A stretch of 64,000 nucleotides of DNA from Flexilinea sp. (lineage in GTDB: Bacteria > Bacteroidota > Bacteroidia > Bacteroidales > Paludibacteraceae), in the NCBI GenBank assembly GCA_963648205.1, contig CAVJCT010000038.1, forward strand, positions 434 through 64,433, in the 5' to 3' direction. Made by a program: the position numbers and the translations under genes. Shown here piece by piece: positions 1 through 64,000 of the stretch; position 1 is the stretch's first letter; each line of letters opens with the position of its first letter. The notes under the pieces were generated by a model. That model saw nothing but the letters and a program-made list of their open reading frames with translations, was not told the origin of the DNA and made no database searches.

Positions 1-1
1 C

Positions 2-505
2 GCTCCCGACGTTCCCTTCTTCTGCAGTGCCTTCTCCATAAAATATCAGTCTCACGAAAAGAGCAATTTCAAGGCGCAACTACTACGTTCACAAAAAGAA
101 TTGCTGATTTTCTATCCTACACAAACCGATTTCAATGATGATGCCACGCAGAAAACGCTCGGCAAAATCGTCAGCAATGCTCTTCTTATTGAGGCAAAAC
201 AAATCCTTCCACCTTGGCTGAAACAAGTTGCCGAAACGCACGGATTTCAATATGCCGAATGTAAAGTGTCGCGCATGCGTTCGCAATGGGGCAGTTGCTC
301 GTCGAGGAAGTCCATCCACCTCTCCTCGTCTCTCCTACTTCTTCCAACCGAATTAGCCGAAGCCATTATGCTCCACGAACTCTGCCACACCATCGAGATG
401 AACCATGGTCCGCGGTTTCACGCACTGATGGCTAAACACACGCAAAACAAAGAAGCCGAACTCACACGCCAACTTCACGACTATGCCCATGTCTTGCACA
501 TCTAA
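2..505 (+). CDS. YgjP/DUF45-type (M48-like) zinc metallohydrolase, 5' end outside the window
   Basis: The frame is open from the window edge, with no stop from nt 2. An HEXXH motif (HELCH) lies at 374-388 and is followed by MNHGPRFH, as in DUF45/SprT-like hydrolases. Confidence 0.7.
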   Translation, partial: APDVPFFCSAFSIKYQSHEKSNFKAQLLRSQKELLIFYPTQTDFNDDATQKTLGKIVSNALLIEAKQILPPWLKQVAETHGFQYAECKVSRMRSQWGSCSSRKSIHLSSSLLLLPTELAEAIMLHELCHTIEMNHGPRFHALMAKHTQNKEAELTRQLHDYAHVLHI

Positions 506-587
506 CTGATTTTCAGTCGTTTCTATTGGAATAAGACAAACCGCTAAACACATTTCTCTAAATTCGCCTTATTTTTAACCTTTTTTG

Positions 588-611
588 TATCTTTGTAATT
601 CCGTATTTTTG
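588..611 (+). promoter_or_regulatory. Two candidate Bacteroidota -7 boxes (TATCTTTG 588-595, TATTTTTG 604-611) upstream of the giant ORF
   Basis: Both match the TAnnTTTG consensus of Bacteroidetes sigma-A promoters. They lie 90-106 nt upstream of the TTG start at 701. No clear -33 TTTG was seen. Confidence 0.3.
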
Positions 612-700
612 CGTTGCTTATAGCGTTTATATGCTGTGTAGCAACAAATTATGCGATTTGAAACAGGCAATATAAGAACCGATATAGATACTTTGAAACG

Positions 701-3700
701 TTGAGACGCTTTCTATTCATACTCTTTACGATAACCCTTCTGGCCACGCAACTCGTTGTGGCTCAGACGGATGCCGACCGTTATAGGGAGGAACAACGCC
801 TTCGTGTAGAGCAGTTGAAAGAACGTCGTAAACGTGAGAAAGCGGAAGAAAAAGAGAAAGCGGAAGAGACGAAACAGGCTCTCGAGGAAGAGAACAACGC
901 AAAGAAAGAGGCTGTCAACGCTTCTAAAGAGGCTGCTTCGGCTTCTAAAAATGCAGAAAAAGAAGCAACCGCACAGAAAAAAGAGGCTGCAGCCCAGAAA
1001 AAGCAAGCAGACAAAGCCAATCAGACAGAAAAACTCAAGGAATACGAGCAGATTCTCGAAAACGAGCGTCAGGCACGCGAACTTCGCCAACAGCGTGAGG
1101 CTGAAATGAAAAGAATCAACCAAGAGCGTTGGGCTGCAAAGCAGAAGGAAATCGACGAAGAGCGTGCGAAGGATGAGGCAGAGGCTGCTCAAAAGCAACA
1201 GAAATACGTTGAGGCTGTTGAGCAACAGAAACTGCAACGCGAAATCAACCGTCAAAAAGAAATCGAGGCTCGCGAACAGCAGAAAAAGGCTTGGCAAGAG
1301 AAGAAACAGTCTATCGATGCTGCCAATGCCGAAGCGTCAGCCGCTGAGAAAGAGCGTATTATGCAAGACTATCTCAAGTCGGTTGAATTGGAGAAGCAAG
1401 CTCGCGAAATGCGTCTTCGCAAAGAGGCTGAGTTGAAGAATCAGTACACCGAACTCTGGAATAAGAAGAAGTCGGAGATCGAAGAGGCTCGCAAGAAAGA
1501 GAAAGAAGAAAATCTTCGTCGCCAAAAGGAGTATGAGGCAATTATTGCCAAGCAACGTGAATCTCGTGAGGCTCGCGACAAACGTGATGCCGAAAAGGCT
1601 CAACAAGACAAGGAACTCTGGGAGCAAAAGAAGAAAGAACAAGAAGAACTCCGCAAGAAGCAACAAGAAGAAGAGGAGCAAAAAGCCTCAGAATATCGTG
1701 CTGCCGTAGCCCGCAACAAAGAGGCTGCCGAGCAACAACGCCAAGAAGAGGCAGAAAAACGTGCCAAAGAGAAGGAACTCGCCGAGCAACGTCAACAGCA
1801 GATTCGTGAACAACGTGAGGCGCAAGAGCAAAGGCGCAAAGAGGCTGAAGAGAAGCGTAAACAGGCAGTTGCAGCCCGTCAAGCTGCTCAGCAAGAGCGT
1901 TTAGAGCAACAAAAGCAGTTGCAGGCACAACGTCAACAGCGTGAAGCCGAGCGTAAAGTAGCCGAGCAAGAGAAACTTCGTCTTCAAAAGGAAAAAGAGA
2001 AACAAAAACGTGAAGAGGCAAAGGCTGCAGAGGCACAAAAACGTGAGCAAAAACGTATCAGCGAGCAGAAGAAACGTGAACTTTCTCTTCAACTGAAGGA
2101 GAAGGAAAAGGCTCGTAAAGAGGCTCAAAAACGCAAAGAGCAAGATATTGCTAATCGTCTGAAAGCGAAACGTTTAATCGACAAACAGAAGCAGATAGAC
2201 CTTCGTCAGGCTCAACGTGAACGTGCAGCCGCCCAAAAGCAGGCTGAACGTGAACGTATCAACGCTATGCGCGAAAAGAAGAAAGAGCAACTTCTTATCC
2301 AGCAAGAGAAGCGCAAAGAGAACATGGAGAAGATGCAAGAGCGCAAACAGCGTGAGAAAGAGGCTGAGGCTCAACTCAAAGCCTACCAGCAACGTCAAGC
2401 TGAACTCGCAGAAGCTCAAGCCAAACTTGCAGAACAGAAAGAAGCCGACGAGAAGGAGAAAGAGCGTCTTCGCAAAGAACAAGAGAAGATAGAAAAAGAG
2501 ACTATGAAGTTGGCGAAGAAGATCGTCAGCAACAAGGCCAAAGAGTATAAGAAACAGGATAAGGCGCAAGCGAAGTTGGAGCGTGAGCAAGACAAACTTG
2601 CCGAGCAGGCTCGCAAAGACTCCATCAAATTTGCCCAGATGGATGCTGAAGAACGTGCCAGATACGAAGAGGAAGACCGCATCGACAGTCTTCGTCACCT
2701 CTCTTCTAAGCAGAAGAAGGAATTGAAGAAGAAGCAAGAGTTGCAAGAACAACTGCTCTCGCAAGAGGCAAGCGACGCTGTCTTGCTCGCCAATGGTGAT
2801 TTCGACCTCATCACTGGCGAACGCGACACGACAGACCTTCCTGAGGATGTTCTTGAGCGTCTGCGCAAGAAGAAAGAGAAAGAGGTTGTCGACTTTCCTA
2901 TGGATGAAGACGAGTTGCCAGACTTTGCCGATTCTTTAGGGGTAGACTCCACCGCTGTCGACTCTGTCATTCCATTCTCTTCGACCATCGACTCTACTTT
3001 GTTGAAACAGCAAATCGCCGAGTTAGAGAAGGAGTTGGACAACGTTCGTGAAATCAACACCATCGAGCGGCAGAACAAGAGAAAAGGAAGAAAGAAGGAA
3101 TATGTCTTGAACCGTATCAAAGTGCCAAACTGTAGATACCTCAACGACGTAATCTATGAGCGTGATAAATTTGAGTTCCGCTACGATCTTGATTTCTTCG
3201 TTCACTATTTTGACCACCGCTATTTCCACAAGAAGAAATTCTACGACCGCACCGACACCACTCGTTGGGTGGCTCAGAAGGTGATTCGTTTGGTGGGTAA
3301 CACGAAATATCGCCACACGGATTTCAACAAGGTAGTCGACTCTATCGCAGGTATGATGCCATACTACCCTGTTCCTGAATATCTCGACTCCGTCATTTCC
3401 GAATTGAACCTCGAGTATCTGGCTACGGGTGAAATCAAGGTCAAATTCCGCAACACACGTCAGAAGTCCATCATCGCCAAAGTTAAACCTACGAAGATAG
3501 ACGACAACGGCTTCGGTTCGATGGGAGACATCACCTTCTACACAGGCAACAAGCGTCGTATCATCGAGCAGTTGAACGCCTCTGCATTCGACTCTGTCAT
3601 CGGTTTGAAAGACTCTGCCGAGGTAAAAGAGCAAATCTTAGCAGATTCGTTGGAAACTGTCATCGCAGCCAAGTCTGAACACGACGAGTTCGTCCACACA

Positions 3701-4558
3701 CAGGATAGTTTGAGCAACTTGTCTGATAGTCTCTCCCTCACTGCCGAACAACGTGAGGTGGTACGCAAGAAATTGGACGCTATCTTCTGGGCTGATGATT
3801 CCGACTCGACCGCAACAGAAGACCATATTGAGGTGGAAGGCAACTTAGCTTCTAAGCCAGTGAACTTCGCCGACCTCGACCAGTTAGTGAAATTGGCAGA
3901 GAAAGAGAAGAAGGCGAAAGTGGCAGAACGTGAACGCGCTCGCCGTGCCGCCGCCATCAAGAAACTCCAAGAAGAGGAAGCTGCTGCCGAAGCAGAACTC
4001 CGCAAGGAAGAGGAGTTAGAAGGCGAAGATTCGGGTGAAGAGGACGCAGGAACCACACCTTCAATCGCGCCAACAGGCAATAGCGAAGAGGGCGTTGACG
4101 ATATCGAAGACTCACCATTCGCAGAGCCAGTTGTAGCAACTCCAGAGCCTCAACAGACAGCAACCGAAGCTGAGCAACAAGAGGTGGCAACGGAAGAAGT
4201 GGCATCAGAAGAGAATACAAAAGAGGATTCTCGTGCATCAAAGAAAAAGAAGGAGAAGAAAAACAAAAAGGCAGAAGAAGCCCCTGTAGAAGAGAAAACA
4301 GAAGAGGCAACTGAGCCAGTTTCCGAAACCGCCCCACAATCAGTTCCTGAAGAGGTGAAGGAAGAACCCGCTGAAGAAGTGAGTGCAGATGAGCCTCAGA
4401 ATGAAGGAAAAGCGAAGGCGAAAAAAGAGAAGAAAAAGAAAGAAAAGAAGAAGAAATCTGAAGAAGTTGCAGATGAAGCAGAGTCAGCCGAACCTACTCC
4501 AACGGAAGACAATGCCGACACCGCTGCACCTTCTGAAGAAGACGCTTCAACAGAATAA
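701..4558 (+). CDS. Secreted giant charged coiled-coil / low-complexity protein (1285 aa), function unknown
   Basis: This is the longest ORF in the window. It starts at TTG: an in-frame TGA lies at 659-661 and there is no ATG before the signal peptide. The N-terminal signal peptide is MRRFLFILFTITLLATQLVVAQ. About 700 aa are E/K/Q/R/A-rich helix-forming sequence. An aromatic-rich, globular-looking region covers about aa 801-1010 (nt 3101-3800). The tail is acidic and P/E/T-rich, with K-blocks. Confidence 0.8.
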   Translation: MRRFLFILFTITLLATQLVVAQTDADRYREEQRLRVEQLKERRKREKAEEKEKAEETKQALEEENNAKKEAVNASKEAASASKNAEKEATAQKKEAAAQKKQADKANQTEKLKEYEQILENERQARELRQQREAEMKRINQERWAAKQKEIDEERAKDEAEAAQKQQKYVEAVEQQKLQREINRQKEIEAREQQKKAWQEKKQSIDAANAEASAAEKERIMQDYLKSVELEKQAREMRLRKEAELKNQYTELWNKKKSEIEEARKKEKEENLRRQKEYEAIIAKQRESREARDKRDAEKAQQDKELWEQKKKEQEELRKKQQEEEEQKASEYRAAVARNKEAAEQQRQEEAEKRAKEKELAEQRQQQIREQREAQEQRRKEAEEKRKQAVAARQAAQQERLEQQKQLQAQRQQREAERKVAEQEKLRLQKEKEKQKREEAKAAEAQKREQKRISEQKKRELSLQLKEKEKARKEAQKRKEQDIANRLKAKRLIDKQKQIDLRQAQRERAAAQKQAERERINAMREKKKEQLLIQQEKRKENMEKMQERKQREKEAEAQLKAYQQRQAELAEAQAKLAEQKEADEKEKERLRKEQEKIEKETMKLAKKIVSNKAKEYKKQDKAQAKLEREQDKLAEQARKDSIKFAQMDAEERARYEEEDRIDSLRHLSSKQKKELKKKQELQEQLLSQEASDAVLLANGDFDLITGERDTTDLPEDVLERLRKKKEKEVVDFPMDEDELPDFADSLGVDSTAVDSVIPFSSTIDSTLLKQQIAELEKELDNVREINTIERQNKRKGRKKEYVLNRIKVPNCRYLNDVIYERDKFEFRYDLDFFVHYFDHRYFHKKKFYDRTDTTRWVAQKVIRLVGNTKYRHTDFNKVVDSIAGMMPYYPVPEYLDSVISELNLEYLATGEIKVKFRNTRQKSIIAKVKPTKIDDNGFGSMGDITFYTGNKRRIIEQLNASAFDSVIGLKDSAEVKEQILADSLETVIAAKSEHDEFVHTQDSLSNLSDSLSLTAEQREVVRKKLDAIFWADDSDSTATEDHIEVEGNLASKPVNFADLDQLVKLAEKEKKAKVAERERARRAAAIKKLQEEEAAAEAELRKEEELEGEDSGEEDAGTTPSIAPTGNSEEGVDDIEDSPFAEPVVATPEPQQTATEAEQQEVATEEVASEENTKEDSRASKKKKEKKNKKAEEAPVEEKTEEATEPVSETAPQSVPEEVKEEPAEEVSADEPQNEGKAKAKKEKKKKEKKKKSEEVADEAESAEPTPTEDNADTAAPSEEDASTE
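1043..1855 (+). repeat. Tandem degenerate 54-55-residue (162-165 nt) protein repeats inside the giant ORF
   Basis: Tyr codons recur at 1043, 1205, 1370, 1532 and 1694. In four consecutive units a Trp sits exactly 29 residues after the Tyr (ERW, KAW, ELW, ELW). The fifth unit has lost the Trp. Confidence 0.75.
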
Positions 4559-4593
4559 TAGAGTTTTACCACGACCTTTTAATAACATTTTTT

Positions 4594-5427
4594 ATGTCTG
4601 ACAAAATTAAAAATCTCATCACAAGAGCATTATCTGGAGCAATATTCGTGGCCATCATGATTGCGAGCATCTACTGCAATGGAGACTTTTTCTCCATCGT
4701 GTTCTTTTTGCTCACCCTCGTCGGGCTGTATGAGTTTTACAAATTGACAAACGACCACTTAGAGGGTTGCGAGGTCTTCACCATTCCGTCTGTCATCGGC
4801 GGAGCGATTGTCTATCTCGCCACCTACCTTATATTCTTCAAGGATCAGTCTGCATTTTGGCTCGCAACGCCATTCATCGCATTCGCACTTTTGATGATTG
4901 TAGAATTGTTCCGAGAAAAGCAAAACCCTATCGTCAACATTGCCGTTTCTTTGATGGGTATCCTCTATGTTGCCGTTCCATTCTCACTTCTCTCGTATGT
5001 AGAGTCTACCGAGTATGGATCGCAGATGCTCATTGCTTTCTTCATCACGATATGGGCATCCGACACGGGAGCCTACTTAGTGGGTATGCTTTTAGGAAAG
5101 CACAAAATGTTCGAACGCATCTCTCCAAAGAAGACTTGGGAAGGTCTTGCTGGCGGATTGATATTCTCTGCCGTCGCAGGTGTTATTTTCTTCAATCTCG
5201 ACTATTTTCCAGCCTTCACATTGATCTCCTGGTTGACGATTACCATCCTCATCTTCGCCTTCGGTGTCGTGGGTGATTTAGTGGAATCGCTCATCAAGCG
5301 TAGCCTCAACGTTAAAGATTCTGGCAAGTTTTTGCCTGGCCACGGCGGACTGTTAGACCGCTTCGATAGTGCCCTCATCGCAGCTCCGGTTCTCTTCTTC
5401 GTGGCACTTTTCTCTCTTATTTGTTAA
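4594..5427 (+). CDS. cdsA: Phosphatidate cytidylyltransferase (CDP-diglyceride synthase)
   Basis: Polytopic membrane protein with the C-terminal CdsA signature KRSLNVKDSGKFLPGHGGLLDRFDS. ATG start at 4594. Confidence 0.9.
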   Translation: MSDKIKNLITRALSGAIFVAIMIASIYCNGDFFSIVFFLLTLVGLYEFYKLTNDHLEGCEVFTIPSVIGGAIVYLATYLIFFKDQSAFWLATPFIAFALLMIVELFREKQNPIVNIAVSLMGILYVAVPFSLLSYVESTEYGSQMLIAFFITIWASDTGAYLVGMLLGKHKMFERISPKKTWEGLAGGLIFSAVAGVIFFNLDYFPAFTLISWLTITILIFAFGVVGDLVESLIKRSLNVKDSGKFLPGHGGLLDRFDSALIAAPVLFFVALFSLIC

Positions 5428-5468
5428 ATATTCCTAATAAGACGCATATTTCAACGCAAAATTTTTCT

Positions 5469-5476
5469 TAAATTTG
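5469..5476 (+). promoter_or_regulatory. Candidate -7 box TAAATTTG upstream of psd
   Basis: Matches TAnnTTTG. Lies 21 nt upstream of the ATG at 5497. Confidence 0.35.
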
Positions 5477-5496
5477 CCGTTCAAACTCTACAAAAA

Positions 5497-6165
5497 ATGA
5501 AAATTCATAAGGAAGGTAAAAAACTTTTGCTGAAGGTCTTGGTCGCGCTACTACTCGTCAACGGGTTGTTGTGGTACTATTGTGGTATGGAACACAAGAC
5601 TGCATTAGTTGCATTTTCTACTATATCATTCGTCGTATTCATATTCTTAACCAATTTCTTCAGAAGTCCGAACCGTGTGTTCGAGAATTTTGAGGATGGC
5701 ATGATTGTCTCCCCTGCCGACGGAACCATCGTCGTCATCGAGCCAACCAACGAAGACGAATACCTCAAAGAGCGTAGAATGCAAGTCTCTATTTTCATGA
5801 GCGTTTTCAACGTGCATGCCAACTGGTATCCAACTCATGGAAAGGTGGTCTACTACACCCACAACGATGGTCGCTTTATGGCCGCCAATCTGCCAAAGTC
5901 CAGCACTGAGAACGAACGTTCAACCGTCGTCATCGAACTGCCTAACAAAGTGCAGATCTTAGTCAGACAGGTGGCAGGTGCTTTGGCTCGCCGTATCGTC
6001 ACCTACGCCAATGAAGGAGATGAATGCAAGGTGAACTCTCAACTCGGTTTCATCAAGTTTGGCTCACGTGTCGACCTCTATTTGCCTTTAGACGCTGAGA
6101 TTCTTGTGGACATGAAACAGACAGTCCGCGGAAACAAAACCGTCATCGCAAGGTTAAAAAAATAA
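5497..6165 (+). CDS. psd: Phosphatidylserine decarboxylase proenzyme
   Basis: N-terminal TM segment. Carries the self-cleavage-site-type motif LGFIKFGSRVDLYLP. Size (222 aa) fits the short Psd class. Confidence 0.88.
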   Translation: MKIHKEGKKLLLKVLVALLLVNGLLWYYCGMEHKTALVAFSTISFVVFIFLTNFFRSPNRVFENFEDGMIVSPADGTIVVIEPTNEDEYLKERRMQVSIFMSVFNVHANWYPTHGKVVYYTHNDGRFMAANLPKSSTENERSTVVIELPNKVQILVRQVAGALARRIVTYANEGDECKVNSQLGFIKFGSRVDLYLPLDAEILVDMKQTVRGNKTVIARLKK

Positions 6166-6244
6166 AACACAATCGACTTTTCTGACGAATTGTGTCTCAT
6201 ATTGCAGTTTCATTCGTAAATTGCACAATTAAAAATTAGTCTCA

Positions 6245-6964
6245 ATGGGAATCAGAAAGCACATACCAAACACCATCACGTGTTTGAATCTTTTCTCGGG
6301 AAGCATCGCCTCAGTAATGGCCTTTAAAGGTTTCACTTTTTACGCCCTGCTGTTCATCCTCTTAGCTGCCGTATTCGACTTTTTCGACGGTTTGTCTGCA
6401 CGAGCATTGCATGTTTCCTCTCCCATTGGCAAAGAATTAGACTCTTTGGCAGATATGGTCAGTTTCGGCTTCGCTCCGAGTGTCGTCATCTATACGCAAC
6501 TCACCCTCTGCGATATGCCTGGAAAAGTCCACTGTTTTCTGCCTTTCATTGCCTTTTTGATTGCAGCCTTTTCTGCCTTGAGATTGGCTAAATTCAACTT
6601 AGACGAACGTCAAACTTGCTCCTTCATCGGGTTGGCAACTCCTGCCAACGCACTTTTCTTCGTAGGCTTGATCGCCACGACAGACCCTCTGATGCCAGTC
6701 GCAAGTTACATCGACCGTGGGTGGTTTGGCTTCTTGTTCAACCCTTACGTTGTCGTTGTGTTAATCATCATCTTCAGCTATCTGTTGATTTCTGAAATAC
6801 CAATGTTCTCGTTGAAATTCAAATCGCTCAAATGGAGTGATAACAAAATACGATTCATATTCCTCGGCATCGACATCATCTTGCTCGCAGCACTTCAGTT
6901 GGTAGCCTTGCCATTTATCATCCTTGTTTATTTACTTCTCAGCGTTACCGCATACAAGGAGTAG
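6245..6964 (+). CDS. pssA: CDP-diacylglycerol--serine O-phosphatidyltransferase
   Basis: Carries the CDP-alcohol phosphatidyltransferase motif DFFDGLSARALHVSSPIGKELDSLADMVSFG. Polytopic membrane protein. Confidence 0.88.
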   Translation: MGIRKHIPNTITCLNLFSGSIASVMAFKGFTFYALLFILLAAVFDFFDGLSARALHVSSPIGKELDSLADMVSFGFAPSVVIYTQLTLCDMPGKVHCFLPFIAFLIAAFSALRLAKFNLDERQTCSFIGLATPANALFFVGLIATTDPLMPVASYIDRGWFGFLFNPYVVVVLIIIFSYLLISEIPMFSLKFKSLKWSDNKIRFIFLGIDIILLAALQLVALPFIILVYLLLSVTAYKE

Positions 6965-6992
6965 GCGACACTGAGCATTTTCTGCCAAATCT

Positions 6993-8765
6993 ATGAGTTT
7001 TTGGAAGTCTTTTTTTGCGTCTTTATTAGCAATTTTTGTTTCTGGCGTCATCTTTTTCATTGGCTCGATTGTCGCCATTTGCTTTCTCGTTGCCATCTTC
7101 TCATCCGATGATACAAGGACCGTTCAAGAGAACACCGTTTTGACCATCTCTTTGGAAGGTGAGTTGATAGACCATTCTCAAGAAGATATTTACAACACGA
7201 TTTTAGACGAAGACATCACGCCCTCTTTGGAAGCCATCGTAGGAGCGATCAAACAAGCAGAGAAAGACTCTCTCATCAAAGGTATCTTCATCAAACCAGG
7301 CATCCTCTCAACAGGCTACGGTTCGGTAGAAGAGATAAGAAAAGCATTGAAACATTTCAAAGAAACCACGGGAAAGCCCATCATCGCCTACTCTGGCAAA
7401 TATTCGCAAGGCAACTACTATGTTGCCTCCATAGCCGATTCCATCTACCTCAACCCTATCGGCGCAGTGGATTTTCGAGGCATTGCCACCTCTTCTATGT
7501 TCTACAAGTCGCTTTTAGACACTTTAGGCATCGACATGCAGGTGATCAAGATGGGAACCTACAAATCATACGGAGAAATGTACACCAGTGATACAATGAC
7601 TGCTGCCAACAGAGAGCAAAAAGAGCAACTTGTCAACTCACTCTGGACTGAACTCAAAAAAGACATTTCCGAATCAAGGAATCTCTCCAACGACGAACTC
7701 GACACCATCGCCAACAGCATGCTCATCTACCGCACTCCACAAGAGGTGTTGGAGACAGGCTTAATTGACGGACTCAAATATGCTGACGAAGTAGAATCCG
7801 TTTTCAAAAATCTAATCGGAATCTCCGAGGATGAGGACATGAACTACATTAGCGTAACCGACTATTGGAATGGCAGTTACGACGGTTCTGACGAAAGCAC
7901 AACTGAAACTGACCAGATTGCGGTTCTCTACGCAGAAGGCGAAATTGACAATGGTTCGACCACAGGATTAAGTTCTTCTAAAACCATCAAACAACTGAAG
8001 CAATTGGAAGAAGACAGCACCGTAAAGGCTGTTGTCGTGCGTGTCAACTCACCAGGTGGAAGTGCCTACGGTGCAGAGCAGATGTGGCACGCCATAAACC
8101 GTTTAAAATCCGTCAAACCAGTGGTTATCAGTATGGGCGATTATGCTGCGTCGGGAGGCTACTATATGTCTGTCGCAGCCGACCATATCTTTGCCGAGAG
8201 CAAAACCATCACAGGTTCTATCGGTGTGTTCTGCGTCATTCCAAACATTTCAAAATTGACTCATAAATTAGGTATTCACCAAGAATTTGTGAAGACGAAC
8301 GCCAACGCCGACATTCTCTCTACCCTTCTCCAACCTCTCACCGACGAGGAGAAAGAGGTACTTCAAAGTCACGTTGGAAGTGTCTACAACACCTTCTTAG
8401 ACCGTGTTGAGGCAGGCAGACCGAACCTGACAAGAGACGAGATAGAGAATTTGGCAGAAGGTCGTGTATGGAGCGGTGTAGACGCACTCCACAACGGTCT
8501 CGTTGACGAATTGGGAACGTTAGACGATGCCATCCACTATGCTGCTCAAGAAGCCCAATTAGGCTCTTCCTACAGTGTTTACACCTACCCAGAAGCAGAA
8601 GATTGGTGGAAGCAGATGAAACAGTTGCCCAATATCGGTTACGAAAAGATCAAAGCCACCCTCTTCCCATCAAAAGTACTCTCGTGGGAACAAAATTTGA
8701 TTCTCCGTTTGCAAAATTTAGATCACGACCAGATGATTATGCCTTACGAAATGATGGTAAGATAG
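6993..8765 (+). CDS. sppA: Signal peptide peptidase SppA, 67K type
   Basis: N-terminal TM followed by two ClpP/crotonase-like halves. Motifs VRVNSPGGSAYGAEQ and GDYAASGGYYMS are present. Confidence 0.88.
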   Translation: MSFWKSFFASLLAIFVSGVIFFIGSIVAICFLVAIFSSDDTRTVQENTVLTISLEGELIDHSQEDIYNTILDEDITPSLEAIVGAIKQAEKDSLIKGIFIKPGILSTGYGSVEEIRKALKHFKETTGKPIIAYSGKYSQGNYYVASIADSIYLNPIGAVDFRGIATSSMFYKSLLDTLGIDMQVIKMGTYKSYGEMYTSDTMTAANREQKEQLVNSLWTELKKDISESRNLSNDELDTIANSMLIYRTPQEVLETGLIDGLKYADEVESVFKNLIGISEDEDMNYISVTDYWNGSYDGSDESTTETDQIAVLYAEGEIDNGSTTGLSSSKTIKQLKQLEEDSTVKAVVVRVNSPGGSAYGAEQMWHAINRLKSVKPVVISMGDYAASGGYYMSVAADHIFAESKTITGSIGVFCVIPNISKLTHKLGIHQEFVKTNANADILSTLLQPLTDEEKEVLQSHVGSVYNTFLDRVEAGRPNLTRDEIENLAEGRVWSGVDALHNGLVDELGTLDDAIHYAAQEAQLGSSYSVYTYPEAEDWWKQMKQLPNIGYEKIKATLFPSKVLSWEQNLILRLQNLDHDQMIMPYEMMVR

Positions 8766-8799
8766 CAATTCTTCCTTTCATTTTTTTATATTTGCAAGT

Positions 8800-10323
8800 A
8801 TGAAAAAATGGATGATTGTTGTCTTGACCATTGTAATGGCAGTTTCCTTTTTCAGTCTGATTGGCTTGCAGGCTTACTACCTCAAACTCAACGTAGACAT
8901 GCGAGCAGACCAATTCAGCGAAGAGGTGAAACGCTCCCTCTATGAAGTCGCCAAACTTTTAGAGGAAGAGGAGACTATGCAATACCTCAACAAGAACCTT
9001 TCTACCCCTTCACAACGCACTCGCATCACCACCAAATCGTCCGTCTTCCTGACCAACGAAGAGGAACAGATGCAACAACTCAAAACAATTGGCGACTCCG
9101 TCAAAAAATACTCCACCGTGCGTGTGAAACCCAACGTCTTCATCTCAATGAAGCATGGGTCAAACTCCATCTTAGAGTCGTCTAAGATTATCCAAAACAA
9201 ACTGAAAGAGCGTTTCTTGCACAACCGTGCTTTGCTCGACGATATTCTCATCCGTTTGTTGAGCGAAACCTACATCAAACCAATCGAAGAGCGTGTAGAC
9301 TTTGCCCTACTCAACGAATTGATAGACAAGGGATTCGAGAACAATGGCATCAATGCGAGACACTATTTCTGCGTGATCAACAACGAAGGGAAGGAAGTCT
9401 ACCGCAGTGCCAATTTCGACGATGAGGCGACAGACATGGAGAGTTATTCTCAACTGCTCTTCCCGAACGACCCAGCACCGCAAGCCAACTACTTGAAGGT
9501 CTTTCTGCCAACCACGCAGAAATTCATCACCTCGAGCAGTCTTTTCTTGCCCTCTGCCATCTTCACGGGATTGCTACTCTTCACATTCATCTTCTCGCTC
9601 ATCATCATCTCGCAGCAAAAGAGACTTTCTGAGATGCGCACCGACTTCATGAACAATATGACGCACGAGTTGAAGACCCCAGTCTCCACCATCTCGCTTG
9701 CCGCCCAAATGCTCAACGACGACGGTGTAACGAAGAGTCAAGAAATGATTGGCCACCTCAGCAAAACCATCAAAGACGAGACAAAACGACTCTCGCAGCA
9801 GATAGACAAAGTGCTGCAAATGTCCATTTTTGAGAAAGAAAGCAGTGCGCTGAAACTCCAAGAGATGGACATCAACGAGTTGATACTCACCATAGCCGGA
9901 ACGTTCGCCATCAAGGTGGAAAACACAGGCGGCGACATCCAAACGGAGTTAGACGCTGAAAATGCCATTGCCAACGTCGACGAAGTACATTTCACCAACA
10001 TCATCTATAATCTGATGGACAACGCCGTGAAATACTCAAACGGACCACTCATTTTGCGACTAAAAACATGGAACGAGAAAAAAAAGTTGTTCATTTCGAT
10101 AGAAGATAATGGAATCGGAATCAAGAAAAACAATTTAAAACGTATATTTGATAAATTTTACCGCGTACCGACAGGCAGCATTCACAATGTGAAAGGATTC
10201 GGATTGGGATTAGCATACGTCAAGAAGGTCGTACAAGACCATAAAGGGACGATAAAGGTAGAAAGTGAGTTTAACAAGGGAACGAAATTTATCATTTCGA
10301 TACCACAAAAACAGAACAAATAG
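8800..10323 (+). CDS. Sensor histidine kinase (two TM segments, HisKA + HATPase_c)
   Basis: H-box MTHELKTPVSTI, N-box DNAVKY, and G-boxes DNGIGI and GFGLGLAYV. TATATTTG at 8787-8794 is a possible -7 box. Confidence 0.88.
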   Translation: MKKWMIVVLTIVMAVSFFSLIGLQAYYLKLNVDMRADQFSEEVKRSLYEVAKLLEEEETMQYLNKNLSTPSQRTRITTKSSVFLTNEEEQMQQLKTIGDSVKKYSTVRVKPNVFISMKHGSNSILESSKIIQNKLKERFLHNRALLDDILIRLLSETYIKPIEERVDFALLNELIDKGFENNGINARHYFCVINNEGKEVYRSANFDDEATDMESYSQLLFPNDPAPQANYLKVFLPTTQKFITSSSLFLPSAIFTGLLLFTFIFSLIIISQQKRLSEMRTDFMNNMTHELKTPVSTISLAAQMLNDDGVTKSQEMIGHLSKTIKDETKRLSQQIDKVLQMSIFEKESSALKLQEMDINELILTIAGTFAIKVENTGGDIQTELDAENAIANVDEVHFTNIIYNLMDNAVKYSNGPLILRLKTWNEKKKLFISIEDNGIGIKKNNLKRIFDKFYRVPTGSIHNVKGFGLGLAYVKKVVQDHKGTIKVESEFNKGTKFIISIPQKQNK

Positions 10324-10345
10324 GAACAAAATAACAATAACGAAT

Positions 10346-11062
10346 ATGGACGAAAAAACAAGAATACTACTCTGTGAGGACGACCAAAATCTTGGTATGC
10401 TTCTTCGCGAATACTTACAAGCAAAGAACTATCTGACAGACCTCATGCCCGATGGCGAAGCTGGTTATAAAGCATTTATGAAAGAGACGTACGACATCTG
10501 CGTGTTCGACGTCATGATGCCGAAGAAGGACGGATTCACCCTCGCCCAAGAGATTCGCCAAGTGAACACGGAAGTGCCAATTCTCTTCCTCTCTGCCAAG
10601 ACATTGAAGAATGACATCTTGGAGGGCTTCAGAATCGGTGCAGACGACTATATCACCAAGCCATTCAGTATGGAAGAGTTGCTCCTCCGTATTGAGGCTA
10701 TTTTGCGCCGTGTGAAGGGCAAAAAGGTGAAAGAGGAGACAGTATTCCAGATGGGTAAGATTCTCTTCGACAAGCAAAAACAGCAGTTGGTTATCAATGA
10801 CGAGATTGTCAAGTTGACCACCAAAGAGTCGGAGTTGCTCGCCCTTCTCTGCGCCCACGCCAACGACGTGTTGGAGCGTAACCACGCCCTCCGCACCATC
10901 TGGGACGAGGACAACTACTTCAACGCCCGCAGTATGGACGTCTACATCACCAAACTCCGAAAACTGCTCAAAGCCGACCCAGAAGTCGAAATCATGAACG
11001 TCCACGGCAAAGGCTACAAAATCATCTATCCGAACTCGGAGAAGAGCGAGGGGGGTGAGTAA
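10346..11062 (+). CDS. OmpR-family response regulator (REC + winged-helix)
   Basis: I take the ATG at 10346 (MDEKTRILLCEDD). The tracked 10265 start would overlap the kinase gene. Receiver-domain motifs are DVMMPKKDG and the conserved K in ITKPF. The C-terminal trans_reg_C-like region includes LTTKESELL and HGKGYK. Confidence 0.9.
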   Translation: MDEKTRILLCEDDQNLGMLLREYLQAKNYLTDLMPDGEAGYKAFMKETYDICVFDVMMPKKDGFTLAQEIRQVNTEVPILFLSAKTLKNDILEGFRIGADDYITKPFSMEELLLRIEAILRRVKGKKVKEETVFQMGKILFDKQKQQLVINDEIVKLTTKESELLALLCAHANDVLERNHALRTIWDEDNYFNARSMDVYITKLRKLLKADPEVEIMNVHGKGYKIIYPNSEKSEGGE

Positions 11063-11081
11063 GAACTCAGGAAGCCACGAT

Positions 11082-11128
11082 AAAAAAAATCCCAGCGAAG
11101 AATAAACTCCACTGGGATTTACTTTTTT
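11082..11128. terminator. Bidirectional intrinsic terminator between the response regulator (+) and PNP (-) genes
   Basis: A 9-bp stem pairs AAATCCCAG (11087-11095) with CTGGGATTT (11112-11120). It is preceded by an A-run and followed by TTTTTT. Confidence 0.7.
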
Positions 11129-11143
11129 ATATTTCTTCAATGC

Positions 11144-11986
11144 CTACATCACGCTTCCACAATACTTCACCATCTCCGTAAACAACGTTGCCAATTTGTC
11201 TTGTGCCAGAAGAGTGTTTTGCTGCACTTCCTCATGGGTTACGTTGCTGAGGTTGGCATCACAACCGACGTTGGAGATGACAGAGACTCCAAAGACGGAC
11301 AAACCTGCGTGATTTGCCACAATGACCTCTGGAACAGTCGACATTCCACATGAATCGCCTCCGATAATGCGGAAATAGCGATACTCAGCGAGCGTTTCAA
11401 AGGTTGGTCCTTGCGTACCAACATACACGCCTTTTTTGAGGTTGAGGTTGCATTTCTTACTGATTTCCTCGGCTGCCACAATCAACTTCTTATCGTACGC
11501 ATTACTCATATCTGGGAAGCGTGTACCCAACTCCTCAATGTTTGGTCCGTGCAGTGGATGCTCAGGGAAAAGATTGATATGATCTTTGATAATCATCACA
11601 TCGCCAGGGATATAGTCGGGATTCAAGCCACCTGCCGCATTAGACACCATCACCACTTGCACACCCAACGCTTTCATCACACGAATCGGGAAGGTAATGT
11701 CTTGCATTGAGTAGCCCTCGTAGTAGTGCAGACGGCCCTGCATTGCCATCACCTCTACCCCTTCCAAGCGTCCGAAGAGCAGTTTGCCAGAGTGCCCCTG
11801 CACCGTACTCGTCTTGAAATGAGGAATTTCCTGATATGGAATCGTATCAACAACATCTATTTTTTTAGCAAAATCGCCTAAGCCAGTGCCTAAGACAATA
11901 GCGATCTTTGGCTTCAAGGCTGTCTTCGTCATCAAAAAATCACGCGCCTCATTGATCGCCTTTAAAAGGTCAAAATTTGCATTCAT
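11144..11986 (-). CDS. Purine nucleoside phosphorylase (PNP/MTAP family, trimeric PunA type)
   Basis: Motifs GTGLG, HSGKLLFGRLEGV..MQGRLHYYEGY and GPTFETLAEYRYFRIIGGDSCGMSTVPEV. Confidence 0.88.
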   Translation of the reverse strand: MNANFDLLKAINEARDFLMTKTALKPKIAIVLGTGLGDFAKKIDVVDTIPYQEIPHFKTSTVQGHSGKLLFGRLEGVEVMAMQGRLHYYEGYSMQDITFPIRVMKALGVQVVMVSNAAGGLNPDYIPGDVMIIKDHINLFPEHPLHGPNIEELGTRFPDMSNAYDKKLIVAAEEISKKCNLNLKKGVYVGTQGPTFETLAEYRYFRIIGGDSCGMSTVPEVIVANHAGLSVFGVSVISNVGCDANLSNVTHEEVQQNTLLAQDKLATLFTEMVKYCGSVM

Positions 11987-12005
11987 GGTATTACGTTTTT
12001 AATTG

Positions 12006-13133
12006 TTATTCATTATTAGATTTCTTCTCAGCATCCAAAAGTTGAGAGAAATATTTGTTTTTCCTTAAGAAACTATGAATCTTCATATTAAACTCCTCCC
12101 CTTCCTCTTTTAAGAACTTGATTTGCAATGGAATATAGAAGATATACGCTTTCAAACTCTCTGGGAAAAGATTGGAATTTTTGAGTCGAACGGCATCCTT
12201 CTCCGTCGTCAAAATGATTTTCTTCGGATTAGTGATTGCATTGAAAGTCTTCTCGATCTCCACCATATCCGACTTCTTGAACGTATGATGGTCGGCATAA
12301 TTGAGCGAGGCAACCTCATTCACCAAGGTATGAACATAATCTTCAAATGGTTTCGGAGCAGCAATACCTGTGAGAGTAAGTACCGTTGTGTCCGATGTCA
12401 AATCACAAGAAGAGCCTTGAAAAACAGGCTGAGGCTCGTCGTATGCAAGAGACGAGAAGTAGAGAGCCTGATAAGGATAGAGTTTCAGATTTTTCCGAAT
12501 GATACGAAACTCAATCGACTGCAAGTTTGTCGGACATTTCGTCAGCACGACAATATCCGCACGCACAGTCGAAGAGATAGGTTCACGCAAATTACCCACA
12601 GGAAGCAAATGATCTTCCGTAATCATTCGATTATAATCAATCAGCAAGATGTTGAGGTCAGGAGAAACATAGCGGTGTTGATAAGCATCGTCGAGGATGA
12701 TGATGTCGGGACGATTGAAAGCCTCTTTCTGCATTTTCGCGATTCCCCGTGTGCGTTTCGCATCAACGGCAACCATAATATCAGGAAATTTTGATTTCAC
12801 CTGATAAGGTTCATCTCCTATCGTAGCAGGAGTCGATTTTTCATCTGCCAACTGAAAACCCTTCGTCTTCCGTTTATAACCCCGAGAGAGAAAACCAACG
12901 TGAAAATCCTCTTTCAGAAGTCGAATAATATATTCAGAGAAAGGCGTTTTTCCCGTTCCACCCACGGTAATATTACCAATTGAGACGATAGGAATCTCAA
13001 ACTTTTTAGAGGGCAAAATTTCCCAATCGAAAAGGACATTACGAAGGGTAACAACCAATCCATAGACTGCAGCGAAGGGCCAGAGGAGAATCCTCAAAAA
13101 AAGTGGTTTTTCATTTCTCATAATCGGAGACAT
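12006..13133 (-). CDS. lpxK: Tetraacyldisaccharide 4'-kinase
   Basis: P-loop GNITVGGTGKTP after an N-terminal TM. I prefer the ATG at 13131-13133 over the tracked TTG at 13148. An ATG at 13121 is also possible. Confidence 0.88.
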   Translation of the reverse strand: MSPIMRNEKPLFLRILLWPFAAVYGLVVTLRNVLFDWEILPSKKFEIPIVSIGNITVGGTGKTPFSEYIIRLLKEDFHVGFLSRGYKRKTKGFQLADEKSTPATIGDEPYQVKSKFPDIMVAVDAKRTRGIAKMQKEAFNRPDIIILDDAYQHRYVSPDLNILLIDYNRMITEDHLLPVGNLREPISSTVRADIVVLTKCPTNLQSIEFRIIRKNLKLYPYQALYFSSLAYDEPQPVFQGSSCDLTSDTTVLTLTGIAAPKPFEDYVHTLVNEVASLNYADHHTFKKSDMVEIEKTFNAITNPKKIILTTEKDAVRLKNSNLFPESLKAYIFYIPLQIKFLKEEGEEFNMKIHSFLRKNKYFSQLLDAEKKSNNE

Positions 13134-13332
13134 AATGAGATTTGACAATCAAGACACGCGCTTGTAACTCAAGCACCGTTAAGGACTTATAAATTTAGTC
13201 ATATATTTAACGTATGCAAAAGAAAATGTGAAAAAAGGTAAAATCTTCAGCAAGAAATGTGAAAAATAGATGTTATACAACACAATTAGCAGATAAAGTT
13301 CTACGATTGTTTGTGAAATCAAAAAAAAGACG

Positions 13333-13340
13333 TACCTTTG
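13333..13340 (+). promoter_or_regulatory. Candidate -7 box TACCTTTG for the rimP-nusA-infB operon
   Basis: Matches TAnnTTTG. It is the only such motif in the lpxK/rimP divergent intergenic region on the + strand. Lies 100 nt upstream of the rimP ATG. Confidence 0.45.
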
Positions 13341-13365
13341 TAACGTAAGGTTGAAATCGGGATGG

Positions 13366-13400
13366 ATGGGGGCTTGCGGAAGTCTCCATTTTTTGTGTTT
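13366..13400 (+). terminator. Terminator-like hairpin (possible attenuator) in the rimP-nusA-infB leader
   Basis: A 10-bp stem pairs ATGGGGGCTT (13366-13375) with AAGTCTCCAT (13380-13389), including two G-U pairs. The loop is GCGG. It is followed by TTTTTGTGTTTTG and lies between the -7 box and the rimP ATG at 13440. Confidence 0.55.
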
Positions 13401-13439
13401 TGAAGCCGAACAGAAACAAAGTCAAACAAAAAAGACCAA

Positions 13440-13907
13440 ATGATAGAAGAGAAGAAAATCTATGAGATAGTTGAGGAGTGCATTGCAGATACTCCCTATT
13501 TCTTAGTGGGAGTAGAAGTGAGTGCAGACAATGTGATATCTGTGGAGATAGACTCTGAAGAGAGCGTCTCGTTAGACTATTGCATAGAACTCTCGAAGAA
13601 AATAGAGTCGAAGTTAGACCGAGATCAAGAAGATTTCGAGTTGAACGTAGGCTCAGCCGGACTGACATCTCCATTCAAAGTACTTCGCCAATATAAGAAG
13701 TATGAAGGAAAGGAAGTGGAAGTTCAAGTGAAAAATGGTCCGAAATATGTGGGCGTGTTGGTGAACGTGACGGAGAACGATTTCGGTGTTGAGACGACCA
13801 GAAAAGAGAAGAAAGAAGGAGAAAAGAAAAAAGTTGATGTTACAGAGGTGATAACGATAGCGTACGACCAAGTAGCGGAAGCAAAATATTCATTGAAATT
13901 TAAATAA
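13440..13907 (+). CDS. rimP: Ribosome maturation factor RimP
   Basis: 155 aa, sits immediately upstream of nusA in the conserved rimP-nusA-infB order. The N-terminal pattern is RimP-like. Confidence 0.85.
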   Translation: MIEEKKIYEIVEECIADTPYFLVGVEVSADNVISVEIDSEESVSLDYCIELSKKIESKLDRDQEDFELNVGSAGLTSPFKVLRQYKKYEGKEVEVQVKNGPKYVGVLVNVTENDFGVETTRKEKKEGEKKKVDVTEVITIAYDQVAEAKYSLKFK

Positions 13908-13915
13908 ACTAAAAT

Positions 13916-15247
13916 ATGGCAAGGCAAGAAGCAGTTAGTTTGAGTGATACCTTTGCAGAGTTCAAAGACCTCAAGAATATAGACAGAAGCACGATGGTGA
14001 GTGTCCTTGAGGACTCTTTCCGTAGTGTTATTGCTAAAATGTTTGGCACAGATGAGAACTATGACATCATCATCAATCCAGACAAAGGCGATTTCGAGAT
14101 TTACCGCAACCGTATGGTTGTTGAGGATGACGACTTTGAGGATGAAAACACCGAGATTTCGTTGACAGATGCGCGCAAGATCGCAGACGACTTCGAGATT
14201 GGCGAGGAGGTAACAGACAAAGTAGACTTTGCTTCGTTTGGACGCCGTGCTGTATTGAATCTTCGTCAGACTTTGGCATCCAAGATTTTGGATTTACAGA
14301 AAGACACGCTCTATAATAAATATAAAGAGAAAGTCGGAACAATCGTAGTTGGTGAGGTTTACCAAGTATGGAAGAAAGAGATTTTGTTGTTAGACGATGA
14401 GAACAACGAGATGTTGCTTCCTAAGCAGGAGCAGATTCCTTCAGACTTCTACCGCAAGGGCGACACTGTAAGAGCCGTTGTAGCCAAGGTAGACAACCGC
14501 AACAACAATCCGAAGATCATTCTTTCAAGAACCTCTCCATTGTTCTTGCAGAGATTGTTTGAGTTGGAAGTGCCAGAGATCAACGACGGATTGATCACGA
14601 TTCGCCGCATCGCACGTATTCCAGGAGAGCGCGCCAAGGTAGCAGTAGAGTCATACGATGAGCGTATTGACCCAGTAGGCGCATGTGTCGGAATGAAGGG
14701 ATCACGTATCCACGGAATCGTGAGAGAGTTGAGAAATGAGAATATTGATGTAATCAATTATACAAGCAACCCATCTTTGTTCATCTCGAGAGCGTTGAGT
14801 CCAGCGCGTATCTCTTCCATCCATGTGATTGAAGAGTATAAGAGAGCAGAGGTGTTCTTGCAACCAGAAGAAGTTTCGTTGGCTATCGGAAAGAGCGGAA
14901 TGAACATTCGTTTGGCGGGAATGTTGACCGACTATCAGATTGAGGTGTTCCGCGATGTTGACGAGTCTATCGAGTCTGGAGATATCTTCTTGAATGAGTT
15001 CCTCGACGAGATCGAGCCATGGGTGATCGATACGTTGAAGGGAATTGGTTGTGACACTGCAAAGCAGGTTTTGAACATTCCTCGCGAAGAGTTGATCAGA
15101 AGAACTGATTTGGAAGAAGAGACAATCGACGATGTATTGCGTATTCTAAGTGCCGAATTTGAGGGATCCGAGAACGAGGAGCCAACAGAGCCAGCACAGG
15201 AGGATGAGAATCCTATTCAGGCAGAGAGTGAGGAAGAACAGAACTAA
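13916..15247 (+). CDS. nusA: Transcription termination/antitermination factor NusA
   Basis: S1 domain ([13 protein letters not shown]) and KH domains ([26 protein letters not shown]), with an acidic C-terminal tail. Confidence 0.93.
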
Positions 15248-15264
15248 ACAACTTAAAAGGTAAT

Positions 15265-18186
15265 ATGTCCATTAGATTAAGTAAAATAGCAAAAGAACTA
15301 AACGTAGGCGCAGATAAGGTTGTGGATTTCTTGGCCCAGAAGGGACACCAGATTCCAGCAGACAACCTCAACGTTACATTGACAGACGAGCAGGAAAAGT
15401 TGTGTTTTGATGGGTTAGGAGATAATTCAAAGATAAAGATTGACTCACAGAAGATTACCAAACAACGTCAAGAGAACAGAGGGCCAAAAGAGAGTGTCTC
15501 TATCGAGGGATTCGACGATAAAAACAAGGATTCAAAATCTTCAAATGGCGAAGTTCGCGGTCCTCATATCATAGGAAAGATCGATTTGAACAATGTTGGG
15601 AAAAAGCCTGCTAATCAAGAACCTAAGAAGGAGGAGAAGGCAGCACCAGCACCAAAACCTGAAGTTGTTGAGGAGAAACCAGTAGAGAAGCCACAGGAGA
15701 AGGCTGAGGAGAAACCACAACCAAAGCCAGAACCGAAGAAAGAGGCTGCACCAATCGCTGAGAAGCCTGCTACAACTCCTGCCTCTGAGGAGAAAAAGCC
15801 AGAACCAGCCCCTACTTCTTCTGCAGAGCCTAAAGAGAAGGGAGACGAGATCTTCTCAATCTCACACGCACCAAAGACATCCATCAATGTCATTGGCAAG
15901 ATCGACTTGTCTACTATCAACCAACAAACTCGTCCAAAGAAGAAGACTAAGGAGGAGAAGAAGAAGGAACGCGAGCAACAACGTGGTCCAAAGCAAGGTG
16001 GAAACGGTCAGAATCCAAGCAACAACGGTGGAGATGCCAACAACGCCAACGGTGAGCGTCAAGGCAAACGTAAGAGAATACAAAAAGAGCGTGTTGACAT
16101 CAACGACTTCAACAAGTCAGACAATAATAACAACAACGGTCAGCAACGCAACAACCACAACGGCGGTAACAACAACAATAACAATGGTGGTAAAGACCGT
16201 CGCAATGGTAATAACAACAACGGTAACAACAAGGGTGGCAATTTCAAAAACAACAATCGTCAACCAGTTGTTAAACAAGAAGTTAACGAAGAAGAGGTTC
16301 AGAAACAGATCAAAGAGACTTTGGCTCGCTTGACCAGCAAGGGTCAGAAGACCAAAGGTTCTAAGCACCGCCGCGACAAGCGTGAGATGCAAGCCAACCG
16401 TTTGCACGAGCAGGAGGAGCAAGAGAAACTCGAATCTAAGATTCTGAAAATCACCGAGTTCGTTACCGTCAGCGAGTTGGCTACGATGATGAACGTATCT
16501 GTAACAGAGGTCATCAGTACATGTATGAGTTTCGGACTCATGGTGTCTATCAACCAACGTTTGGATGCTGAGTCAATCAACATCGTGGCAGAGGAGTTCG
16601 GATTCCAAACTGAATATGTGAGTGCCGAGGTTACGGCAGCCATTCAGGTGGAAGAAGACAAAGAAGAAGACTTGGTAAGACGTCCACCTATCGTAACTGT
16701 GATGGGACACGTCGACCACGGTAAGACTTCATTGTTGGACTATATCCGTCAGACGAACGTGATTGCTGGTGAGGCTGGAGGTATCACTCAGCACATTGGA
16801 GCATACAATGTAACGTTGAAAGACGGTCAGCAGATTACCTTCCTCGATACTCCAGGACACGAAGCGTTCACCGCCATGCGTGCCAGAGGAGCCAAGGTTA
16901 CGGATATCGCAATTATCATTGTCGCAGCCGATGATGATGTCATGCCACAAACCGTTGAGGCTATCAACCACGCCTCTATCGCAGGTGTGCCTATCATTTT
17001 CGCAATCAACAAGATTGATAAACCAACTGCCAATCCAGATAAAATCAAGGAGAAACTCGCTTCTATGAACTATTTGGTGGAGGAATGGGGAGGTAAATAC
17101 CAATCACAAGACATTGCTGCCAAGAAAGGTATCGGCGTACCAGAATTGATGGAGAAGGTACTTTTGGAGGCTGAGATGTTGGATTTGAAGGCCAATCCAA
17201 ACCGTCGCGCAGTAGGTTCAATCATTGAGTCTCAGTTGGATAAAGGTCGTGGATATATCTCAACTGTGTTGGTCAGCAACGGTACACTCCGTGTAGGAGA
17301 CGTTGTCGTAGCAGGTATCAACTACGGACGTATCAAGGCGATGTTCAACGAGCGTAACCAACGTGTGCAAGAAGCAAAACCATCAGAGCCTGTCGTAATC
17401 CTCGGATTGAACGGTGCTCCACAAGCAGGAGATAACTTCAACGTTTTGGAGACAGAGCAAGAGGCACGTGAAATTGCAACGAAACGTGAGCAATTGCAAC
17501 GTGAGCAAGGATTACGTACCACGAAGCACCTTACATTGGAAGAGATTGCACGTCGTCGTGCCTTAGGAAACTTCCAAGAGATGAACATCATCGTAAAGGC
17601 GGATGTGGATGGATCAGCAGAGGCACTGAAAGACTCTTTGGAAAAATTGTCAACCGAAGAGTTCGCTGTCAACGTCATTCACAAGGCAGTCGGTCAGATT
17701 TCAGAATCAGACGTTATGTTGGCATCCACAGCAGATGCGATCATAGTCGGATTCCAGGTTCGTCCGTCAGTAGCTGCACGAAGAGTAGCCGAGAAGGAAG
17801 GTGTAGATATCCGTTTGTACTCTATCATCTACGATGCAATCGAGCAGATGAAAGACGCAATGGTCGGAATGCTTTCACCAGAGGTCAAAGAGGAGGTTAC
17901 AGGTACTGCAGAAGTACAAGAGACCTTCAAGATCAGCAAGGTGGGAACAATCGCCGGATGTATCGTTCGCGACGGAAAAATCAAGAGAGGCAACAAAGTG
18001 CGTGTCATTCGCGATGGTATCGTGGTGTTCACGGGCGAGTTAGCATCTTTGAAGCGATTCAAGGACGATGTCAAGGAAGTTGGAAACGGCTTCGAATGTG
18101 GTTTGAACATTGCCGGATACAATGATTTGCTCGTTGGCGATATCATCGAGAGTTTCGAGGAGATCGAGGTAAAACGTACCTTGTAA
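15265..18186 (+). CDS. infB: Translation initiation factor IF-2
   Basis: GTPase motifs [17 protein letters not shown] and NKID. The N-terminal region is long and low-complexity, first P/E/K-rich and then Asn/Gly-rich. Confidence 0.95.
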
Positions 18187-18201
18187 TAACGACAGATAAG
18201 A

Positions 18202-18699
18202 ATGGCAGCAATCGACATTGTATTAGTGGCCGTAATGATATATGCTATCGTACGGGGAGCGATGAAAGGCTTCATCGTATCGATAGCATCTATGTTCGGA
18301 GTCTTCATAAGTCTCTTTGTAGCAAAGAATTACGGAGAAGATGTAATGCATTTCATACTGTCGAAAGTAGAGTGGACGGCAGAGACGAACTACATAGTCT
18401 CGTTTGTTGTCGTTTTCTTATTGATGATGATATTGGTGCGATTTGGAGCGATTGCGGTGTCAAAATTAGCGAACATGGTGATGTTAGGCTGGCTCGACAA
18501 ACTGTTGGGAGCAGTCTTCACCTGGGTGAAATATTTAGTCATCCTAAGCGCGTGTTTGTATGTGTTTGACAGAATAAACAATCACCTACACTTCGCCTCG
18601 GAAGAATATCTGCAATCATCCGCCTTGTATCAGCCAGTCAAGTCGATCGCCGAGTATTTAGTAGCACAAGACTTTTCAGACACCAAACAACCAGAGTAG
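18202..18699 (+). CDS. cvpA: CvpA family membrane protein
   Basis: 165 aa with four hydrophobic segments. The N-terminus MAAIDIVLVAVMIYAIVRGAMKGF is typical of colicin V production protein family members. Confidence 0.75.
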   Translation: MAAIDIVLVAVMIYAIVRGAMKGFIVSIASMFGVFISLFVAKNYGEDVMHFILSKVEWTAETNYIVSFVVVFLLMMILVRFGAIAVSKLANMVMLGWLDKLLGAVFTWVKYLVILSACLYVFDRINNHLHFASEEYLQSSALYQPVKSIAEYLVAQDFSDTKQPE

Positions 18700-18740
18700 A
18701 GACACAAACAACGGTTTCTACTCTATAAGGATATTGTTAT

Positions 18741-18781
18741 AATCAGCGGAAACTTCGATTTTTCGATAGTTTCCGCTGATT
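18741..18781. repeat. Palindromic element copy 1 (also a likely bidirectional terminator for cvpA and the ATPase gene)
   Basis: A 14-bp stem pairs AATCAGCGGAAACT (18741-18754) with AGTTTCCGCTGATT (18768-18781). The 13-nt loop has a T-run at its centre. The same arms recur at 20252-20304. Confidence 0.8.
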
Positions 18782-18784
18782 TTG

Positions 18785-20209
18785 TTATATCTTCATATAG
18801 GGAAGGAAAAGCGAATCTAAGGTTATAACTTTCTGAAACTCATCAGAATAACCATTACTTACAACACCATTCGCACTAACCAAAACAAGATGAACAGCCT
18901 TTTGAGTTTTAGTCCTTTCCACAAAGACAGCACGTTTAGACAAAACATCATCAATAGATTCTGATGAAACGCGAAGAGGCTCTTTCGTAAATTTCATTTC
19001 ACAAATGTCAATGATGTTGTCATCGCGGTCTATTAGCATATCAATTTGACATCCAGTTATATCGTCAGAAGCCACGGAACGCCAAGAACAAACATTGCTA
19101 ACGACCCCCGTTATTCCGAGAGCCTGTTTAATTTGGTTGATATGGCAGAAGCACAAATTTTCAAATGACAGGCCACACCAGTTGTTGTAGAGAGGAGAAC
19201 CCTGATTATGCGACCAGAAGCGTTCATCCTCACGCCTGTTCTCCTTTATAAAACGGAAATAGAATAACGTATAGGCGTCAATTAGCTGATATACAGCATT
19301 ATTCGATTTATAGCCATACGAAGCATATTTTCGAATAAAACCACACTGCTCTAAATCATCTAAGATTTCAGAAAGTTTTCCATTGTCCAACAATCCGTTT
19401 GCAATGATTTCATCTCGAGTCATACCGATTTTCTTTTTTCCAAGAGCAGAAATCACCTTAATATAAGGCTCTGGAGTTTTAAAGAGAGAAGAATAAAGTT
19501 CAGCATACTCGTTGTAGAGTTCGCCGTCGCGAGAGAAGAAAAGATTGTCAATATTTTGAGCCAAACTATACTCACGGTTAAGGAAAGACCAATAATAAGG
19601 AATTCCACCCATAATCATCGCACACTCAGCAATTTGCCTACGAGTCATACCTAATTTAGCCATTTTAGCAAAACTCTCACATTCTGCCAAAGAGAAAGGT
19701 TGAATATGAATCTTCGTCGTTACTCGTCCCCTTAAACCAGCCTTATTACGAATAAGTTTATTGATGATCCAAGAAGTCGCAGAACCACAAACAATCAAAG
19801 TAATATCTTTTCTTGCAGAAGCCCACCCGTTCCAAAAATGTTCCAAAGCAGGGATAAATCCCGAGCGAGCAGTATCCATCCAAGGCATTTCATCTATGAA
19901 GAGCACCTTTCTTTTTTCTTTTGAAACAAGAATAAAGTCCTTCAACTGATCAAATGCTTCAAGCCATGATTTCGCACATTTTGTATCATATCCACTATAT
20001 TTAAGAGAAGATTGCCAAGCCAAAAGCTGTCCTTTCAACCCACTCTTTGCCAAACCAGCATGTTGAAAGGTGAATTTGTAGTTGAATGTTTCTCTCACAA
20101 AGAAAGTCTTTCCGACACGTCGTCTGCCATACACAGTAACGAATTGCGAATATTCAGAACTGTTGGCATTCAATAACTTCTGCTTCTCTTCAATGCGACC
20201 AATCATCAT
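18785..20209 (-). CDS. AAA ATPase fused to a C-terminal PD-(D/E)XK-like (DUF234-type) domain
   Basis: Walker A GRRRVGKT (20105-20128) and Walker B VLFIDEMPW. The C-terminal sequence GCQIDMLIDRDDNIIDICEMKF (18989-19054) contains a D...ExK pattern. Composition is visibly AT-rich. Confidence 0.8.
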   Translation of the reverse strand: MMIGRIEEKQKLLNANSSEYSQFVTVYGRRRVGKTFFVRETFNYKFTFQHAGLAKSGLKGQLLAWQSSLKYSGYDTKCAKSWLEAFDQLKDFILVSKEKRKVLFIDEMPWMDTARSGFIPALEHFWNGWASARKDITLIVCGSATSWIINKLIRNKAGLRGRVTTKIHIQPFSLAECESFAKMAKLGMTRRQIAECAMIMGGIPYYWSFLNREYSLAQNIDNLFFSRDGELYNEYAELYSSLFKTPEPYIKVISALGKKKIGMTRDEIIANGLLDNGKLSEILDDLEQCGFIRKYASYGYKSNNAVYQLIDAYTLFYFRFIKENRREDERFWSHNQGSPLYNNWCGLSFENLCFCHINQIKQALGITGVVSNVCSWRSVASDDITGCQIDMLIDRDDNIIDICEMKFTKEPLRVSSESIDDVLSKRAVFVERTKTQKAVHLVLVSANGVVSNGYSDEFQKVITLDSLFLPYMKI

Positions 20210-20232
20210 AGGCTTTAAAGTTTTGTTGAGTA

Positions 20233-20240
20233 CAAAAATA
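20233..20240 (-). promoter_or_regulatory. Candidate -7 box TATTTTTG (minus strand) for the ATPase gene
   Basis: The reverse complement of CAAAAATA matches TAnnTTTG. Lies 24 nt upstream of the ATG at 20209, inside the region bracketed by the palindromes. Confidence 0.4.
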
Positions 20241-20251
20241 GGAAAACAGTG

Positions 20252-20304
20252 CGTTATAATCAGCGGAAACTATCAAATTTTTGAAGTTTCCGCTGATTAT
20301 AACG
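20252..20304. repeat. Palindromic element copy 2
   Basis: A perfect 20-bp stem pairs CGTTATAATCAGCGGAAACT (20252-20271) with AGTTTCCGCTGATTATAACG (20285-20304). The loop is 13 nt and T-rich. It shares the core TTATAATCAGCGGAAACT with copy 1. Confidence 0.8.
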
Positions 20305-20422
20305 TATTTTAAACACCAGCATAGACTTCTTCTGCCACGTTTTCTGCGCACTTTAATTTTTGCATTATCAGAAAAAGTATTAACTTTCGTGGGTTATTTT
20401 ATTTTTACTTAAAACACTATCT

Positions 20423-23400
20423 ATGGTAGGAGAATCCTTTTTTAAATCAGTAGCAGATGATTTAGTTAAGAAAGCCCAAAGCAAGGGCTTGTCTTTGTCT
20501 GACTATGTTGTTGTTTTTCCTAACAACAGAGCGCAACTCTTCTTTAACAAATACCTTTTGGAAGCGTATGGCAAACCCACCTTTTCGCCTTCCTACGAGA
20601 CGATTTCCACCCTTTTTCGCTCGTTAAGTTCTTACCGCATTGCCGACCCTATCAAGTTGGTTTGCGAACTCTATGAAGTCTATATTGAGGTTCTAAAAGA
20701 AAACCCCGATCCCGATTTTCATGAGGAAGAGGAGACGCTCGACAACTTCTATAATTGGGGATTGGTGTTGCTAAGCGACTTTGATGATGTCGACAGCAAT
20801 ATGGTCAATGCAGAAGACCTCTTCAAGAACATACAAGACACCATACCTTTCGAAGGCAGATACGACCATCTGAGCGAGGAGCAGAAAGACATTTTAAAGC
20901 GATTCTTCAGCGTTTTTCAAAAAGGCGAAGAGACGGAACTGAAGAAAAAATTCTTACGCTTATGGTCCGTTTTAGGCGAGGTTTACAATCGTTTCAAGAA
21001 GAAGTTGGAAGACGATGGAGAAATGAGCGAGGGCATGCTGAAACGCCATGTGATTGAATCATTAGACAACGGCAAAGTCGCGTTGCCCGATAAGCAATAT
21101 GTCGTTGTCGGATTCAACGTGTTGCTTGAGAGCGAACGTCGCCTTTTCAAAAAAATGTCAGATGCGAAAAAGGCAATATTCTATTGGGATTGCGACGAGT
21201 TCTACATGAACAATACCATGCAAGAAGCAGGGTTGTTTATGCGCAAAAACATTGACTATTTCAAGAATGAACTGACTACCAATGATCTGCTAAAAGAGAA
21301 GAAGAAAGTGACCATAATCGAGTCGCCTACCGAAAACGCGCAAGCAAGATACGTGGGCGATTTTTTGAGTAATCCAGAAGTAAAAAGAGAAGACACTGTC
21401 GTCGTTTTGTGTAACGAATCGTTACTTCTACCCGTACTCCACTCTATTCCTTCACAAGAAGGCGAAGAAGCACACGTCAATGTCACAATGGGATTGAATA
21501 TTCTGCAGACCCCTATCTTCGGCTTAGTTCAAATTCTTTTGAAATATCAAGAGAAATTAGAGTTGTTGAAAAAAAACAGCAATGACGGGGAAATCCACTC
21601 TATTCTTAGCACGACAATTCTTCCGTTGCTACGCAATGAGTATCTGCGAAAAGCGTTCCCTTCATTGAAGGACGAAGATAAAAAAATCAGAAAGGACAAC
21701 TGGCGTTTCTTTAAATATTCTGACTTATGCAATAACACAGAATTCGGCAGCTTATTTCAGAAATGCGAAGATGCAAAAAGTGTGATTGTATGGACACAAG
21801 AGATTATTGGGAAAGTTGGTCAGGATTTCGCTAAAAAAGACGAGCAAAACGGAGGGGAAAAATCCGCTGACCCAGATTCAAAATCCGAAGACAAAGAAGC
21901 CTTATACAACGAGCTGTACAAAGAGACGCTATATCGAATCCATGCGTGCTTGACAAGGCTCTCGACATTGATTGACGAGGGATATCTGAAGGACGTACAG
22001 TTGACGATGATGTTGCAATTAGTCGAGAAGGTTCTAAGTTCGTTGGCAGTACCATTCACAGGTGCCGAGGCAGAAGGTTTGCAGGTGATGGGATTCTTGG
22101 AGACCAGAAATTTGGACTTTTCAAATGTTATCTTGCTGTCAGCCAATGAAGGAGTTTTGCCAAAATCGGGCAACGAAAGTTCATTCATCCCCTATTCACT
22201 GCGTGTGGGCTACGGAATGACAACGATAGAGCATAAAAACTCGCTCTACGCCTATTATTTCTACCGTCTGTTGCAACGAGCAGAGAATGTAACTGTTATG
22301 TACAACGGATCGACAGATGGAGGCTCTAAAGGGCAAATGAGCCGTTTCTTGCTACAGTTGTTGGTGGAGACGAAGTACGACTTCACCCGTAAACTTATCA
22401 ACTCTGCTGCGCCATCGAAGGCTGATTATTCTTTAGAGGTCGAAAAGACGCCAGAGATGGTGAACAAGATCAAAGACATGTATGAGGCCGGAAGTATCGC
22501 ACGGAAAGAGAAAGACAATCCTCTAAAAGACGAAAACGGCAATCCAAAGAAGCGGACAGGATTGTCTCCTTCAGCCATGAACACCTTCCTGAACTGCTCT
22601 TTAAAATTCTACTTGAGCTACATTGCCGGCATCAAGAAGGAAGAAGAGATTACCGACACCGTCGAGGTGAACGAGTACGGAACAATATTCCACTCAACGA
22701 TGCAATCTTTTTACGATAGTAGAAAGGGAAAAGTACTGAATGCAAGCGATTTTCCAGATGAAAAAAATTTGGAAGTAGAGATAGAAGATTGGGTGAAATT
22801 AGCATTCAAGAAAGACTATTTTAAAATGAAAAATCTTGCTGATGGCATGCCAACAATGTCTGGTCCACAACTTCTTCAATATGACAGAGCCAGACAGATG
22901 GCAAAGAAGATGGTGGAGTTAGACAAGAAATATGCGCCTTTCAAGGTGATTGCTAACGAGTTGAAGGTAACGAAAGAGATTGAAGTAAAGATGAATGAAG
23001 ACGATCCGAGCGGAAAACCGATTAAATTCTTGATTGGCGGTTCAATCGACCGTATGGATGAGAAAGAAGGCATTGTGCGCATTTTCGACTATAAGACTGG
23101 AAAAGACAAATCAGGTGATGTTGCCCCATATCATGACATATCAGAGCTTTTCGAACCCGATGCTGATATCGACAACGACAAAGAACGTTATGGCTATGCT
23201 ATGCAAGTATTGGTGTATTCCTACATTTATGGATTCGGATTGCCAAAGAAAATAAAGCCCGCCTTAGCATACGTCAACTCTGCCAAATCAAACGACGACA
23301 TTTGCGTACTTAGATGGCAATCAGAAGTAAAGAAACCTAAAAAAGAATCAATCTCTTTAGAAATAAACGACTCACAATACACCGTTATAGAAGAGGGCGT

Positions 23401-23521
23401 AAAAAGTGTGATTCGCGATATGTTGGATATGAGCAAGCCATTCAAAGCGAATAAAAAAGAGGCGATTTGTAAGTATTGCGATTTCAAGTCGTATTGTGGA
23501 GTGAAAGAGGAGAAAAAGTAG
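20423..23521 (+). CDS. AddB-like PD-(D/E)XK nuclease family protein (inactive-helicase-like N-terminal part, RecB-type nuclease with Fe-S cysteines)
   Basis: C-terminal nuclease motifs GGSIDRMDE and FDYKTGK (23084-23101). Four Cys are arranged as in the AddB iron staple: one at 22595-22597 (FLNCSLKFYL) and CKYCDFKSYC at 23468-23497. Confidence 0.75.
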   Translation: MVGESFFKSVADDLVKKAQSKGLSLSDYVVVFPNNRAQLFFNKYLLEAYGKPTFSPSYETISTLFRSLSSYRIADPIKLVCELYEVYIEVLKENPDPDFHEEEETLDNFYNWGLVLLSDFDDVDSNMVNAEDLFKNIQDTIPFEGRYDHLSEEQKDILKRFFSVFQKGEETELKKKFLRLWSVLGEVYNRFKKKLEDDGEMSEGMLKRHVIESLDNGKVALPDKQYVVVGFNVLLESERRLFKKMSDAKKAIFYWDCDEFYMNNTMQEAGLFMRKNIDYFKNELTTNDLLKEKKKVTIIESPTENAQARYVGDFLSNPEVKREDTVVVLCNESLLLPVLHSIPSQEGEEAHVNVTMGLNILQTPIFGLVQILLKYQEKLELLKKNSNDGEIHSILSTTILPLLRNEYLRKAFPSLKDEDKKIRKDNWRFFKYSDLCNNTEFGSLFQKCEDAKSVIVWTQEIIGKVGQDFAKKDEQNGGEKSADPDSKSEDKEALYNELYKETLYRIHACLTRLSTLIDEGYLKDVQLTMMLQLVEKVLSSLAVPFTGAEAEGLQVMGFLETRNLDFSNVILLSANEGVLPKSGNESSFIPYSLRVGYGMTTIEHKNSLYAYYFYRLLQRAENVTVMYNGSTDGGSKGQMSRFLLQLLVETKYDFTRKLINSAAPSKADYSLEVEKTPEMVNKIKDMYEAGSIARKEKDNPLKDENGNPKKRTGLSPSAMNTFLNCSLKFYLSYIAGIKKEEEITDTVEVNEYGTIFHSTMQSFYDSRKGKVLNASDFPDEKNLEVEIEDWVKLAFKKDYFKMKNLADGMPTMSGPQLLQYDRARQMAKKMVELDKKYAPFKVIANELKVTKEIEVKMNEDDPSGKPIKFLIGGSIDRMDEKEGIVRIFDYKTGKDKSGDVAPYHDISELFEPDADIDNDKERYGYAMQVLVYSYIYGFGLPKKIKPALAYVNSAKSNDDICVLRWQSEVKKPKKESISLEINDSQYTVIEEGVKSVIRDMLDMSKPFKANKKEAICKYCDFKSYCGVKEEKK

Positions 23522-23629
23522 GATTACTTTGATTTTGGTTTTATCAAAGGCACAAAAAAGAGTGTACCTCCACAATGGATTTTGATTATTTTGGAAATTT
23601 GCCAAAATTATAAAAAAGTTTGACTGCTA

Positions 23630-24289
23630 TCAGAATATAAAGCATGCTATTCGTCGCATTAACGCGCCCCAGTTCAAGAGCGAAAATACTGATACACAGA
23701 CGATTCCGTTCAAGAATCCTGCGATCAACTGCATCGGTGTATGTCGGTTGAGTTGCAAACGTGCTGCCGCCAACAAGCCTGCACAAATGATAGCGATACT
23801 AATCACCAACGATGAATTGACACTGGTGGAGAGACTCACCATAAAGATACTTGCGATGAGTCCACCGATGCCTGTCAGATGGGCACTAATCTTCCACTTA
23901 ATACTGACAAACGCTGTGATAAGTATGGCAATAGAAACCGCACTGAGTAGGTTGATGATGAAAAGTGGCATCGCATACCGACAGAGCATAAAAGCACACC
24001 CGAAGAAGAAAAGTGCCGTTACAAACATCGGAAAGAAACGATCTTTCTTATCCAACATCTTGGCACTGCTGATGATATTGAGCTTTGCCATCAACCAATA
24101 AGAGAAAAATGGCAATAAAACGCACAAGAGGATGACAAAATAGTACGATATAATGACATATTGCCGTGGGAAAAAGGAAAACAACGGAATCTGAAAAAGC
24201 AACGTCAACCCATATAGGGGCATGAAAAGTGGGAAAAACAGGAACGAAATCGCTCGTGCAGCGATATTGAGTATAGTTTCTTTCATCAT
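23630..24289 (-). CDS. PAP2-superfamily-like integral membrane phosphatase
   Basis: Six hydrophobic segments. Loose PAP2 motifs are KDRFFP, SAH and RLQLNRHTPMQ. Confidence 0.5.
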   Translation of the reverse strand: MMKETILNIAARAISFLFFPLFMPLYGLTLLFQIPLFSFFPRQYVIISYYFVILLCVLLPFFSYWLMAKLNIISSAKMLDKKDRFFPMFVTALFFFGCAFMLCRYAMPLFIINLLSAVSIAILITAFVSIKWKISAHLTGIGGLIASIFMVSLSTSVNSSLVISIAIICAGLLAAARLQLNRHTPMQLIAGFLNGIVCVSVFSLLNWGALMRRIACFIF

Positions 24290-24292
24290 ATT

Positions 24293-25756
24293 CTATAGTT
24301 TCTTACGAAGTCGAGCCACTGGAATATCTAATTGCTCACGATATTTTGCCACTGTTCGACGGGCCACGCTGTAGCCTTTCTCTTTTAATATTTGTGCTAT
24401 CTGATCGTCGGTTATCGGATTTTGCTTATCCTCTTTCTCGACAATTTCAGAAATGATTTCTCTAATTCTTCTATAAGTAACATCTTCACCATCAGCCGTT
24501 TGTGTTCCTTCTACAAAGAAATATTTGAGAGGGAACACGCCGAAATCTGTCTGCACATATTTGCTATTGCTGACACGCGAAATGGTCGACATATCATATC
24601 CTGTTATGCCAGCAATATCTTTTAATCCAAGCGGTTTCAGTTTCGAACTATCGCCCTCAAGGAAAAACGCACGTTGTTTTTCTACAATAGCAGACATCGT
24701 ACGGAACAAAGTCTCATGGCGTTGCTTGATCGAGTCGATAAACCATTGCGCAGAGTCAATCTTCTGCTTGACGAACATAATTGCATCTTTCTTGTCTTTG
24801 TTCGCCTTTTTGTCCTTCAGATAATCCTCAAGCATATTGGAGAACTCTGGACTAATGCGAAGCGATGGAATATTGTCGTCATTGAGCGAAACCTCCAAAT
24901 TTCCATCGTGATTCTCAACGATGAAATCGGGTATCAGTTCGTTGCCAATCATCGAACTACTCTCCCAAGAATTGCCTGGTTTAGGATTCAAACGAACAAT
25001 CTCGTCCATTGCATCTCGGATGTCATCTTTCGACAACCCCGTACTTTCTTCAATCTGATTGTATCTTTTTTGAAGGAAATCCTCAAAATTGTTAGAAAGG
25101 ATTTTTAGCGCATGACGAATCGCGTCTGTCGGTTCTTTGCGTTGGAGTTGCAAGAGAAGACACTCTCTGATTTCGTGTGCGCCAACTCCTGGTGGGTCGA
25201 ACGACTGCACGATCTGCAATGCCTTTGCAAAATCATCATCCTTCACAAACTGTCCATGCTGAAAGGCAAAATCATCCGCCAGAGACTGAAGGGTGCGACG
25301 AAGATATCCGTCATCGTCCAAATTGCCTATGATATACTCCACAAGGGGCTTCAAATCTTCTGGTATCACCCGAAGGTTCATTTGTTCCAAGAGGAATTCC
25401 TGCAACGTAGCAGAATAAGCCATATTGAATTCAGGCGAGGTCGTTCCTCCTTCTCCTTGATCTTGATAGGTTTTGTAGTCGGGAATGTCATCATCCGAAC
25501 GATAATCATCTAATGTGATATCGTCGTCTGAACGGTATTCTTCATCGCCTTGATCATCGTCCCCCTCTTTTGGACAATCGACAGAATCCTCGTTAAGGCC
25601 ATCGTAGACTTCGAGAGCCGGATTAGCCTCAACCTCCTGCTTAATCAGTTCTTCTATTTCCATCGTCGGACTTTCCACCATCTTAATGGCTTGAATCTGT
25701 TGCGGAGATAGTCGCTGAAGGAGTTTCTGTCGAAATACTAATTGTGATTTGCTCAT
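24293..25756 (-). CDS. rpoN: RNA polymerase sigma-54 factor
   Basis: C-terminal RpoN box ARRTVAKYREQL, an acidic region II, and an HTH (ISRVSNSKY). Confidence 0.93.
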   Translation of the reverse strand: MSKSQLVFRQKLLQRLSPQQIQAIKMVESPTMEIEELIKQEVEANPALEVYDGLNEDSVDCPKEGDDDQGDEEYRSDDDITLDDYRSDDDIPDYKTYQDQGEGGTTSPEFNMAYSATLQEFLLEQMNLRVIPEDLKPLVEYIIGNLDDDGYLRRTLQSLADDFAFQHGQFVKDDDFAKALQIVQSFDPPGVGAHEIRECLLLQLQRKEPTDAIRHALKILSNNFEDFLQKRYNQIEESTGLSKDDIRDAMDEIVRLNPKPGNSWESSSMIGNELIPDFIVENHDGNLEVSLNDDNIPSLRISPEFSNMLEDYLKDKKANKDKKDAIMFVKQKIDSAQWFIDSIKQRHETLFRTMSAIVEKQRAFFLEGDSSKLKPLGLKDIAGITGYDMSTISRVSNSKYVQTDFGVFPLKYFFVEGTQTADGEDVTYRRIREIISEIVEKEDKQNPITDDQIAQILKEKGYSVARRTVAKYREQLDIPVARLRKKL

Positions 25757-25805
25757 AGACCGTTTGTTTCTGTTTTTTTTACAAAGTAAAGGCAGCGTCG
25801 ATATT

Positions 25806-26108
25806 TTAGATTTCGAAATCCATGCAGACTCTCAACTTTGTATTTGGCTTGACAGCGGTATTGGCTACTGCAACATGCTCAGGATGAACAGCATAGCCCT
25901 TCAACGCCTCGAAATCAGTCAAAGTAGAGTCTAACATCACATCGGCATTGGAGGTTTCCAAACCATTAATGTTTACTTTGATTTCGACAAGTCCTGGCAC
26001 ACGACCTGCCAATCCTTCAAGTCCTTTTTTGATGGCAACTTTTGCTGCTTCTTTCTGCTCGGCAGTAAGTTCGTCTTTCAACTGCCACAAAATAACGTGT
26101 TTTACCAT
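25806..26108 (-). CDS. Dabb (stress-responsive alpha/beta-barrel) family protein
   Basis: 100 aa. N-terminus MVKHVILWQLK and overall pattern are typical of Dabb domain proteins. Confidence 0.75.
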   Translation of the reverse strand: MVKHVILWQLKDELTAEQKEAAKVAIKKGLEGLAGRVPGLVEIKVNINGLETSNADVMLDSTLTDFEALKGYAVHPEHVAVANTAVKPNTKLRVCMDFEI

Positions 26109-26140
26109 ATTTCCTATTTTTCAATTGATACTATTTTCGA

Positions 26141-27325
26141 TTAACGCAATTTATGCGTCTCATAAAATTTCTTTACGAGGAAGAAGAAGATCGCTACACC
26201 CAACATATTGACTACCCAAGCGCACCAAAACGCAGCGGTATAGTCATAATACCGAGAAACGACGCCTCCTACCAAGATTCCCAAACCGACACCGACATCC
26301 CACGACACCAAGAGGGATGAGCTGGCAGTGCCTCGTTGGTTATGTTCTGCAAGATTGATAAACATAGTCTGATAGGCTGGGAACATGTGTCCATTTCCTA
26401 AACCGACGATCAACGCCGACCCGAAATAGCAAATTTCATTCTGCCCTGCTGCGAAAGCGAGATAGCCGAAGAGCGAAATGCAGCATCCCACAGCCGCATT
26501 TTGCACCACCTTGCCATTGCGAAGGGAGCGAGACCCAACCAAACGAGACAAACCCAAACCGATGGCGAGAAGGGCAAAGAAAAAGCCTGAGCCACCTGTG
26601 ATTCCCAATTTCTCTTGTCCGTAGATGGCAACGTAGGTCGACACAACACCATACGAGAACGAGAGGCAAACCAAACTGGCTGCAATTCGCCACGCAGGCA
26701 AAAGGAAAAATCTATCAAGAGAAATCGGTGCTTTGTTAACCACCAACTCCCTCTCTGGCAACTTAACAGAGTAACTGGCAATCAGTCCGATGGCAGAGGT
26801 TGCCAACGCCAAACCGAAAATGAGGTTATAGTTCTGCGTAGCATGATAAATCTGAATCGCCACAAACGGACTGATAGCGGTGGCAATGTTATTGCTCAAG
26901 CCATAGAACCCGATACCTTCTGCCCTTCTGGATGGATGAAGCACATCGATAGCGACTGTACTATTTGCTACGGTTGCACTACCAAAAGGCACGCCATGTA
27001 GGGTACGAATAATGGCAAAAAAGAGCAATGATCCAGGGACAAGGTAACCTGCGAAAAAGAGAAAGAAAAGGAAGAAACTCAGCACCAACACCTTCTTACG
27101 AGGCAGACTATCTACCAAATAGCCACTGAAACTTCTGGAGATAAGAGCCATCACCACATAGCCAGAAAGCACTACTCCAATAAGGTCATTGTCCGCATTA
27201 AAGGTTTCTTTGAGATATATCGGCAACAAAGGCATCAGCAACATAAAAGAGAAGAAAATCGAAAAATTTCCGATAAACACTTTTATGTATTCACTGTTCC
27301 ACAATTTCACATTTTCAGCACTCAT
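26141..27325 (-). CDS. MFS transporter
   Basis: About 12 TM segments with an MFS loop motif (DSLPRKK region). I take the ATG at 27323-27325, because the tracked first codon at 27328 is GTG. Confidence 0.85.
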   Translation of the reverse strand: MSAENVKLWNSEYIKVFIGNFSIFFSFMLLMPLLPIYLKETFNADNDLIGVVLSGYVVMALISRSFSGYLVDSLPRKKVLVLSFFLFFLFFAGYLVPGSLLFFAIIRTLHGVPFGSATVANSTVAIDVLHPSRRAEGIGFYGLSNNIATAISPFVAIQIYHATQNYNLIFGLALATSAIGLIASYSVKLPERELVVNKAPISLDRFFLLPAWRIAASLVCLSFSYGVVSTYVAIYGQEKLGITGGSGFFFALLAIGLGLSRLVGSRSLRNGKVVQNAAVGCCISLFGYLAFAAGQNEICYFGSALIVGLGNGHMFPAYQTMFINLAEHNQRGTASSSLLVSWDVGVGLGILVGGVVSRYYDYTAAFWCAWVVNMLGVAIFFFLVKKFYETHKLR

Positions 27326-27337
27326 CACAATCGGTTT

Positions 27338-29833
27338 TTAAAAATCGTCCATTCCTCCATCATCGTCCGAAGAGAAGGAGTCAGATTTTCCTTTCTTCGC
27401 CTTTTTCTTCATATTTCCGAAGTTGTAGGAGATATTGAGGTTGATTGATCGTCCGTTCCATGTCGTTTCTGAATATTGGTAGAAATCATCGTTCCAGGTC
27501 TCCGACTTTCTTTTTCTGGAGTTGAGAATATCGCGAACAGAAAGGGTGAGGTTCAGTTTCTTATCTAAGAACGATTTCTTTGCACCAAAATTGACGAAAT
27601 AGGTGTTGAGCGTCTTTCCTTGAGCAGTCGCCTTAGGTGAACGATAGTTTCCTGTCAACTCCAAACTGATATTCTTTGGAAGAATGAAAGTGGATGATAT
27701 TTTGGCAGTCCAACTCAAACTATGTCGGTCATCGACGTGTATGTCGATATCCGAGGCACTCTCAGCATTATGCACCGTAAAGTCTCCGCCTGTCAACTTG
27801 TAGTAATAGAAATTGACATTGGTGGAAAGGTCAACATATTTCCAATGGTTTTTCAAAATCAACTCCAATCCAGTGGAATGAGATGTCGACATATTCTCAA
27901 AAGTATTCATCAACACATCACCCGATCTCCAACTATATTTCTGGATAATATCCTGCATTAATTGATAGTAGATGGAAGTGATGAATGTATGCTTCTTCTC
28001 GCAGAAGTTCTTAACGTAACTGAACTCGAAAGAGTTGGTAAACTCTGGATCCAAATCGGGATTACCGAAAGAAATATTGGTAGAATCCTCCACATCTTTG
28101 TAAGGGTTCAATCTTCTGCTTCTCGGACGAGAGATTCGTCGTGTATAACTCAACTGTAATTCATCATTGTCCGAAGCGGTGTATGAGAGAAAGACCGTCG
28201 GGAAGATATTCGCATACGGTTTTTTAGTCGATTTATCCCCATTGGTATGGAGTGTCCAATCGACATCGGTCAACTCACCTCGAAGTCCGAGTTGTGCTGC
28301 AAATCGTCTGAATTTGTTACCATACGAAGCATAGATGGAATAGACGTTTTGTTGCATTTCAAAGTCATTGTCAAGTTCCGTTTGAGCCACAAATTCATCT
28401 GCCCCTGTCATCTTCTTCTCCGTAGTAACATCACTGGATTGATGGTCTAATTTGATTTTCGCACCAGCCTCCAATTTAGAGGTGGACGAGAGCGGATTGA
28501 CATAATCCACTTGCGCCTCCCACGAACGATTCTTATTGAGGGTTGCCTGATTCTGATCATAGTCGTTTGCAGGCGACGAGATACGCAACGAGTCGAAATT
28601 GCGTTGGTAATAATTTCGCTCGTTGTCATTCTTATTGGCAGAAAAGTCGACCACTGCTGTAAGGGTATGACTCTCGCTGAAATTATGGGTATAGTTCACC
28701 TCTCCATAGCCTGTCAGACGGTCATTATCGGTTCTCGAGTCTCTACTTTGATAGGAACTAAAAAGTCGGTTCCCTCCATTGATATAACCATGTTCATAAT
28801 CGATAAACTGTCCTCTATATCTATCTCCGAACATGAACATACCAGCAAAACCAAACTGATTGCTCGAGTCGGCTTGGCAACTGGCTGTCAGACGGACAAA
28901 GGCAGAGTTCATTTCAAACTCAGTGTCGTTATATTGATTGATGAGCGTCGTGTCTTCTCCGTAGTATTCTCGGCGACTCTCGCCTCCTCCATCATTCTTT
29001 CTATTGCGGTATCCGATACTGGCTCCTGCCGTCCATTTGTTTTTGGTGAAATTGATATTGGCACTGGCATTGCCACCCAATCTGCCACCCCAAGGATAGG
29101 TCAATCCCGCCGAAACGGTTCCGTAGTAAGAGGCTTGCATTGCATTCTGCTTCATCACAATGTTGATGATACCTGCAGAACCTTCAGCCGAGAATTTTGA
29201 GGATGGATTGGTGATCACCTCCACTCGCTCAATGCTACCGGCAGGCAACTGTTCCAACAAATCCGCCTTATTGTCTTCTGTCATTCCAGACGGTCTTCCA
29301 TTGATGTATATCTCAACATTCTCATTGTTGCGCATAGAGACATTTCCCTCTACATCAACGGCTACCGACGGTATCTCTTTCAGCACTTCACTGGCAGACA
29401 TTCCGTCGGACACAGCACTCTCATTGACGATAAAGGTCTTCTTGTCAATGTCTACTTGCAAAGAGGAGCGTTTCGCCGTTACCTCAACAGCGGAGAGCAA
29501 CGCAGCGTCTTCTTGTATGGTGATTTTTTTGAATCTTCTAACGGGTGAGGTCGGGGTAAGCGTAACATCAAGGATTTTCGTTTTAAACCCCATAAAACTG
29601 ATTTCAAGGCGATATTGTCCCTCTGAAAGGTCTTTTAAGACAAACTTACCATCTAAATCAGTAGCATCTCCCTTATATTGTGTCTTCTCGTTTCCTTTAA
29701 AAAGTAGGACTGCGGCAGACGGCAATGATTCTCCATTGTCGTCTACTACAGTTCCCTCTATTTTATAGTCTATCGCACTGATTGTCAGCGCGCAGAAAAA
29801 ACTCAATACTACAAATAATAATTTTTTTCTCAT
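27338..29833 (-). CDS. TonB-dependent-receptor-like outer membrane beta-barrel protein with N-terminal CarboxypepD_reg domain
   Basis: Signal peptide, a carboxypeptidase-regulatory-like domain (IEGTVVDDNGESLPSAAV) and a plug-like region (EVLKEIPSVAVDVEGNVSMRN). A long alternating beta-barrel region ends with a C-terminal Phe. Confidence 0.8.
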   Translation of the reverse strand: MRKKLLFVVLSFFCALTISAIDYKIEGTVVDDNGESLPSAAVLLFKGNEKTQYKGDATDLDGKFVLKDLSEGQYRLEISFMGFKTKILDVTLTPTSPVRRFKKITIQEDAALLSAVEVTAKRSSLQVDIDKKTFIVNESAVSDGMSASEVLKEIPSVAVDVEGNVSMRNNENVEIYINGRPSGMTEDNKADLLEQLPAGSIERVEVITNPSSKFSAEGSAGIINIVMKQNAMQASYYGTVSAGLTYPWGGRLGGNASANINFTKNKWTAGASIGYRNRKNDGGGESRREYYGEDTTLINQYNDTEFEMNSAFVRLTASCQADSSNQFGFAGMFMFGDRYRGQFIDYEHGYINGGNRLFSSYQSRDSRTDNDRLTGYGEVNYTHNFSESHTLTAVVDFSANKNDNERNYYQRNFDSLRISSPANDYDQNQATLNKNRSWEAQVDYVNPLSSTSKLEAGAKIKLDHQSSDVTTEKKMTGADEFVAQTELDNDFEMQQNVYSIYASYGNKFRRFAAQLGLRGELTDVDWTLHTNGDKSTKKPYANIFPTVFLSYTASDNDELQLSYTRRISRPRSRRLNPYKDVEDSTNISFGNPDLDPEFTNSFEFSYVKNFCEKKHTFITSIYYQLMQDIIQKYSWRSGDVLMNTFENMSTSHSTGLELILKNHWKYVDLSTNVNFYYYKLTGGDFTVHNAESASDIDIHVDDRHSLSWTAKISSTFILPKNISLELTGNYRSPKATAQGKTLNTYFVNFGAKKSFLDKKLNLTLSVRDILNSRKRKSETWNDDFYQYSETTWNGRSINLNISYNFGNMKKKAKKGKSDSFSSDDDGGMDDF

Positions 29834-29860
29834 ATAAAATTAGGACAAGGTGAAGTGGTT

Positions 29861-31966
29861 TTATTGAGCAGGCTTCTCCTCCGACTTTTCATCCGACGAG
29901 TTGCTTTGGACATTGGCTTCATCTGTTTTCTGTTCAGCCGTTTTCGAGTCAGAAGCAATCTCTTCCACTTTGACTTCTTCGATCTTACCGTCTACAGTTG
30001 CTTCGCCAGACTTTCCATTGTCTGTTTTTTCCTCATCAGCCTTTTTCTCACTCTCCTCGCTTAATTCATCGGCTCTTGATTTCCAAGGTCGTTTGCCAAA
30101 GATGTGTTCTACATCGTCTGCAAAAATCACCTCCTTCTCCACCAAGATGGATGCGAGTTCCTTCATCTTATCTAAGTTGTCGCTGAGAATCGTCTTCGCA
30201 CGCTCATACTGCTCTGCGATAAGTCGTTTCACCTCCTCGTCTATCACTTTCGCCGTCTCATCACTGTATGGGCGAGTGAACGAGTAATCCGACTGACCTG
30301 TAGAGTCATAGTAAGAGAGGTTCGCCAATTTATTGCTGAATCCATAGTAGGCAACCATTGCGTAGGCTTTCTTAGTAGTCGTTTCAAGGTCGTTGAGCGC
30401 ACCAGTCGAAATCTCGCCATAGACGAGTTCCTCGGCTGCACGACCTGCCAAAGTAGCACAAATATCATCCAACAAATGCTGAGTTGTGATATGTTGATGT
30501 TCCTCAGGCAAATACCACGCTGCTCCTAACGCACGACCACGAGGCACAATAGTAACCTTCACCAACGGATTGGCATATTGAAGCATCCAACTAACCGTCG
30601 CATGTCCGGCTTCGTGAATGGCAGTCGACTCTTTTTCGGCTTTCGTCATGATGGCGTTCTTCTTCTCCAAACCACCAATGATACGGTCTACCGCATCCAA
30701 AAAGTCTTGCTTCTCAACACTCTTCTTCTCTCTTCTGGCGGCAATCAACGCTGCTTCGTTACAAACATTGGCAATGTCCGCTCCCGAGAATCCTGGTGTC
30801 TGACGTGAAAGGAATTCAACATCAACGCTGCTGTCAATCTTCACATTGCGAAGGTGTACATTGAAAATCTCTTTTCTATCGTGAACATCCGGAAGGTCAA
30901 CGGCAATCTGTCGGTCGAAGCGTCCTGGACGAAGCAACGCCTTGTCGAGGATATCGGCACGGTTGGTGGCTGCCAAGATAATGACTCCACTGTTCGTGCC
31001 AAATCCGTCCATCTCAGTGAGCAACTGGTTCAACGTGTTCTCTCGCTCATCATTCGAACCTGAATTGATTGAACGACTACGCGCACGACCAACTGCATCA
31101 ATTTCATCGATGAAGATGATGGAAGGCGACTTCTCTTTGGCTTGACGGAACAAATCGCGCACTCGTGACGCACCCACTCCGACAAACATCTCCATAAAGT
31201 CAGAACCTGACATTGAGAAGAATGGCACATCTGCCTCTCCTGCAACTGCCTTCGCCAAGAGGGTCTTACCTGTTCCTGGAGGGCCTACCAAGAGGGCTCC
31301 CTTCGGAATTTTACCTCCCAACTCTGTATATTTCGACGGATTCTTCAAGAAGTGTACAATCTCTTGAACCTCCTCTTTCGCTTCTGAAAGTCCAGCCACA
31401 TCCTTGAAGGTAATCTTATTGTCTGAGTTCTTGTCAAAAACGCGCGCTTTCGATTTACCCACACTGAAGACGCCCATTCCGCCGCCTCCGCCATTGCCGA
31501 TTCTGCGCATCATGAATATCCAAATCAGAATCATGATAACAAACGGACCGATTCCCCACAGCAGATGACTGGAGTAATCAGGATCTTCAATATAGGAGAC
31601 TTTTATCTTCGTCTTGCTGTCTTTCTGCCAATCTTTCAAGTCCTCAGTGAACTGATCGGCTGACGGAATCGTGATGGAAACGACTGGCGTCTTAATCGCT
31701 GCAGCAGAGTCTTTTCCAAACACGTCAGCAATTTTCTCGGGGAGAATAACAAGTTCTGCCGTATTCTTATTGGTCGTAACACGGATGCTCTCAACATCTC
31801 CATTCTCTACGAATTTCTGCACCTCTGTGTACGAGAAGGTTCTGCTCGTCGCACCAAAGTCAGAAAAACTAATGAAGATGAGGAAGATGGCTATGATAAT
31901 ATAGACCCACGTCAGATTGAAAACGTACTTTTTTCCTCCCCCATTATTAGGATTTTCGTTTGCCAT
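29861..31966 (-). CDS. ftsH: ATP-dependent zinc metalloprotease FtsH
   Basis: Walker [14 protein letters not shown], an SRH region and the zinc site HEAGHA. Two N-terminal TM segments and an acidic C-terminal extension. Confidence 0.95.
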
Positions 31967-32008
31967 TTACATTTCGTTTAATGTTTAAAAATCGGGAACT
32001 ACAAAAGA

Positions 32009-32380
32009 CTACAGAAGGTCTGGAATCTCCTCTGTCTTCGCATCTTCCCACAAGCCCTCTAAGTTGTAGAAACTACGCAACTCGGGTTGGAAAACATGAA
32101 CTACCACTTCTCCGTAATCCATTGCGATCCACTGTGCATTGTCATAACCATCTACAAAATAAGGCTTTACCTTTATCTGCTCTCTAACATAATCCTTGAC
32201 GGAATCAGCGATAGAGGCAACGTGCGTGTTGGATCTTCCCTCGCAGATGACAAAGTTTCTGAAAACGTAATTGTCGATATGCGACATATCTACTTTCGTG
32301 ATTTTCAATCCTTTAACATCCTGAATTCCTTCAACGATCTTGTTGATCAATAAGTCTGTATCGTTAATGATTGTAGCCAT
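32009..32380 (-). CDS. rsfS: Ribosome silencing factor RsfS (iojap-like)
   Basis: 123 aa with WIAMDYGEVVVHVFQPELRSFYNLEGLW. Confidence 0.9.
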   Translation of the reverse strand: MATIINDTDLLINKIVEGIQDVKGLKITKVDMSHIDNYVFRNFVICEGRSNTHVASIADSVKDYVREQIKVKPYFVDGYDNAQWIAMDYGEVVVHVFQPELRSFYNLEGLWEDAKTEEIPDLL

Positions 32381-32391
32381 TCTCTTTACTT

Positions 32392-33732
32392 TTATTTTTT
32401 CAATAATTTATTAATTGCGTTCTCCACCTTATCGAAGTCAAACTCCTTGAGTGTGGAGTTCATCAACTGCTCGATTTTGTCGTTGCAGAGATTGCCAATA
32501 CTTCCCTCGTGTGTGTGGTGAATATCCTTATTTGGCTTGAACGTTCCTGCCTCACACTCCAATCCCACTTGCTTGTAAGCGTCGCGGAACGGTGTTCCAT
32601 TGAGTGCCAAACGATTAACCTCTTCAACGCTGAAGATGAAATCGTATTTTGGATCGTCCAAGATATTATCTTTGATCTTCACTTCTCGCATGATGTGAGA
32701 AGTCATCTTCAAGCAATCGCGCAATTCATCGAACACTGGAATGTAAATTTCCTTGATGATCTGAAGGTCTCTGAAATAGCCCGATGGCAAGTTGTTCATA
32801 ATCATCATAATCTGCTGTGGCAAGGTCTGAATCTTATTACACTTTGCACGAGTCAACTCAAACACATCTGGGTTCTTCTTGTGTGGCATAATGCTCGATC
32901 CTGTCGTACACTCGTCTGGCAACTTAATAAAGCCAAAATTCTGACTGGTGAACATACATGAGTCGAAAGCCAACTTAGAAATCGTCGAAGCGATACCTGC
33001 CAATGCAAAAGCCACCGTCTTCTCGATTTTACCTCGTCCCATCTGCGCATAGACAACGTTGTAATCCATTGAGTCAAAGCCCAATAGGTCGGTCGTCATC
33101 TGTCTGTTGAGAGGGAAAGATGAACCGTAACCTGCAGCCGAACCCAACGGATTTCTGTTCGTCATTCTCCACGCTGCCAACAATAGCATCATATCATCCA
33201 CCAAACTCTCAGCGTATGCACCAAACCACAATCCAAAAGATGACGGCATCGCAATCTGAAGGTGCGTATAGCCAGGGAGCAACACATTCTTGTATTTGTT
33301 ACTCTGCTCGATGAGAATCTCAAACAACTCGTGCACCGCCTCCGTGATCGATTGAATCTGCTCGCGAGTGAAAAGCTTCATATCGAGCAACACTTGGTCG
33401 TTACGCGAACGTCCACTATGTATCTTCTTTCCTAAATCTCCTAATTTACGGGTGAGCAACAACTCTACTTGCGAGTGTACATCCTCAACGCCATCCTCAA
33501 TCGTAAACTTGCCGTCTATGATTGTTTGATAGATTGACTTGAGTTCGTTCAACAAAATGGGAAGTTCCTCTTTTCCCAACAGACCGATAGATTCTAACAT
33601 AGTGATGTGAGCCATAGAGCCTAACACATCGTGCTTCGCAAGGAAAAGATCCATCTCGCGGTCGCGACCCACAGTGAAGCGTACGATCTCCTCATTCGTC
33701 GCCTTACCTTTATCCCAAAGTTTTTGAGCCAT
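32392..33732 (-). CDS. argH: Argininosuccinate lyase
   Basis: Fumarate-lyase signature GSSIMPHKKNPD. N-terminus MAQKLWDKG...RF. 446 aa. Confidence 0.92.
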   Translation of the reverse strand: MAQKLWDKGKATNEEIVRFTVGRDREMDLFLAKHDVLGSMAHITMLESIGLLGKEELPILLNELKSIYQTIIDGKFTIEDGVEDVHSQVELLLTRKLGDLGKKIHSGRSRNDQVLLDMKLFTREQIQSITEAVHELFEILIEQSNKYKNVLLPGYTHLQIAMPSSFGLWFGAYAESLVDDMMLLLAAWRMTNRNPLGSAAGYGSSFPLNRQMTTDLLGFDSMDYNVVYAQMGRGKIEKTVAFALAGIASTISKLAFDSCMFTSQNFGFIKLPDECTTGSSIMPHKKNPDVFELTRAKCNKIQTLPQQIMMIMNNLPSGYFRDLQIIKEIYIPVFDELRDCLKMTSHIMREVKIKDNILDDPKYDFIFSVEEVNRLALNGTPFRDAYKQVGLECEAGTFKPNKDIHHTHEGSIGNLCNDKIEQLMNSTLKEFDFDKVENAINKLLKK

Positions 33733-33768
33733 TTATCGAATTTTAGTTGAAATATAGTTTTTAGAAAG

Positions 33769-33776
33769 CAAATATA
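33769..33776 (-). promoter_or_regulatory. Candidate -7 box TATATTTG (minus strand) for argH
   Basis: The reverse complement of CAAATATA matches TAnnTTTG. Lies 37 nt upstream of the argH ATG. Confidence 0.35.
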
Positions 33777-33882
33777 ACTTTTTTGAACGACTTTCTCTCT
33801 GCGTTTGCGTTAAACTATGTTATAGAATGGACTGCAATGACTGCGATTTCCTTAAATTGTGTAGAATGTGGACAGAAACCCT

Positions 33883-35055
33883 CTACATCACGTTCTTCAC
33901 CTCTTTCAACTGTATGCGGAATGTTGTTCCTTTTCCTACTTCTGATTTCTTAACAAAAATCTTTCCGTGATGATACTCTTCGATGATTCTCTTGGCCAAC
34001 GACAAGCCCAATCCCCAACCACGTTTTTTGGTTGTGAAACCGGGATTGAAAACGGCAGAGAAATTGGATTTGGAGATTCCTTTTCCAGTGTCCGCTAAAT
34101 CGATGTTGACGGTTCCGTTGTCCACCGTGATCGTTGCTGTGATTTTCCCTTCTTTCGAGATGGCATCAATGGCGTTTTTGCACAAATTCTCAATCACCCA
34201 CTCAAACAACGGTGGATTGAGATTGACGTTTATCTCTTTGTCTGTTTTGTATTCTGCACTGATGACAATCCTTTGCGACGTACGTTTCTGCATATAAGCT
34301 AAAGTATTGTCTAACACTGGTTTAAGCAAAGTTGGCTGCAACTCTGGATTAGAGCCAATCTTCGAGAAACGCTCGGCAATCACTTGCAATCGCTTAACGT
34401 CTTTCTCCATCTCTGGCACCATATCCTTGGGCATCTCTCCCTCCTTGATAATCTCCAACCACGCCATCAGCGAGGATATTGGCGTACCTAACTGGTGCGC
34501 CGTCTCTTTCGACAATCCTACCCACAAGCGGTTCTGCTCCGATCTTTTCGCACTTGAGAAAAAGAAGAAAAGTATGCTGAAAAATCCGACAATCAAACCA
34601 AATTGAATGTAGGGATAAAGTGACAACTGTTTGAGCAAGATAGAATCGTCATAGTAGATATACTGGTTATAACCGTCTTCTATCTCTAAGACAATGGGGG
34701 CTTGTGCGTTCTTGAGTGCTTGCAGTTTCGCTTGCAAAAACTGCAGGGTGTCGTCGGCTTGACGTATATGAAAATTTCTAAAGGAAATAACCTCATCGCA
34801 ATCGTCTGCTATCATAACGGGTATGCTATGATTTCCCTCAATGACCTTTAAAGCGAACGACAAATCTGCATCCGAAGAGGCATTGGTAACAATCAGCTTT
34901 GTTGCATCTGCCCACAACTCTATACGATGTCGCTCCTCGTCTGCCATCTCTCGCACCAACCGATTGGTGAAAAAAATGGACGCTGTAACGATGATGATCG
35001 CCACAATCGAAAATCCTATTCGGACTTTATAGAAGTTATCGAACGTAATCTGCAT
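33883..35055 (-). CDS. Sensor histidine kinase (no adjacent response regulator)
   Basis: Two TM segments flank a periplasmic-type domain. H-box AHQLGTPISSL. HATPase motifs NLCKNAIDA, DTGKGI and GWGLGLSLAKR. Confidence 0.85.
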   Translation of the reverse strand: MQITFDNFYKVRIGFSIVAIIIVTASIFFTNRLVREMADEERHRIELWADATKLIVTNASSDADLSFALKVIEGNHSIPVMIADDCDEVISFRNFHIRQADDTLQFLQAKLQALKNAQAPIVLEIEDGYNQYIYYDDSILLKQLSLYPYIQFGLIVGFFSILFFFFSSAKRSEQNRLWVGLSKETAHQLGTPISSLMAWLEIIKEGEMPKDMVPEMEKDVKRLQVIAERFSKIGSNPELQPTLLKPVLDNTLAYMQKRTSQRIVISAEYKTDKEINVNLNPPLFEWVIENLCKNAIDAISKEGKITATITVDNGTVNIDLADTGKGISKSNFSAVFNPGFTTKKRGWGLGLSLAKRIIEEYHHGKIFVKKSEVGKGTTFRIQLKEVKNVM

Positions 35056-35082
35056 AGGCTTGGTGCATTAGTGCAAACGTTG

Positions 35083-36006
35083 TCATCTATACTTGCCCTC
35101 ATCGCAATCATCTAAGATGCTGAGGTAACTGTTATAGCGAGTCTCACTGATGTAATGGTCTTCCAATGCCTGACGGACAGCGCATCCTGGCTCTTTGATA
35201 TGCAAGCAATTGCCATATTTACACTCCGCAGAAAATTTGAAAATTTCTGGGAAATAGTGGTCTACCTCCTCTTTCTGAAAGTCTATCGTCCCAAATCCTT
35301 TGATGCCTGGCGTGTCAATCAGGTAACTGTCTTTCTCTATCTCATACATCTCCGAGAAGGTCGTGGTGTGCATTCCCTTATTATGAACGTCCGAAATTTG
35401 TCCGGTTCGTGCCACCTGCGTCGCAGAGAGTGCGTTGATGAGTGAAGACTTGCCGACACCTGAATTTCCTGAAAGCAAGGAGGTTTTGCCTCGCATAATC
35501 TCTCGCAACTGTTCTATGCCTTCTCCTGTTTGTGCCGACACACAAATCGAATGATAGCCTACCGTTTCATAGAGATATTGCAATGCCTTCATATACTCTT
35601 TTTCATCGTCTGTATAGAGGTCTATCTTGTTGATAACGAGGATAGTAGGCACTTGATAGGCTTCGGAGGTCGCCAAGACACGGTCGATAAAGACAGTAGA
35701 GGTTTCTGGGTGATTGATGGTGATAGTGAGCAACAACTGGTCGAGGTTGGCTGCGATGATATGCAGTTGCTTCGACAGGTTGGCTGGTCGTCTGACGATG
35801 TAGTTCTTGCGATCTTCTATCGCTGTTATCCAGCCTATTCCATCTGCCATCACATCAAAACGAACCCGATCGCCTACGGCAACCGGGTTGGTACTTTTTA
35901 TGCCTTTGATGCGGAAATTGCCTTTGATACGGCACTCGACAAACTCACCTTCAGCGGTCTTTACCCAAAAACTGCTTCCTGTGCTTTTTACGATAGTTCC
36001 TGTCAT
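35083..36006 (-). CDS. rsgA: Ribosome small-subunit-dependent GTPase A
   Basis: Circularly permuted GTPase with NKIDL preceding GNSGVGKSSLINAL. C-terminal zinc-finger Cys residues. I take the ATG at 36004-36006, because the tracked 36012 start is TTG. Confidence 0.9.
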   Translation of the reverse strand: MTGTIVKSTGSSFWVKTAEGEFVECRIKGNFRIKGIKSTNPVAVGDRVRFDVMADGIGWITAIEDRKNYIVRRPANLSKQLHIIAANLDQLLLTITINHPETSTVFIDRVLATSEAYQVPTILVINKIDLYTDDEKEYMKALQYLYETVGYHSICVSAQTGEGIEQLREIMRGKTSLLSGNSGVGKSSLINALSATQVARTGQISDVHNKGMHTTTFSEMYEIEKDSYLIDTPGIKGFGTIDFQKEEVDHYFPEIFKFSAECKYGNCLHIKEPGCAVRQALEDHYISETRYNSYLSILDDCDEGKYR

Positions 36007-36026
36007 TAACAAAGTCTTGGTATTTC

Positions 36027-36587
36027 TTAGACTGTCATGATTTCTTTCTCCTTGGCAGCCAAAACCTCCTCGACTTTCTTCACATACTTGTCGTGGATCT
36101 TTTGTACTTCGCCTTCAGCGTCCTTCTCAGCGTCTTCTGCCAAACCATTCTTCATCTCCTTCTTCAATCCTTCGATGGCATCACGACGTGCGTTACGAAT
36201 GCTGATTTTTGCCTCCTCGCCCTCAGCACGTGTCTGCTTAACGAGTTGCTTTCTTCTATCCTCTGTCAACGGTGGAATAGCCAAACGAATGAGCTCACCG
36301 TTGTTTTCTGGAGTGATTCCTATTTCAGAGTTCATAATGGCTTTCTCGATTACTGAAATCATCTTCTTCTCCCAAGGTTGAATGGCGATAGTACGCGCAT
36401 CTGGTGTGGTGATAGTAGCAACTCCCGACAATGGAACGACACTTCCGTAGTAGTCTACTCGAATTGGATCCAAGATGCGTGGATTAGCCTTTCCTGCACG
36501 GATGTGTGCCAAAGAGTCGTCTAAGTGAGCCACTGTCTGTGCCATCTTATCTTCTGCTGCTTTGTAATATTCTTTTACTTCTGCCAT
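36027..36587 (-). CDS. frr: Ribosome recycling factor
   Basis: 186 aa with IRAGKANPRILD and LTEDRRKQLVKQ motifs. Confidence 0.95.
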   Translation of the reverse strand: MAEVKEYYKAAEDKMAQTVAHLDDSLAHIRAGKANPRILDPIRVDYYGSVVPLSGVATITTPDARTIAIQPWEKKMISVIEKAIMNSEIGITPENNGELIRLAIPPLTEDRRKQLVKQTRAEGEEAKISIRNARRDAIEGLKKEMKNGLAEDAEKDAEGEVQKIHDKYVKKVEEVLAAKEKEIMTV

Positions 36588-36625
36588 TTTCTTTTCAATA
36601 TTTAATTGTTTTTACTATGAGTGCG

Positions 36626-36633
36626 CAAAAATA
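36626..36633 (-). promoter_or_regulatory. Candidate -7 box TATTTTTG (minus strand) for frr-rsgA
   Basis: The reverse complement of CAAAAATA. Lies 38 nt upstream of the frr ATG. Confidence 0.35.
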
Positions 36634-36655
36634 GTTTTTTTTGTGAATTTTTCAC

Positions 36656-38941
36656 CTATTTTGCCTCAACTCTCAACGTTCCTTCTTCGATTGATGCCCA
36701 TTCTGCTTTCTGCACGGCTTTCGTTCGTGGCAAAATTGGCTCTCCTTTCACGTCTGTCAAACCTCTCTTCGCCAAGATTCTGACCGACACAACGCCATCG
36801 GCTATAATCTTCACATCTTCATAGATGCACGGAATGACAATCTTTCCATTCTTATCAATCAATCCCCAACGATTCACAATCTTGACTGGCGCATAGCCAT
36901 TCTTGAACGAACCTACCTGGTCGAGGACATACGCCGTCAACGCCTTGCCATTGTTGTTAATCAAACTGTATTTGCCATTTTTCTCCTTCACCGTTACAAA
37001 TGATGAAAGATTCTTCAATGACAAACTCTCGCCACTGATCGAATAGTAGAACTCTCCATTATTGGCATCCAGAACGTTGTCTTTCAACTCCACTGTTTTG
37101 AACCGACATTCTACTGCCATCTTCTTCTCCGTCAGATTATAAACTCCTTTCACTCCATTCTTGGTGATGGTACAGAGTTGCTCTGTTTTGCCATCTTTCT
37201 CTGCCGTGAAAAATTCAATCGAACTGTACTCGCAAGGCAACAAGAATTTGCCATCTGCGTAAATTCCTTTCTTATCTGCTTTCGAAATAATGGCTATTTT
37301 CTTGCGATAATCATACTCAATCTCATCGTAGAGGGCTGGCAACACTTCTTTGCCTGTTTTGTCTATCAATCCATATTTGCCACCTTTCTGAATGCGTGCA
37401 GAACCCCAAACAAAGGCAGACGCATCCTCAAATTGTGGCTTGATAATCTCTTTTCCATCTAAATTGATGAAGCCGAATTTTCCTGCTTTCGACACTGGAA
37501 TGAGGTCTCCCTTCTCTGAATTGCGGTACGACCAACGTTCATGGTCATCAGAGAAACTATACTCATATTTTGGAGCGAAAAGCACCAAGTCTTGCGCTAC
37601 AAATCCCCATCTTCCTTTATGCACTACCGGACAAACACCATTCTGGAATGTCGACGCATCGTCATACTCTGGTCGAGAAACGACTTTACCCGTCTGATCA
37701 ATGAAATTCCATACCAACTGGTCTTTATCTCGCATTCCAACGCATGTATAGGTGTAGTTGAATGGTTTTGCAGCCTCAAACTTGCATGGAACGACCACCT
37801 TACCTGTAGAATCTGCGAATCCTACCAAATTATTCTTTTTGATGTAGAACAACTCCGTACCTTCTTTGCCAATTTCATCATATTCGCATGGCAAAATCTG
37901 AGTGCCATCGGTCTTGTAAATACCGTATTTGCCATTCTTCTCAACCACAAAATACTCTACCGGACCTAAATACGGGCCCTCGATGTTATCAAACTCACAT
38001 GCCAAGATTTCTTTTCCTTCCTTCGAGAAAACACCGTCTACGACACGAATCATTCCATATTTCTTTCCACCATTGTTTGGTCGTGCTGTTACGATGGAAT
38101 AACCATTTTTGAACTCGCCAATCGACTCGTATGGGGCTTCTGCCAAAGAATACATTCGTTTTGCAGTGAGTTTTTTCAACTGCTCTGATGTTTTTACAAC
38201 CTCTGCCACTGCCGAATCTTTCTTCACCGAGTCTACTGTCAAATTCAAGTTTGGATAGGTCTCCTGATACTCTTTTATGGCCTTTTGTTCATCTTTTCCG
38301 TAAGAATTTCCATCTTTATCAATGAAGATCCACGCTCCATCTTTATGTACCTTGCAAAGTCCGTTCTCTTGGAAAGATGGCGTACCGACATTGTCATATT
38401 CAAAAGGAATGGCAATCAATCCATACTCATTGACGAATCCAATCGAGTCTGACTCATTGATCACCGCTGCCATACCATTCGAGAAAGGATATACTTTCTT
38501 ATAACCGAAAGGTACAACCTGCTCGTTGTTATAGTTGATATAGCCCCAAAGTCCATCTTTCTTTACGGAAGACAGACTGTTATGGAAATCATTCGCCTCA
38601 TCAAACTGACAAGGAATCACCTCCTCTGCCTTTTCGTTGATAAAACCATATTTGCCATTCTTCTTCACCTTCATTCTGCCGTTGTAGAATCGGTAAGAAT
38701 CCACCGCGCCGTCCTTCTCGTAGGTTGGCTCTAAAACGACCTCACCATCATAATCGACAAAGCCCATCAACGCTCCCTGAAACACTGGTATGATACCCTT
38801 GGCAGGCAAACCAACTTCCGTATATCTCACTGTGGCTACTCGCATACCCAACGTAATAGGAACCGTCTCATATTGCTGCGCATAGACAGTCGTCGACGCT
38901 GCCAATGCTAAAAAAAGAGTTATCTTCTTAAATCCTTTCAT
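36656..38941 (-). CDS. Secreted WG (KWG) repeat-containing protein
   Basis: Signal peptide, then more than 12 copies of an approximately 35-aa unit of the form KNGKYGFI(N/D)xxGxxVIPCxYD. Confidence 0.85.
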   Translation of the reverse strand: MKGFKKITLFLALAASTTVYAQQYETVPITLGMRVATVRYTEVGLPAKGIIPVFQGALMGFVDYDGEVVLEPTYEKDGAVDSYRFYNGRMKVKKNGKYGFINEKAEEVIPCQFDEANDFHNSLSSVKKDGLWGYINYNNEQVVPFGYKKVYPFSNGMAAVINESDSIGFVNEYGLIAIPFEYDNVGTPSFQENGLCKVHKDGAWIFIDKDGNSYGKDEQKAIKEYQETYPNLNLTVDSVKKDSAVAEVVKTSEQLKKLTAKRMYSLAEAPYESIGEFKNGYSIVTARPNNGGKKYGMIRVVDGVFSKEGKEILACEFDNIEGPYLGPVEYFVVEKNGKYGIYKTDGTQILPCEYDEIGKEGTELFYIKKNNLVGFADSTGKVVVPCKFEAAKPFNYTYTCVGMRDKDQLVWNFIDQTGKVVSRPEYDDASTFQNGVCPVVHKGRWGFVAQDLVLFAPKYEYSFSDDHERWSYRNSEKGDLIPVSKAGKFGFINLDGKEIIKPQFEDASAFVWGSARIQKGGKYGLIDKTGKEVLPALYDEIEYDYRKKIAIISKADKKGIYADGKFLLPCEYSSIEFFTAEKDGKTEQLCTITKNGVKGVYNLTEKKMAVECRFKTVELKDNVLDANNGEFYYSISGESLSLKNLSSFVTVKEKNGKYSLINNNGKALTAYVLDQVGSFKNGYAPVKIVNRWGLIDKNGKIVIPCIYEDVKIIADGVVSVRILAKRGLTDVKGEPILPRTKAVQKAEWASIEEGTLRVEAK

Positions 38942-38991
38942 TTTATATCTTGTGTTTACTACTTGCTTTTCAATTCAAAACTCACAACTGA

Positions 38992-38999
38992 CAAATTTA
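38992..38999 (-). promoter_or_regulatory. Candidate -7 box TAAATTTG (minus strand) for the WG-repeat gene
   Basis: The reverse complement of CAAATTTA. Lies 51 nt upstream of the ATG at 38941. Confidence 0.3.
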
Positions 39000-39057
39000 A
39001 TTAAAACTTTTTGAAATGTAGATAGTAACATAAAATGGTTAATTTCAAACAAAATTC

Positions 39058-39065
39058 TATTTTTG
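39058..39065 (+). promoter_or_regulatory. Candidate -7 box TATTTTTG for the Fic gene
   Basis: Matches TAnnTTTG. Lies 50 nt upstream of the ATG at 39115 and 11 nt upstream of the palindrome at 39076. Confidence 0.4.
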
Positions 39066-39075
39066 CACTCAATTT

Positions 39076-39093
39076 GGTGGTAAGGTTACCACC
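39076..39093. promoter_or_regulatory. Inverted repeat GGTGGTAAGGTTACCACC (candidate operator) at the predicted Fic transcription start
   Basis: Half-sites GGTGGTA and TACCACC are separated by 4 nt and followed by ATTTTAAG. A related palindrome lies downstream of the gene, and an extra GTGGTAA half-site lies at 39101-39107. Confidence 0.4.
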
Positions 39094-39114
39094 ATTTTAA
39101 GTGGTAAATAGAAT

Positions 39115-40188
39115 ATGGAAAACAAAAAACTACAATTAGCACTTGAAAAGTGGAAGGCATTACAGCCTTTATCTGAAAAAGACCAAGAAAGGTTGAACAG
39201 AAAGTTTACTGTTGAATTTAATTACAACAGCAATCATATTGAGGGCAATACGCTTACTTACGGACAAACAGAATTGCTTCTTTTGTTCGGAAAGGTTATC
39301 GGAGAAGCAGAGTTCCGTGATTACGAAGAAATGAAAGCGAGCAACATCGGATTAAAAATGATGTTGATGGAATCAACGGAAAGTAAACTTCCTCTCACTC
39401 AGAATTTCATCAGAACTTTACACCACACTCTACTGCGTGAAGATTACGTTGTATACCGAACACTGCCTGGTGGAGTTCAAACCAGTTACACTATTCACGC
39501 AGGGCAGTACAAAACACGGCCTAACAGTGTAATCACTCGATATGGCGATCGTTTTGAGTATGCTTCTCCAGAGGAGACTCCTGCATTGATGACAGACCTC
39601 GTAGACTGGTATAATGAAGAGGAACAAAAAGGTGATTTGTCTCCAGAAGAATTAGCGATTCTTTTTCACTATCGTTACATTCGCATTCACCCTTTCGAGG
39701 ATGGAAACGGACGTATTGCCAGACTTCTAATGAACTATATTTTGGCACGCCACAATTACCCAATGATTGTTGTTCGTAGTCGAAATAAGCAAGACTATTT
39801 GGAAGCCTTGCACAAGTCAGACCTTAATGTCGGGCAGACACCAACCGATGGCGCACACGCTCCATTAAACCTAATCAGACCTTTCTACAAACACATGATT
39901 GACACGATCTCTCACGAAATAGAGATGGACACCTTGTTTGTTTCCGAGAAATCCGAAAATGTATGGTGGTATGACGGAGAAAGGATTGTATTTCGCACTC
40001 CAACATACAGCAAAATCTTAAGAGAGTTACAATTGGAAGAGACTGCGTCGTACGCTTACCTTCAGCAAACATTATCAGTAAATCGTTCTGCTCTACAAAA
40101 AATGATTGAAAAACTTACTAAGAATGGGTATGTTGAAAGAGACGAAAAAACAGGTCTTTGGCGTGTTTTCATCACCCCATCCATCTAA
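39115..40188 (+). CDS. Fic family protein (AMPylase-type) with N-terminal inhibitory motif and C-terminal winged-helix domain
   Basis: Fic motif HPFEDGNGRIAR at 39688-39723. A (S/T)xxxE(G/N) motif, SNHIEG, lies at 39229-39246. The C-terminal wHTH-like region includes LTKNGYVERDEKTGLWRV. Composition is AT-rich. Confidence 0.88.
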   Translation: MENKKLQLALEKWKALQPLSEKDQERLNRKFTVEFNYNSNHIEGNTLTYGQTELLLLFGKVIGEAEFRDYEEMKASNIGLKMMLMESTESKLPLTQNFIRTLHHTLLREDYVVYRTLPGGVQTSYTIHAGQYKTRPNSVITRYGDRFEYASPEETPALMTDLVDWYNEEEQKGDLSPEELAILFHYRYIRIHPFEDGNGRIARLLMNYILARHNYPMIVVRSRNKQDYLEALHKSDLNVGQTPTDGAHAPLNLIRPFYKHMIDTISHEIEMDTLFVSEKSENVWWYDGERIVFRTPTYSKILRELQLEETASYAYLQQTLSVNRSALQKMIEKLTKNGYVERDEKTGLWRVFITPSI

Positions 40189-40194
40189 AAAGTT

Positions 40195-40228
40195 GCTTAA
40201 AAGGTGGTATGCATACCACCTTTTAAGC
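40195..40228. terminator. Perfect 34-nt palindrome between the convergent Fic and lrgB genes (bidirectional terminator candidate)
   Basis: GCTTAAAAGGTGGTATGCATACCACCTTTTAAGC equals its own reverse complement. It lies 7 nt after the Fic stop and 9 nt after the lrgB stop. Confidence 0.65.
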
Positions 40229-40236
40229 AAAATATT

Positions 40237-40932
40237 CTAAATATACCCCATCCAAGAGAGTACGTAGGGTGTAAGAATGGAGGTCAAAATTCCATTCAGA
40301 ATCAAGCCTAAACTTGAAAAGGCTCCATAGCGCGCACTGATTTCCAACGACGCTGATGTGCCGACCGCATGGGCTGCCGTTCCCATCGAGATACCCTGCG
40401 CTACGGGATTCTTTACGAAGCCCAACTGCAATATCTTATATCCTAACATCGCTCCTAATATTCCTGTGATGACAACAACCGCAGCCGTTAAAGAGGGTAT
40501 TCCACCCATCTGCGCCGTAATCTCCATAGCGATAGGCGTGGTAACCGACTTAGGGGCTAACGAGATAATCACCTCCTTCGTTGCACCCAATGTTGATGCC
40601 ACAAAGACAACTGACACAATGCCGACAAGACAGCCAACCAACTGCGATAACAAAATCGGAAGGGCTTGTTTCTTGATCGCCTCAAACTGCAAATACAAAG
40701 GCACGCCCAAAGCCACAACCGCGGGTTTCAACCAAAACTCAATGTACTTGCCACCCTTCTCGTAGGTGTCAAAGTCTATTCCGAAAATCTCCAAATAGAT
40801 GATGATGACGGCAATCGTCAGCAGAATCGGATTGAGCAACACAGAACCCGTCTTCTTCTGCAACATCTTGAAAACATGATAGACACCAAACGTGATGGCT
40901 ATCAAAAAAAACTCATTTCTTAGAAAATCCAT
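40237..40932 (-). CDS. lrgB: LrgB/CidB family protein
   Basis: 231-aa polytopic membrane protein. It overlaps lrgA by 20 nt, which is the typical lrgAB arrangement. Confidence 0.85.
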   Translation of the reverse strand: MDFLRNEFFLIAITFGVYHVFKMLQKKTGSVLLNPILLTIAVIIIYLEIFGIDFDTYEKGGKYIEFWLKPAVVALGVPLYLQFEAIKKQALPILLSQLVGCLVGIVSVVFVASTLGATKEVIISLAPKSVTTPIAMEITAQMGGIPSLTAAVVVITGILGAMLGYKILQLGFVKNPVAQGISMGTAAHAVGTSASLEISARYGAFSSLGLILNGILTSILTPYVLSWMGYI

Positions 40933-41275
40933 TGAACTTCCTCGCTAACTGATGAACCCAACCTGTAATCACTAACACCAACACCGTACTCACAACCGTT
41001 GCCACCAAAATCGGCAGCACTTGCGCCTTGATAATGTCAAAATACAACATAATCGCCACTCCTGGTGGAATGAAGAAGAATGCCAAATTGGACGTCAAAA
41101 AATCAGAGATTCCCTTCACCCACTCCAATTTGACAATGCCAGCTTTGAGCAACGCCGTCAGCGTGAGCAGTCCGATGACACTCGAAGGCAGACTAACACC
41201 CGTCAGGTAAACCACCAACTCACCAAAGGCTAAACAGCCAAAAATGATGAAACATTGTAGAATAACGCCTTTCAT
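40913..41275 (-). CDS. lrgA: CidA/LrgA family holin-like protein
   Basis: 120 aa with four TM segments, immediately upstream of lrgB. Confidence 0.85.
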   Translation of the reverse strand: MKGVILQCFIIFGCLAFGELVVYLTGVSLPSSVIGLLTLTALLKAGIVKLEWVKGISDFLTSNLAFFFIPPGVAIMLYFDIIKAQVLPILVATVVSTVLVLVITGWVHQLARKFNGFSKK

Positions 41276-41327
41276 ATTCGTTCTCGTTTAAGAAAACTCA
41301 TTTACACGATTTCAAATCAAACAGGAT

Positions 41328-41365
41328 AAAATAAAAATGGAGAACAGCCTCCGACCATTCTCCAT
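41328..41365 (-). terminator. Intrinsic terminator after the 58-aa ORF
   Basis: On the minus-strand RNA an 8-bp stem pairs AUGGAGAA with UUCUCCAU (41337-41344 / 41358-41365), with a 13-nt loop. It is followed by UUUUAUUUU and lies 22 nt after the stop at 41388. Confidence 0.6.
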
Positions 41366-41387
41366 CTATTCTTTCAGGCTTCGATTC

Positions 41388-41564
41388 TTATTTTTCTAAG
41401 AATTGTTTGTTCAAGAAAACATACAAAATGACTCCGGCTACCATCAAGAAACCAGAAGTTAACAATGCTGAGTTTGAACTAAACGCACCGAAATAATACA
41501 ACATAAGGATGACTGCGCCAATGAGGACAACAAACACACCCAAATATCTCATAAAACTGCCCAT
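41388..41564 (-). CDS. Small hydrophobic protein, 58 aa, two predicted TM helices (below the ORF-track cutoff)
   Basis: Hand translation gives MGSFMRYLGVFVVLIGAVILMLYYFGAFSSNSALLTSGFLMVAGVILYVFLNKQFLEK. It has an ATG start, a TAA stop and its own downstream terminator. Confidence 0.5.
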   Translation of the reverse strand: MGSFMRYLGVFVVLIGAVILMLYYFGAFSSNSALLTSGFLMVAGVILYVFLNKQFLEK

Positions 41565-41672
41565 ATTCTATGTATTTTTTACTATTACTATTTTCTTGAT
41601 ACAATCACTTGCAAAGAACGGATATTTTTTTCGTTAAAAAAAATTTTGTGAGGGTAAAATCGTACGTTTTTT

Positions 41673-44600
41673 TTAGGATTTTATTTGATATTCCAGATTA
41701 CTCGGCACTCCTCCACAATTTCTCGCTATGGAGATTTTCTCTTCGTCAGAGTCCGTTGCAATGATGTGCAAATGTTTTTTCACCAAGGCTGCCAACAACG
41801 TTTTTTCACCATAACCACAGTCGTTTACGGTGATTTCGCCTTCATTTGGCAAGCTGTCCACCCACTCGAGGGTCGACTGTGAATAGAGACTCTTCTTCAC
41901 CGCTTTAGCGACCTCCGCTCCTTTGTAGAGGTACTGATGATAAACGTAATCTTGGAAATATGCTGCTGTCTCGATTTCATCAGAGATTTTGGCATATTGT
42001 TCAATGTAATATTTGTGTACCGCTTGACTTGCCTTGCGTGGGTCTTTTCCTTTTATCATTTCGTTCTCACTCGTGATTGGTGGCAATACTCTGACATCAA
42101 TGCGACCTTTTCTCAACAAAAACTCTTTCTTCGGGAAAACATGGTTGATTCCATGAATCAAAATCGGCACAACGTCCACATTGAATTTCTGCGCTAAGTG
42201 GAACGCTCCCTGATGGAAACGCAAAATCTGACCCGTCTCCGACCTTGTCCCCTCTGGGAAAATGAGGATGGAATAGCCTCTGTCAATGGCAGATTGCAGG
42301 GTTTCAATACTCTCCTCGATACCATTACTGATAGGATAATACTCGGCAAAGCGGATAATGTTACCGTAGAATGGACAGTTCCATACCCATTTGTTGGTGA
42401 GGCATATAATCTTCGGATTAAGCAACAACGTGTACATCAAATCTAAATGAGACTGATGGTTGCAAATCAAGATGGATGGTTTTTCGAAATTGTAATTTCC
42501 ACGGTTCTCTACATGGTATTCAACTCCTGGCATCCACTGTGCAAACTTTCTGAAAATCCACGAAATCATCCGATGGAAGCGCAGTTTATTGGCTTCGCTC
42601 TTTCCTCCTATCACCAACAAGCCGAATCCCGCTACCGTGTATATCAAACTAAAGAAGATGAACACAGAAAAGCTCATAATCGTCTTCAGTAAATTACTGA
42701 GCGTAATCGGCATAATACGGTTCTCTTTTCCATTCATCGTCAACCATTTGAAGAGCAAAGGAGGGAAAAGATAAGTCATCAAGATAACTGAACTCATACC
42801 GACAATTGTTACCTCTGCCAAAGATTTCAACGCTGGATGTTTGGCAAAAATCAATGCACCTATTCCGATGAACATAATCAACGATGAAAGGGCGACCGAT
42901 CGTTTGTACGATGCCAAAACTTTCTTCTTGTGAGCATACTCGTACATCAAACCTTCAGTAACAAAAATGGTGTAATCATCACCCTGACCGAAAATGAACG
43001 TTGCCAAAATGATATTCACAATGTTGAATCGTATATCGAACAAGTCCATCAAGCCCAAAATCCAGAACCACGCCACCGTGAGCGGCACCATCGCAATAAG
43101 TGTCAACTCTATTCTTCCAAAGGAGAACCAAAGGAAGAAAAAGACGATGAAAGCGCAAATAAACAGCACTAAATTGAAGTCAGCCGACAGTCCTTCTAAC
43201 ATCTCATCAAACAAGAACTTGTCATCGAACGAGAAGGCTTTCGGAGTGAGTTGGTTGAGAGCCGTCTGCACTGCCTCCGTGCTATCTTTCTCACAACTCA
43301 ACGTGGTGTAGACTAAACATTTTTCATCTGAATCAAAGACATACAAGTCGGTCAGTGTCTTTTCTATCACGGAGAAATCAGGCACTACCGATTCATCTAT
43401 CGCAGTGTCAATTTTAGCGATGAAAGCGGAGAAAAATTCTTGTGGCAAGCCTAACTCCGAGCCTTCTTTTTCCATCAAGGCTGATGCTTTTTCTTTGTTC
43501 TCCGACCAATAGCGATTCCATCTTTCAACACGCTCTTTTCGCAGATTTCGAGACGGTGAGAAGCAAGAAATACCAGAGACTCTCCTCACATTATATTTTT
43601 CACAGATAGAGTCAAGTGATTGTCTAACAGACTCATACGTTTGCAAAGTCTCCTCTTTGTTCGTTCCTTCGCATACGAAATAGGTCTTTTGCAAGGTATC
43701 GCTCGTCTGCGCAATGAGTTTCTGCAATTCCGTCCGTTGCGCATCCGTCATATAGTTGATTTTGTGCAAATCGGCATCGAAAGAGGTTTTCATACTCAAA
43801 ACCGCAAGCGGAATCGTAAGAATCACCACTGCCAGGACAATGTATTTATTCTCTTCTAAGGCGAAATTGGCAAATTTTGTCAGGAATTTTTCTTCAGTAA
43901 CAGGTCGTTTGAAAAGACTCTTTTTGAAGAGATGGGGCATAAACACCAGCACAAAAATGATGGTTCCAACGAGTAAAACAGCAGCGAAAATACCCATATC
44001 CTCCATTGCGGTGGAGTTGATGAAAGTGATACTGAGAAACGCGCCCACCGTTGTGATATTTCCAATGACCAATGGTGAAGCAATCTCTTTCATCGTTTCC
44101 TCTCGTGTTTTGCCCTCTCGCAAGTGTGCCAAGAAATGCAGAGGATAATTAGCGGCAATTCCAACGATGATAGAACCGATTCCCACTGCAATCACCGAAA
44201 TGTTTTCTCTACAAACTGACAGCAATGCTAATGCCATCAACGCACCGAAAGCAATGGAGAAAAGCAGCAACACGATTGAACGTAGGTCTCTGAAGAAATA
44301 AAGCAACAACGCAATTATCAACACCAAAGCCAAAACAGAAGTTACAATCGTGTCCGTTTTTATTTGGTCTGCATTGCCTATCGAAATGTCCGACGCACCA
44401 ATATGGCTTATACTACAACAATCATTTTTCTCGATGGAATGGGCAGATTTATCAATAGCAGCAATCCACTGCTTATTGAGCATAGTCTCAGTAGAAGGGA
44501 CAAGAGATGTCAGGGTAACAATTGCCTCTTTGCCCTCTTTATCAAACACATAGCCATTATGTTGTTGGAAGGTATTCTTCTGATGCGCATTCTGTAAATT

Positions 44601-45164
44601 TTTCAGAATCGGTGCTGAGATATGCAAAGGGTCATTCACCAACATATTTTGCAGCATTCCACCTGTAGGAGAATAGAGCAAATCACGAGTCCACACCAAT
44701 TCATTCCTTAAACGAGCAGTATCTGCAAGCAATGTGTCCAATCGCTTATAATCGGATTCCTCCATAAAATAAGGCAAATTTTCCACGATGAAATCGGACA
44801 TTTCTGTAATTTCATCTGTCGACACCTTATAGAAAATATCGCTTGTCAGATGGGTCGTATCATTCTTCTTCAGTTCTTCAACAAACTGGTCAACGTACGA
44901 GCAAAGAGTGTCTTGATTGCATTTCGCACTATCCTTCGAGGCAATAAAAACGACAATTTTATTGGTAGTGTTCTGGTGCTGATAGGCATAGACAATGCGA
45001 TCTGTCTTTTCGTTTTTGGGCAGAAACGCACCAATATCCTCCGAAAACCTCGCACATTTAAATACGGCGACGAGCATAATCGCCAAACAGGCAAACAAAA
45101 CCAACTTTGCTTTGCCAGGCGAAGCCTCAAAACTTTTATAGATCTTCAAAAGGAGTTCCTTCAT
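41673..45164 (-). CDS. Fusion protein: MMPL/RND-type exporter + PlsC-type lysophospholipid acyltransferase + truncated class I SAM-methyltransferase-like tail
   Basis: The N-terminal region (about 800 aa) has a 1+5 / 1+5 TM layout with two large loops, which is MMPL-like. Acyltransferase motifs are NHQSHLD (42441-42461) and FPEGTRS (42240-42260). MTase motif I-like VNDCGYGE (41805-41828) lies only 50 aa from the C-terminus. Confidence 0.8.
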   Translation of the reverse strand: MKELLLKIYKSFEASPGKAKLVLFACLAIMLVAVFKCARFSEDIGAFLPKNEKTDRIVYAYQHQNTTNKIVVFIASKDSAKCNQDTLCSYVDQFVEELKKNDTTHLTSDIFYKVSTDEITEMSDFIVENLPYFMEESDYKRLDTLLADTARLRNELVWTRDLLYSPTGGMLQNMLVNDPLHISAPILKNLQNAHQKNTFQQHNGYVFDKEGKEAIVTLTSLVPSTETMLNKQWIAAIDKSAHSIEKNDCCSISHIGASDISIGNADQIKTDTIVTSVLALVLIIALLLYFFRDLRSIVLLLFSIAFGALMALALLSVCRENISVIAVGIGSIIVGIAANYPLHFLAHLREGKTREETMKEIASPLVIGNITTVGAFLSITFINSTAMEDMGIFAAVLLVGTIIFVLVFMPHLFKKSLFKRPVTEEKFLTKFANFALEENKYIVLAVVILTIPLAVLSMKTSFDADLHKINYMTDAQRTELQKLIAQTSDTLQKTYFVCEGTNKEETLQTYESVRQSLDSICEKYNVRRVSGISCFSPSRNLRKERVERWNRYWSENKEKASALMEKEGSELGLPQEFFSAFIAKIDTAIDESVVPDFSVIEKTLTDLYVFDSDEKCLVYTTLSCEKDSTEAVQTALNQLTPKAFSFDDKFLFDEMLEGLSADFNLVLFICAFIVFFFLWFSFGRIELTLIAMVPLTVAWFWILGLMDLFDIRFNIVNIILATFIFGQGDDYTIFVTEGLMYEYAHKKKVLASYKRSVALSSLIMFIGIGALIFAKHPALKSLAEVTIVGMSSVILMTYLFPPLLFKWLTMNGKENRIMPITLSNLLKTIMSFSVFIFFSLIYTVAGFGLLVIGGKSEANKLRFHRMISWIFRKFAQWMPGVEYHVENRGNYNFEKPSILICNHQSHLDLMYTLLLNPKIICLTNKWVWNCPFYGNIIRFAEYYPISNGIEESIETLQSAIDRGYSILIFPEGTRSETGQILRFHQGAFHLAQKFNVDVVPILIHGINHVFPKKEFLLRKGRIDVRVLPPITSENEMIKGKDPRKASQAVHKYYIEQYAKISDEIETAAYFQDYVYHQYLYKGAEVAKAVKKSLYSQSTLEWVDSLPNEGEITVNDCGYGEKTLLAALVKKHLHIIATDSDEEKISIARNCGGVPSNLEYQIKS

Positions 45165-45943
45165 TTCTTCGATTTTTTAATTTTTCTAACTATCCATCGT
45201 ATCGCCATCGAAGGGTAACCATAGACTATCGCAATGAGGCAAAGGAAGGTGTTCAGCACACTGATTCGGAAGAAATCTTTGCCTGGACGGAAATGGGACA
45301 CTCGCTCTTCTTTCGGTGGGTAATAGACGTGTATCGAGATAGGTTTAAGTGGCACTAACTTCCAGGCGCATCTCACCAAAATTTCCAATTCAGCCTCATA
45401 TCTTTTGTTGAAAGGTGTGATGAAACCGATGTTTTTTAAAGGATAAAGGCGATACCCTGTCTGCGTGTCGGGCAGTTTTTGAAGCGTCTGAATATGAAAC
45501 CAGAAATTGGAAAATCGGTTGGCAAAATTGTTTCCCGAAGGCATGTTAGGATTGTCGAACGAGCGACTGCCTATGATAAACGCTTTTGGATTTTCTTTGT
45601 GAGCCTCAACGAAAAGGGGCAAGTCAGAGAATTTATGCTGACCATCAGAATCTAAAGTGATAACGGATTCTATTCCTAATGTCTTCGCCTTTAGGAAACC
45701 CTCTTTCAAGGCATTTCCCTTTCCTTTATTTGGGGAATATGATACCAATTGTAGTTTTTCTTTCCAACGAGATAAAATTTCAGCGGTTTCATCGTTAGAT
45801 CCGTCATTCACCAAGATGACCGTTTCACTATACTGCACTGCCTCTGCGATAACCGATTCTAATGTTTGCGCATTATTGTAAGTCGGTATGAGCAATGCAA
45901 TCTTGTTCTCTTTCAAATAGTTTTTTACATCTTCTGGTGTCAT
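45161..45943 (-). CDS. Family 2 glycosyltransferase with C-terminal TM anchor (ApeJ/ArnC-like)
   Basis: The N-terminal sequence IALLIPTYNNAQTLESV..VNDGSNDET and the DSDGQH (DxD-type) motif are present, with a C-terminal hydrophobic segment. I take the ATG at 45941-45943, because the tracked TTG at 45991 would overlap the upstream gene. The stop overlaps the next start (ATGA). Confidence 0.82.
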   Translation of the reverse strand: MTPEDVKNYLKENKIALLIPTYNNAQTLESVIAEAVQYSETVILVNDGSNDETAEILSRWKEKLQLVSYSPNKGKGNALKEGFLKAKTLGIESVITLDSDGQHKFSDLPLFVEAHKENPKAFIIGSRSFDNPNMPSGNNFANRFSNFWFHIQTLQKLPDTQTGYRLYPLKNIGFITPFNKRYEAELEILVRCAWKLVPLKPISIHVYYPPKEERVSHFRPGKDFFRISVLNTFLCLIAIVYGYPSMAIRWIVRKIKKSKK

Positions 45944-45957
45944 TGACTGTCTCTTTT

Positions 45958-46308
45958 TTATCGTTCTACAAAGATAAGTTTCGCCTTGCAATGATTCTTT
46001 CCTTCTGAGGTAACCGTTGCATTAACTGTCCATTGGACTTCTGACTCTGTCATCTTCAATGTCAGATTATATTCTACGGTTTCATCGGGGAATATAGGAC
46101 TAATAAACTTCATCATTGAAACATTGGAGATTCGCATACGCTTTCCCAAACTATCTTCCACCGCTTTGACAACGATATCAGCCAAGCAAGAACCTGGCAG
46201 AATGGGATAAGTTGGGAAATGGGCAGCAAAAAGGGGATGTTTCGGATCTAACACGAAAGAATAGGCATTCTCTGTTTTTCGAAGATGAAAGAATGAAGGT
46301 TTCGACAT
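45958..46308 (-). CDS. Hotdog-fold 3-hydroxyacyl-ACP dehydratase (ApeI-like)
   Basis: 116 aa with the FabA/FabZ-type active-site motif AHFPTYPILPGSCL. Confidence 0.7.
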   Translation of the reverse strand: MSKPSFFHLRKTENAYSFVLDPKHPLFAAHFPTYPILPGSCLADIVVKAVEDSLGKRMRISNVSMMKFISPIFPDETVEYNLTLKMTESEVQWTVNATVTSEGKNHCKAKLIFVER

Positions 46309-46318
46309 AGTCAGCGAT

Positions 46319-46672
46319 TTATTTAATCATAAAATAAGAGCCTGCCATTATAAAAAAAACGCCAATCCATCGGGAAAATGGAATGGTTTCATGCAGGATA
46401 AAGAAGCCTAACAGCATACCAAAAACGTAACTCAGGCTGGTGAGCGGATAGGCAATCGACAATGGGTAATGTTTCAGAATATACATCCACAAGAGCGTTG
46501 CCGACCCCATGGTGAGTCCGACTAAAGGCCACCACCAGTTGGTGAGTTGCTCACAAATCTGACTCCACGTCCACGAGAAATTTTCTGCTTTCTGCACCGC
46601 CTGTTTCAGGCACAACTGTCCCGACGAGAGCAAAAGCGACTGTAAAGCGGATAGCAAGAGAAGTTTTACCAT
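46319..46672 (-). CDS. Small 4-TM EamA/SMR-like (ArnE/ArnF-like) membrane protein
   Basis: 117 aa with four hydrophobic helices. The W-rich loop and C-terminal pattern resemble a single EamA domain. The start overlaps the upstream KS-like gene by 7 nt. Confidence 0.6.
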   Translation of the reverse strand: MVKLLLLSALQSLLLSSGQLCLKQAVQKAENFSWTWSQICEQLTNWWWPLVGLTMGSATLLWMYILKHYPLSIAYPLTSLSYVFGMLLGFFILHETIPFSRWIGVFFIMAGSYFMIK

Positions 46673-47724
46673 TCTTTGAGGAGCGTTAGTGAATATTCTG
46701 TCTTATTATATTGATTGACCACCAACAAGGCTCGTGGTGTCTCTATCGCTTGTTGATCTGAAGTGAGGAACGCTGGCACATATCTTCTATACAAACACTG
46801 CGCCGCCACATATATTCCCATTGCCGACATCGTAAACGAATCGCCAAATAGGTGCTTGTAAAGGATGATTTTCTCGTTGAAACCGAGCACTTTCAGAATT
46901 CTGTCATACTCCTCTCCATTCTCTTTGTCGCCATTTTTCCCGACCACAACGCCCCCGATATCGTCTCTTATTATTCCAGCCTCTTTTAGCAACAAATTCA
47001 TATCAGAGCGAAGATTATCGTCCGTAGGAAGATGTCTTATGCGAATGTCAACTACCTCGCAAACCGTATGCTCTGTTCTTCTATTTCGCAACAGCAGACT
47101 CACAGCGTTCTCTCCAGAAAACGTGCCTGTACTTCGATTTTGATTATAGTCTTCTATGGCTGGAATCGTCTGCTTCCATCGTCCTATCTGTCGATACATC
47201 TCGAAATAGGCATCGGTCATTTCGTCCACACCATTCACAAGGGCTGATTGGAAATTTCCACATTGCATCTGCATTATCGCATCCATCAAAGCAGAATCAA
47301 AGGAAATGCCACAATGCGAATAGGTCGTATTATAACTGTGGCATTTCAAAGCGATTGCCACCTGCGACCCCACCGTATTATGGGTGGAATGGATGAAATT
47401 AGTTGGCGAGAGGTTTTGCTCTTGATCGTCAATCATCGCATTCAAAAATTTCTCGGTGCTACTGATACAACCCAAACCTGTTCCCGTCAACACTGCATCT
47501 GGAACAAAATCTCCTGCCTCTTTCATACACGAAAGTGCCGATGAAATGGAACATTTTAAAAGCATTCCCATTCTTCGCGAGACATTCGGTACGATGAAAT
47601 TTTTGAAATCGGGAGCGACAAAACGGCTATGGAGCGAATCTGTCCACTGCGGATTCGTCATCCACTCGTCAGAGAGTGGTTGCTGATTGGAAATTTGCTT
47701 TGCACAGTCTATATAATAACCCAT
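46666..47724 (-). CDS. Beta-ketoacyl synthase-like protein (chain-length-factor / ApeC-like)
   Basis: 352 aa with a thiolase-fold-like pattern (GTGLGCISSTEKF, NTVGSQVAIALK). It lacks the HGTGT and GHxxxAAG motifs of active KAS enzymes. Confidence 0.65.
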   Translation of the reverse strand: MGYYIDCAKQISNQQPLSDEWMTNPQWTDSLHSRFVAPDFKNFIVPNVSRRMGMLLKCSISSALSCMKEAGDFVPDAVLTGTGLGCISSTEKFLNAMIDDQEQNLSPTNFIHSTHNTVGSQVAIALKCHSYNTTYSHCGISFDSALMDAIMQMQCGNFQSALVNGVDEMTDAYFEMYRQIGRWKQTIPAIEDYNQNRSTGTFSGENAVSLLLRNRRTEHTVCEVVDIRIRHLPTDDNLRSDMNLLLKEAGIIRDDIGGVVVGKNGDKENGEEYDRILKVLGFNEKIILYKHLFGDSFTMSAMGIYVAAQCLYRRYVPAFLTSDQQAIETPRALLVVNQYNKTEYSLTLLKEW

Positions 47725-47776
47725 AGCCTATTTTATCGTTTTATTGTCAAAACTTTTCTGTCTAAATCATTCAACC

Positions 47777-48970
47777 TTACCTATCAATGTATTTTGAGAA
47801 GATACACGTTGAGTCGTTGCCACCAAAGCCAAACGAGTTGGACATCACATGCATCAAATCAACTTTCCGACACACTTTCTCAGGACATAAGCCTGTCTCT
47901 TCAATCGGATTTTCGAACTCTGGATTGCCAGGAATAAAGCCATACTGAAGAGCGAGAATTGAGAAGACTGCCTCTAAACCACCTGCCGCACTCGTGGTGT
48001 GTCCGGTATATGATTTTGTGGATGAAAACGGAGGAATTTGATCACCAAAGATTTTCTTAATAGCGATACTTTCGTGCAAATCATTGTCTGCCGTTCCAGT
48101 TCCGTGAGCGTTGATATAACTGATATCCGAAGGGTATAATCCAGCAAGATTCAACGCTTTCTTCATAGCCAAACACTCGCCCACACTCTCAGGTGAAGTA
48201 GCAGTCTGGTGATAAGCATCGCATTGGTTAGCGTAGCCAGTCAACTCGCAAATAATCTCTGCGCCTCTCTCTTTTGCCACATCTTCTCGTTCAAGAACGA
48301 TGTACGCTGCGCCCTCGCCCAAGTTCAACCCTGCATTGTCTCTATCGAACGGACGGCATGGTTGATGCTCCAAAATCATTAACGAATTGAAACCATTCAA
48401 GTGAAATTTGCTGATGGATTCGGATCCACCGACAATGGCAGCCTTCACTCGTCTATTTTTGATGAGTTCTGCACCCAAGATAATTGAATTGGCAGCAGAA
48501 GAGCAAGCGGTTGATATGGTCGTTACGAAATCGAAATGTCCGAAAGCACGACTCGCATAGTCGGTTCCGTAGCCACAATCATGCGCCTTAATGTATTCTG
48601 TATGTTTACCTTCAAAGAAATCTCGGTAGTACTGCTCGCTCATTTCCATTCCGCCCACTGTCGTTCCACTGACGAAAGCAGTTCGAACAGCGTCCGTGAG
48701 TTTCGACCTTTGAATGGCTTCTTTTAAGGCGATGATTGCCAAGAGCGGATTGCGAGTAACCAACGCATTCGAAGAGACACCTGCTAATTTTCGCAGTTGC
48801 GCTTCGTCCATTTTGATCTCCCCACACGGGAGTTCCCGATGGCACGTGTCAAGATAGGCAATCTTATCGATTGCCTTCCGACCCTCTAAGAGTGCTTTTT
48901 TATTAGCCTCAACGCCGACGCCCAAAGAGGAGATGATTCCGTATCCTGTAACTACGATTCTTTCGAGCAT
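47777..48970 (-). CDS. Beta-ketoacyl-ACP synthase, KAS I/II type (ApeO/FabF-like)
   Basis: Active-site Cys in TISTACSSAANS. His motifs are NAHGTGT and GHTTSAAG. Ends with the C-terminal motif SNSFGFGGNDS. Confidence 0.88.
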   Translation of the reverse strand: MLERIVVTGYGIISSLGVGVEANKKALLEGRKAIDKIAYLDTCHRELPCGEIKMDEAQLRKLAGVSSNALVTRNPLLAIIALKEAIQRSKLTDAVRTAFVSGTTVGGMEMSEQYYRDFFEGKHTEYIKAHDCGYGTDYASRAFGHFDFVTTISTACSSAANSIILGAELIKNRRVKAAIVGGSESISKFHLNGFNSLMILEHQPCRPFDRDNAGLNLGEGAAYIVLEREDVAKERGAEIICELTGYANQCDAYHQTATSPESVGECLAMKKALNLAGLYPSDISYINAHGTGTADNDLHESIAIKKIFGDQIPPFSSTKSYTGHTTSAAGGLEAVFSILALQYGFIPGNPEFENPIEETGLCPEKVCRKVDLMHVMSNSFGFGGNDSTCIFSKYIDR

Positions 48971-48974
48971 TCTT

Positions 48975-49232
48975 TTATTTTGTTCTGTTCTTTGTGATGT
49001 ACTCTGCCATCACACGAATAGATTTGAAAATATCTTTTCCCTCTTGCGCATTTTTCAATTTGATGCCATAGTTTTTTTCTAACAAGACAATCAATTCCAA
49101 TGCGTCAATAGAGTCTAAGCCTAAACCTTCTCCAAACAAAGGTGCGTTTTCATCAATATCAGCAGGAGTCATCTCTTCCAAATTCAACACTTCGATGAGT
49201 TCCTTCTTTAATTCAAGTATAAGTTCGTCCAT
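48975..49232 (-). CDS. Acyl carrier protein
   Basis: Phosphopantetheine attachment motif LGLDSIDALEL. I take the ATG at 49230-49232, because the tracked start at 49265 is TTG. Confidence 0.88.
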   Translation of the reverse strand: MDELILELKKELIEVLNLEEMTPADIDENAPLFGEGLGLDSIDALELIVLLEKNYGIKLKNAQEGKDIFKSIRVMAEYITKNRTK

Positions 49233-49320
49233 TTCTATAGATTTTTTTGTTTTTCTGTTTTTCAATGCTATTTCTACAAAAATAAGAAAATTATTTGCTT
49301 ACAATCGTAGAGTTTGCGAT

Positions 49321-49944
49321 TCAATAGAATTTTTCAATATTTTCTTTCGTCCACAAGGCGATTCCCTCATTCTCCTCTTCTACTGAGACATGGAACAACA
49401 GGGTGTCGCAAACACCATCTAAATAGTTCACCCAACCAATCAAAAGATTGTTGATTTGCTTTTCGGACAACAAGCTGGTCAGACCAACCTGACACATCTC
49501 CTCCACATCAAACTTCGGGAGGATATACGAGCAACTCTCACCTTTCAGCTTATGGCGAATGGCGATTTCACCCGTAACGATGTTCGAGAGCGTATAGACG
49601 AAAACCGACGGACTGGGATAATAGTTGTCAGCGTCTTTTATTGTCTCTTGATAGGCTTTATCATTGTCCAACGACGAACAGTTGTTGAAGACGATAACCG
49701 ACCAATCAGGATGACCATCTTCTTCAACCTGCAAATCACTTGCTCGCACCGCAAACTCGGATGCCAAGAAGCCAGCCTTGCAAAGATTATCCATTTTGAA
49801 AAACTTCGGATATTGAATGCCTAAATGCCGGTAGATACTGGTCAGCCAGCCTTCGTTTCGTGTAATTTCAATCTTATTCTGATTAATCATCACACTGTCC
49901 GACGTGATTCTCACCGCAGTTTGTATATAAGGCGTTTTGCTCAT
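49321..49944 (-). CDS. Short 3-oxoacyl-ACP-synthase-like protein (KS N-terminal-like, about 200 aa)
   Basis: 207 aa. Contains MDNLCKAGFLASEFA and PSPSVFVYTLSNIVTGEIAIRHKLKGE segments, which resemble truncated KS-like proteins found in aryl-polyene-type clusters. Confidence 0.55.
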   Translation of the reverse strand: MSKTPYIQTAVRITSDSVMINQNKIEITRNEGWLTSIYRHLGIQYPKFFKMDNLCKAGFLASEFAVRASDLQVEEDGHPDWSVIVFNNCSSLDNDKAYQETIKDADNYYPSPSVFVYTLSNIVTGEIAIRHKLKGESCSYILPKFDVEEMCQVGLTSLLSEKQINNLLIGWVNYLDGVCDTLLFHVSVEEENEGIALWTKENIEKFY

Positions 49945-49959
49945 CTTTCCAACATTCTG

Positions 49960-50601
49960 TTATTTCTCGAACGCAATTTCTATGGTTTTATATCCTAATG
50001 CGGCAAACATACTGCGGAACTGATTCTCTGCATTTTCTTTTGCTGCTGTGATATTTTCCTCGGTCAAAGCGTCGATTTTCATCTTCTTCTTGGCATTCTG
50101 ATACATTCCCTCTTTCAATGTTGCCGACACTTTTCCTGACTCATAGAAAACCTTCGTTTTCGTATCGTCAATAATGTTTTTATCCAACAAACTGATTTTA
50201 GGGAGTTGTATTTCGGCAGTATCACCGTGGCAGTTGAGCCAACTTTTCTTGACATCTTTCATATCGATACCTAAGCGAGCCGTACCCGTGTAGATACGAG
50301 TTGACTGAGTGCTTGAGAAAGTTTTCTTCAATGTCGTGTCTACCACCTCTTCCAACTGCACCGTGAGGAACTCCCACTCTGCCACCTCTTGAATAGAGGT
50401 AATTGTGGTTGGAGTCTCTTGAATCTTCTCTTCTTTCACTTCCTCCTTGCCTCTACAATTATGCATGAAGAGATAGAGGACAAGACAAACAGCCAAGAGA
50501 ATCCAAAACAAAGGAGTCTTCATCATCTCAACCGTGAGTTTCGTAGACCCTTGCGAACTCTTTCGTGTCCTCGTCGTAGTATTATTTCTTTTTGTTGCCA
50601 T
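49960..50601 (-). CDS. DUF4230-like protein with N-terminal TM anchor
   Basis: Basic N-terminus followed by a TM (LFWILLAVCLVLYLF). DUF4230-like core: ARLGIDMKDV...AEIQLPKISLL...AAKENAENQFRSMFAALGYK. Confidence 0.6.
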   Translation of the reverse strand: MATKRNNTTTRTRKSSQGSTKLTVEMMKTPLFWILLAVCLVLYLFMHNCRGKEEVKEEKIQETPTTITSIQEVAEWEFLTVQLEEVVDTTLKKTFSSTQSTRIYTGTARLGIDMKDVKKSWLNCHGDTAEIQLPKISLLDKNIIDDTKTKVFYESGKVSATLKEGMYQNAKKKMKIDALTEENITAAKENAENQFRSMFAALGYKTIEIAFEK

Positions 50602-50627
50602 ATTTTTCAGTATTTTCCAAGTCTACA

Positions 50628-51305
50628 TTAATTCTTTTTCGGAAGAGAAATCAAACCATGAATAGTCTGCTCTGATTTCTTATTTTCTTCGATTTTATCG
50701 GGAAATTTCAATGTTATATTGGCAGCCTTATAACCTGCAGCCTCCAAGATGGGGAGCAACACATTATATGCTGAGACACGGCTCTTGTCGATGATATCAC
50801 TTTCAGCCATACTCTGCAAAATACTTGCTCGTCCCTGCTGAATAAACGACTCTTTCTCTTCATTAGTGAAATCAGATCGATTCCATGAAACGAATGCCTT
50901 CTCATTTTCGTAATCTATCTTCGAAGAGGTCATTTCGATATTAGGCTGTGGCAAGGTGATGGTTATCTTTTCTCCCTCAATTTTCACGTTTTCATCGGAG
51001 AAATTAGAGAAATCGATATAGGCTTTCACCACGGCATCGACTGGAATCAAGATCTTGCGATCACCAGGAATTGGAATGGAGAACTCCTCGTTGAACACAG
51101 AGCCTTTCAACGCATTGGCATCCTCGTAGGTCAAAATCTTATGCACGTTATACTGCGTGGTGTAGAGTTTTGAGCAACTCGAAATTTGCTGTGTCAGCGT
51201 TGGCTTTTCTTGCGTTGCTTCTTCCTCATTTGAGTTGTTACCACAACTTGCGAAAAGAGCGACAAGCGACAAAGATGTTAATATCGTGTTTCTTAATATT
51301 TTCAT
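50628..51305 (-). CDS. DUF4230-like lipoprotein
   Basis: Lipobox LVALFASCG. DUF4230-like core: VVKAYIDFSNF...KITITLPQPNIEM...SRVSAYNVLLPILEAAGYK. Paralogous in pattern to the adjacent gene. Confidence 0.6.
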   Translation of the reverse strand: MKILRNTILTSLSLVALFASCGNNSNEEEATQEKPTLTQQISSCSKLYTTQYNVHKILTYEDANALKGSVFNEEFSIPIPGDRKILIPVDAVVKAYIDFSNFSDENVKIEGEKITITLPQPNIEMTSSKIDYENEKAFVSWNRSDFTNEEKESFIQQGRASILQSMAESDIIDKSRVSAYNVLLPILEAAGYKAANITLKFPDKIEENKKSEQTIHGLISLPKKN

Positions 51306-51340
51306 ATAACTATCTTTTATTCAACACATTAATATTCATT

Positions 51341-52492
51341 TTATCCATAGATGATAGCAGCATTGCTACCTCCGAATCCAGAAATGATTTTCAAAAAGGC
51401 ATCTCCTTGAGTTGAATCCGTAAGGGCTTGTGCCACCGTGATTTCCTTGACCGTACCTGCTTCGTCAAATCCGTAGGTAGGCAAGATTTTTTTCTCTTGC
51501 AAGGCATAGCCCGAGAGAATGCACTCTAAAACGCCAGCCGCACCCAATGTATGTCCGAAATACCCCTTCAAACTGTTAGTTGGCACATTTTGAAAATCAC
51601 TTCGGAATATCGCCCACGACTCCATATCGTCGTTGTAGAGAGTGGCTGTTCCATGGGCGTTGATGAACGAAAGCTTTCTTCCTTCAACATTCTTATTTCT
51701 TAAAGCCGACTGAATGGAAAGGAACAAGCCCTCACCCGTTCGCGACGGACCAGAAATGTGGTTGGCGTCGTTTCGGTTGCCCGTTCCTAAGATCGACAGG
51801 CAACCTGCTATCGGTTCTAATGATTTCTCAAGAACAATCGTAGCAGCCGCCTCGCCTAAGTTCAATCCGCAACGATTTTTATCGAAAGGTTTGCAACGCT
51901 GTGGAGACAAAGCCTTAAACGACTGAAAGCCAGAGACTACAAATTTACTCAACATCTCCGCTCCCACAACCACTGCGTATTTATATTTATCGCTTCTCTT
52001 CAGTTTTTCATCAGCGTATATCTGCGCAGCCACTCCCGAAGTGCAAGCATTGCTCACCACCATCACCTGATTAGGATTTCCGAAAAACTGACCAATCAGC
52101 TGAGCAGAAACGCTCATATCAACCCTATTTTTGTCGAATCCATCGGGATTTTCCAGCAAATCAATATTACCTTTCGTCGTCGACAACACAAAGAAAAGAT
52201 CGGGACGGCTCGGGTCTATATTCAACTTCTCCAATGCGCAAAATGCCGATAAAATCGCTATTTTTTCAAAATAAGTGTAACGAATCTTCTTATCGGGCAA
52301 TGTCAAGAACAAAGAATCAATACGTTCCCGGTCCAACAGCGACCCAAAGAAAGGTTCAGGCAAGCCAAACGTGTGCTCGTGCAATTTCGCCATGCTCTCC
52401 CCTCGTTTCACCGCCTCGTAGACATCCTTCGAGGAATGTCCCAACGGAGAAACAATGTTATCACCAATTTTATATGAACGATATTCTGACAT
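51341..52492 (-). CDS. Beta-ketoacyl-ACP synthase (ApeR-like)
   Basis: Active-site Cys in VSNACTSGVAA. His motifs are NAHGTAT and GHTLGAAG. I take the ATG at 52490-52492, because the tracked 52498 start is TTG. Confidence 0.85.
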   Translation of the reverse strand: MSEYRSYKIGDNIVSPLGHSSKDVYEAVKRGESMAKLHEHTFGLPEPFFGSLLDRERIDSLFLTLPDKKIRYTYFEKIAILSAFCALEKLNIDPSRPDLFFVLSTTKGNIDLLENPDGFDKNRVDMSVSAQLIGQFFGNPNQVMVVSNACTSGVAAQIYADEKLKRSDKYKYAVVVGAEMLSKFVVSGFQSFKALSPQRCKPFDKNRCGLNLGEAAATIVLEKSLEPIAGCLSILGTGNRNDANHISGPSRTGEGLFLSIQSALRNKNVEGRKLSFINAHGTATLYNDDMESWAIFRSDFQNVPTNSLKGYFGHTLGAAGVLECILSGYALQEKKILPTYGFDEAGTVKEITVAQALTDSTQGDAFLKIISGFGGSNAAIIYG

Positions 52493-52498
52493 TTTCAA

Positions 52499-52957
52499 CT
52501 AATTTTCTTTATTGACATTTCCGATTGGCAAATCAGATAATACGACTTGCAACTCACCTTGAGCGATGATTTCATCACCAACTTTTGCCACAACATTATA
52601 CGAACTCATATTGTCAAACACGAACGTCTCCTCGGCTTCGGTCGTCAACTTCTCTCCGACTCTCACCCTTCGGCGAATCTCGCACTGTTTCACCGCGCCT
52701 ACCAAACCGATATTGATTTTATTGCTCTTCCGAATATGAATCTCTACGAATCCGATATGCGCTGCGCAAGTCTGAGCCAAGTTCTCCAACAATCCGCTCT
52801 CCAACAGTTCGCCGTCATCCACCGTTACAATTTCGTCCGTAACCGTGAGTTCAGTTGTGCATTTTTTCTCGCTTCCATCGCAGATTTTATCCACCAAGAT
52901 GAAAGGTCGCTGCTGAGGCAGATATCGGCTGATTGGGAGAATTTTTATCGATTCCAT
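52499..52957 (-). CDS. Hotdog-fold dehydratase-like protein (ApeP-like)
   Basis: The N-terminal sequence LPISRYLPQQRPFILVDKI resembles the FabZ LPHRYPFLLVD motif, on a hotdog-sized protein. I take the ATG at 52955-52957, because the tracked start is TTG. Confidence 0.6.
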   Translation of the reverse strand: MESIKILPISRYLPQQRPFILVDKICDGSEKKCTTELTVTDEIVTVDDGELLESGLLENLAQTCAAHIGFVEIHIRKSNKINIGLVGAVKQCEIRRRVRVGEKLTTEAEETFVFDNMSSYNVVAKVGDEIIAQGELQVVLSDLPIGNVNKEN

Positions 52958-52975
52958 CTGGATTTTCAATTTCCG

Positions 52976-54070
52976 TTATTTTTTAACCTTACAAGCAATC
53001 AGACTATGACCTTGACCTAAGCCGTCGTGAATCGTCTCAATCTCCAATCCTGCGTTTTCAATGCAACGGAACAAATCTTCGGAATAGAACATCTTGCTGT
53101 TTCCGTTTGCCATCACCGTGAAATAGATGCTAGTTTGAGCCAAACAGTAGGATGCTGTCTCGAATCGCTGACGATCCCAGAGAGTCTCCATAATATAAAG
53201 ACGAGCGTTTTCATCCATACTTTTAGAGGCTCTCGAAAGGATACTCTCCACTTGCACCTCACTGAAACAGTCTAAGAATTGACTCATCCAGATCAAGTCA
53301 AATCCCTTTGGAAAAGCAGTGTTAGGATCCAATAGATTACCAGGAATGCCATGGATTCTATCTTTTCCAGCGACATTCTTAACCGCCTCTTTCATCAATC
53401 CCAACTGCTGAGGAAGATCCATAATAGAAACCTCCACATCCTCTTTGAAATTGACACACTCCGTAGCAAATCGTCCTGTGTTTCCACCCACATCCAACAA
53501 AGTTTTTGCTCCATCCTTGAAAATGATATTCAAGGCTTGCTCGAATGAACAATCGGAATAGTAATGGTCGAAACCAAACCAACTTTTCTGCGCATCAGCA
53601 GGCAAACTTGACAAACCCTCATAGATGGTTGGCCAGTTGCCAAACACTTTCAATCCAGCAGGTTTGCCCTCCTTGATAGCCTCTTCCAAATGAAACAACC
53701 CCAAATAGTTGACATCATGATTGAAATCCAAGTCAACTCTCGTCATTTCATTGTTCAGTAAAAACCAACCTGTTTTAGAAATGAAGAATTTGTCCTCCTT
53801 CAAAAGGATGGTTCCAATCGTGAGGGAAGACTCTAACAGACATTGAATGCCGTAGTGAGACAAGCCAGATTTTTCTTCGATTTCATCGAAAGAAAGTCCG
53901 TTTTTGTTCTCGTCCAACATCTTCAATATTCCAAATTTCAGCATCAAGCGTGAAACCTGAAACACTACCGGTCCGAAAGCAATTTCCTCTGCTCTACGCT
54001 GTGCTTCGAGTGCAGAGAATCGTTCCTTCCCATACATCTCTTTTTGTGGAGAATTTAATTTTATCTTCAT
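52976..54070 (-). CDS. Class I SAM-dependent O-methyltransferase (ApeB-like)
   Basis: Motif I LLDVGGNTGRFA preceded by a dimerisation/wHTH-like N-terminal domain. 364 aa. Confidence 0.8.
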   Translation of the reverse strand: MKIKLNSPQKEMYGKERFSALEAQRRAEEIAFGPVVFQVSRLMLKFGILKMLDENKNGLSFDEIEEKSGLSHYGIQCLLESSLTIGTILLKEDKFFISKTGWFLLNNEMTRVDLDFNHDVNYLGLFHLEEAIKEGKPAGLKVFGNWPTIYEGLSSLPADAQKSWFGFDHYYSDCSFEQALNIIFKDGAKTLLDVGGNTGRFATECVNFKEDVEVSIMDLPQQLGLMKEAVKNVAGKDRIHGIPGNLLDPNTAFPKGFDLIWMSQFLDCFSEVQVESILSRASKSMDENARLYIMETLWDRQRFETASYCLAQTSIYFTVMANGNSKMFYSEDLFRCIENAGLEIETIHDGLGQGHSLIACKVKK

Positions 54071-54086
54071 ATTTCAATAACGGTTT

Positions 54087-55025
54087 TTACTCGTTTTTAT
54101 CAGCATTTTCATTCCAGAAAGGGAAGAAATTGAACCACTGTGTCGGGTATTTCTTCACCACCTCCTGCAACACATTCACATAATCGTGCGTCATTGCCTC
54201 CGCTTTCTTAGTCGAATTAGGCAATTCCGAATGAGTATCAATCGGTTGCTCGTGGATTTTGTAGGTTGTTCCGTGTTCTTTCATAATAAAAAGAGACACC
54301 ACAGGAACATCCAACTGTGCAGCCAATCGGAATGTGCCAATCGGAAAATTAGCGGTTCCATCCAAGAAATCACAAGTAACACTCTTCGGACTGCCGAAAA
54401 GTCGATCGCTCGGAATCACCACGATTTCGCCCTTTTCAATCACCTCTTTAATAGTGAAAAGATGAGACATATCTGGCATCACAGGAATCAAGTTGATGTT
54501 CGATGACCCGAAAGCATCGTCTCTACGTTTCTGGAAAGCAGCACGTTCCGACATTGAGATAATCGCATTGATTCGCTTTTTCTGAACTGGATAACACAAA
54601 CCCGAAAGTTCCAAATTGCCAACATGCGCCCCCACGATAAAGAATCCCTTCTCTTGATTCATCATCGGTGGAATATAATTGCTTTCACCGACAATTTTGA
54701 ATTGTTTTCTGTTTCCTGCCAACAAAGCAAATTTATCTAACACCACCTGTCCGAACAGAATATGGTTTCTGAAAGTCGCCCATGCCGCTTTCATCGGAGA
54801 ATAATGATGTCTTTCTCTGAAATATTGGTAAATAGCCTGACGACCTTTTTTACCAAACAAGAGATAAAACGGAATCGTCAAGTAGAGAATCGGGTACAAA
54901 ACACGAACATTAGCGAAGCCCAAGAACCAAAGCAAAAAACTTTGGCCAAACGCTCCACCGCCCGTCTTGCCGTCCCATTTCGGGCTATCCGAGCCATTCA
55001 CTTTATTTTGTTGAGTCTCTTCCAT
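54087..55025 (-). CDS. LpxL/HtrB-type lysophospholipid acyltransferase (ApeD-like)
   Basis: 312 aa with an N-terminal hydrophobic anchor (FLLWFLGFANVRVLYPILYLTIPFYLLF). Overall resemblance to lipid A late acyltransferase family members. Confidence 0.6.
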   Translation of the reverse strand: MEETQQNKVNGSDSPKWDGKTGGGAFGQSFLLWFLGFANVRVLYPILYLTIPFYLLFGKKGRQAIYQYFRERHHYSPMKAAWATFRNHILFGQVVLDKFALLAGNRKQFKIVGESNYIPPMMNQEKGFFIVGAHVGNLELSGLCYPVQKKRINAIISMSERAAFQKRRDDAFGSSNINLIPVMPDMSHLFTIKEVIEKGEIVVIPSDRLFGSPKSVTCDFLDGTANFPIGTFRLAAQLDVPVVSLFIMKEHGTTYKIHEQPIDTHSELPNSTKKAEAMTHDYVNVLQEVVKKYPTQWFNFFPFWNENADKNE

Positions 55026-55483
55026 TATATTTCAGCGTCAGGGGTTAACAAATCACGAATCTCGCCGAAAGCACGCTCTAAATGGCTCATCTCTTTTGAG
55101 AGGAAGACATAAAAATCGTGCCATTGCTCCTTCTTATGAATATCCAAGCCCTCCTGCATACGATAAATGCGAGACACCATTGTACCACAAGGCTTTTCAA
55201 AGTCGTGCTGCCAAACAGCATCCGCAAAATACTGGTCGAACACAACCCGATATTTCTGCACGATGCCAAACATCTCTTCCCGGCGACGTTGGTCATTAAA
55301 TTCCAAAATCACGTATGCGCCATCACGAGTAGCGTCAAATTTCATCTCCACACCTTTGATTTTCGTGTTGTAAAGAATCCACTTCTTTTTACGGTACTTA
55401 AACCTTGGCAGATTCTCGCAAAAAGCGTCAAATCCGTTCCAAAAATCTCGTTTCAGCTGTTTTGCTTCCTCTCTCGTATACAT
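55025..55483 (-). CDS. DUF4268-like protein
   Basis: The N-terminus MYTREEAKQLKRDFWNGF matches the family pattern I recall for DUF4268. Its stop overlaps the next gene's start (TAATG at 55023-55027). Confidence 0.6.
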   Translation of the reverse strand: MYTREEAKQLKRDFWNGFDAFCENLPRFKYRKKKWILYNTKIKGVEMKFDATRDGAYVILEFNDQRRREEMFGIVQKYRVVFDQYFADAVWQHDFEKPCGTMVSRIYRMQEGLDIHKKEQWHDFYVFLSKEMSHLERAFGEIRDLLTPDAEI

Positions 55484-55488
55484 TGTAA

Positions 55489-55504
55489 TGGCGTTTTACT
55501 TGCA
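55489..55504 (+). promoter_or_regulatory. Sigma-54-type -24/-12 element candidate TGGCGTTTTACTTGCA
   Basis: TGGC and TTGC have the canonical GG-N10-GC spacing. It lies on the + strand, 118 nt upstream of the first FKBP gene. Chance occurrence cannot be excluded. Confidence 0.2.
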
Positions 55505-55510
55505 AAAATA
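55503..55510 (-). promoter_or_regulatory. Candidate -7 box TATTTTTG (minus strand) heading the 15-gene operon
   Basis: The reverse complement of CAAAAATA. Lies 20 nt upstream of the ATG at 55483. Confidence 0.4.
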
Positions 55511-55621
55511 AATTTATTTGTCTATATGGGAGTAAGTTTTGAGTTTAATCCGATAAAAAATTTTAAATTCGCACGGTAAAGCGGACACACAGTCCCTGTA
55601 ATATTTATAATAGTATATTGA

Positions 55622-56209
55622 ATGGATAAAATTAGTTACGCGTTGGGGCTTTCGATGGCATCGAACCTTCAAAACTCTGGTTTCAAAAATGTTGATTTGG
55701 AAAGTTTCATGAACGGAATGAACGCTGTTTTTCACCGTTTTCAACCAGAGATGAGTCTCGACGAGGCACACCAGATTTTGAGCCAACATTTCGCTAAAAT
55801 GCAAGCAGAGGCAGACGAAGCCAACAAAGAGGCTGGAAAGAAATTCTTGGAAGATAACGCTAAGAAGGAAGGCATCAAAGTTACGAAGAGCGGTTTGCAA
55901 TATGAAGTTTTGACGGAAGGTAAGGGCGACAAGCCTAAAGAGACTGACACCGTTCGTTGCCACTACGAGGGTAGATTGATCGACGGCAATGTTTTCGACA
56001 GCTCATTTAGAAGAAACCAACCTGCCGATTTCCCTGTCAATCAGGTGATTCCAGGATGGGTAGAGGCTTTGCAGTTGATGCCTGTAGGTTCAAAGTGGAG
56101 ATTGTACATTCCTTCAGACTTGGCATACGGAGAGCATGGTGCAGGCGACATTATCGGTCCAAACATGACTTTGATCTTCGACGTTGAGTTGTTGGAGATT
56201 TTGAAATAA
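55622..56209 (+). CDS. FKBP-type peptidyl-prolyl cis-trans isomerase (no signal peptide, FklB-like)
   Basis: Mip-like N-terminal helix followed by an FKBP domain (GRLIDGNVFDSS, VIPGWVEALQLMPVGSKWRLYIP, LIFDVELL). Confidence 0.9.
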   Translation: MDKISYALGLSMASNLQNSGFKNVDLESFMNGMNAVFHRFQPEMSLDEAHQILSQHFAKMQAEADEANKEAGKKFLEDNAKKEGIKVTKSGLQYEVLTEGKGDKPKETDTVRCHYEGRLIDGNVFDSSFRRNQPADFPVNQVIPGWVEALQLMPVGSKWRLYIPSDLAYGEHGAGDIIGPNMTLIFDVELLEILK

Positions 56210-56235
56210 TTCGAGAGATATTAAACATTTACAAT

Positions 56236-57012
56236 ATGCGAAAAGGTATTTTGATATTGGCGGTTTTGTCCGCCGTGTCTTTTGGTCCTTCAGCAATGGC
56301 GAAATCATCAAAAAAGGAGGCTGCCCAGTTGACAGAGAAAGACACTGTCAGTTATGCTATCGGTGTAGCGTTCGGACAAAGTGTTCGTGAGAACTTACAG
56401 CGTTTGCCTGGAACTCCTTACAACGAGACTTTGATGATGGAGGGACTGACAAAAGCATTTAAGAACGACACTGCTTCGATGATGGTTCCGCCCTCTTTAG
56501 CACAAGCGTACGTTTCGACTTACTTGAAAAAGGCACAAGAAGAAGCTGCGAAGAAGGCACAAACCGAGGGCGTCGCTTTCTTGGAGGCTAACAAAACGAA
56601 GCCAGGGGTGATAACCACCAACAGCGGACTCCAATACTTAGTGTTGGAACAAGGAAAGAGCGATGTTCGTCCAAGTGTTACAGACAAGGTGAAAGTCCAC
56701 TACAAAGGAACATTGATCGATGGCACCGTCTTCGACAGTTCTATTGATAGAGGTCAACCTATCGAGTTCGAGTTGAACCGAGTGATCAAAGGATGGACAG
56801 AAGGCTTGCAGTTGATGACTGTCGGATCAAAATACCGTTTCTTTATTCCACAAGAATTAGGTTACGGTGCACGTCCAACAGGTACGATTCCACCCTATTC
56901 AACTTTGATTTTCGATGTTGAACTTTTGGATGTAGGAAAGCCAACCACTGAGCAACCAGCCAGCAACGGTCCGAAATTCCAATTTCCAACCTACCAGAAA
57001 TCTGGCAAATAA
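56236..57012 (+). CDS. FKBP-type peptidyl-prolyl isomerase with Sec signal peptide (FkpA/Mip-like)
   Basis: Signal peptide MRKGILILAVLSAVSFGPSAMA. FKBP domain (GTLIDGTVFDSS, VIKGWTEGLQLM, LIFDVELL). Confidence 0.9.
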   Translation: MRKGILILAVLSAVSFGPSAMAKSSKKEAAQLTEKDTVSYAIGVAFGQSVRENLQRLPGTPYNETLMMEGLTKAFKNDTASMMVPPSLAQAYVSTYLKKAQEEAAKKAQTEGVAFLEANKTKPGVITTNSGLQYLVLEQGKSDVRPSVTDKVKVHYKGTLIDGTVFDSSIDRGQPIEFELNRVIKGWTEGLQLMTVGSKYRFFIPQELGYGARPTGTIPPYSTLIFDVELLDVGKPTTEQPASNGPKFQFPTYQKSGK

Positions 57013-57053
57013 TTATTTCACGAAAGAAAAAACAATAAAATAAACAAAAAGAA

Positions 57054-57794
57054 ATGAAGAAATTATCCTTAATGGCAGCAGCAATTGCTTCTGTCGGATT
57101 CATGGCCTCATGTGGTTGTGACATTGAAAATGCGAAGGTTGTATCACACATTGACACAGCATCATACGCTTTAGGTTTGAACCAAGGTTCGACGCTCCAC
57201 CAGCAGATTGAGACATTGCCAGGAGAGAAGATCAACGTTGACGCATTCTTGAAGGGATTCGTTGCAGCAATGAAGAGCGACGATGCCAACATCACGATGA
57301 ATGAAGAAGAGTGCGTTAAGATTCTCCAGAATTATTTCGGAGAATTGGAATCTATCCGCCGCGATGAAATGGAGAAAGAGGCAATCAGAACAAAACTCCA
57401 AGCAGATAGCGCATTGCAAGCCAACAAGGCAAAAGAAGGCGTTGTCGTAACTGAGAGCGGTTTGCAATACCGTGTCATCACTGAAGGAACAGGAATCCAA
57501 CCAACAATAGAGGACACAGTTCAAGTGTTGTACACCGGTAGAACAATCGACGGAAAGGTATTCGACTCTACAGACCTCCGTGATGGACAACCTGCAACCT
57601 TCCCACTTGCTGGCAATATTCCAGGATTCTCAGAAGGAGTTCAGTTGATGAAAGAAGGTGCAAAATACGAGTTCTTGCTCCCTGCAGAGTTGGCATACGG
57701 CGAGCGTGGTGCCGGACCAGAGATCAAGCCAAACTCAGCATTGTTCTTCGAGGTTGAGTTGGTAAAGGTTCTTCCTGCAAAGAAACAGAAATAG
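57054..57794 (+). CDS. FKBP-type peptidyl-prolyl isomerase lipoprotein
   Basis: Lipobox GFMASCG. FKBP domain (GRTIDGKVFDST, NIPGFSEGVQLM, LFFEVELV). Confidence 0.9.
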   Translation: MKKLSLMAAAIASVGFMASCGCDIENAKVVSHIDTASYALGLNQGSTLHQQIETLPGEKINVDAFLKGFVAAMKSDDANITMNEEECVKILQNYFGELESIRRDEMEKEAIRTKLQADSALQANKAKEGVVVTESGLQYRVITEGTGIQPTIEDTVQVLYTGRTIDGKVFDSTDLRDGQPATFPLAGNIPGFSEGVQLMKEGAKYEFLLPAELAYGERGAGPEIKPNSALFFEVELVKVLPAKKQK

Positions 57795-57836
57795 ACTAAG
57801 TAATAATACGGGACAATAAGAATCCTATAGGAATTA

Positions 57837-57866
57837 GGGAGTGGCATTCGACGCTGCTCCCTTTTT
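57837..57866 (+). terminator. Weak intrinsic terminator after the FKBP array
   Basis: A 5-bp stem pairs GGGAG (57837-57841) with CTCCC (57857-57861), followed by TTTTT. Confidence 0.4.
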
Positions 57867-57940
57867 GTCGATACGATATAGTTAGATAAAAAATTACAGC
57901 AAATTGATAAAAATAGAGTGTCGTATCGTAGAAAAACTAT

Positions 57941-57948
57941 TATATTTG
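57941..57948 (+). promoter_or_regulatory. Candidate -7 box TATATTTG for the Lrp/AsnC gene
   Basis: Matches TAnnTTTG. Lies 23 nt upstream of the ATG at 57971. An inverted repeat, CGATACGA (57869-57876) / TCGTATCG (57921-57928), lies just upstream. Confidence 0.4.
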
Positions 57949-57970
57949 TGTCAGATTGTAAACTTAAAAT

Positions 57971-58429
57971 ATGGATAAAATAGATGACTTAGACCGGGAT
58001 ATCTTGATGATTATAACCAAGAATGCTCGAATTCCATTTAAAGATGTTGCAGCTGAGTGTGGAGTCTCAAGAGCGGCGATTCACCAACGTGTGCAGCATT
58101 TATTTGACTTGGGCGTTATAATCGGATCTGGGTATCATGTCAACCCTAAGATTTTGGGTTATCAGACATGTACCTACATAGGTATCAAATTGGAAAAAGG
58201 ATCTATGTACACAGAGGTGGTGCCAGAGTTGGAGAAGATTCCTGAGATTGTTGAATGCCACTTTACGACAGGTCCTTACACAATGATGATTAAACTCTAT
58301 GCAAGAGACAACGAACACTTGATGCAGTTGTTGAATGGTAAGATTCAGAGTATCAAGGGCGTATCTGCGACGGAAACGCTTATTTGCTTAGAGCAGAGCA
58401 TTAAAAGAGAGTTGCCTATCTCTCTTTGA
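57971..58429 (+). CDS. Lrp/AsnC family transcriptional regulator
   Basis: N-terminal HTH (LDRDILMIITKNARIPFKDVAAECGVSRAAIHQRV) plus a C-terminal RAM-type domain. 152 aa. Confidence 0.9.
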   Translation: MDKIDDLDRDILMIITKNARIPFKDVAAECGVSRAAIHQRVQHLFDLGVIIGSGYHVNPKILGYQTCTYIGIKLEKGSMYTEVVPELEKIPEIVECHFTTGPYTMMIKLYARDNEHLMQLLNGKIQSIKGVSATETLICLEQSIKRELPISL

Positions 58430-58470
58430 AAAATCACTCCGAAAGGAGGTTATTCACATGTCCTTAAGAT

Positions 58471-58505
58471 GGTCGGTATTCTGTTGATGCCGACCTATTT
58501 TTTTG
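58471..58505 (+). terminator. Intrinsic terminator after the Lrp/AsnC gene
   Basis: A 6-bp stem pairs GGTCGG (58471-58476) with CCGACC (58490-58495), followed by TATTTTTTT. Confidence 0.55.
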
Positions 58506-58520
58506 TCAGCATACACATTG

Positions 58521-58558
58521 CAAAACAAAAAGAGTAGCAGAATTATCTTCCGCTACTC
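58521..58558 (-). terminator. Intrinsic terminator after the 50-aa ORF
   Basis: On the minus strand a 7-bp stem pairs GAGTAGC with GCTACTC (58552-58558 / 58532-58538), followed by TTTTTGTTTTG. The stem overlaps the TAG stop. Confidence 0.55.
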
Positions 58559-58705
58559 CTCATTATACATTTCATCTACTGTGATAGTACCGCCGCCACT
58601 ATCATTCAGTTTATTTGCGGCACTGCTTATGCCAGCCTGCGCCAACATAAGTAGTCCCACTGAGATGGCAATCATCATGGCGATATTTCGCTTGACTCTC
58701 TGCAT
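58553..58705 (-). CDS. Small secreted peptide candidate, 50 aa (below the ORF-track cutoff)
   Basis: Hand translation gives MQRVKRNIAMMIAISVGLLMLAQAGISSAANKLNDSGGGTITVDEMYNEE. It has a signal-peptide-like N-terminus with an AQA site. It starts 12 nt after the upstream T9SS gene's stop, and a terminator follows directly. Confidence 0.4.
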   Translation of the reverse strand: MQRVKRNIAMMIAISVGLLMLAQAGISSAANKLNDSGGGTITVDEMYNEE

Positions 58706-58717
58706 ATCCCGAAAGTT

Positions 58718-59233
58718 TTATTTTTTAGTGAATTTCAAGTATGATTTCTCAACCTCGAGCAAGTAAACACCAGATTTCATTGCGCTTGCATCAATATCCG
58801 CGCCATTCTCAGTCTTACCCGACTTAACAACGCCACCCTTCAGGTTGTAGATTGTATAAGCAAACTCACCCTCCAAGTCGGTCTGCAAAGAGAAAACATC
58901 CACTACAGGATTAGGATAAACGGCTACCGAAGGAGAAGACGACAAGACCTTCTCATCTCCTAAGCCAGAGACCTCGACTGTGGCAAATGTGATCTTATTC
59001 ACCTTGCTAAGGGCATTAGAAGAGACACTTGCGCCATTTCCCGTAGCATCCACCACAATATCATCACCAGAGAAATACATCTTTCCACCGTCATACATTG
59101 TATATGCCTGTGTGCCTGTTGTCAGTTCCATAGTCACCTTAGTGGCAGTTCCTGCATTAACCGCCATAGCAGTCAACATGGCTACCGCGCCACCTAAGAT
59201 TCTCGCTACTATCTTCTTACTTTTCATATCCAT
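58718..59233 (-). CDS. Small T9SS-sorted secreted protein, function unknown
   Basis: Signal peptide plus a C-terminal Por/T9SS sorting domain (VAVYPNPVVDVFSL...YTIYNLKGGVV...SGVYLLEV). I take the ATG at 59231-59233, because the tracked start is GTG. An ATG at 59227 is also possible. Confidence 0.8.
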   Translation of the reverse strand: MDMKSKKIVARILGGAVAMLTAMAVNAGTATKVTMELTTGTQAYTMYDGGKMYFSGDDIVVDATGNGASVSSNALSKVNKITFATVEVSGLGDEKVLSSSPSVAVYPNPVVDVFSLQTDLEGEFAYTIYNLKGGVVKSGKTENGADIDASAMKSGVYLLEVEKSYLKFTKK

Positions 59234-59417
59234 CAGATTTAAAAAGTTAATACTTTGTTTACACTGCACTTCCTCTTTTGTGCGTGGTAAAATTATTGAT
59301 AGCAGAGGGTAAGCGATACTTATTTCAATGAAAGAGATTTATTTCCGTCAGAATTACCTTTTTTATCGTTTAGTAACGATTTTAGGACGATATTCTTCAG
59401 CGAATAACGCATAAAGT

Positions 59418-59456
59418 ACAAAAAGCAAGTGCCTTACGGAGATCCGCAAGGCACTT
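59418..59456 (-). terminator. Intrinsic terminator after the beta-helix protein gene
   Basis: A 9-bp outer stem pairs AAGTGCCTT with AAGGCACTT (59427-59435 / 59448-59456), with an inner CGG/CCG pairing. On the minus strand it is followed by GCTTTTTG. Confidence 0.6.
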
Positions 59457-59479
59457 AAAAAGAGCTATTTTAATGTTCT

Positions 59480-61039
59480 TTATTTAATCACAACCTTCTG
59501 AACAGAGTCATTTGTACGTACGACATAGACACCACGAAGCGAACCGTTCATCCTCGTTACATCACGACCAAGGAGGTCGTAGATGCGGAAGTCGCCCTCG
59601 CAGTAGACATAGCCTTCAGCAACATACAAATTATTAATTTGGACATCGCTCACCTCCGATTCCTCACCAGGAACTGGAATGGCAGGCGTTGAAACCTGAC
59701 TCAAACCATTCTTGAAGTGATAGCCGAGAGCCTTGTAAGTGCCGTTGGTCTCAGCGAACCCGTCAGGATTAGGACTACCATCAGCGTTTCTCCATACTGT
59801 GTGGAAATCAGTTCCCATCGCAGGGACGCTGAGCGTCATGAACTCCGAATCCGTTGGGGTAACCACATCACCAAGTTTCGCACCATTCGTCATAGTGGTC
59901 GAACTCTTTGCATAGTAGTATTTGGAGTTGTAGTAGATGGAGTTCGCCATAGTGCCAACGAACTTATCGTTAGAGACTTTCAAGCCCGACGCACCGAGAC
60001 TTGACACCTTGTCTTTGTTATAGTACGAAATGACATAGTCGAATTTCGTATTGCCATCCGTGCAACGATAAGTCATGAAGTTCGACTTGCCATTGCCACC
60101 CACGCCATTGTTGTAGGCGGTGCAGTTTTTCAGGCTTCCCAATTTTGGGTTGTTATTGTCGGTGAATCCACTATTGAGGTTCTCAAATGCAAGGCAGTTC
60201 TCCACTACATGGGCAGAACCAACGCCTGAACCACCGAGTTTGAAGCCGTTACCATCACAATCGCCGTAGCCCTCGCCAAACTCCGTGAAACCGTTACGGA
60301 AGGCGATACAGTTTCTGAGCGTAACAACTCCGATTGGACCCGTTGCTGATTTTGCGAACAAATCCCAACCATCGTCCGAGTTGTTGTATGACATACAACC
60401 ATCAAACACGTTACCCTCACCACAAGTGAGTTTTGCAGCGAATCCGTCAGCATTCTCCATCGTTGCGTCATCACAGTTGTTCTTCGACGTACAGTTCTTG
60501 ATAATGTTGTTAGACGGCCATTCCGAGATGGATGAAGCCGATGTACGATAACGCGAAAGTTGGAGTCCCGAATCTTGGTTGTCGTTGAACAGCATCATCT
60601 CGATGATGTTATTGTTACCAGAAAGCAACATTCCGTTATCGGCAGCCTTTGTGATTTCAAAGCCGTAGAAACGCCAGTAGTTGCCATCCAGCACTACGCC
60701 ACGCTTTGAACCGTCGGCAGCACCCTGACCAGAGAAGTTCCATACCACCTTGGCATTGTTGTATGGCATAATCGTCTTGTAGCCCGACGACGTGCCATAG
60801 TTGTTCTGGTCGATGACAATCGTCTCGCTAAACTTGTAAGTTCCCTCGAGAAGATAAATTGTACCTCCAGCAGTCACATTAGAGATTGCGTCAACAACAC
60901 TTGTTGGTGAACTCGCTGTTGAGCCATCGCCACCTCCATTGGGTGAACAATAGATGTCCGAAGACATTGCCGAAACACTGGCTACCGTTGAAAAAAGCAT
61001 AGCAACGGTAGGCACAAAAAATTTTGTGGATCTAAGCAT
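59480..61039 (-). CDS. Right-handed parallel beta-helix protein, PL9-like pectate lyase candidate, with T9SS C-terminal sorting domain
   Basis: Signal peptide, then repeated beta-helix rungs with N/D/G ladders (NNIIKNCTSKNNCDD, GWDLFAK, GNGFKLGG, VENCLAFEN). The CTD-like C-terminus is FRIYDLLGRDV...GVYVVRT. Confidence 0.65.
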   Translation of the reverse strand: MLRSTKFFVPTVAMLFSTVASVSAMSSDIYCSPNGGGDGSTASSPTSVVDAISNVTAGGTIYLLEGTYKFSETIVIDQNNYGTSSGYKTIMPYNNAKVVWNFSGQGAADGSKRGVVLDGNYWRFYGFEITKAADNGMLLSGNNNIIEMMLFNDNQDSGLQLSRYRTSASSISEWPSNNIIKNCTSKNNCDDATMENADGFAAKLTCGEGNVFDGCMSYNNSDDGWDLFAKSATGPIGVVTLRNCIAFRNGFTEFGEGYGDCDGNGFKLGGSGVGSAHVVENCLAFENLNSGFTDNNNPKLGSLKNCTAYNNGVGGNGKSNFMTYRCTDGNTKFDYVISYYNKDKVSSLGASGLKVSNDKFVGTMANSIYYNSKYYYAKSSTTMTNGAKLGDVVTPTDSEFMTLSVPAMGTDFHTVWRNADGSPNPDGFAETNGTYKALGYHFKNGLSQVSTPAIPVPGEESEVSDVQINNLYVAEGYVYCEGDFRIYDLLGRDVTRMNGSLRGVYVVRTNDSVQKVVIK

Positions 61040-61199
61040 AAAAATGGTTTTAGTTAGTAATATGATATAAATGCAAGTCTTAAAAGACTTTCGTGTTCGT
61101 GTAATGGTCTAAACGTCCGCAAAAATAAGAATTATTTCAACAATTCAAAACATTACATCAAGAAAAATTACAACTATTTCCATTTTAACATTTTTCGCC

Positions 61200-62324
61200 C
61201 TATCTCACCTGATTCGCATAGATTCCTAAAAAGATTTTTTCAATGTCGCTTCTATCCCCTTCCAAATCCAATGCATCCAAGCCGTTCTTCATATATTCAA
61301 CAAACTTTTCCTTGTCTTCTTTTGTGTAGAACTCGTTGAAATTCACTGCGTTATTCAGCAAATCATGGGCAATGAAATTGTTTTTGAAAAGTTTATGATG
61401 ACCGTTGATTCGCTCGTCGATGATTCGTCCCAACTCCTCAAATTTCTCCTTTTTCTCCTTCCTGTCGCAATGTTCCAACTCTGCACGAGTGATCGGTGGC
61501 GTTACAGACAAGTGAATTTGACCCTTCTTTTGTCTGATACCCGTCAAAATACTGTTGAAATCCTCACCTTCACTCTTCTCGTAGCGTAAATGACGAGAGA
61601 TATACAGCTCTGCCGTTTTGTAGAAATCGCACGGTTCATACTCGTATGAAATAGAAATCGGTGTGATGTGCAGTTCGTCCAAATTGTCCACAAAGTCTTT
61701 TTCGCTACTCAACGAGAACATTTTCAGCACACCAATTTCAGTTTGGTCAATACCATTTTTCGTTCGTCCATTTCGTTGAGCGATCCAAACAGACTCATCT
61801 TGCTCCGTTACGACGTGGCGCATGTAGGCAGAGACTTCCAATGAATTTCGATAGAAATCGCGTGCATTTCCCCCTCTGATGATTCGGAACATTTTGTTCA
61901 ATTTGCCGACATTCACCACCATATCACCCTTCATCAAATTACTTCCAAAAGTGATTTGACAAGTGTCTATGCCATGCTGATAAAGAAGGACATCCAACAA
62001 CGCAGCATCCAACATAATATCGCGGTGATTGGCAATGAAGATATGGCGAGTTTTATTGTCTATATTTTCAAAGCCGTCGCTTGTCAAACCGTCTGAGGTC
62101 TTCTTCACAATTGCACAAATTGCCATCAACATAACCTGCTCTTGAAACTCCTTCACGGTTTTAATCTGAAGCAGACTCTGTTTCACCATCTCCACATCCG
62201 CTCCTGGTTGTAAATAATTGACTACTAAAGGGAAATAGGCATCATTCACAACCGTTGATATGGCTTGTGGCACCTCCTCATCACGATAAGGGCGAAGCGC
62301 ATCAAAATCGAAACTTTTATCCAT
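61200..62324 (-). CDS. PlsC-family (glycerolipid/lysophospholipid) acyltransferase
   Basis: HX4D motif HRDIMLD at 62007-62027. 374 aa, with no obvious TM segment. Confidence 0.75.
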   Translation of the reverse strand: MDKSFDFDALRPYRDEEVPQAISTVVNDAYFPLVVNYLQPGADVEMVKQSLLQIKTVKEFQEQVMLMAICAIVKKTSDGLTSDGFENIDNKTRHIFIANHRDIMLDAALLDVLLYQHGIDTCQITFGSNLMKGDMVVNVGKLNKMFRIIRGGNARDFYRNSLEVSAYMRHVVTEQDESVWIAQRNGRTKNGIDQTEIGVLKMFSLSSEKDFVDNLDELHITPISISYEYEPCDFYKTAELYISRHLRYEKSEGEDFNSILTGIRQKKGQIHLSVTPPITRAELEHCDRKEKKEKFEELGRIIDERINGHHKLFKNNFIAHDLLNNAVNFNEFYTKEDKEKFVEYMKNGLDALDLEGDRSDIEKIFLGIYANQVR

Positions 62325-62351
62325 CTACAATTTGTTTTCTATATTTTCAAA

Positions 62352-63656
62352 CTAATCTTGACTTCTCAAATCCACGAATTTCATCGGTTTACGTTTGATT
62401 TCAGGAAGGACAATCTTCTGAATCTCATCAATATCCTTGAAAATGACATCTGGAGCCACACGCAGTCTTGCTCTGAATCTATCCTTCATATCCTTAATCA
62501 TCTCATCCTTAGGCTCTTTCACACCGATGTAGGTTGTTACGTGATCCATACCGATTTCGTTGTTGCTCACCTCCACATAGTAGTTCACCACATAATCCGT
62601 ATTGTCCAAAACGTCGAAAATAGAGGCAGGATAGAGGGTAGTACCCTTGAACTTGATCATCTGCTTTTTTCTTCCAATAATCGGACTGATACGCATGGTT
62701 GTTCTACCGCAACTGCACTTCTCGTAGTGGAAACGTGCGATGTCTCCTGTTTTGAAACGGAGCAAAGGCATAGCCTCTACACCCAAGGTCGTTACGACCA
62801 ACTCGCCTACTTCACCCTCTTTAACTGGCTGATTATTCTCATCCAACAATTCGCAAATAATCAATTCGGGATGATGGTGACCACCTTGACCAGCAGAACA
62901 CTCGCAGAAAGAAGTTCCCATCTCCGTAGAAGCGTAGGTTGAATAGAGGTCGATGTCCCATTTCTCCTTGATTCTCTTTCCTAAAAGGTTCAAGCTGAAA
63001 TCGTCGTTTCGAAGATTCTCGCCAATACAAACCGCCTTCTTGATGCTTGATTTGCGATAGTCGATACCATGTTCCTCCGCATATTTGACAATACGCAAAA
63101 TAAACGATGGCACACAGATGATGGTGTCAGGATTCAACCGTTGAATCGTGTCCCATTGCAACTCTGGAATACCATTGCCGACACGAATCAAGCCGCAACC
63201 CATCTTACGAATACCCAAACAATAGGCATAGCCCGCCATGAAACGTTTATCGAGGGTTGTCATCAACTGATAGACATCGCCTGCTTTACCACCTGCCGTA
63301 GCAAAAGAGATGGCTTCATTGTAGGCTAAACGATCCAAATCTTTGTCCGTGCAAACGAACGTGGTAGGGTCGCTCAACGTACCCGAAGTGGTGATGTAAT
63401 CTCTGATTTCGGAAGCAGGCACGCAGATGAAATCCTTATTGTATTTCTGGAGATCCTCCTTTGTAGTAACAGGAATCTGCGTAAGGTCTTCCAACGTTTG
63501 AATCTTGGAAATATCAATATTATTTTCCTTGAACATTCGCTGATAGAAAGGCGATTTTGCCTTCAGATAAGCCAAATGTTCTCTCAATTTCTCTTCTTGA
63601 AAAGCCTTAATAACCTCACGAGGTTGAAACTCTATTTCTGGTTCGAAACTATTCAT
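62352..63656 (-). CDS. Phenylacetate-CoA ligase / F390-synthetase-like adenylate-forming enzyme (COG1541-type)
   Basis: 434 aa. The N-terminal pattern is EEKLREHLAYLKAKSPFYQ. The AMP-binding P-loop is ITTSGTLSDPT. Size and layout fit the PaaK/CapK family. Confidence 0.8.
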   Translation of the reverse strand: MNSFEPEIEFQPREVIKAFQEEKLREHLAYLKAKSPFYQRMFKENNIDISKIQTLEDLTQIPVTTKEDLQKYNKDFICVPASEIRDYITTSGTLSDPTTFVCTDKDLDRLAYNEAISFATAGGKAGDVYQLMTTLDKRFMAGYAYCLGIRKMGCGLIRVGNGIPELQWDTIQRLNPDTIICVPSFILRIVKYAEEHGIDYRKSSIKKAVCIGENLRNDDFSLNLLGKRIKEKWDIDLYSTYASTEMGTSFCECSAGQGGHHHPELIICELLDENNQPVKEGEVGELVVTTLGVEAMPLLRFKTGDIARFHYEKCSCGRTTMRISPIIGRKKQMIKFKGTTLYPASIFDVLDNTDYVVNYYVEVSNNEIGMDHVTTYIGVKEPKDEMIKDMKDRFRARLRVAPDVIFKDIDEIQKIVLPEIKRKPMKFVDLRSQD

Positions 63657-63689
63657 GACTTTGTGTGTTTATTCGTATTAATCAATCTT

Positions 63690-64000
63690 TTACTTCAAAA
63701 AATCATTCTTTAACATCCACGTTTTCAAGATGTTATACCATTGAAGGGTCTCTTCGCTTCTTGTACGAATGAATCCAAATCCATGTCCGCCACAGTTCTG
63801 CAGATGAAATTCACAACGAACACCCTGACGAACTAAAGCCTCGTGCAAGACTACACTGTTTCGATAGTCCACCACATCGTCGTCTTTACAAGCCAGTAAA
63901 AATGTGGGAGGCATATCTGTTGGAATATGGTTTTCCAAAGAAAAAAAATCTTTTTCTTCTTTGCCATATTTATTGCCGAAAAAATTAGCAATCGATTTTT
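63690..64000 (-). CDS. Alpha/beta hydrolase (esterase-like), C-terminal part; 5' end outside the window
   Basis: The frame stays open to the window edge: the tracked M at 63938 is an internal TTG. The C-terminal catalytic-region pattern is ACKDDDVVD ... GGHGFGF. Confidence 0.6.
   Translation of the reverse strand, partial: KSIANFFGNKYGKEEKDFFSLENHIPTDMPPTFLLACKDDDVVDYRNSVVLHEALVRQGVRCEFHLQNCGGHGFGFIRTRSEETLQWYNILKTWMLKNDFLK

Follow-up and report, generated by a model that had tools for sequence, protein, structure and literature searches.

A probable reduced derivative of the flexirubin-type aryl-polyene gene cluster in a Paludibacteraceae-like lineage of Bacteroidales

The 64-kb stretch of DNA that was analysed (hereafter the window) carries fifteen minus-strand ORFs, g1 to g15, which tile positions 41673-55483. 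An ORF check of the window reproduced the originally predicted layout, with intergenic gaps of 4 to 88 nt, given ATG starts for g4 (52957), g5 (52492), g9 (49232) and g14 (45943), and with three overlaps, namely TAATG at 55023-55027 (g1/g2), 7 nt at 46666-46672 (g11/g12) and ATGA at 45161-45164 (g14/g15). The predicted motifs TACSS in g10, NACTSG in g5, DSID in the ACP g9 and HFPTYPILPG in g13 are also present, as is a promoter-like box, TATTTTTG, at 55503-55510. The features are:

55503..55510, minus strand: TATTTTTG, promoter box of the Bacteroidota -7 type, 19 nt ahead of the g1 ATG
55025..55483, minus strand: g1, DUF4268 protein, first gene, clade-specific (Pfam PF14088, 77 bits)
54087..55025, minus strand: g2, LpxL-type acyltransferase (PF03279, 49 bits)
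52976..54070, minus strand: g3, FlxJ/ApeB-family SAM methyltransferase, predicted to methylate the aryl ring (NF053543 FlxJ, 601.7 bits, cutoff 560)
52499..52957, minus strand: g4, FabZ-like hotdog protein that lacks the histidine motif HFP (FabZ NF000582, E=7.5e-12, below cutoff)
51341..52492, minus strand: g5, ketosynthase that has the Cys (NACTSG) as well as the two His motifs (PF00109 and PF02801)
50628..51305, minus strand: g6, DUF4230 lipoprotein, clade-specific insertion (PF14014, 116 bits)
49960..50601, minus strand: g7, DUF4230 protein anchored by an N-terminal transmembrane segment, clade-specific insertion (PF14014, 105 bits)
49321..49944, minus strand: g8, 207-aa ketosynthase-N-terminal-like protein (matches fabF residues 66-156, E=2e-6)
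49277..49284, minus strand: second TATTTTTG box, candidate internal promoter, within the 88-nt gap ahead of the ACP gene g9
48975..49232, minus strand: g9, ApeE-like ACP (DSID), sole ACP of the cluster (NF006617, 90 bits, cutoff 70)
47777..48970, minus strand: g10, ApeO-like elongating ketosynthase with a Cys-His-His triad (fabF, 284 bits vs cutoff 494)
46666..47724, minus strand: g11, ApeC-like chain-length factor (PF13723; ApeC, E=4e-7)
46319..46672, minus strand: g12, ArnE/EamA-like 4-TM protein (ArnE NF011625, E=9e-17, below cutoff)
45958..46308, minus strand: g13, ApeI-like dehydratase with HFPxxPxxPG (PF22818, 29.5 bits, cutoff 28.5)
45161..45943, minus strand: g14, GT2 glycosyltransferase (PF00535; ApeJ, E=2e-29)
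41673..45164, minus strand: g15, 1163-aa fusion of an ApeM-like MMPL/RND transporter and an ApeD-like PlsC acyltransferase (PF03176 and PF01553)
41335..41367, minus strand: strong terminator-like hairpin with a 15-bp stem and a T run, following g15 and a 58-aa ORF

Matches to TAnnTTTG are not enriched in the window (43 observed vs 45 expected), so that it is by its location that the TATTTTTG box ahead of g1 is suggestive of a promoter; the second box is possibly an internal promoter.

The proteins were assigned by comparison with NCBIfam and Pfam profiles and by direct BLASTP against ApeA-R of Escherichia coli CFT073. BLASTP recovered ApeB, C, D, E, I, J, M and O, and no homologue of ApeA, G, H, K, L, N or Q was found in the cluster. 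Together with the score of g3 above the FlxJ equivalog cutoff, these eight Ape proteins uphold the flexirubin/aryl-polyene assignment of the original prediction. Its list of Ape correspondences stands for the recovered proteins and not for ApeP, which has no BLASTP match and a weak profile match only; it also named both ApeO and ApeR, of which ApeO is recovered, g5 being 36% identical to ApeO and ApeR alike and the two not separable for this protein. The original prediction had itself considered that the ketosynthase, dehydratase and ACP genes might be the sole housekeeping FabF/FabZ/AcpP copies. Generic similarity to FabF, FabZ and ACP would fit a housekeeping type II fatty-acid synthase of the host, but this is extremely improbable: the scores are all far under the equivalog cutoffs (fabF 284 vs 494, fabZ 45 and 30 vs 113, acpP 32 vs 70), and the genes, which are orthologous to Ape proteins, sit among FlxJ, a chain-length factor, an ApeI-like dehydratase and MMPL. 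Flexirubin-like 'arylpolyene' clusters of gut Bacteroidales are already known by genome mining (PMC12940132; bioRxiv 10.64898/2026.08.08.743306). By sequence, the operon is a variant of this known flexirubin/aryl-polyene membrane-pigment system.

In the synthase core, the domain calls give g5 and g10 as Cys-His-His ketosynthases, g11 as a PF13723 chain-length factor and g8 as a 207-aa ketosynthase-N-terminal-like protein, together with one ACP and two hotdog proteins, in agreement with the two Cys-containing ketosynthases and two ketosynthase-like proteins predicted originally. In brief, (i) g10 shares 35% identity with ApeO (BLASTP, E=6e-55); (ii) g11 lacks the His motifs, its Cys138 is not conserved in the homologue consensus, and its homologues carry the NCBI name 'beta-ketoacyl synthase chain length factor'; (iii) g8-type short proteins occur in 72 of 80 Bacteroidota loci, and g8 is, on this distribution, a canonical member of flexirubin-type clusters and no replacement gene; (iv) g9 is closer to ApeE (49% identity) than to ApeF (38%) and reaches 32 bits with acpP TIGR00517 (cutoff 70); (v) g13 shares 34% identity with ApeI; and (vi) g4, listed under the ApeP-like PF22817 in precomputed annotation, reaches no better than E=0.1 when scanned directly, gives no BLASTP match to CFT073 ApeP, and is probably, as a weak assignment, the ApeP-like partner of g13.

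Profile domain calls likewise found the predicted O-methyltransferase, LpxL-type acyltransferase and GT2. The methyltransferase g3 shares 45% identity with ApeB (E=5e-114). Judging by their matches, g14, whose profile matches are also polyprenyl-phosphate GT-like, is the counterpart of the GT2 part of ApeJ, and g2 (BLASTP to CFT073 ApeJ, E=7e-24, 300 residues) is probably that of its acyltransferase part. The protein g15, predicted as an MMPL exporter, does contain the MMPL part; a PlsC-type acyltransferase (PF01553) is fused to it, so it is more than an exporter (BLASTP: ApeM E=2e-15, ApeD E=1e-15). Its tail of ~110 aa has no significant domain match, and fusions of 1160-1230 aa are the norm among Bacteroidales loci. 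The 4-TM protein g12 is a candidate subunit of a lipid-linked sugar flippase.

The ape cluster (apeA-R) of E. coli CFT073 and Xenorhabdus doucetiae makes aryl-polyene lipids (APELs), and the window shares with it homologues of ApeB (45%), ApeE (49%), ApeO/R (35-36%), ApeC, ApeI, ApeJ, ApeM and ApeD. Unlike in that cluster, the single-protein ApeJ is split here into g14 and g2, ApeM and ApeD are fused in g15, the operon has a single ACP and nothing homologous to ApeA, G, H, K, L, N or Q, and starter activation would fall to a PaaK-like CoA ligase, FlxY, instead of the acyl-ACP synthetase ApeH, the two showing no similarity in BLASTP.

Among the genes that the original prediction took to stand in for missing ones, the SMR/EamA-like g12 proved to be a canonical member, present in 58 of the 80 Bacteroidota loci; those predicted as DUF4268 and DUF4230 are clade-specific. 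By comparison of loci, the only clade-specific genes are DUF4268, found in 1 of the 80 GTDB loci plus L082-85 and L094, and the tandem DUF4230 pair. Cys21 of g6 is nearly invariant in an alignment, and the AF2 model of this protein (pLDDT 86) has no fold match in the PDB; g7 pairs one-to-one with the second member of stand-alone DUF4230 pairs.

The comparison covered 80 Bacteroidota loci (GTDB) besides further L-numbered loci, and the core order g4-g5-g8-g9-g10-g11 is kept across the 80, including Mucilaginibacter and Flavobacterium. The same order of hotdog protein, ketosynthase, short ketosynthase-like protein, ACP, ketosynthase and chain-length factor is seen in Cytophagaceae. With the flexirubin clusters of Chitinophaga pinensis (flxA-flxY, MIBiG BGC0000839) and Flavobacterium johnsoniae (Fjoh_1073-1110 region, BGC0000838) the window shares this core order, FlxJ and FlxY at NCBIfam equivalog level, a GT2, acyltransferases and an MMPL exporter. 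It differs from them in lacking the FlxA TAL, the FlxB ketoreductase, a thioesterase, LolA2/LolB2, the DarA/DarB dialkylresorcinol genes, a polysaccharide deacetylase and an ABC transporter, and in having one ACP, a detached FlxY trio and the inserted DUF4230 pair and DUF4268.

Also close are the canonical 'arylpolyene' clusters mined from genomes of Bacteroides, Phocaeicola, Prevotella, Tannerella and Odoribacteraceae, in which orthologues of g2-g5 and g8-g15 are arranged as in the window, the ArnE-like gene and the MMPL-acyltransferase fusion among them, and which end at their 3' side with an esterase-FlxY-acyltransferase trio. In addition, and unlike the window, they carry FlxA (TAL, 777 bits), FlxB (ketoreductase, 407 bits), a third ketosynthase and a second ACP upstream, a 4HBT thioesterase between g4 and g5, LolA2 (169 bits; with or without LolB2) between g12 and g13, and usually CrtD-like oxidoreductase, B12-radical-SAM and C9 genes after g15; the scored accessory genes are at or near equivalog level. 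Neither DUF4230 nor DUF4268 occurs in the canonical clusters, whereas the window has both. The predicted 'reduced, atypical gene set' is confirmed by this comparison. The original prediction reported ketoreductase, thioesterase, TAL and LolA missing from the operon; with tblastn, TAL, ketoreductase, thioesterase, LolA2 and DarA/B have no match in the whole 64-kb window, nor ~8 kb past its end in the same-species contig L090, and no ketoreductase was seen in any reduced-clade locus. The third ketosynthase and second ACP are missing from the window, L082 and L002. In a tree, the reduced clade, Paludibacteraceae-like and including the window, is monophyletic and nested among complete clusters; from this placement, it has lost most canonical accessory genes and gained DUF4268 and the tandem DUF4230 pair. 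The reduced form is known from a single uncultured Bacteroidales lineage of gut or rumen, where its architecture occurs in at least four species-level lineages (the window, L082, L002, L084/L094).

The original prediction saw no aryl-acid adenylating enzyme; this is true of the operon itself, but not of the window, which contains:

63714..64000, minus strand: BD-FAE-family esterase, 3' part (gene runs past the window end), upstream of FlxY (tblastn)
62352..63656, minus strand: FlxY-type aromatic-acid CoA ligase, candidate starter-activating enzyme outside the operon (NF053551 FlxY, 708.5 bits, cutoff 520)
61200..62324, minus strand: 374-aa PlsC-like acyltransferase travelling with FlxY (PF01553, 24.9 bits)

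The esterase is 246 aa long in contig L090. In L084, L085 and L094 the FlxY orthologue lies directly after the esterase that follows g15, and the 374-aa acyltransferase is 66% identical to the L084 gene that comes after FlxY. By this synteny, the trio is the 3' end of the canonical cluster, moved here to ~6-7 kb upstream of the operon. Since ligase, acyltransferase and esterase are all present at 61200-64000, an aryl starter is likely still used.

The trio is already detached from the operon in this lineage, so cluster fragmentation occurs, and the pathway could be complete and split, with FlxA, FlxB, thioesterase and LolA2/LolB2 at another locus and an ordinary flexirubin-like aryl-polyene lipid as product, without chemical reduction. 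The part of the genome inspected for the missing genes (64-74 kb) leaves room for such a locus, the genome having been examined over ~74 kb only. We regard this as unlikely: none of four divergent reduced-clade loci has any of these genes within +/-10 kb, a split would have taken several independent excisions and re-insertions since thioesterase and LolA2 are interleaved with the core in complete clusters, and LolA2 and LolB2 are reported solely inside flexirubin-like loci (PMC11885536).

The many losses (TAL, ketoreductase, thioesterase, LolA2/B2, oxidoreductase, radical SAM) and the insertion of the unrelated DUF4230 pair and DUF4268 could also be read as marks of a decaying, non-functional remnant. 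This is very improbable, as all fifteen ORFs are intact with catalytic motifs present, and gene order is kept across at least four species-level lineages, at ~50-80% protein identity. Furthermore, against a relative ~81-100% identical per protein, dN/dS is 0.013-0.14 for 15 of 15 genes, similar to flanking housekeeping genes, the values being qualitative as dS is saturated (>1); selection therefore evidently still acts on the operon.

From their gene content, the operon and the displaced trio probably make up a functional pathway, specific to this lineage and derived by reduction from the flexirubin-type aryl-polyene lipid pathway of Bacteroidota. In the mechanism proposed here, gene identities come from the tool results and the order of steps is modelled on the E. 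coli, Xenorhabdus and Chitinophaga systems. FlxY, which takes several aryl acids in vitro (PMC3992019), would activate an aromatic acid, p-coumarate or a related phenylpropanoid, presumably scavenged or made elsewhere because no TAL lies nearby. The ketosynthase g5 would then prime the single ACP g9, and the g10/g11 ketosynthase/chain-length-factor pair would add malonyl units. Polyene chemistry requires a ketoreductase, and beta-keto reduction is assumed to proceed in trans by an enzyme encoded elsewhere, probably the housekeeping FabG. The hotdog pair g13 (His)/g4 would dehydrate each unit to give the polyene, and FlxJ (g3) would methylate the ring. A sugar-phosphate-lipid anchor could be built by g14 and joined to the polyene by the LpxL-type g2 and the PlsC-type proteins (the C-terminal domain of g15 and the 374-aa protein), like ApeJ/ApeD, before the product leaves the inner membrane via g12 and the MMPL domain of g15. 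By analogy with CFT073/X. doucetiae ape, one would expect an aryl polyene joined by an ester bond to a sugar-phosphate-glycerolipid anchor (lipid structure and ApeD/ApeJ roles: bioRxiv 10.1101/2020.12.19.423268). For Bacteroidales clusters of this kind, no product is on record.

Alternatively, the product might be non-aryl, a conjugated or hydroxylated fatty acyl chain in an envelope glycolipid or phospholipid, comparable to the C26:5 conjugated fatty acid of Xenorhabdus APELs, which hold it next to the aryl polyene and make both with related enzymes on separate ACPs (bioRxiv 10.1101/2020.12.19.423268). The absent TAL, the single ACP, and the third ketosynthase and second ACP gone from the window, L082 and L002 would all suit such a product. 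However, the aryl-specific FlxJ/ApeB and FlxY are both kept, with equivalog-level scores and strong constraint, and the sole ACP is nearest ApeE, the APE-carrying ACP (49%, vs 38% for ApeF), which makes a non-aryl product improbable.

In favour of the reduced aryl-polyene lipid pathway, partial pigment is reported to remain after ApeK deletion (PMC8253772). The loss of LolA2/LolB2, thioesterase, CrtD-like oxidoreductase and radical-SAM gene would imply that, compared with canonical clusters, the product is simpler or is trafficked differently.

The operon belongs to the aryl-polyene/flexirubin family of biosynthetic clusters, as was originally predicted; this assignment is borne out by an equivalog-level score for a FlxJ methyltransferase, a model of the Flx series curated by NCBI, and by BLASTP matches to Ape proteins. 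Indeed, the region 41673-55483 encodes fifteen packed minus-strand ORFs (g1 at the 5' end to g15), separated by gaps of 4-88 nt when ATG starts are taken for g4, g5, g9 and g14, and the three start/stop overlaps (55023-55027, 46666-46672 and 45161-45164) lie exactly where they had been read. Pfam and NCBIfam profile searches, together with BLASTP against the annotated apeA-R genes of E. coli CFT073, gave the following assignments:

g1: DUF4268 protein (PF14088, 77 bits)
g2: LpxL-type acyltransferase (PF03279, 49 bits; BLASTP match to ApeJ)
g3: FlxJ-family ring methyltransferase (NF053543, 601.7 bits against a cutoff of 560; 45% identity to ApeB)
g4: FabZ-like hotdog protein without the HFP histidine
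g5 and g10: Cys-His-His ketosynthases (PF00109 and PF02801; 35-36% identity to ApeO/ApeR)
g6 and g7: DUF4230 proteins (116 and 105 bits)
g8: 207-aa fragment-like ketosynthase N-domain protein (fabF, E=2e-6)
g9: ACP (NF006617, 90 against a cutoff of 70; 49% identity to ApeE)
g11: chain-length factor (PF13723, 42.3 bits, cutoff 25; ApeC, E=4e-7)
g12: ArnE/EamA-like protein with four TM segments (ArnE, E=9e-17, under the cutoff)
g13: ApeI-like dehydratase (PF22818, 29.5 against a cutoff of 28.5; BLASTP match to ApeI)
g14: GT2 glycosyltransferase (PF00535; BLASTP match to ApeJ)
g15: fusion of an MMPL transporter and a PlsC-type acyltransferase, 1163 aa (PF03176 and PF01553)

The motifs TACSS (g10), NACTSG (g5), DSID (g9) and HFPTYPILPG (g13) are all present. 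The correspondence that had been drawn with Ape proteins was recovered by BLASTP for ApeB, C, D, E, I, J, M and O/R, but the match of g4 to ApeP, although given in a precomputed annotation, is weak in the direct scan (E=0.1). In g15, the N-terminal region (PF03176) matches ApeM (E=2e-15) and the C-terminal region matches ApeD; a reading of the C-terminal tail as a SAM methyltransferase is unsupported (PF13847, E=0.18). The operon encodes a single ACP (g9) and a ketosynthase/chain-length-factor pair of the ApeO/ApeC type, formed by g10 (ApeO, E=6e-55) and g11, whose predicted role is based on PF13723, the ApeC match and the consensus of its family (552 homologues). A housekeeping type II fatty acid synthase would also comprise ketosynthase, dehydratase and ACP genes, but the scores fall far under the equivalog cutoffs for fabF (284 against 494), fabZ (45 and 30 against 113) and acpP (32 against 70), and the operon is therefore not housekeeping.

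The operon was compared with 80 Bacteroidota loci, which were retrieved from GTDB species genomes by an alignment-based scan. The protein neighbours suggest a Paludibacteraceae-like organism, the best GTDB representative being 49% identical. A canonical Bacteroidales gene order was derived from tblastn of the fifteen proteins, clustering of the remaining ORFs and profile annotation of the cluster representatives, and reads as follows:

5' part: FlxA tyrosine ammonia-lyase (TAL), FlxB ketoreductase, third ketosynthase, second ACP, g2-g3-g4, 4HBT thioesterase
Middle part: g5, g8-g12, LolA2 (sometimes with a LolB2-like gene), g13-g15
3' part: CrtD-like FAD oxidoreductase, B12 radical-SAM protein, C9 (an unannotated protein of ~120 aa), BD-FAE esterase, FlxY, PlsC-like acyltransferase

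Several features that seem odd in the window are canonical, since they are common across the loci: g8 is present in 72/80, the MMPL-acyltransferase fusion in 42/80 (standard in Bacteroidales loci, at 1160-1230 aa, and rejected as an oddity) and g12 in 58/80. The EamA-like g12 had been taken for a substitute gene and is instead a regular member of the cluster. LolA2 is found in 49 of the 80 loci, and LolB2-like genes in 15 + 6. The core g4-g5-g8-g9-g10-g11 reaches loci of Flavobacterium, Mucilaginibacter and Cytophagaceae, which also carry DarA/DarB-like genes, a deacetylase and an ABC transporter. DarA/DarB-like genes, called by eye from the sequences and not by profile search, occur in 7/80 loci and are missing in most Bacteroidales loci. 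In four Prevotella/Prevotellaceae MAGs (L034, L039, L047 and L015), such genes, again called by eye, are accompanied by BtrH_N/DUF4872 proteins, and a GT2-acyltransferase fusion (~480 aa) stands where the MMPL fusion would be expected; in view of this gene content, some rumen Prevotella may make true dialkylresorcinol esters. In five Paludibacteraceae rumen MAGs (L004, L006, L037, L005 and L009), five unrelated genes (C25-C29) are followed by g8-g14, with no tblastn matches to g2-g5; in L004, an 833-aa protein is encoded after g14.

Representatives of every canonical accessory family were searched by tblastn against the whole window. No match was obtained in the 64 kb for (i) FlxA TAL, with six TAL representatives as queries, (ii) a FlxB/FabG-like ketoreductase, which was likewise not found in the comparison loci L002, L082, L084 and L094, (iii) the thioesterase, (iv) the LolA2/LolB2 pair, or (v) the dialkylresorcinol genes DarA/DarB, which provide the ester partner of true flexirubin. 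Among the fifteen operon proteins, BLASTP against CFT073 apeA-R gave no homologue of ApeA, G, H, K, L, N or Q; the ApeQ ketoreductase, also without a tblastn match in the window, is among the core genes demanded in a published survey (bioRxiv 10.1101/2020.12.19.423268). In L090, a same-species contig, the ~8 kb past the window end contain no TAL, but only an M20 peptidase, a topoisomerase, a Flg_new_2 protein and RuvB. The absence of a ketoreductase, thioesterase, TAL and LolA gene, noted originally within the operon, thus extends to the window, whereas an aryl-acid ligase, also listed as missing, does exist outside the operon, within a trio of genes:

62352-63656, minus strand: FlxY aromatic-acid CoA ligase (NF053551, 708.5 bits against a cutoff of 520)
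61200-62324, minus strand: PlsC-like acyltransferase of 374 aa, after FlxY
Within 61200-64000, minus strand: BD-FAE esterase, before FlxY and cut by the window end

This trio forms the 3' end of the cluster in the comparison loci L084, L094, L014, L016 and L057. In the window it is displaced from this position and lies 6 kb upstream of g1, from which it is separated by a pectate-lyase-like gene, a protein with a T9SS tail, an AsnC regulator and three FKBP genes. An exact-match database lookup of the window FlxY returned no record, and that of the adjacent acyltransferase returned same-species contigs. As FlxY is present at equivalog level, the predicted aryl-starter-activating enzyme is retained, and the retention of both FlxY and the ring methyltransferase argues that the product would still carry an aryl head group.

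The reduced gene set is real and clade-specific, as indicated by a tree and by the 80-locus comparison. Neighbour-joining on the concatenated g5, g10 and g11 unites the window, L082/L083 and the Paludibacteraceae MAG loci L002, L084/85 and L094 in a monophyletic group that is nested among complete clusters. L082/L083 have the same fifteen-gene order as the window and share its FKBP and LrgAB flanks, with proteins mostly 81-95% identical (range 69-100%). All members of this clade are without TAL, ketoreductase, thioesterase, LolA2, LolB2, the CrtD-like gene and the radical-SAM gene, and the third ketosynthase and second ACP are additionally lost in the sub-lineage of the window, L082 and L002. 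The clade has gained the DUF4268 gene at the 5' end and the DUF4230 pair between g5 and g8. All fifteen genes are intact, with dN/dS values of 0.013-0.14 against L082 that are to be read qualitatively because dS is saturated; the flanking FKBP and LrgB genes give comparable values. Intact genes and low dN/dS together indicate an operon that selection maintains, rather than one in decay.

Of the DUF4230 proteins, g6 has a lipoprotein-type N-terminus, with Cys21 nearly invariant in the alignment, and g7 carries a membrane anchor at its N-terminus. Homologues with ~50% identity or more are found inside reduced clusters (L094), whereas those ~43-48% identical form stand-alone tandem pairs, located beside dnaG, a Na/Ala symporter or elsewhere, which map one-to-one onto g6 and g7; the pair is thus not intrinsically cluster-linked. 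Such stand-alone two-gene modules, often directly downstream of dnaG (a gene not found in the window), are present for instance in contigs L086 (7001-8250), L088 (7001-8229) and L093 (10001-11231). Their occurrence in other Bacteroidales points to a general envelope function of the pair. AF2 models g6 with confidence (pLDDT 86), but Foldseek against the PDB gave no match at E <= 0.001, so that a LolA-like fold is not claimed for it; the best matches (BPIFA1, a juvenile-hormone-binding protein and LptE) have E >= 0.2 and TM < 0.2. As the model is without a significant PDB neighbour, a role of the pair as a substitute for LolA2/LolB2 can only be put forward hypothetically, and a literature search found no functional data on DUF4230. 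The fuller proposal, in which the pair is a non-orthologous LolA2/LolB2 replacement and scavenged plant or gut aromatic acids prime the TAL-less pathway via FlxY, is improbable. If it were true, the widespread DUF4230 family would receive its first function, in trans-envelope trafficking of a polyene glycolipid, and the pigment-lipid would be diet-dependent, with p-coumarate and phenylpropionate as candidate starters. The possible tie of DUF4230 to envelope lipid handling is a testable lead.

A pathway can be modelled on the Xenorhabdus/E. coli and Chitinophaga systems, the order of its steps being inferred. In Xenorhabdus/E. coli, ApeJ esterifies the ApeE-bound aryl polyene to a GalNAc-phosphate-glycerolipid, of which ApeD installs the sn-2 chain (bioRxiv 10.1101/2020.12.19.423268; PMC8253772), and in Chitinophaga, initiation proceeds through TAL and then FlxY (PMC3992019). 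By analogy, FlxY would supply an aryl-CoA, the ketosynthase g5 would prime the ACP g9, and g10/g11 would elongate the chain, each beta-keto group being reduced by a trans-acting ketoreductase (FabG) and dehydrated by g13, which has the catalytic His motif, and g4, which is without it. The ring would then be methylated by g3, the glycolipid anchor built and acylated by g14, g2, the acyltransferase domain of g15 and the 374-aa acyltransferase, and the product exported by g12 and the MMPL domain of g15. Loss of the thioesterase is plausible, because an E. coli ApeK deletion mutant keeps partial pigmentation (PMC8253772). Since the in vitro substrates of FlxY include cinnamate, 3-phenylpropionate and indole-propionate or indole-acrylate (PMC3992019), the TAL-less pathway could draw on aromatic acids that are plentiful in gut and rumen. 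LolA2/LolB2 reportedly occur in flexirubin-like loci only, with pigment trafficking as their proposed task (PMC11885536); without them, the product would be localised differently or need another carrier.

Few biosynthetic gene clusters are as prevalent in gut and rumen Bacteroidales as the flexirubin-like 'arylpolyene' clusters. With the flexirubin-type clusters of Bacteroidota the window shares the FlxJ methyltransferase and the FlxY ligase, but not FlxA, an in-cluster FlxB, LolA2/LolB2 or DarA/DarB. With ape-type clusters it shares the ApeO/ApeC pair, the ApeE-like ACP, the ApeM transporter and homologues for the ApeD and ApeJ functions; however, ApeJ, a single GT2 and acyltransferase protein in E. 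coli CFT073, is here split into g14 and g2, and ApeM and ApeD are fused as g15. Flexirubin-like arylpolyene clusters of gut Bacteroidales are known from genome mining (PMC12940132; PMC9248904; bioRxiv 10.64898/2026.08.08.743306), and a literature search found no experimentally characterised product of such a Bacteroidales cluster or of an anaerobic member. The new elements are a minimal architecture that is conserved and under selection in a Paludibacteraceae-like clade, the DUF4230 and DUF4268 genes within the operon, and the detachment of the FlxY module; no current view is overturned. The reduced clade represents a natural 'minimal' cluster under purifying selection, in which TAL, ketoreductase, thioesterase, LolA2/B2, the third ketosynthase, the second ACP, the CrtD-like oxidoreductase and the radical-SAM gene are dispensable in cis, and FlxJ, FlxY, ketosynthase/chain-length factor, the dehydratase pair, ACP, GT2, acyltransferases, the ArnE-like protein and MMPL are always kept. 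These two sets can help in the design of heterologous-expression constructs and in the refinement of antiSMASH and NCBIfam rules.

Candidate regulatory signals of the operon are the following:

55503-55510, minus strand: TATTTTTG box of the -7 type, 19 nt 5' of g1
49277-49284, minus strand: second TATTTTTG box of the -7 type, in the 88-nt gap directly 5' of the ACP gene g9
41335-41367, minus strand: strong hairpin followed by a T-run, from the terminator scan

The first box is present as predicted; because TAnnTTTG is no more frequent in the window than expected (43 matches, with 45 expected), its position is the one argument for a promoter role. The second box could be an internal promoter for the ACP, ketosynthase, chain-length factor and downstream genes, and the hairpin is likely the operon terminator. 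Apart from this hairpin, scans of the window for sigma-70 promoters and for terminators did not rise above background, and Rfam and tRNA scans gave no matches. Between g15 and the hairpin, a 58-aa small ORF with two TM segments (41388-41564, minus strand) is ~93% identical in L082 and missing in L084, where the esterase comes after g15.

Divergent from the operon, three tandem genes for FKBP-type peptidyl-prolyl isomerases are encoded at 55622-57794 (plus strand), and this junction is conserved in each locus of the reduced clade that was seen (L082, L084, L090 and L094). Further upstream, a 519-aa beta-helix protein that resembles pectate lyases and a small protein whose C-terminus is a T9SS sorting domain (58718-61039, minus strand) fit a plant-polysaccharide-degrading gut or rumen organism. 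Directly downstream of the operon are a Fic/DOC protein whose C-terminus is of the winged-helix type and an LrgA/LrgB pair (39115-40188, plus strand; 40237-41275, minus strand).
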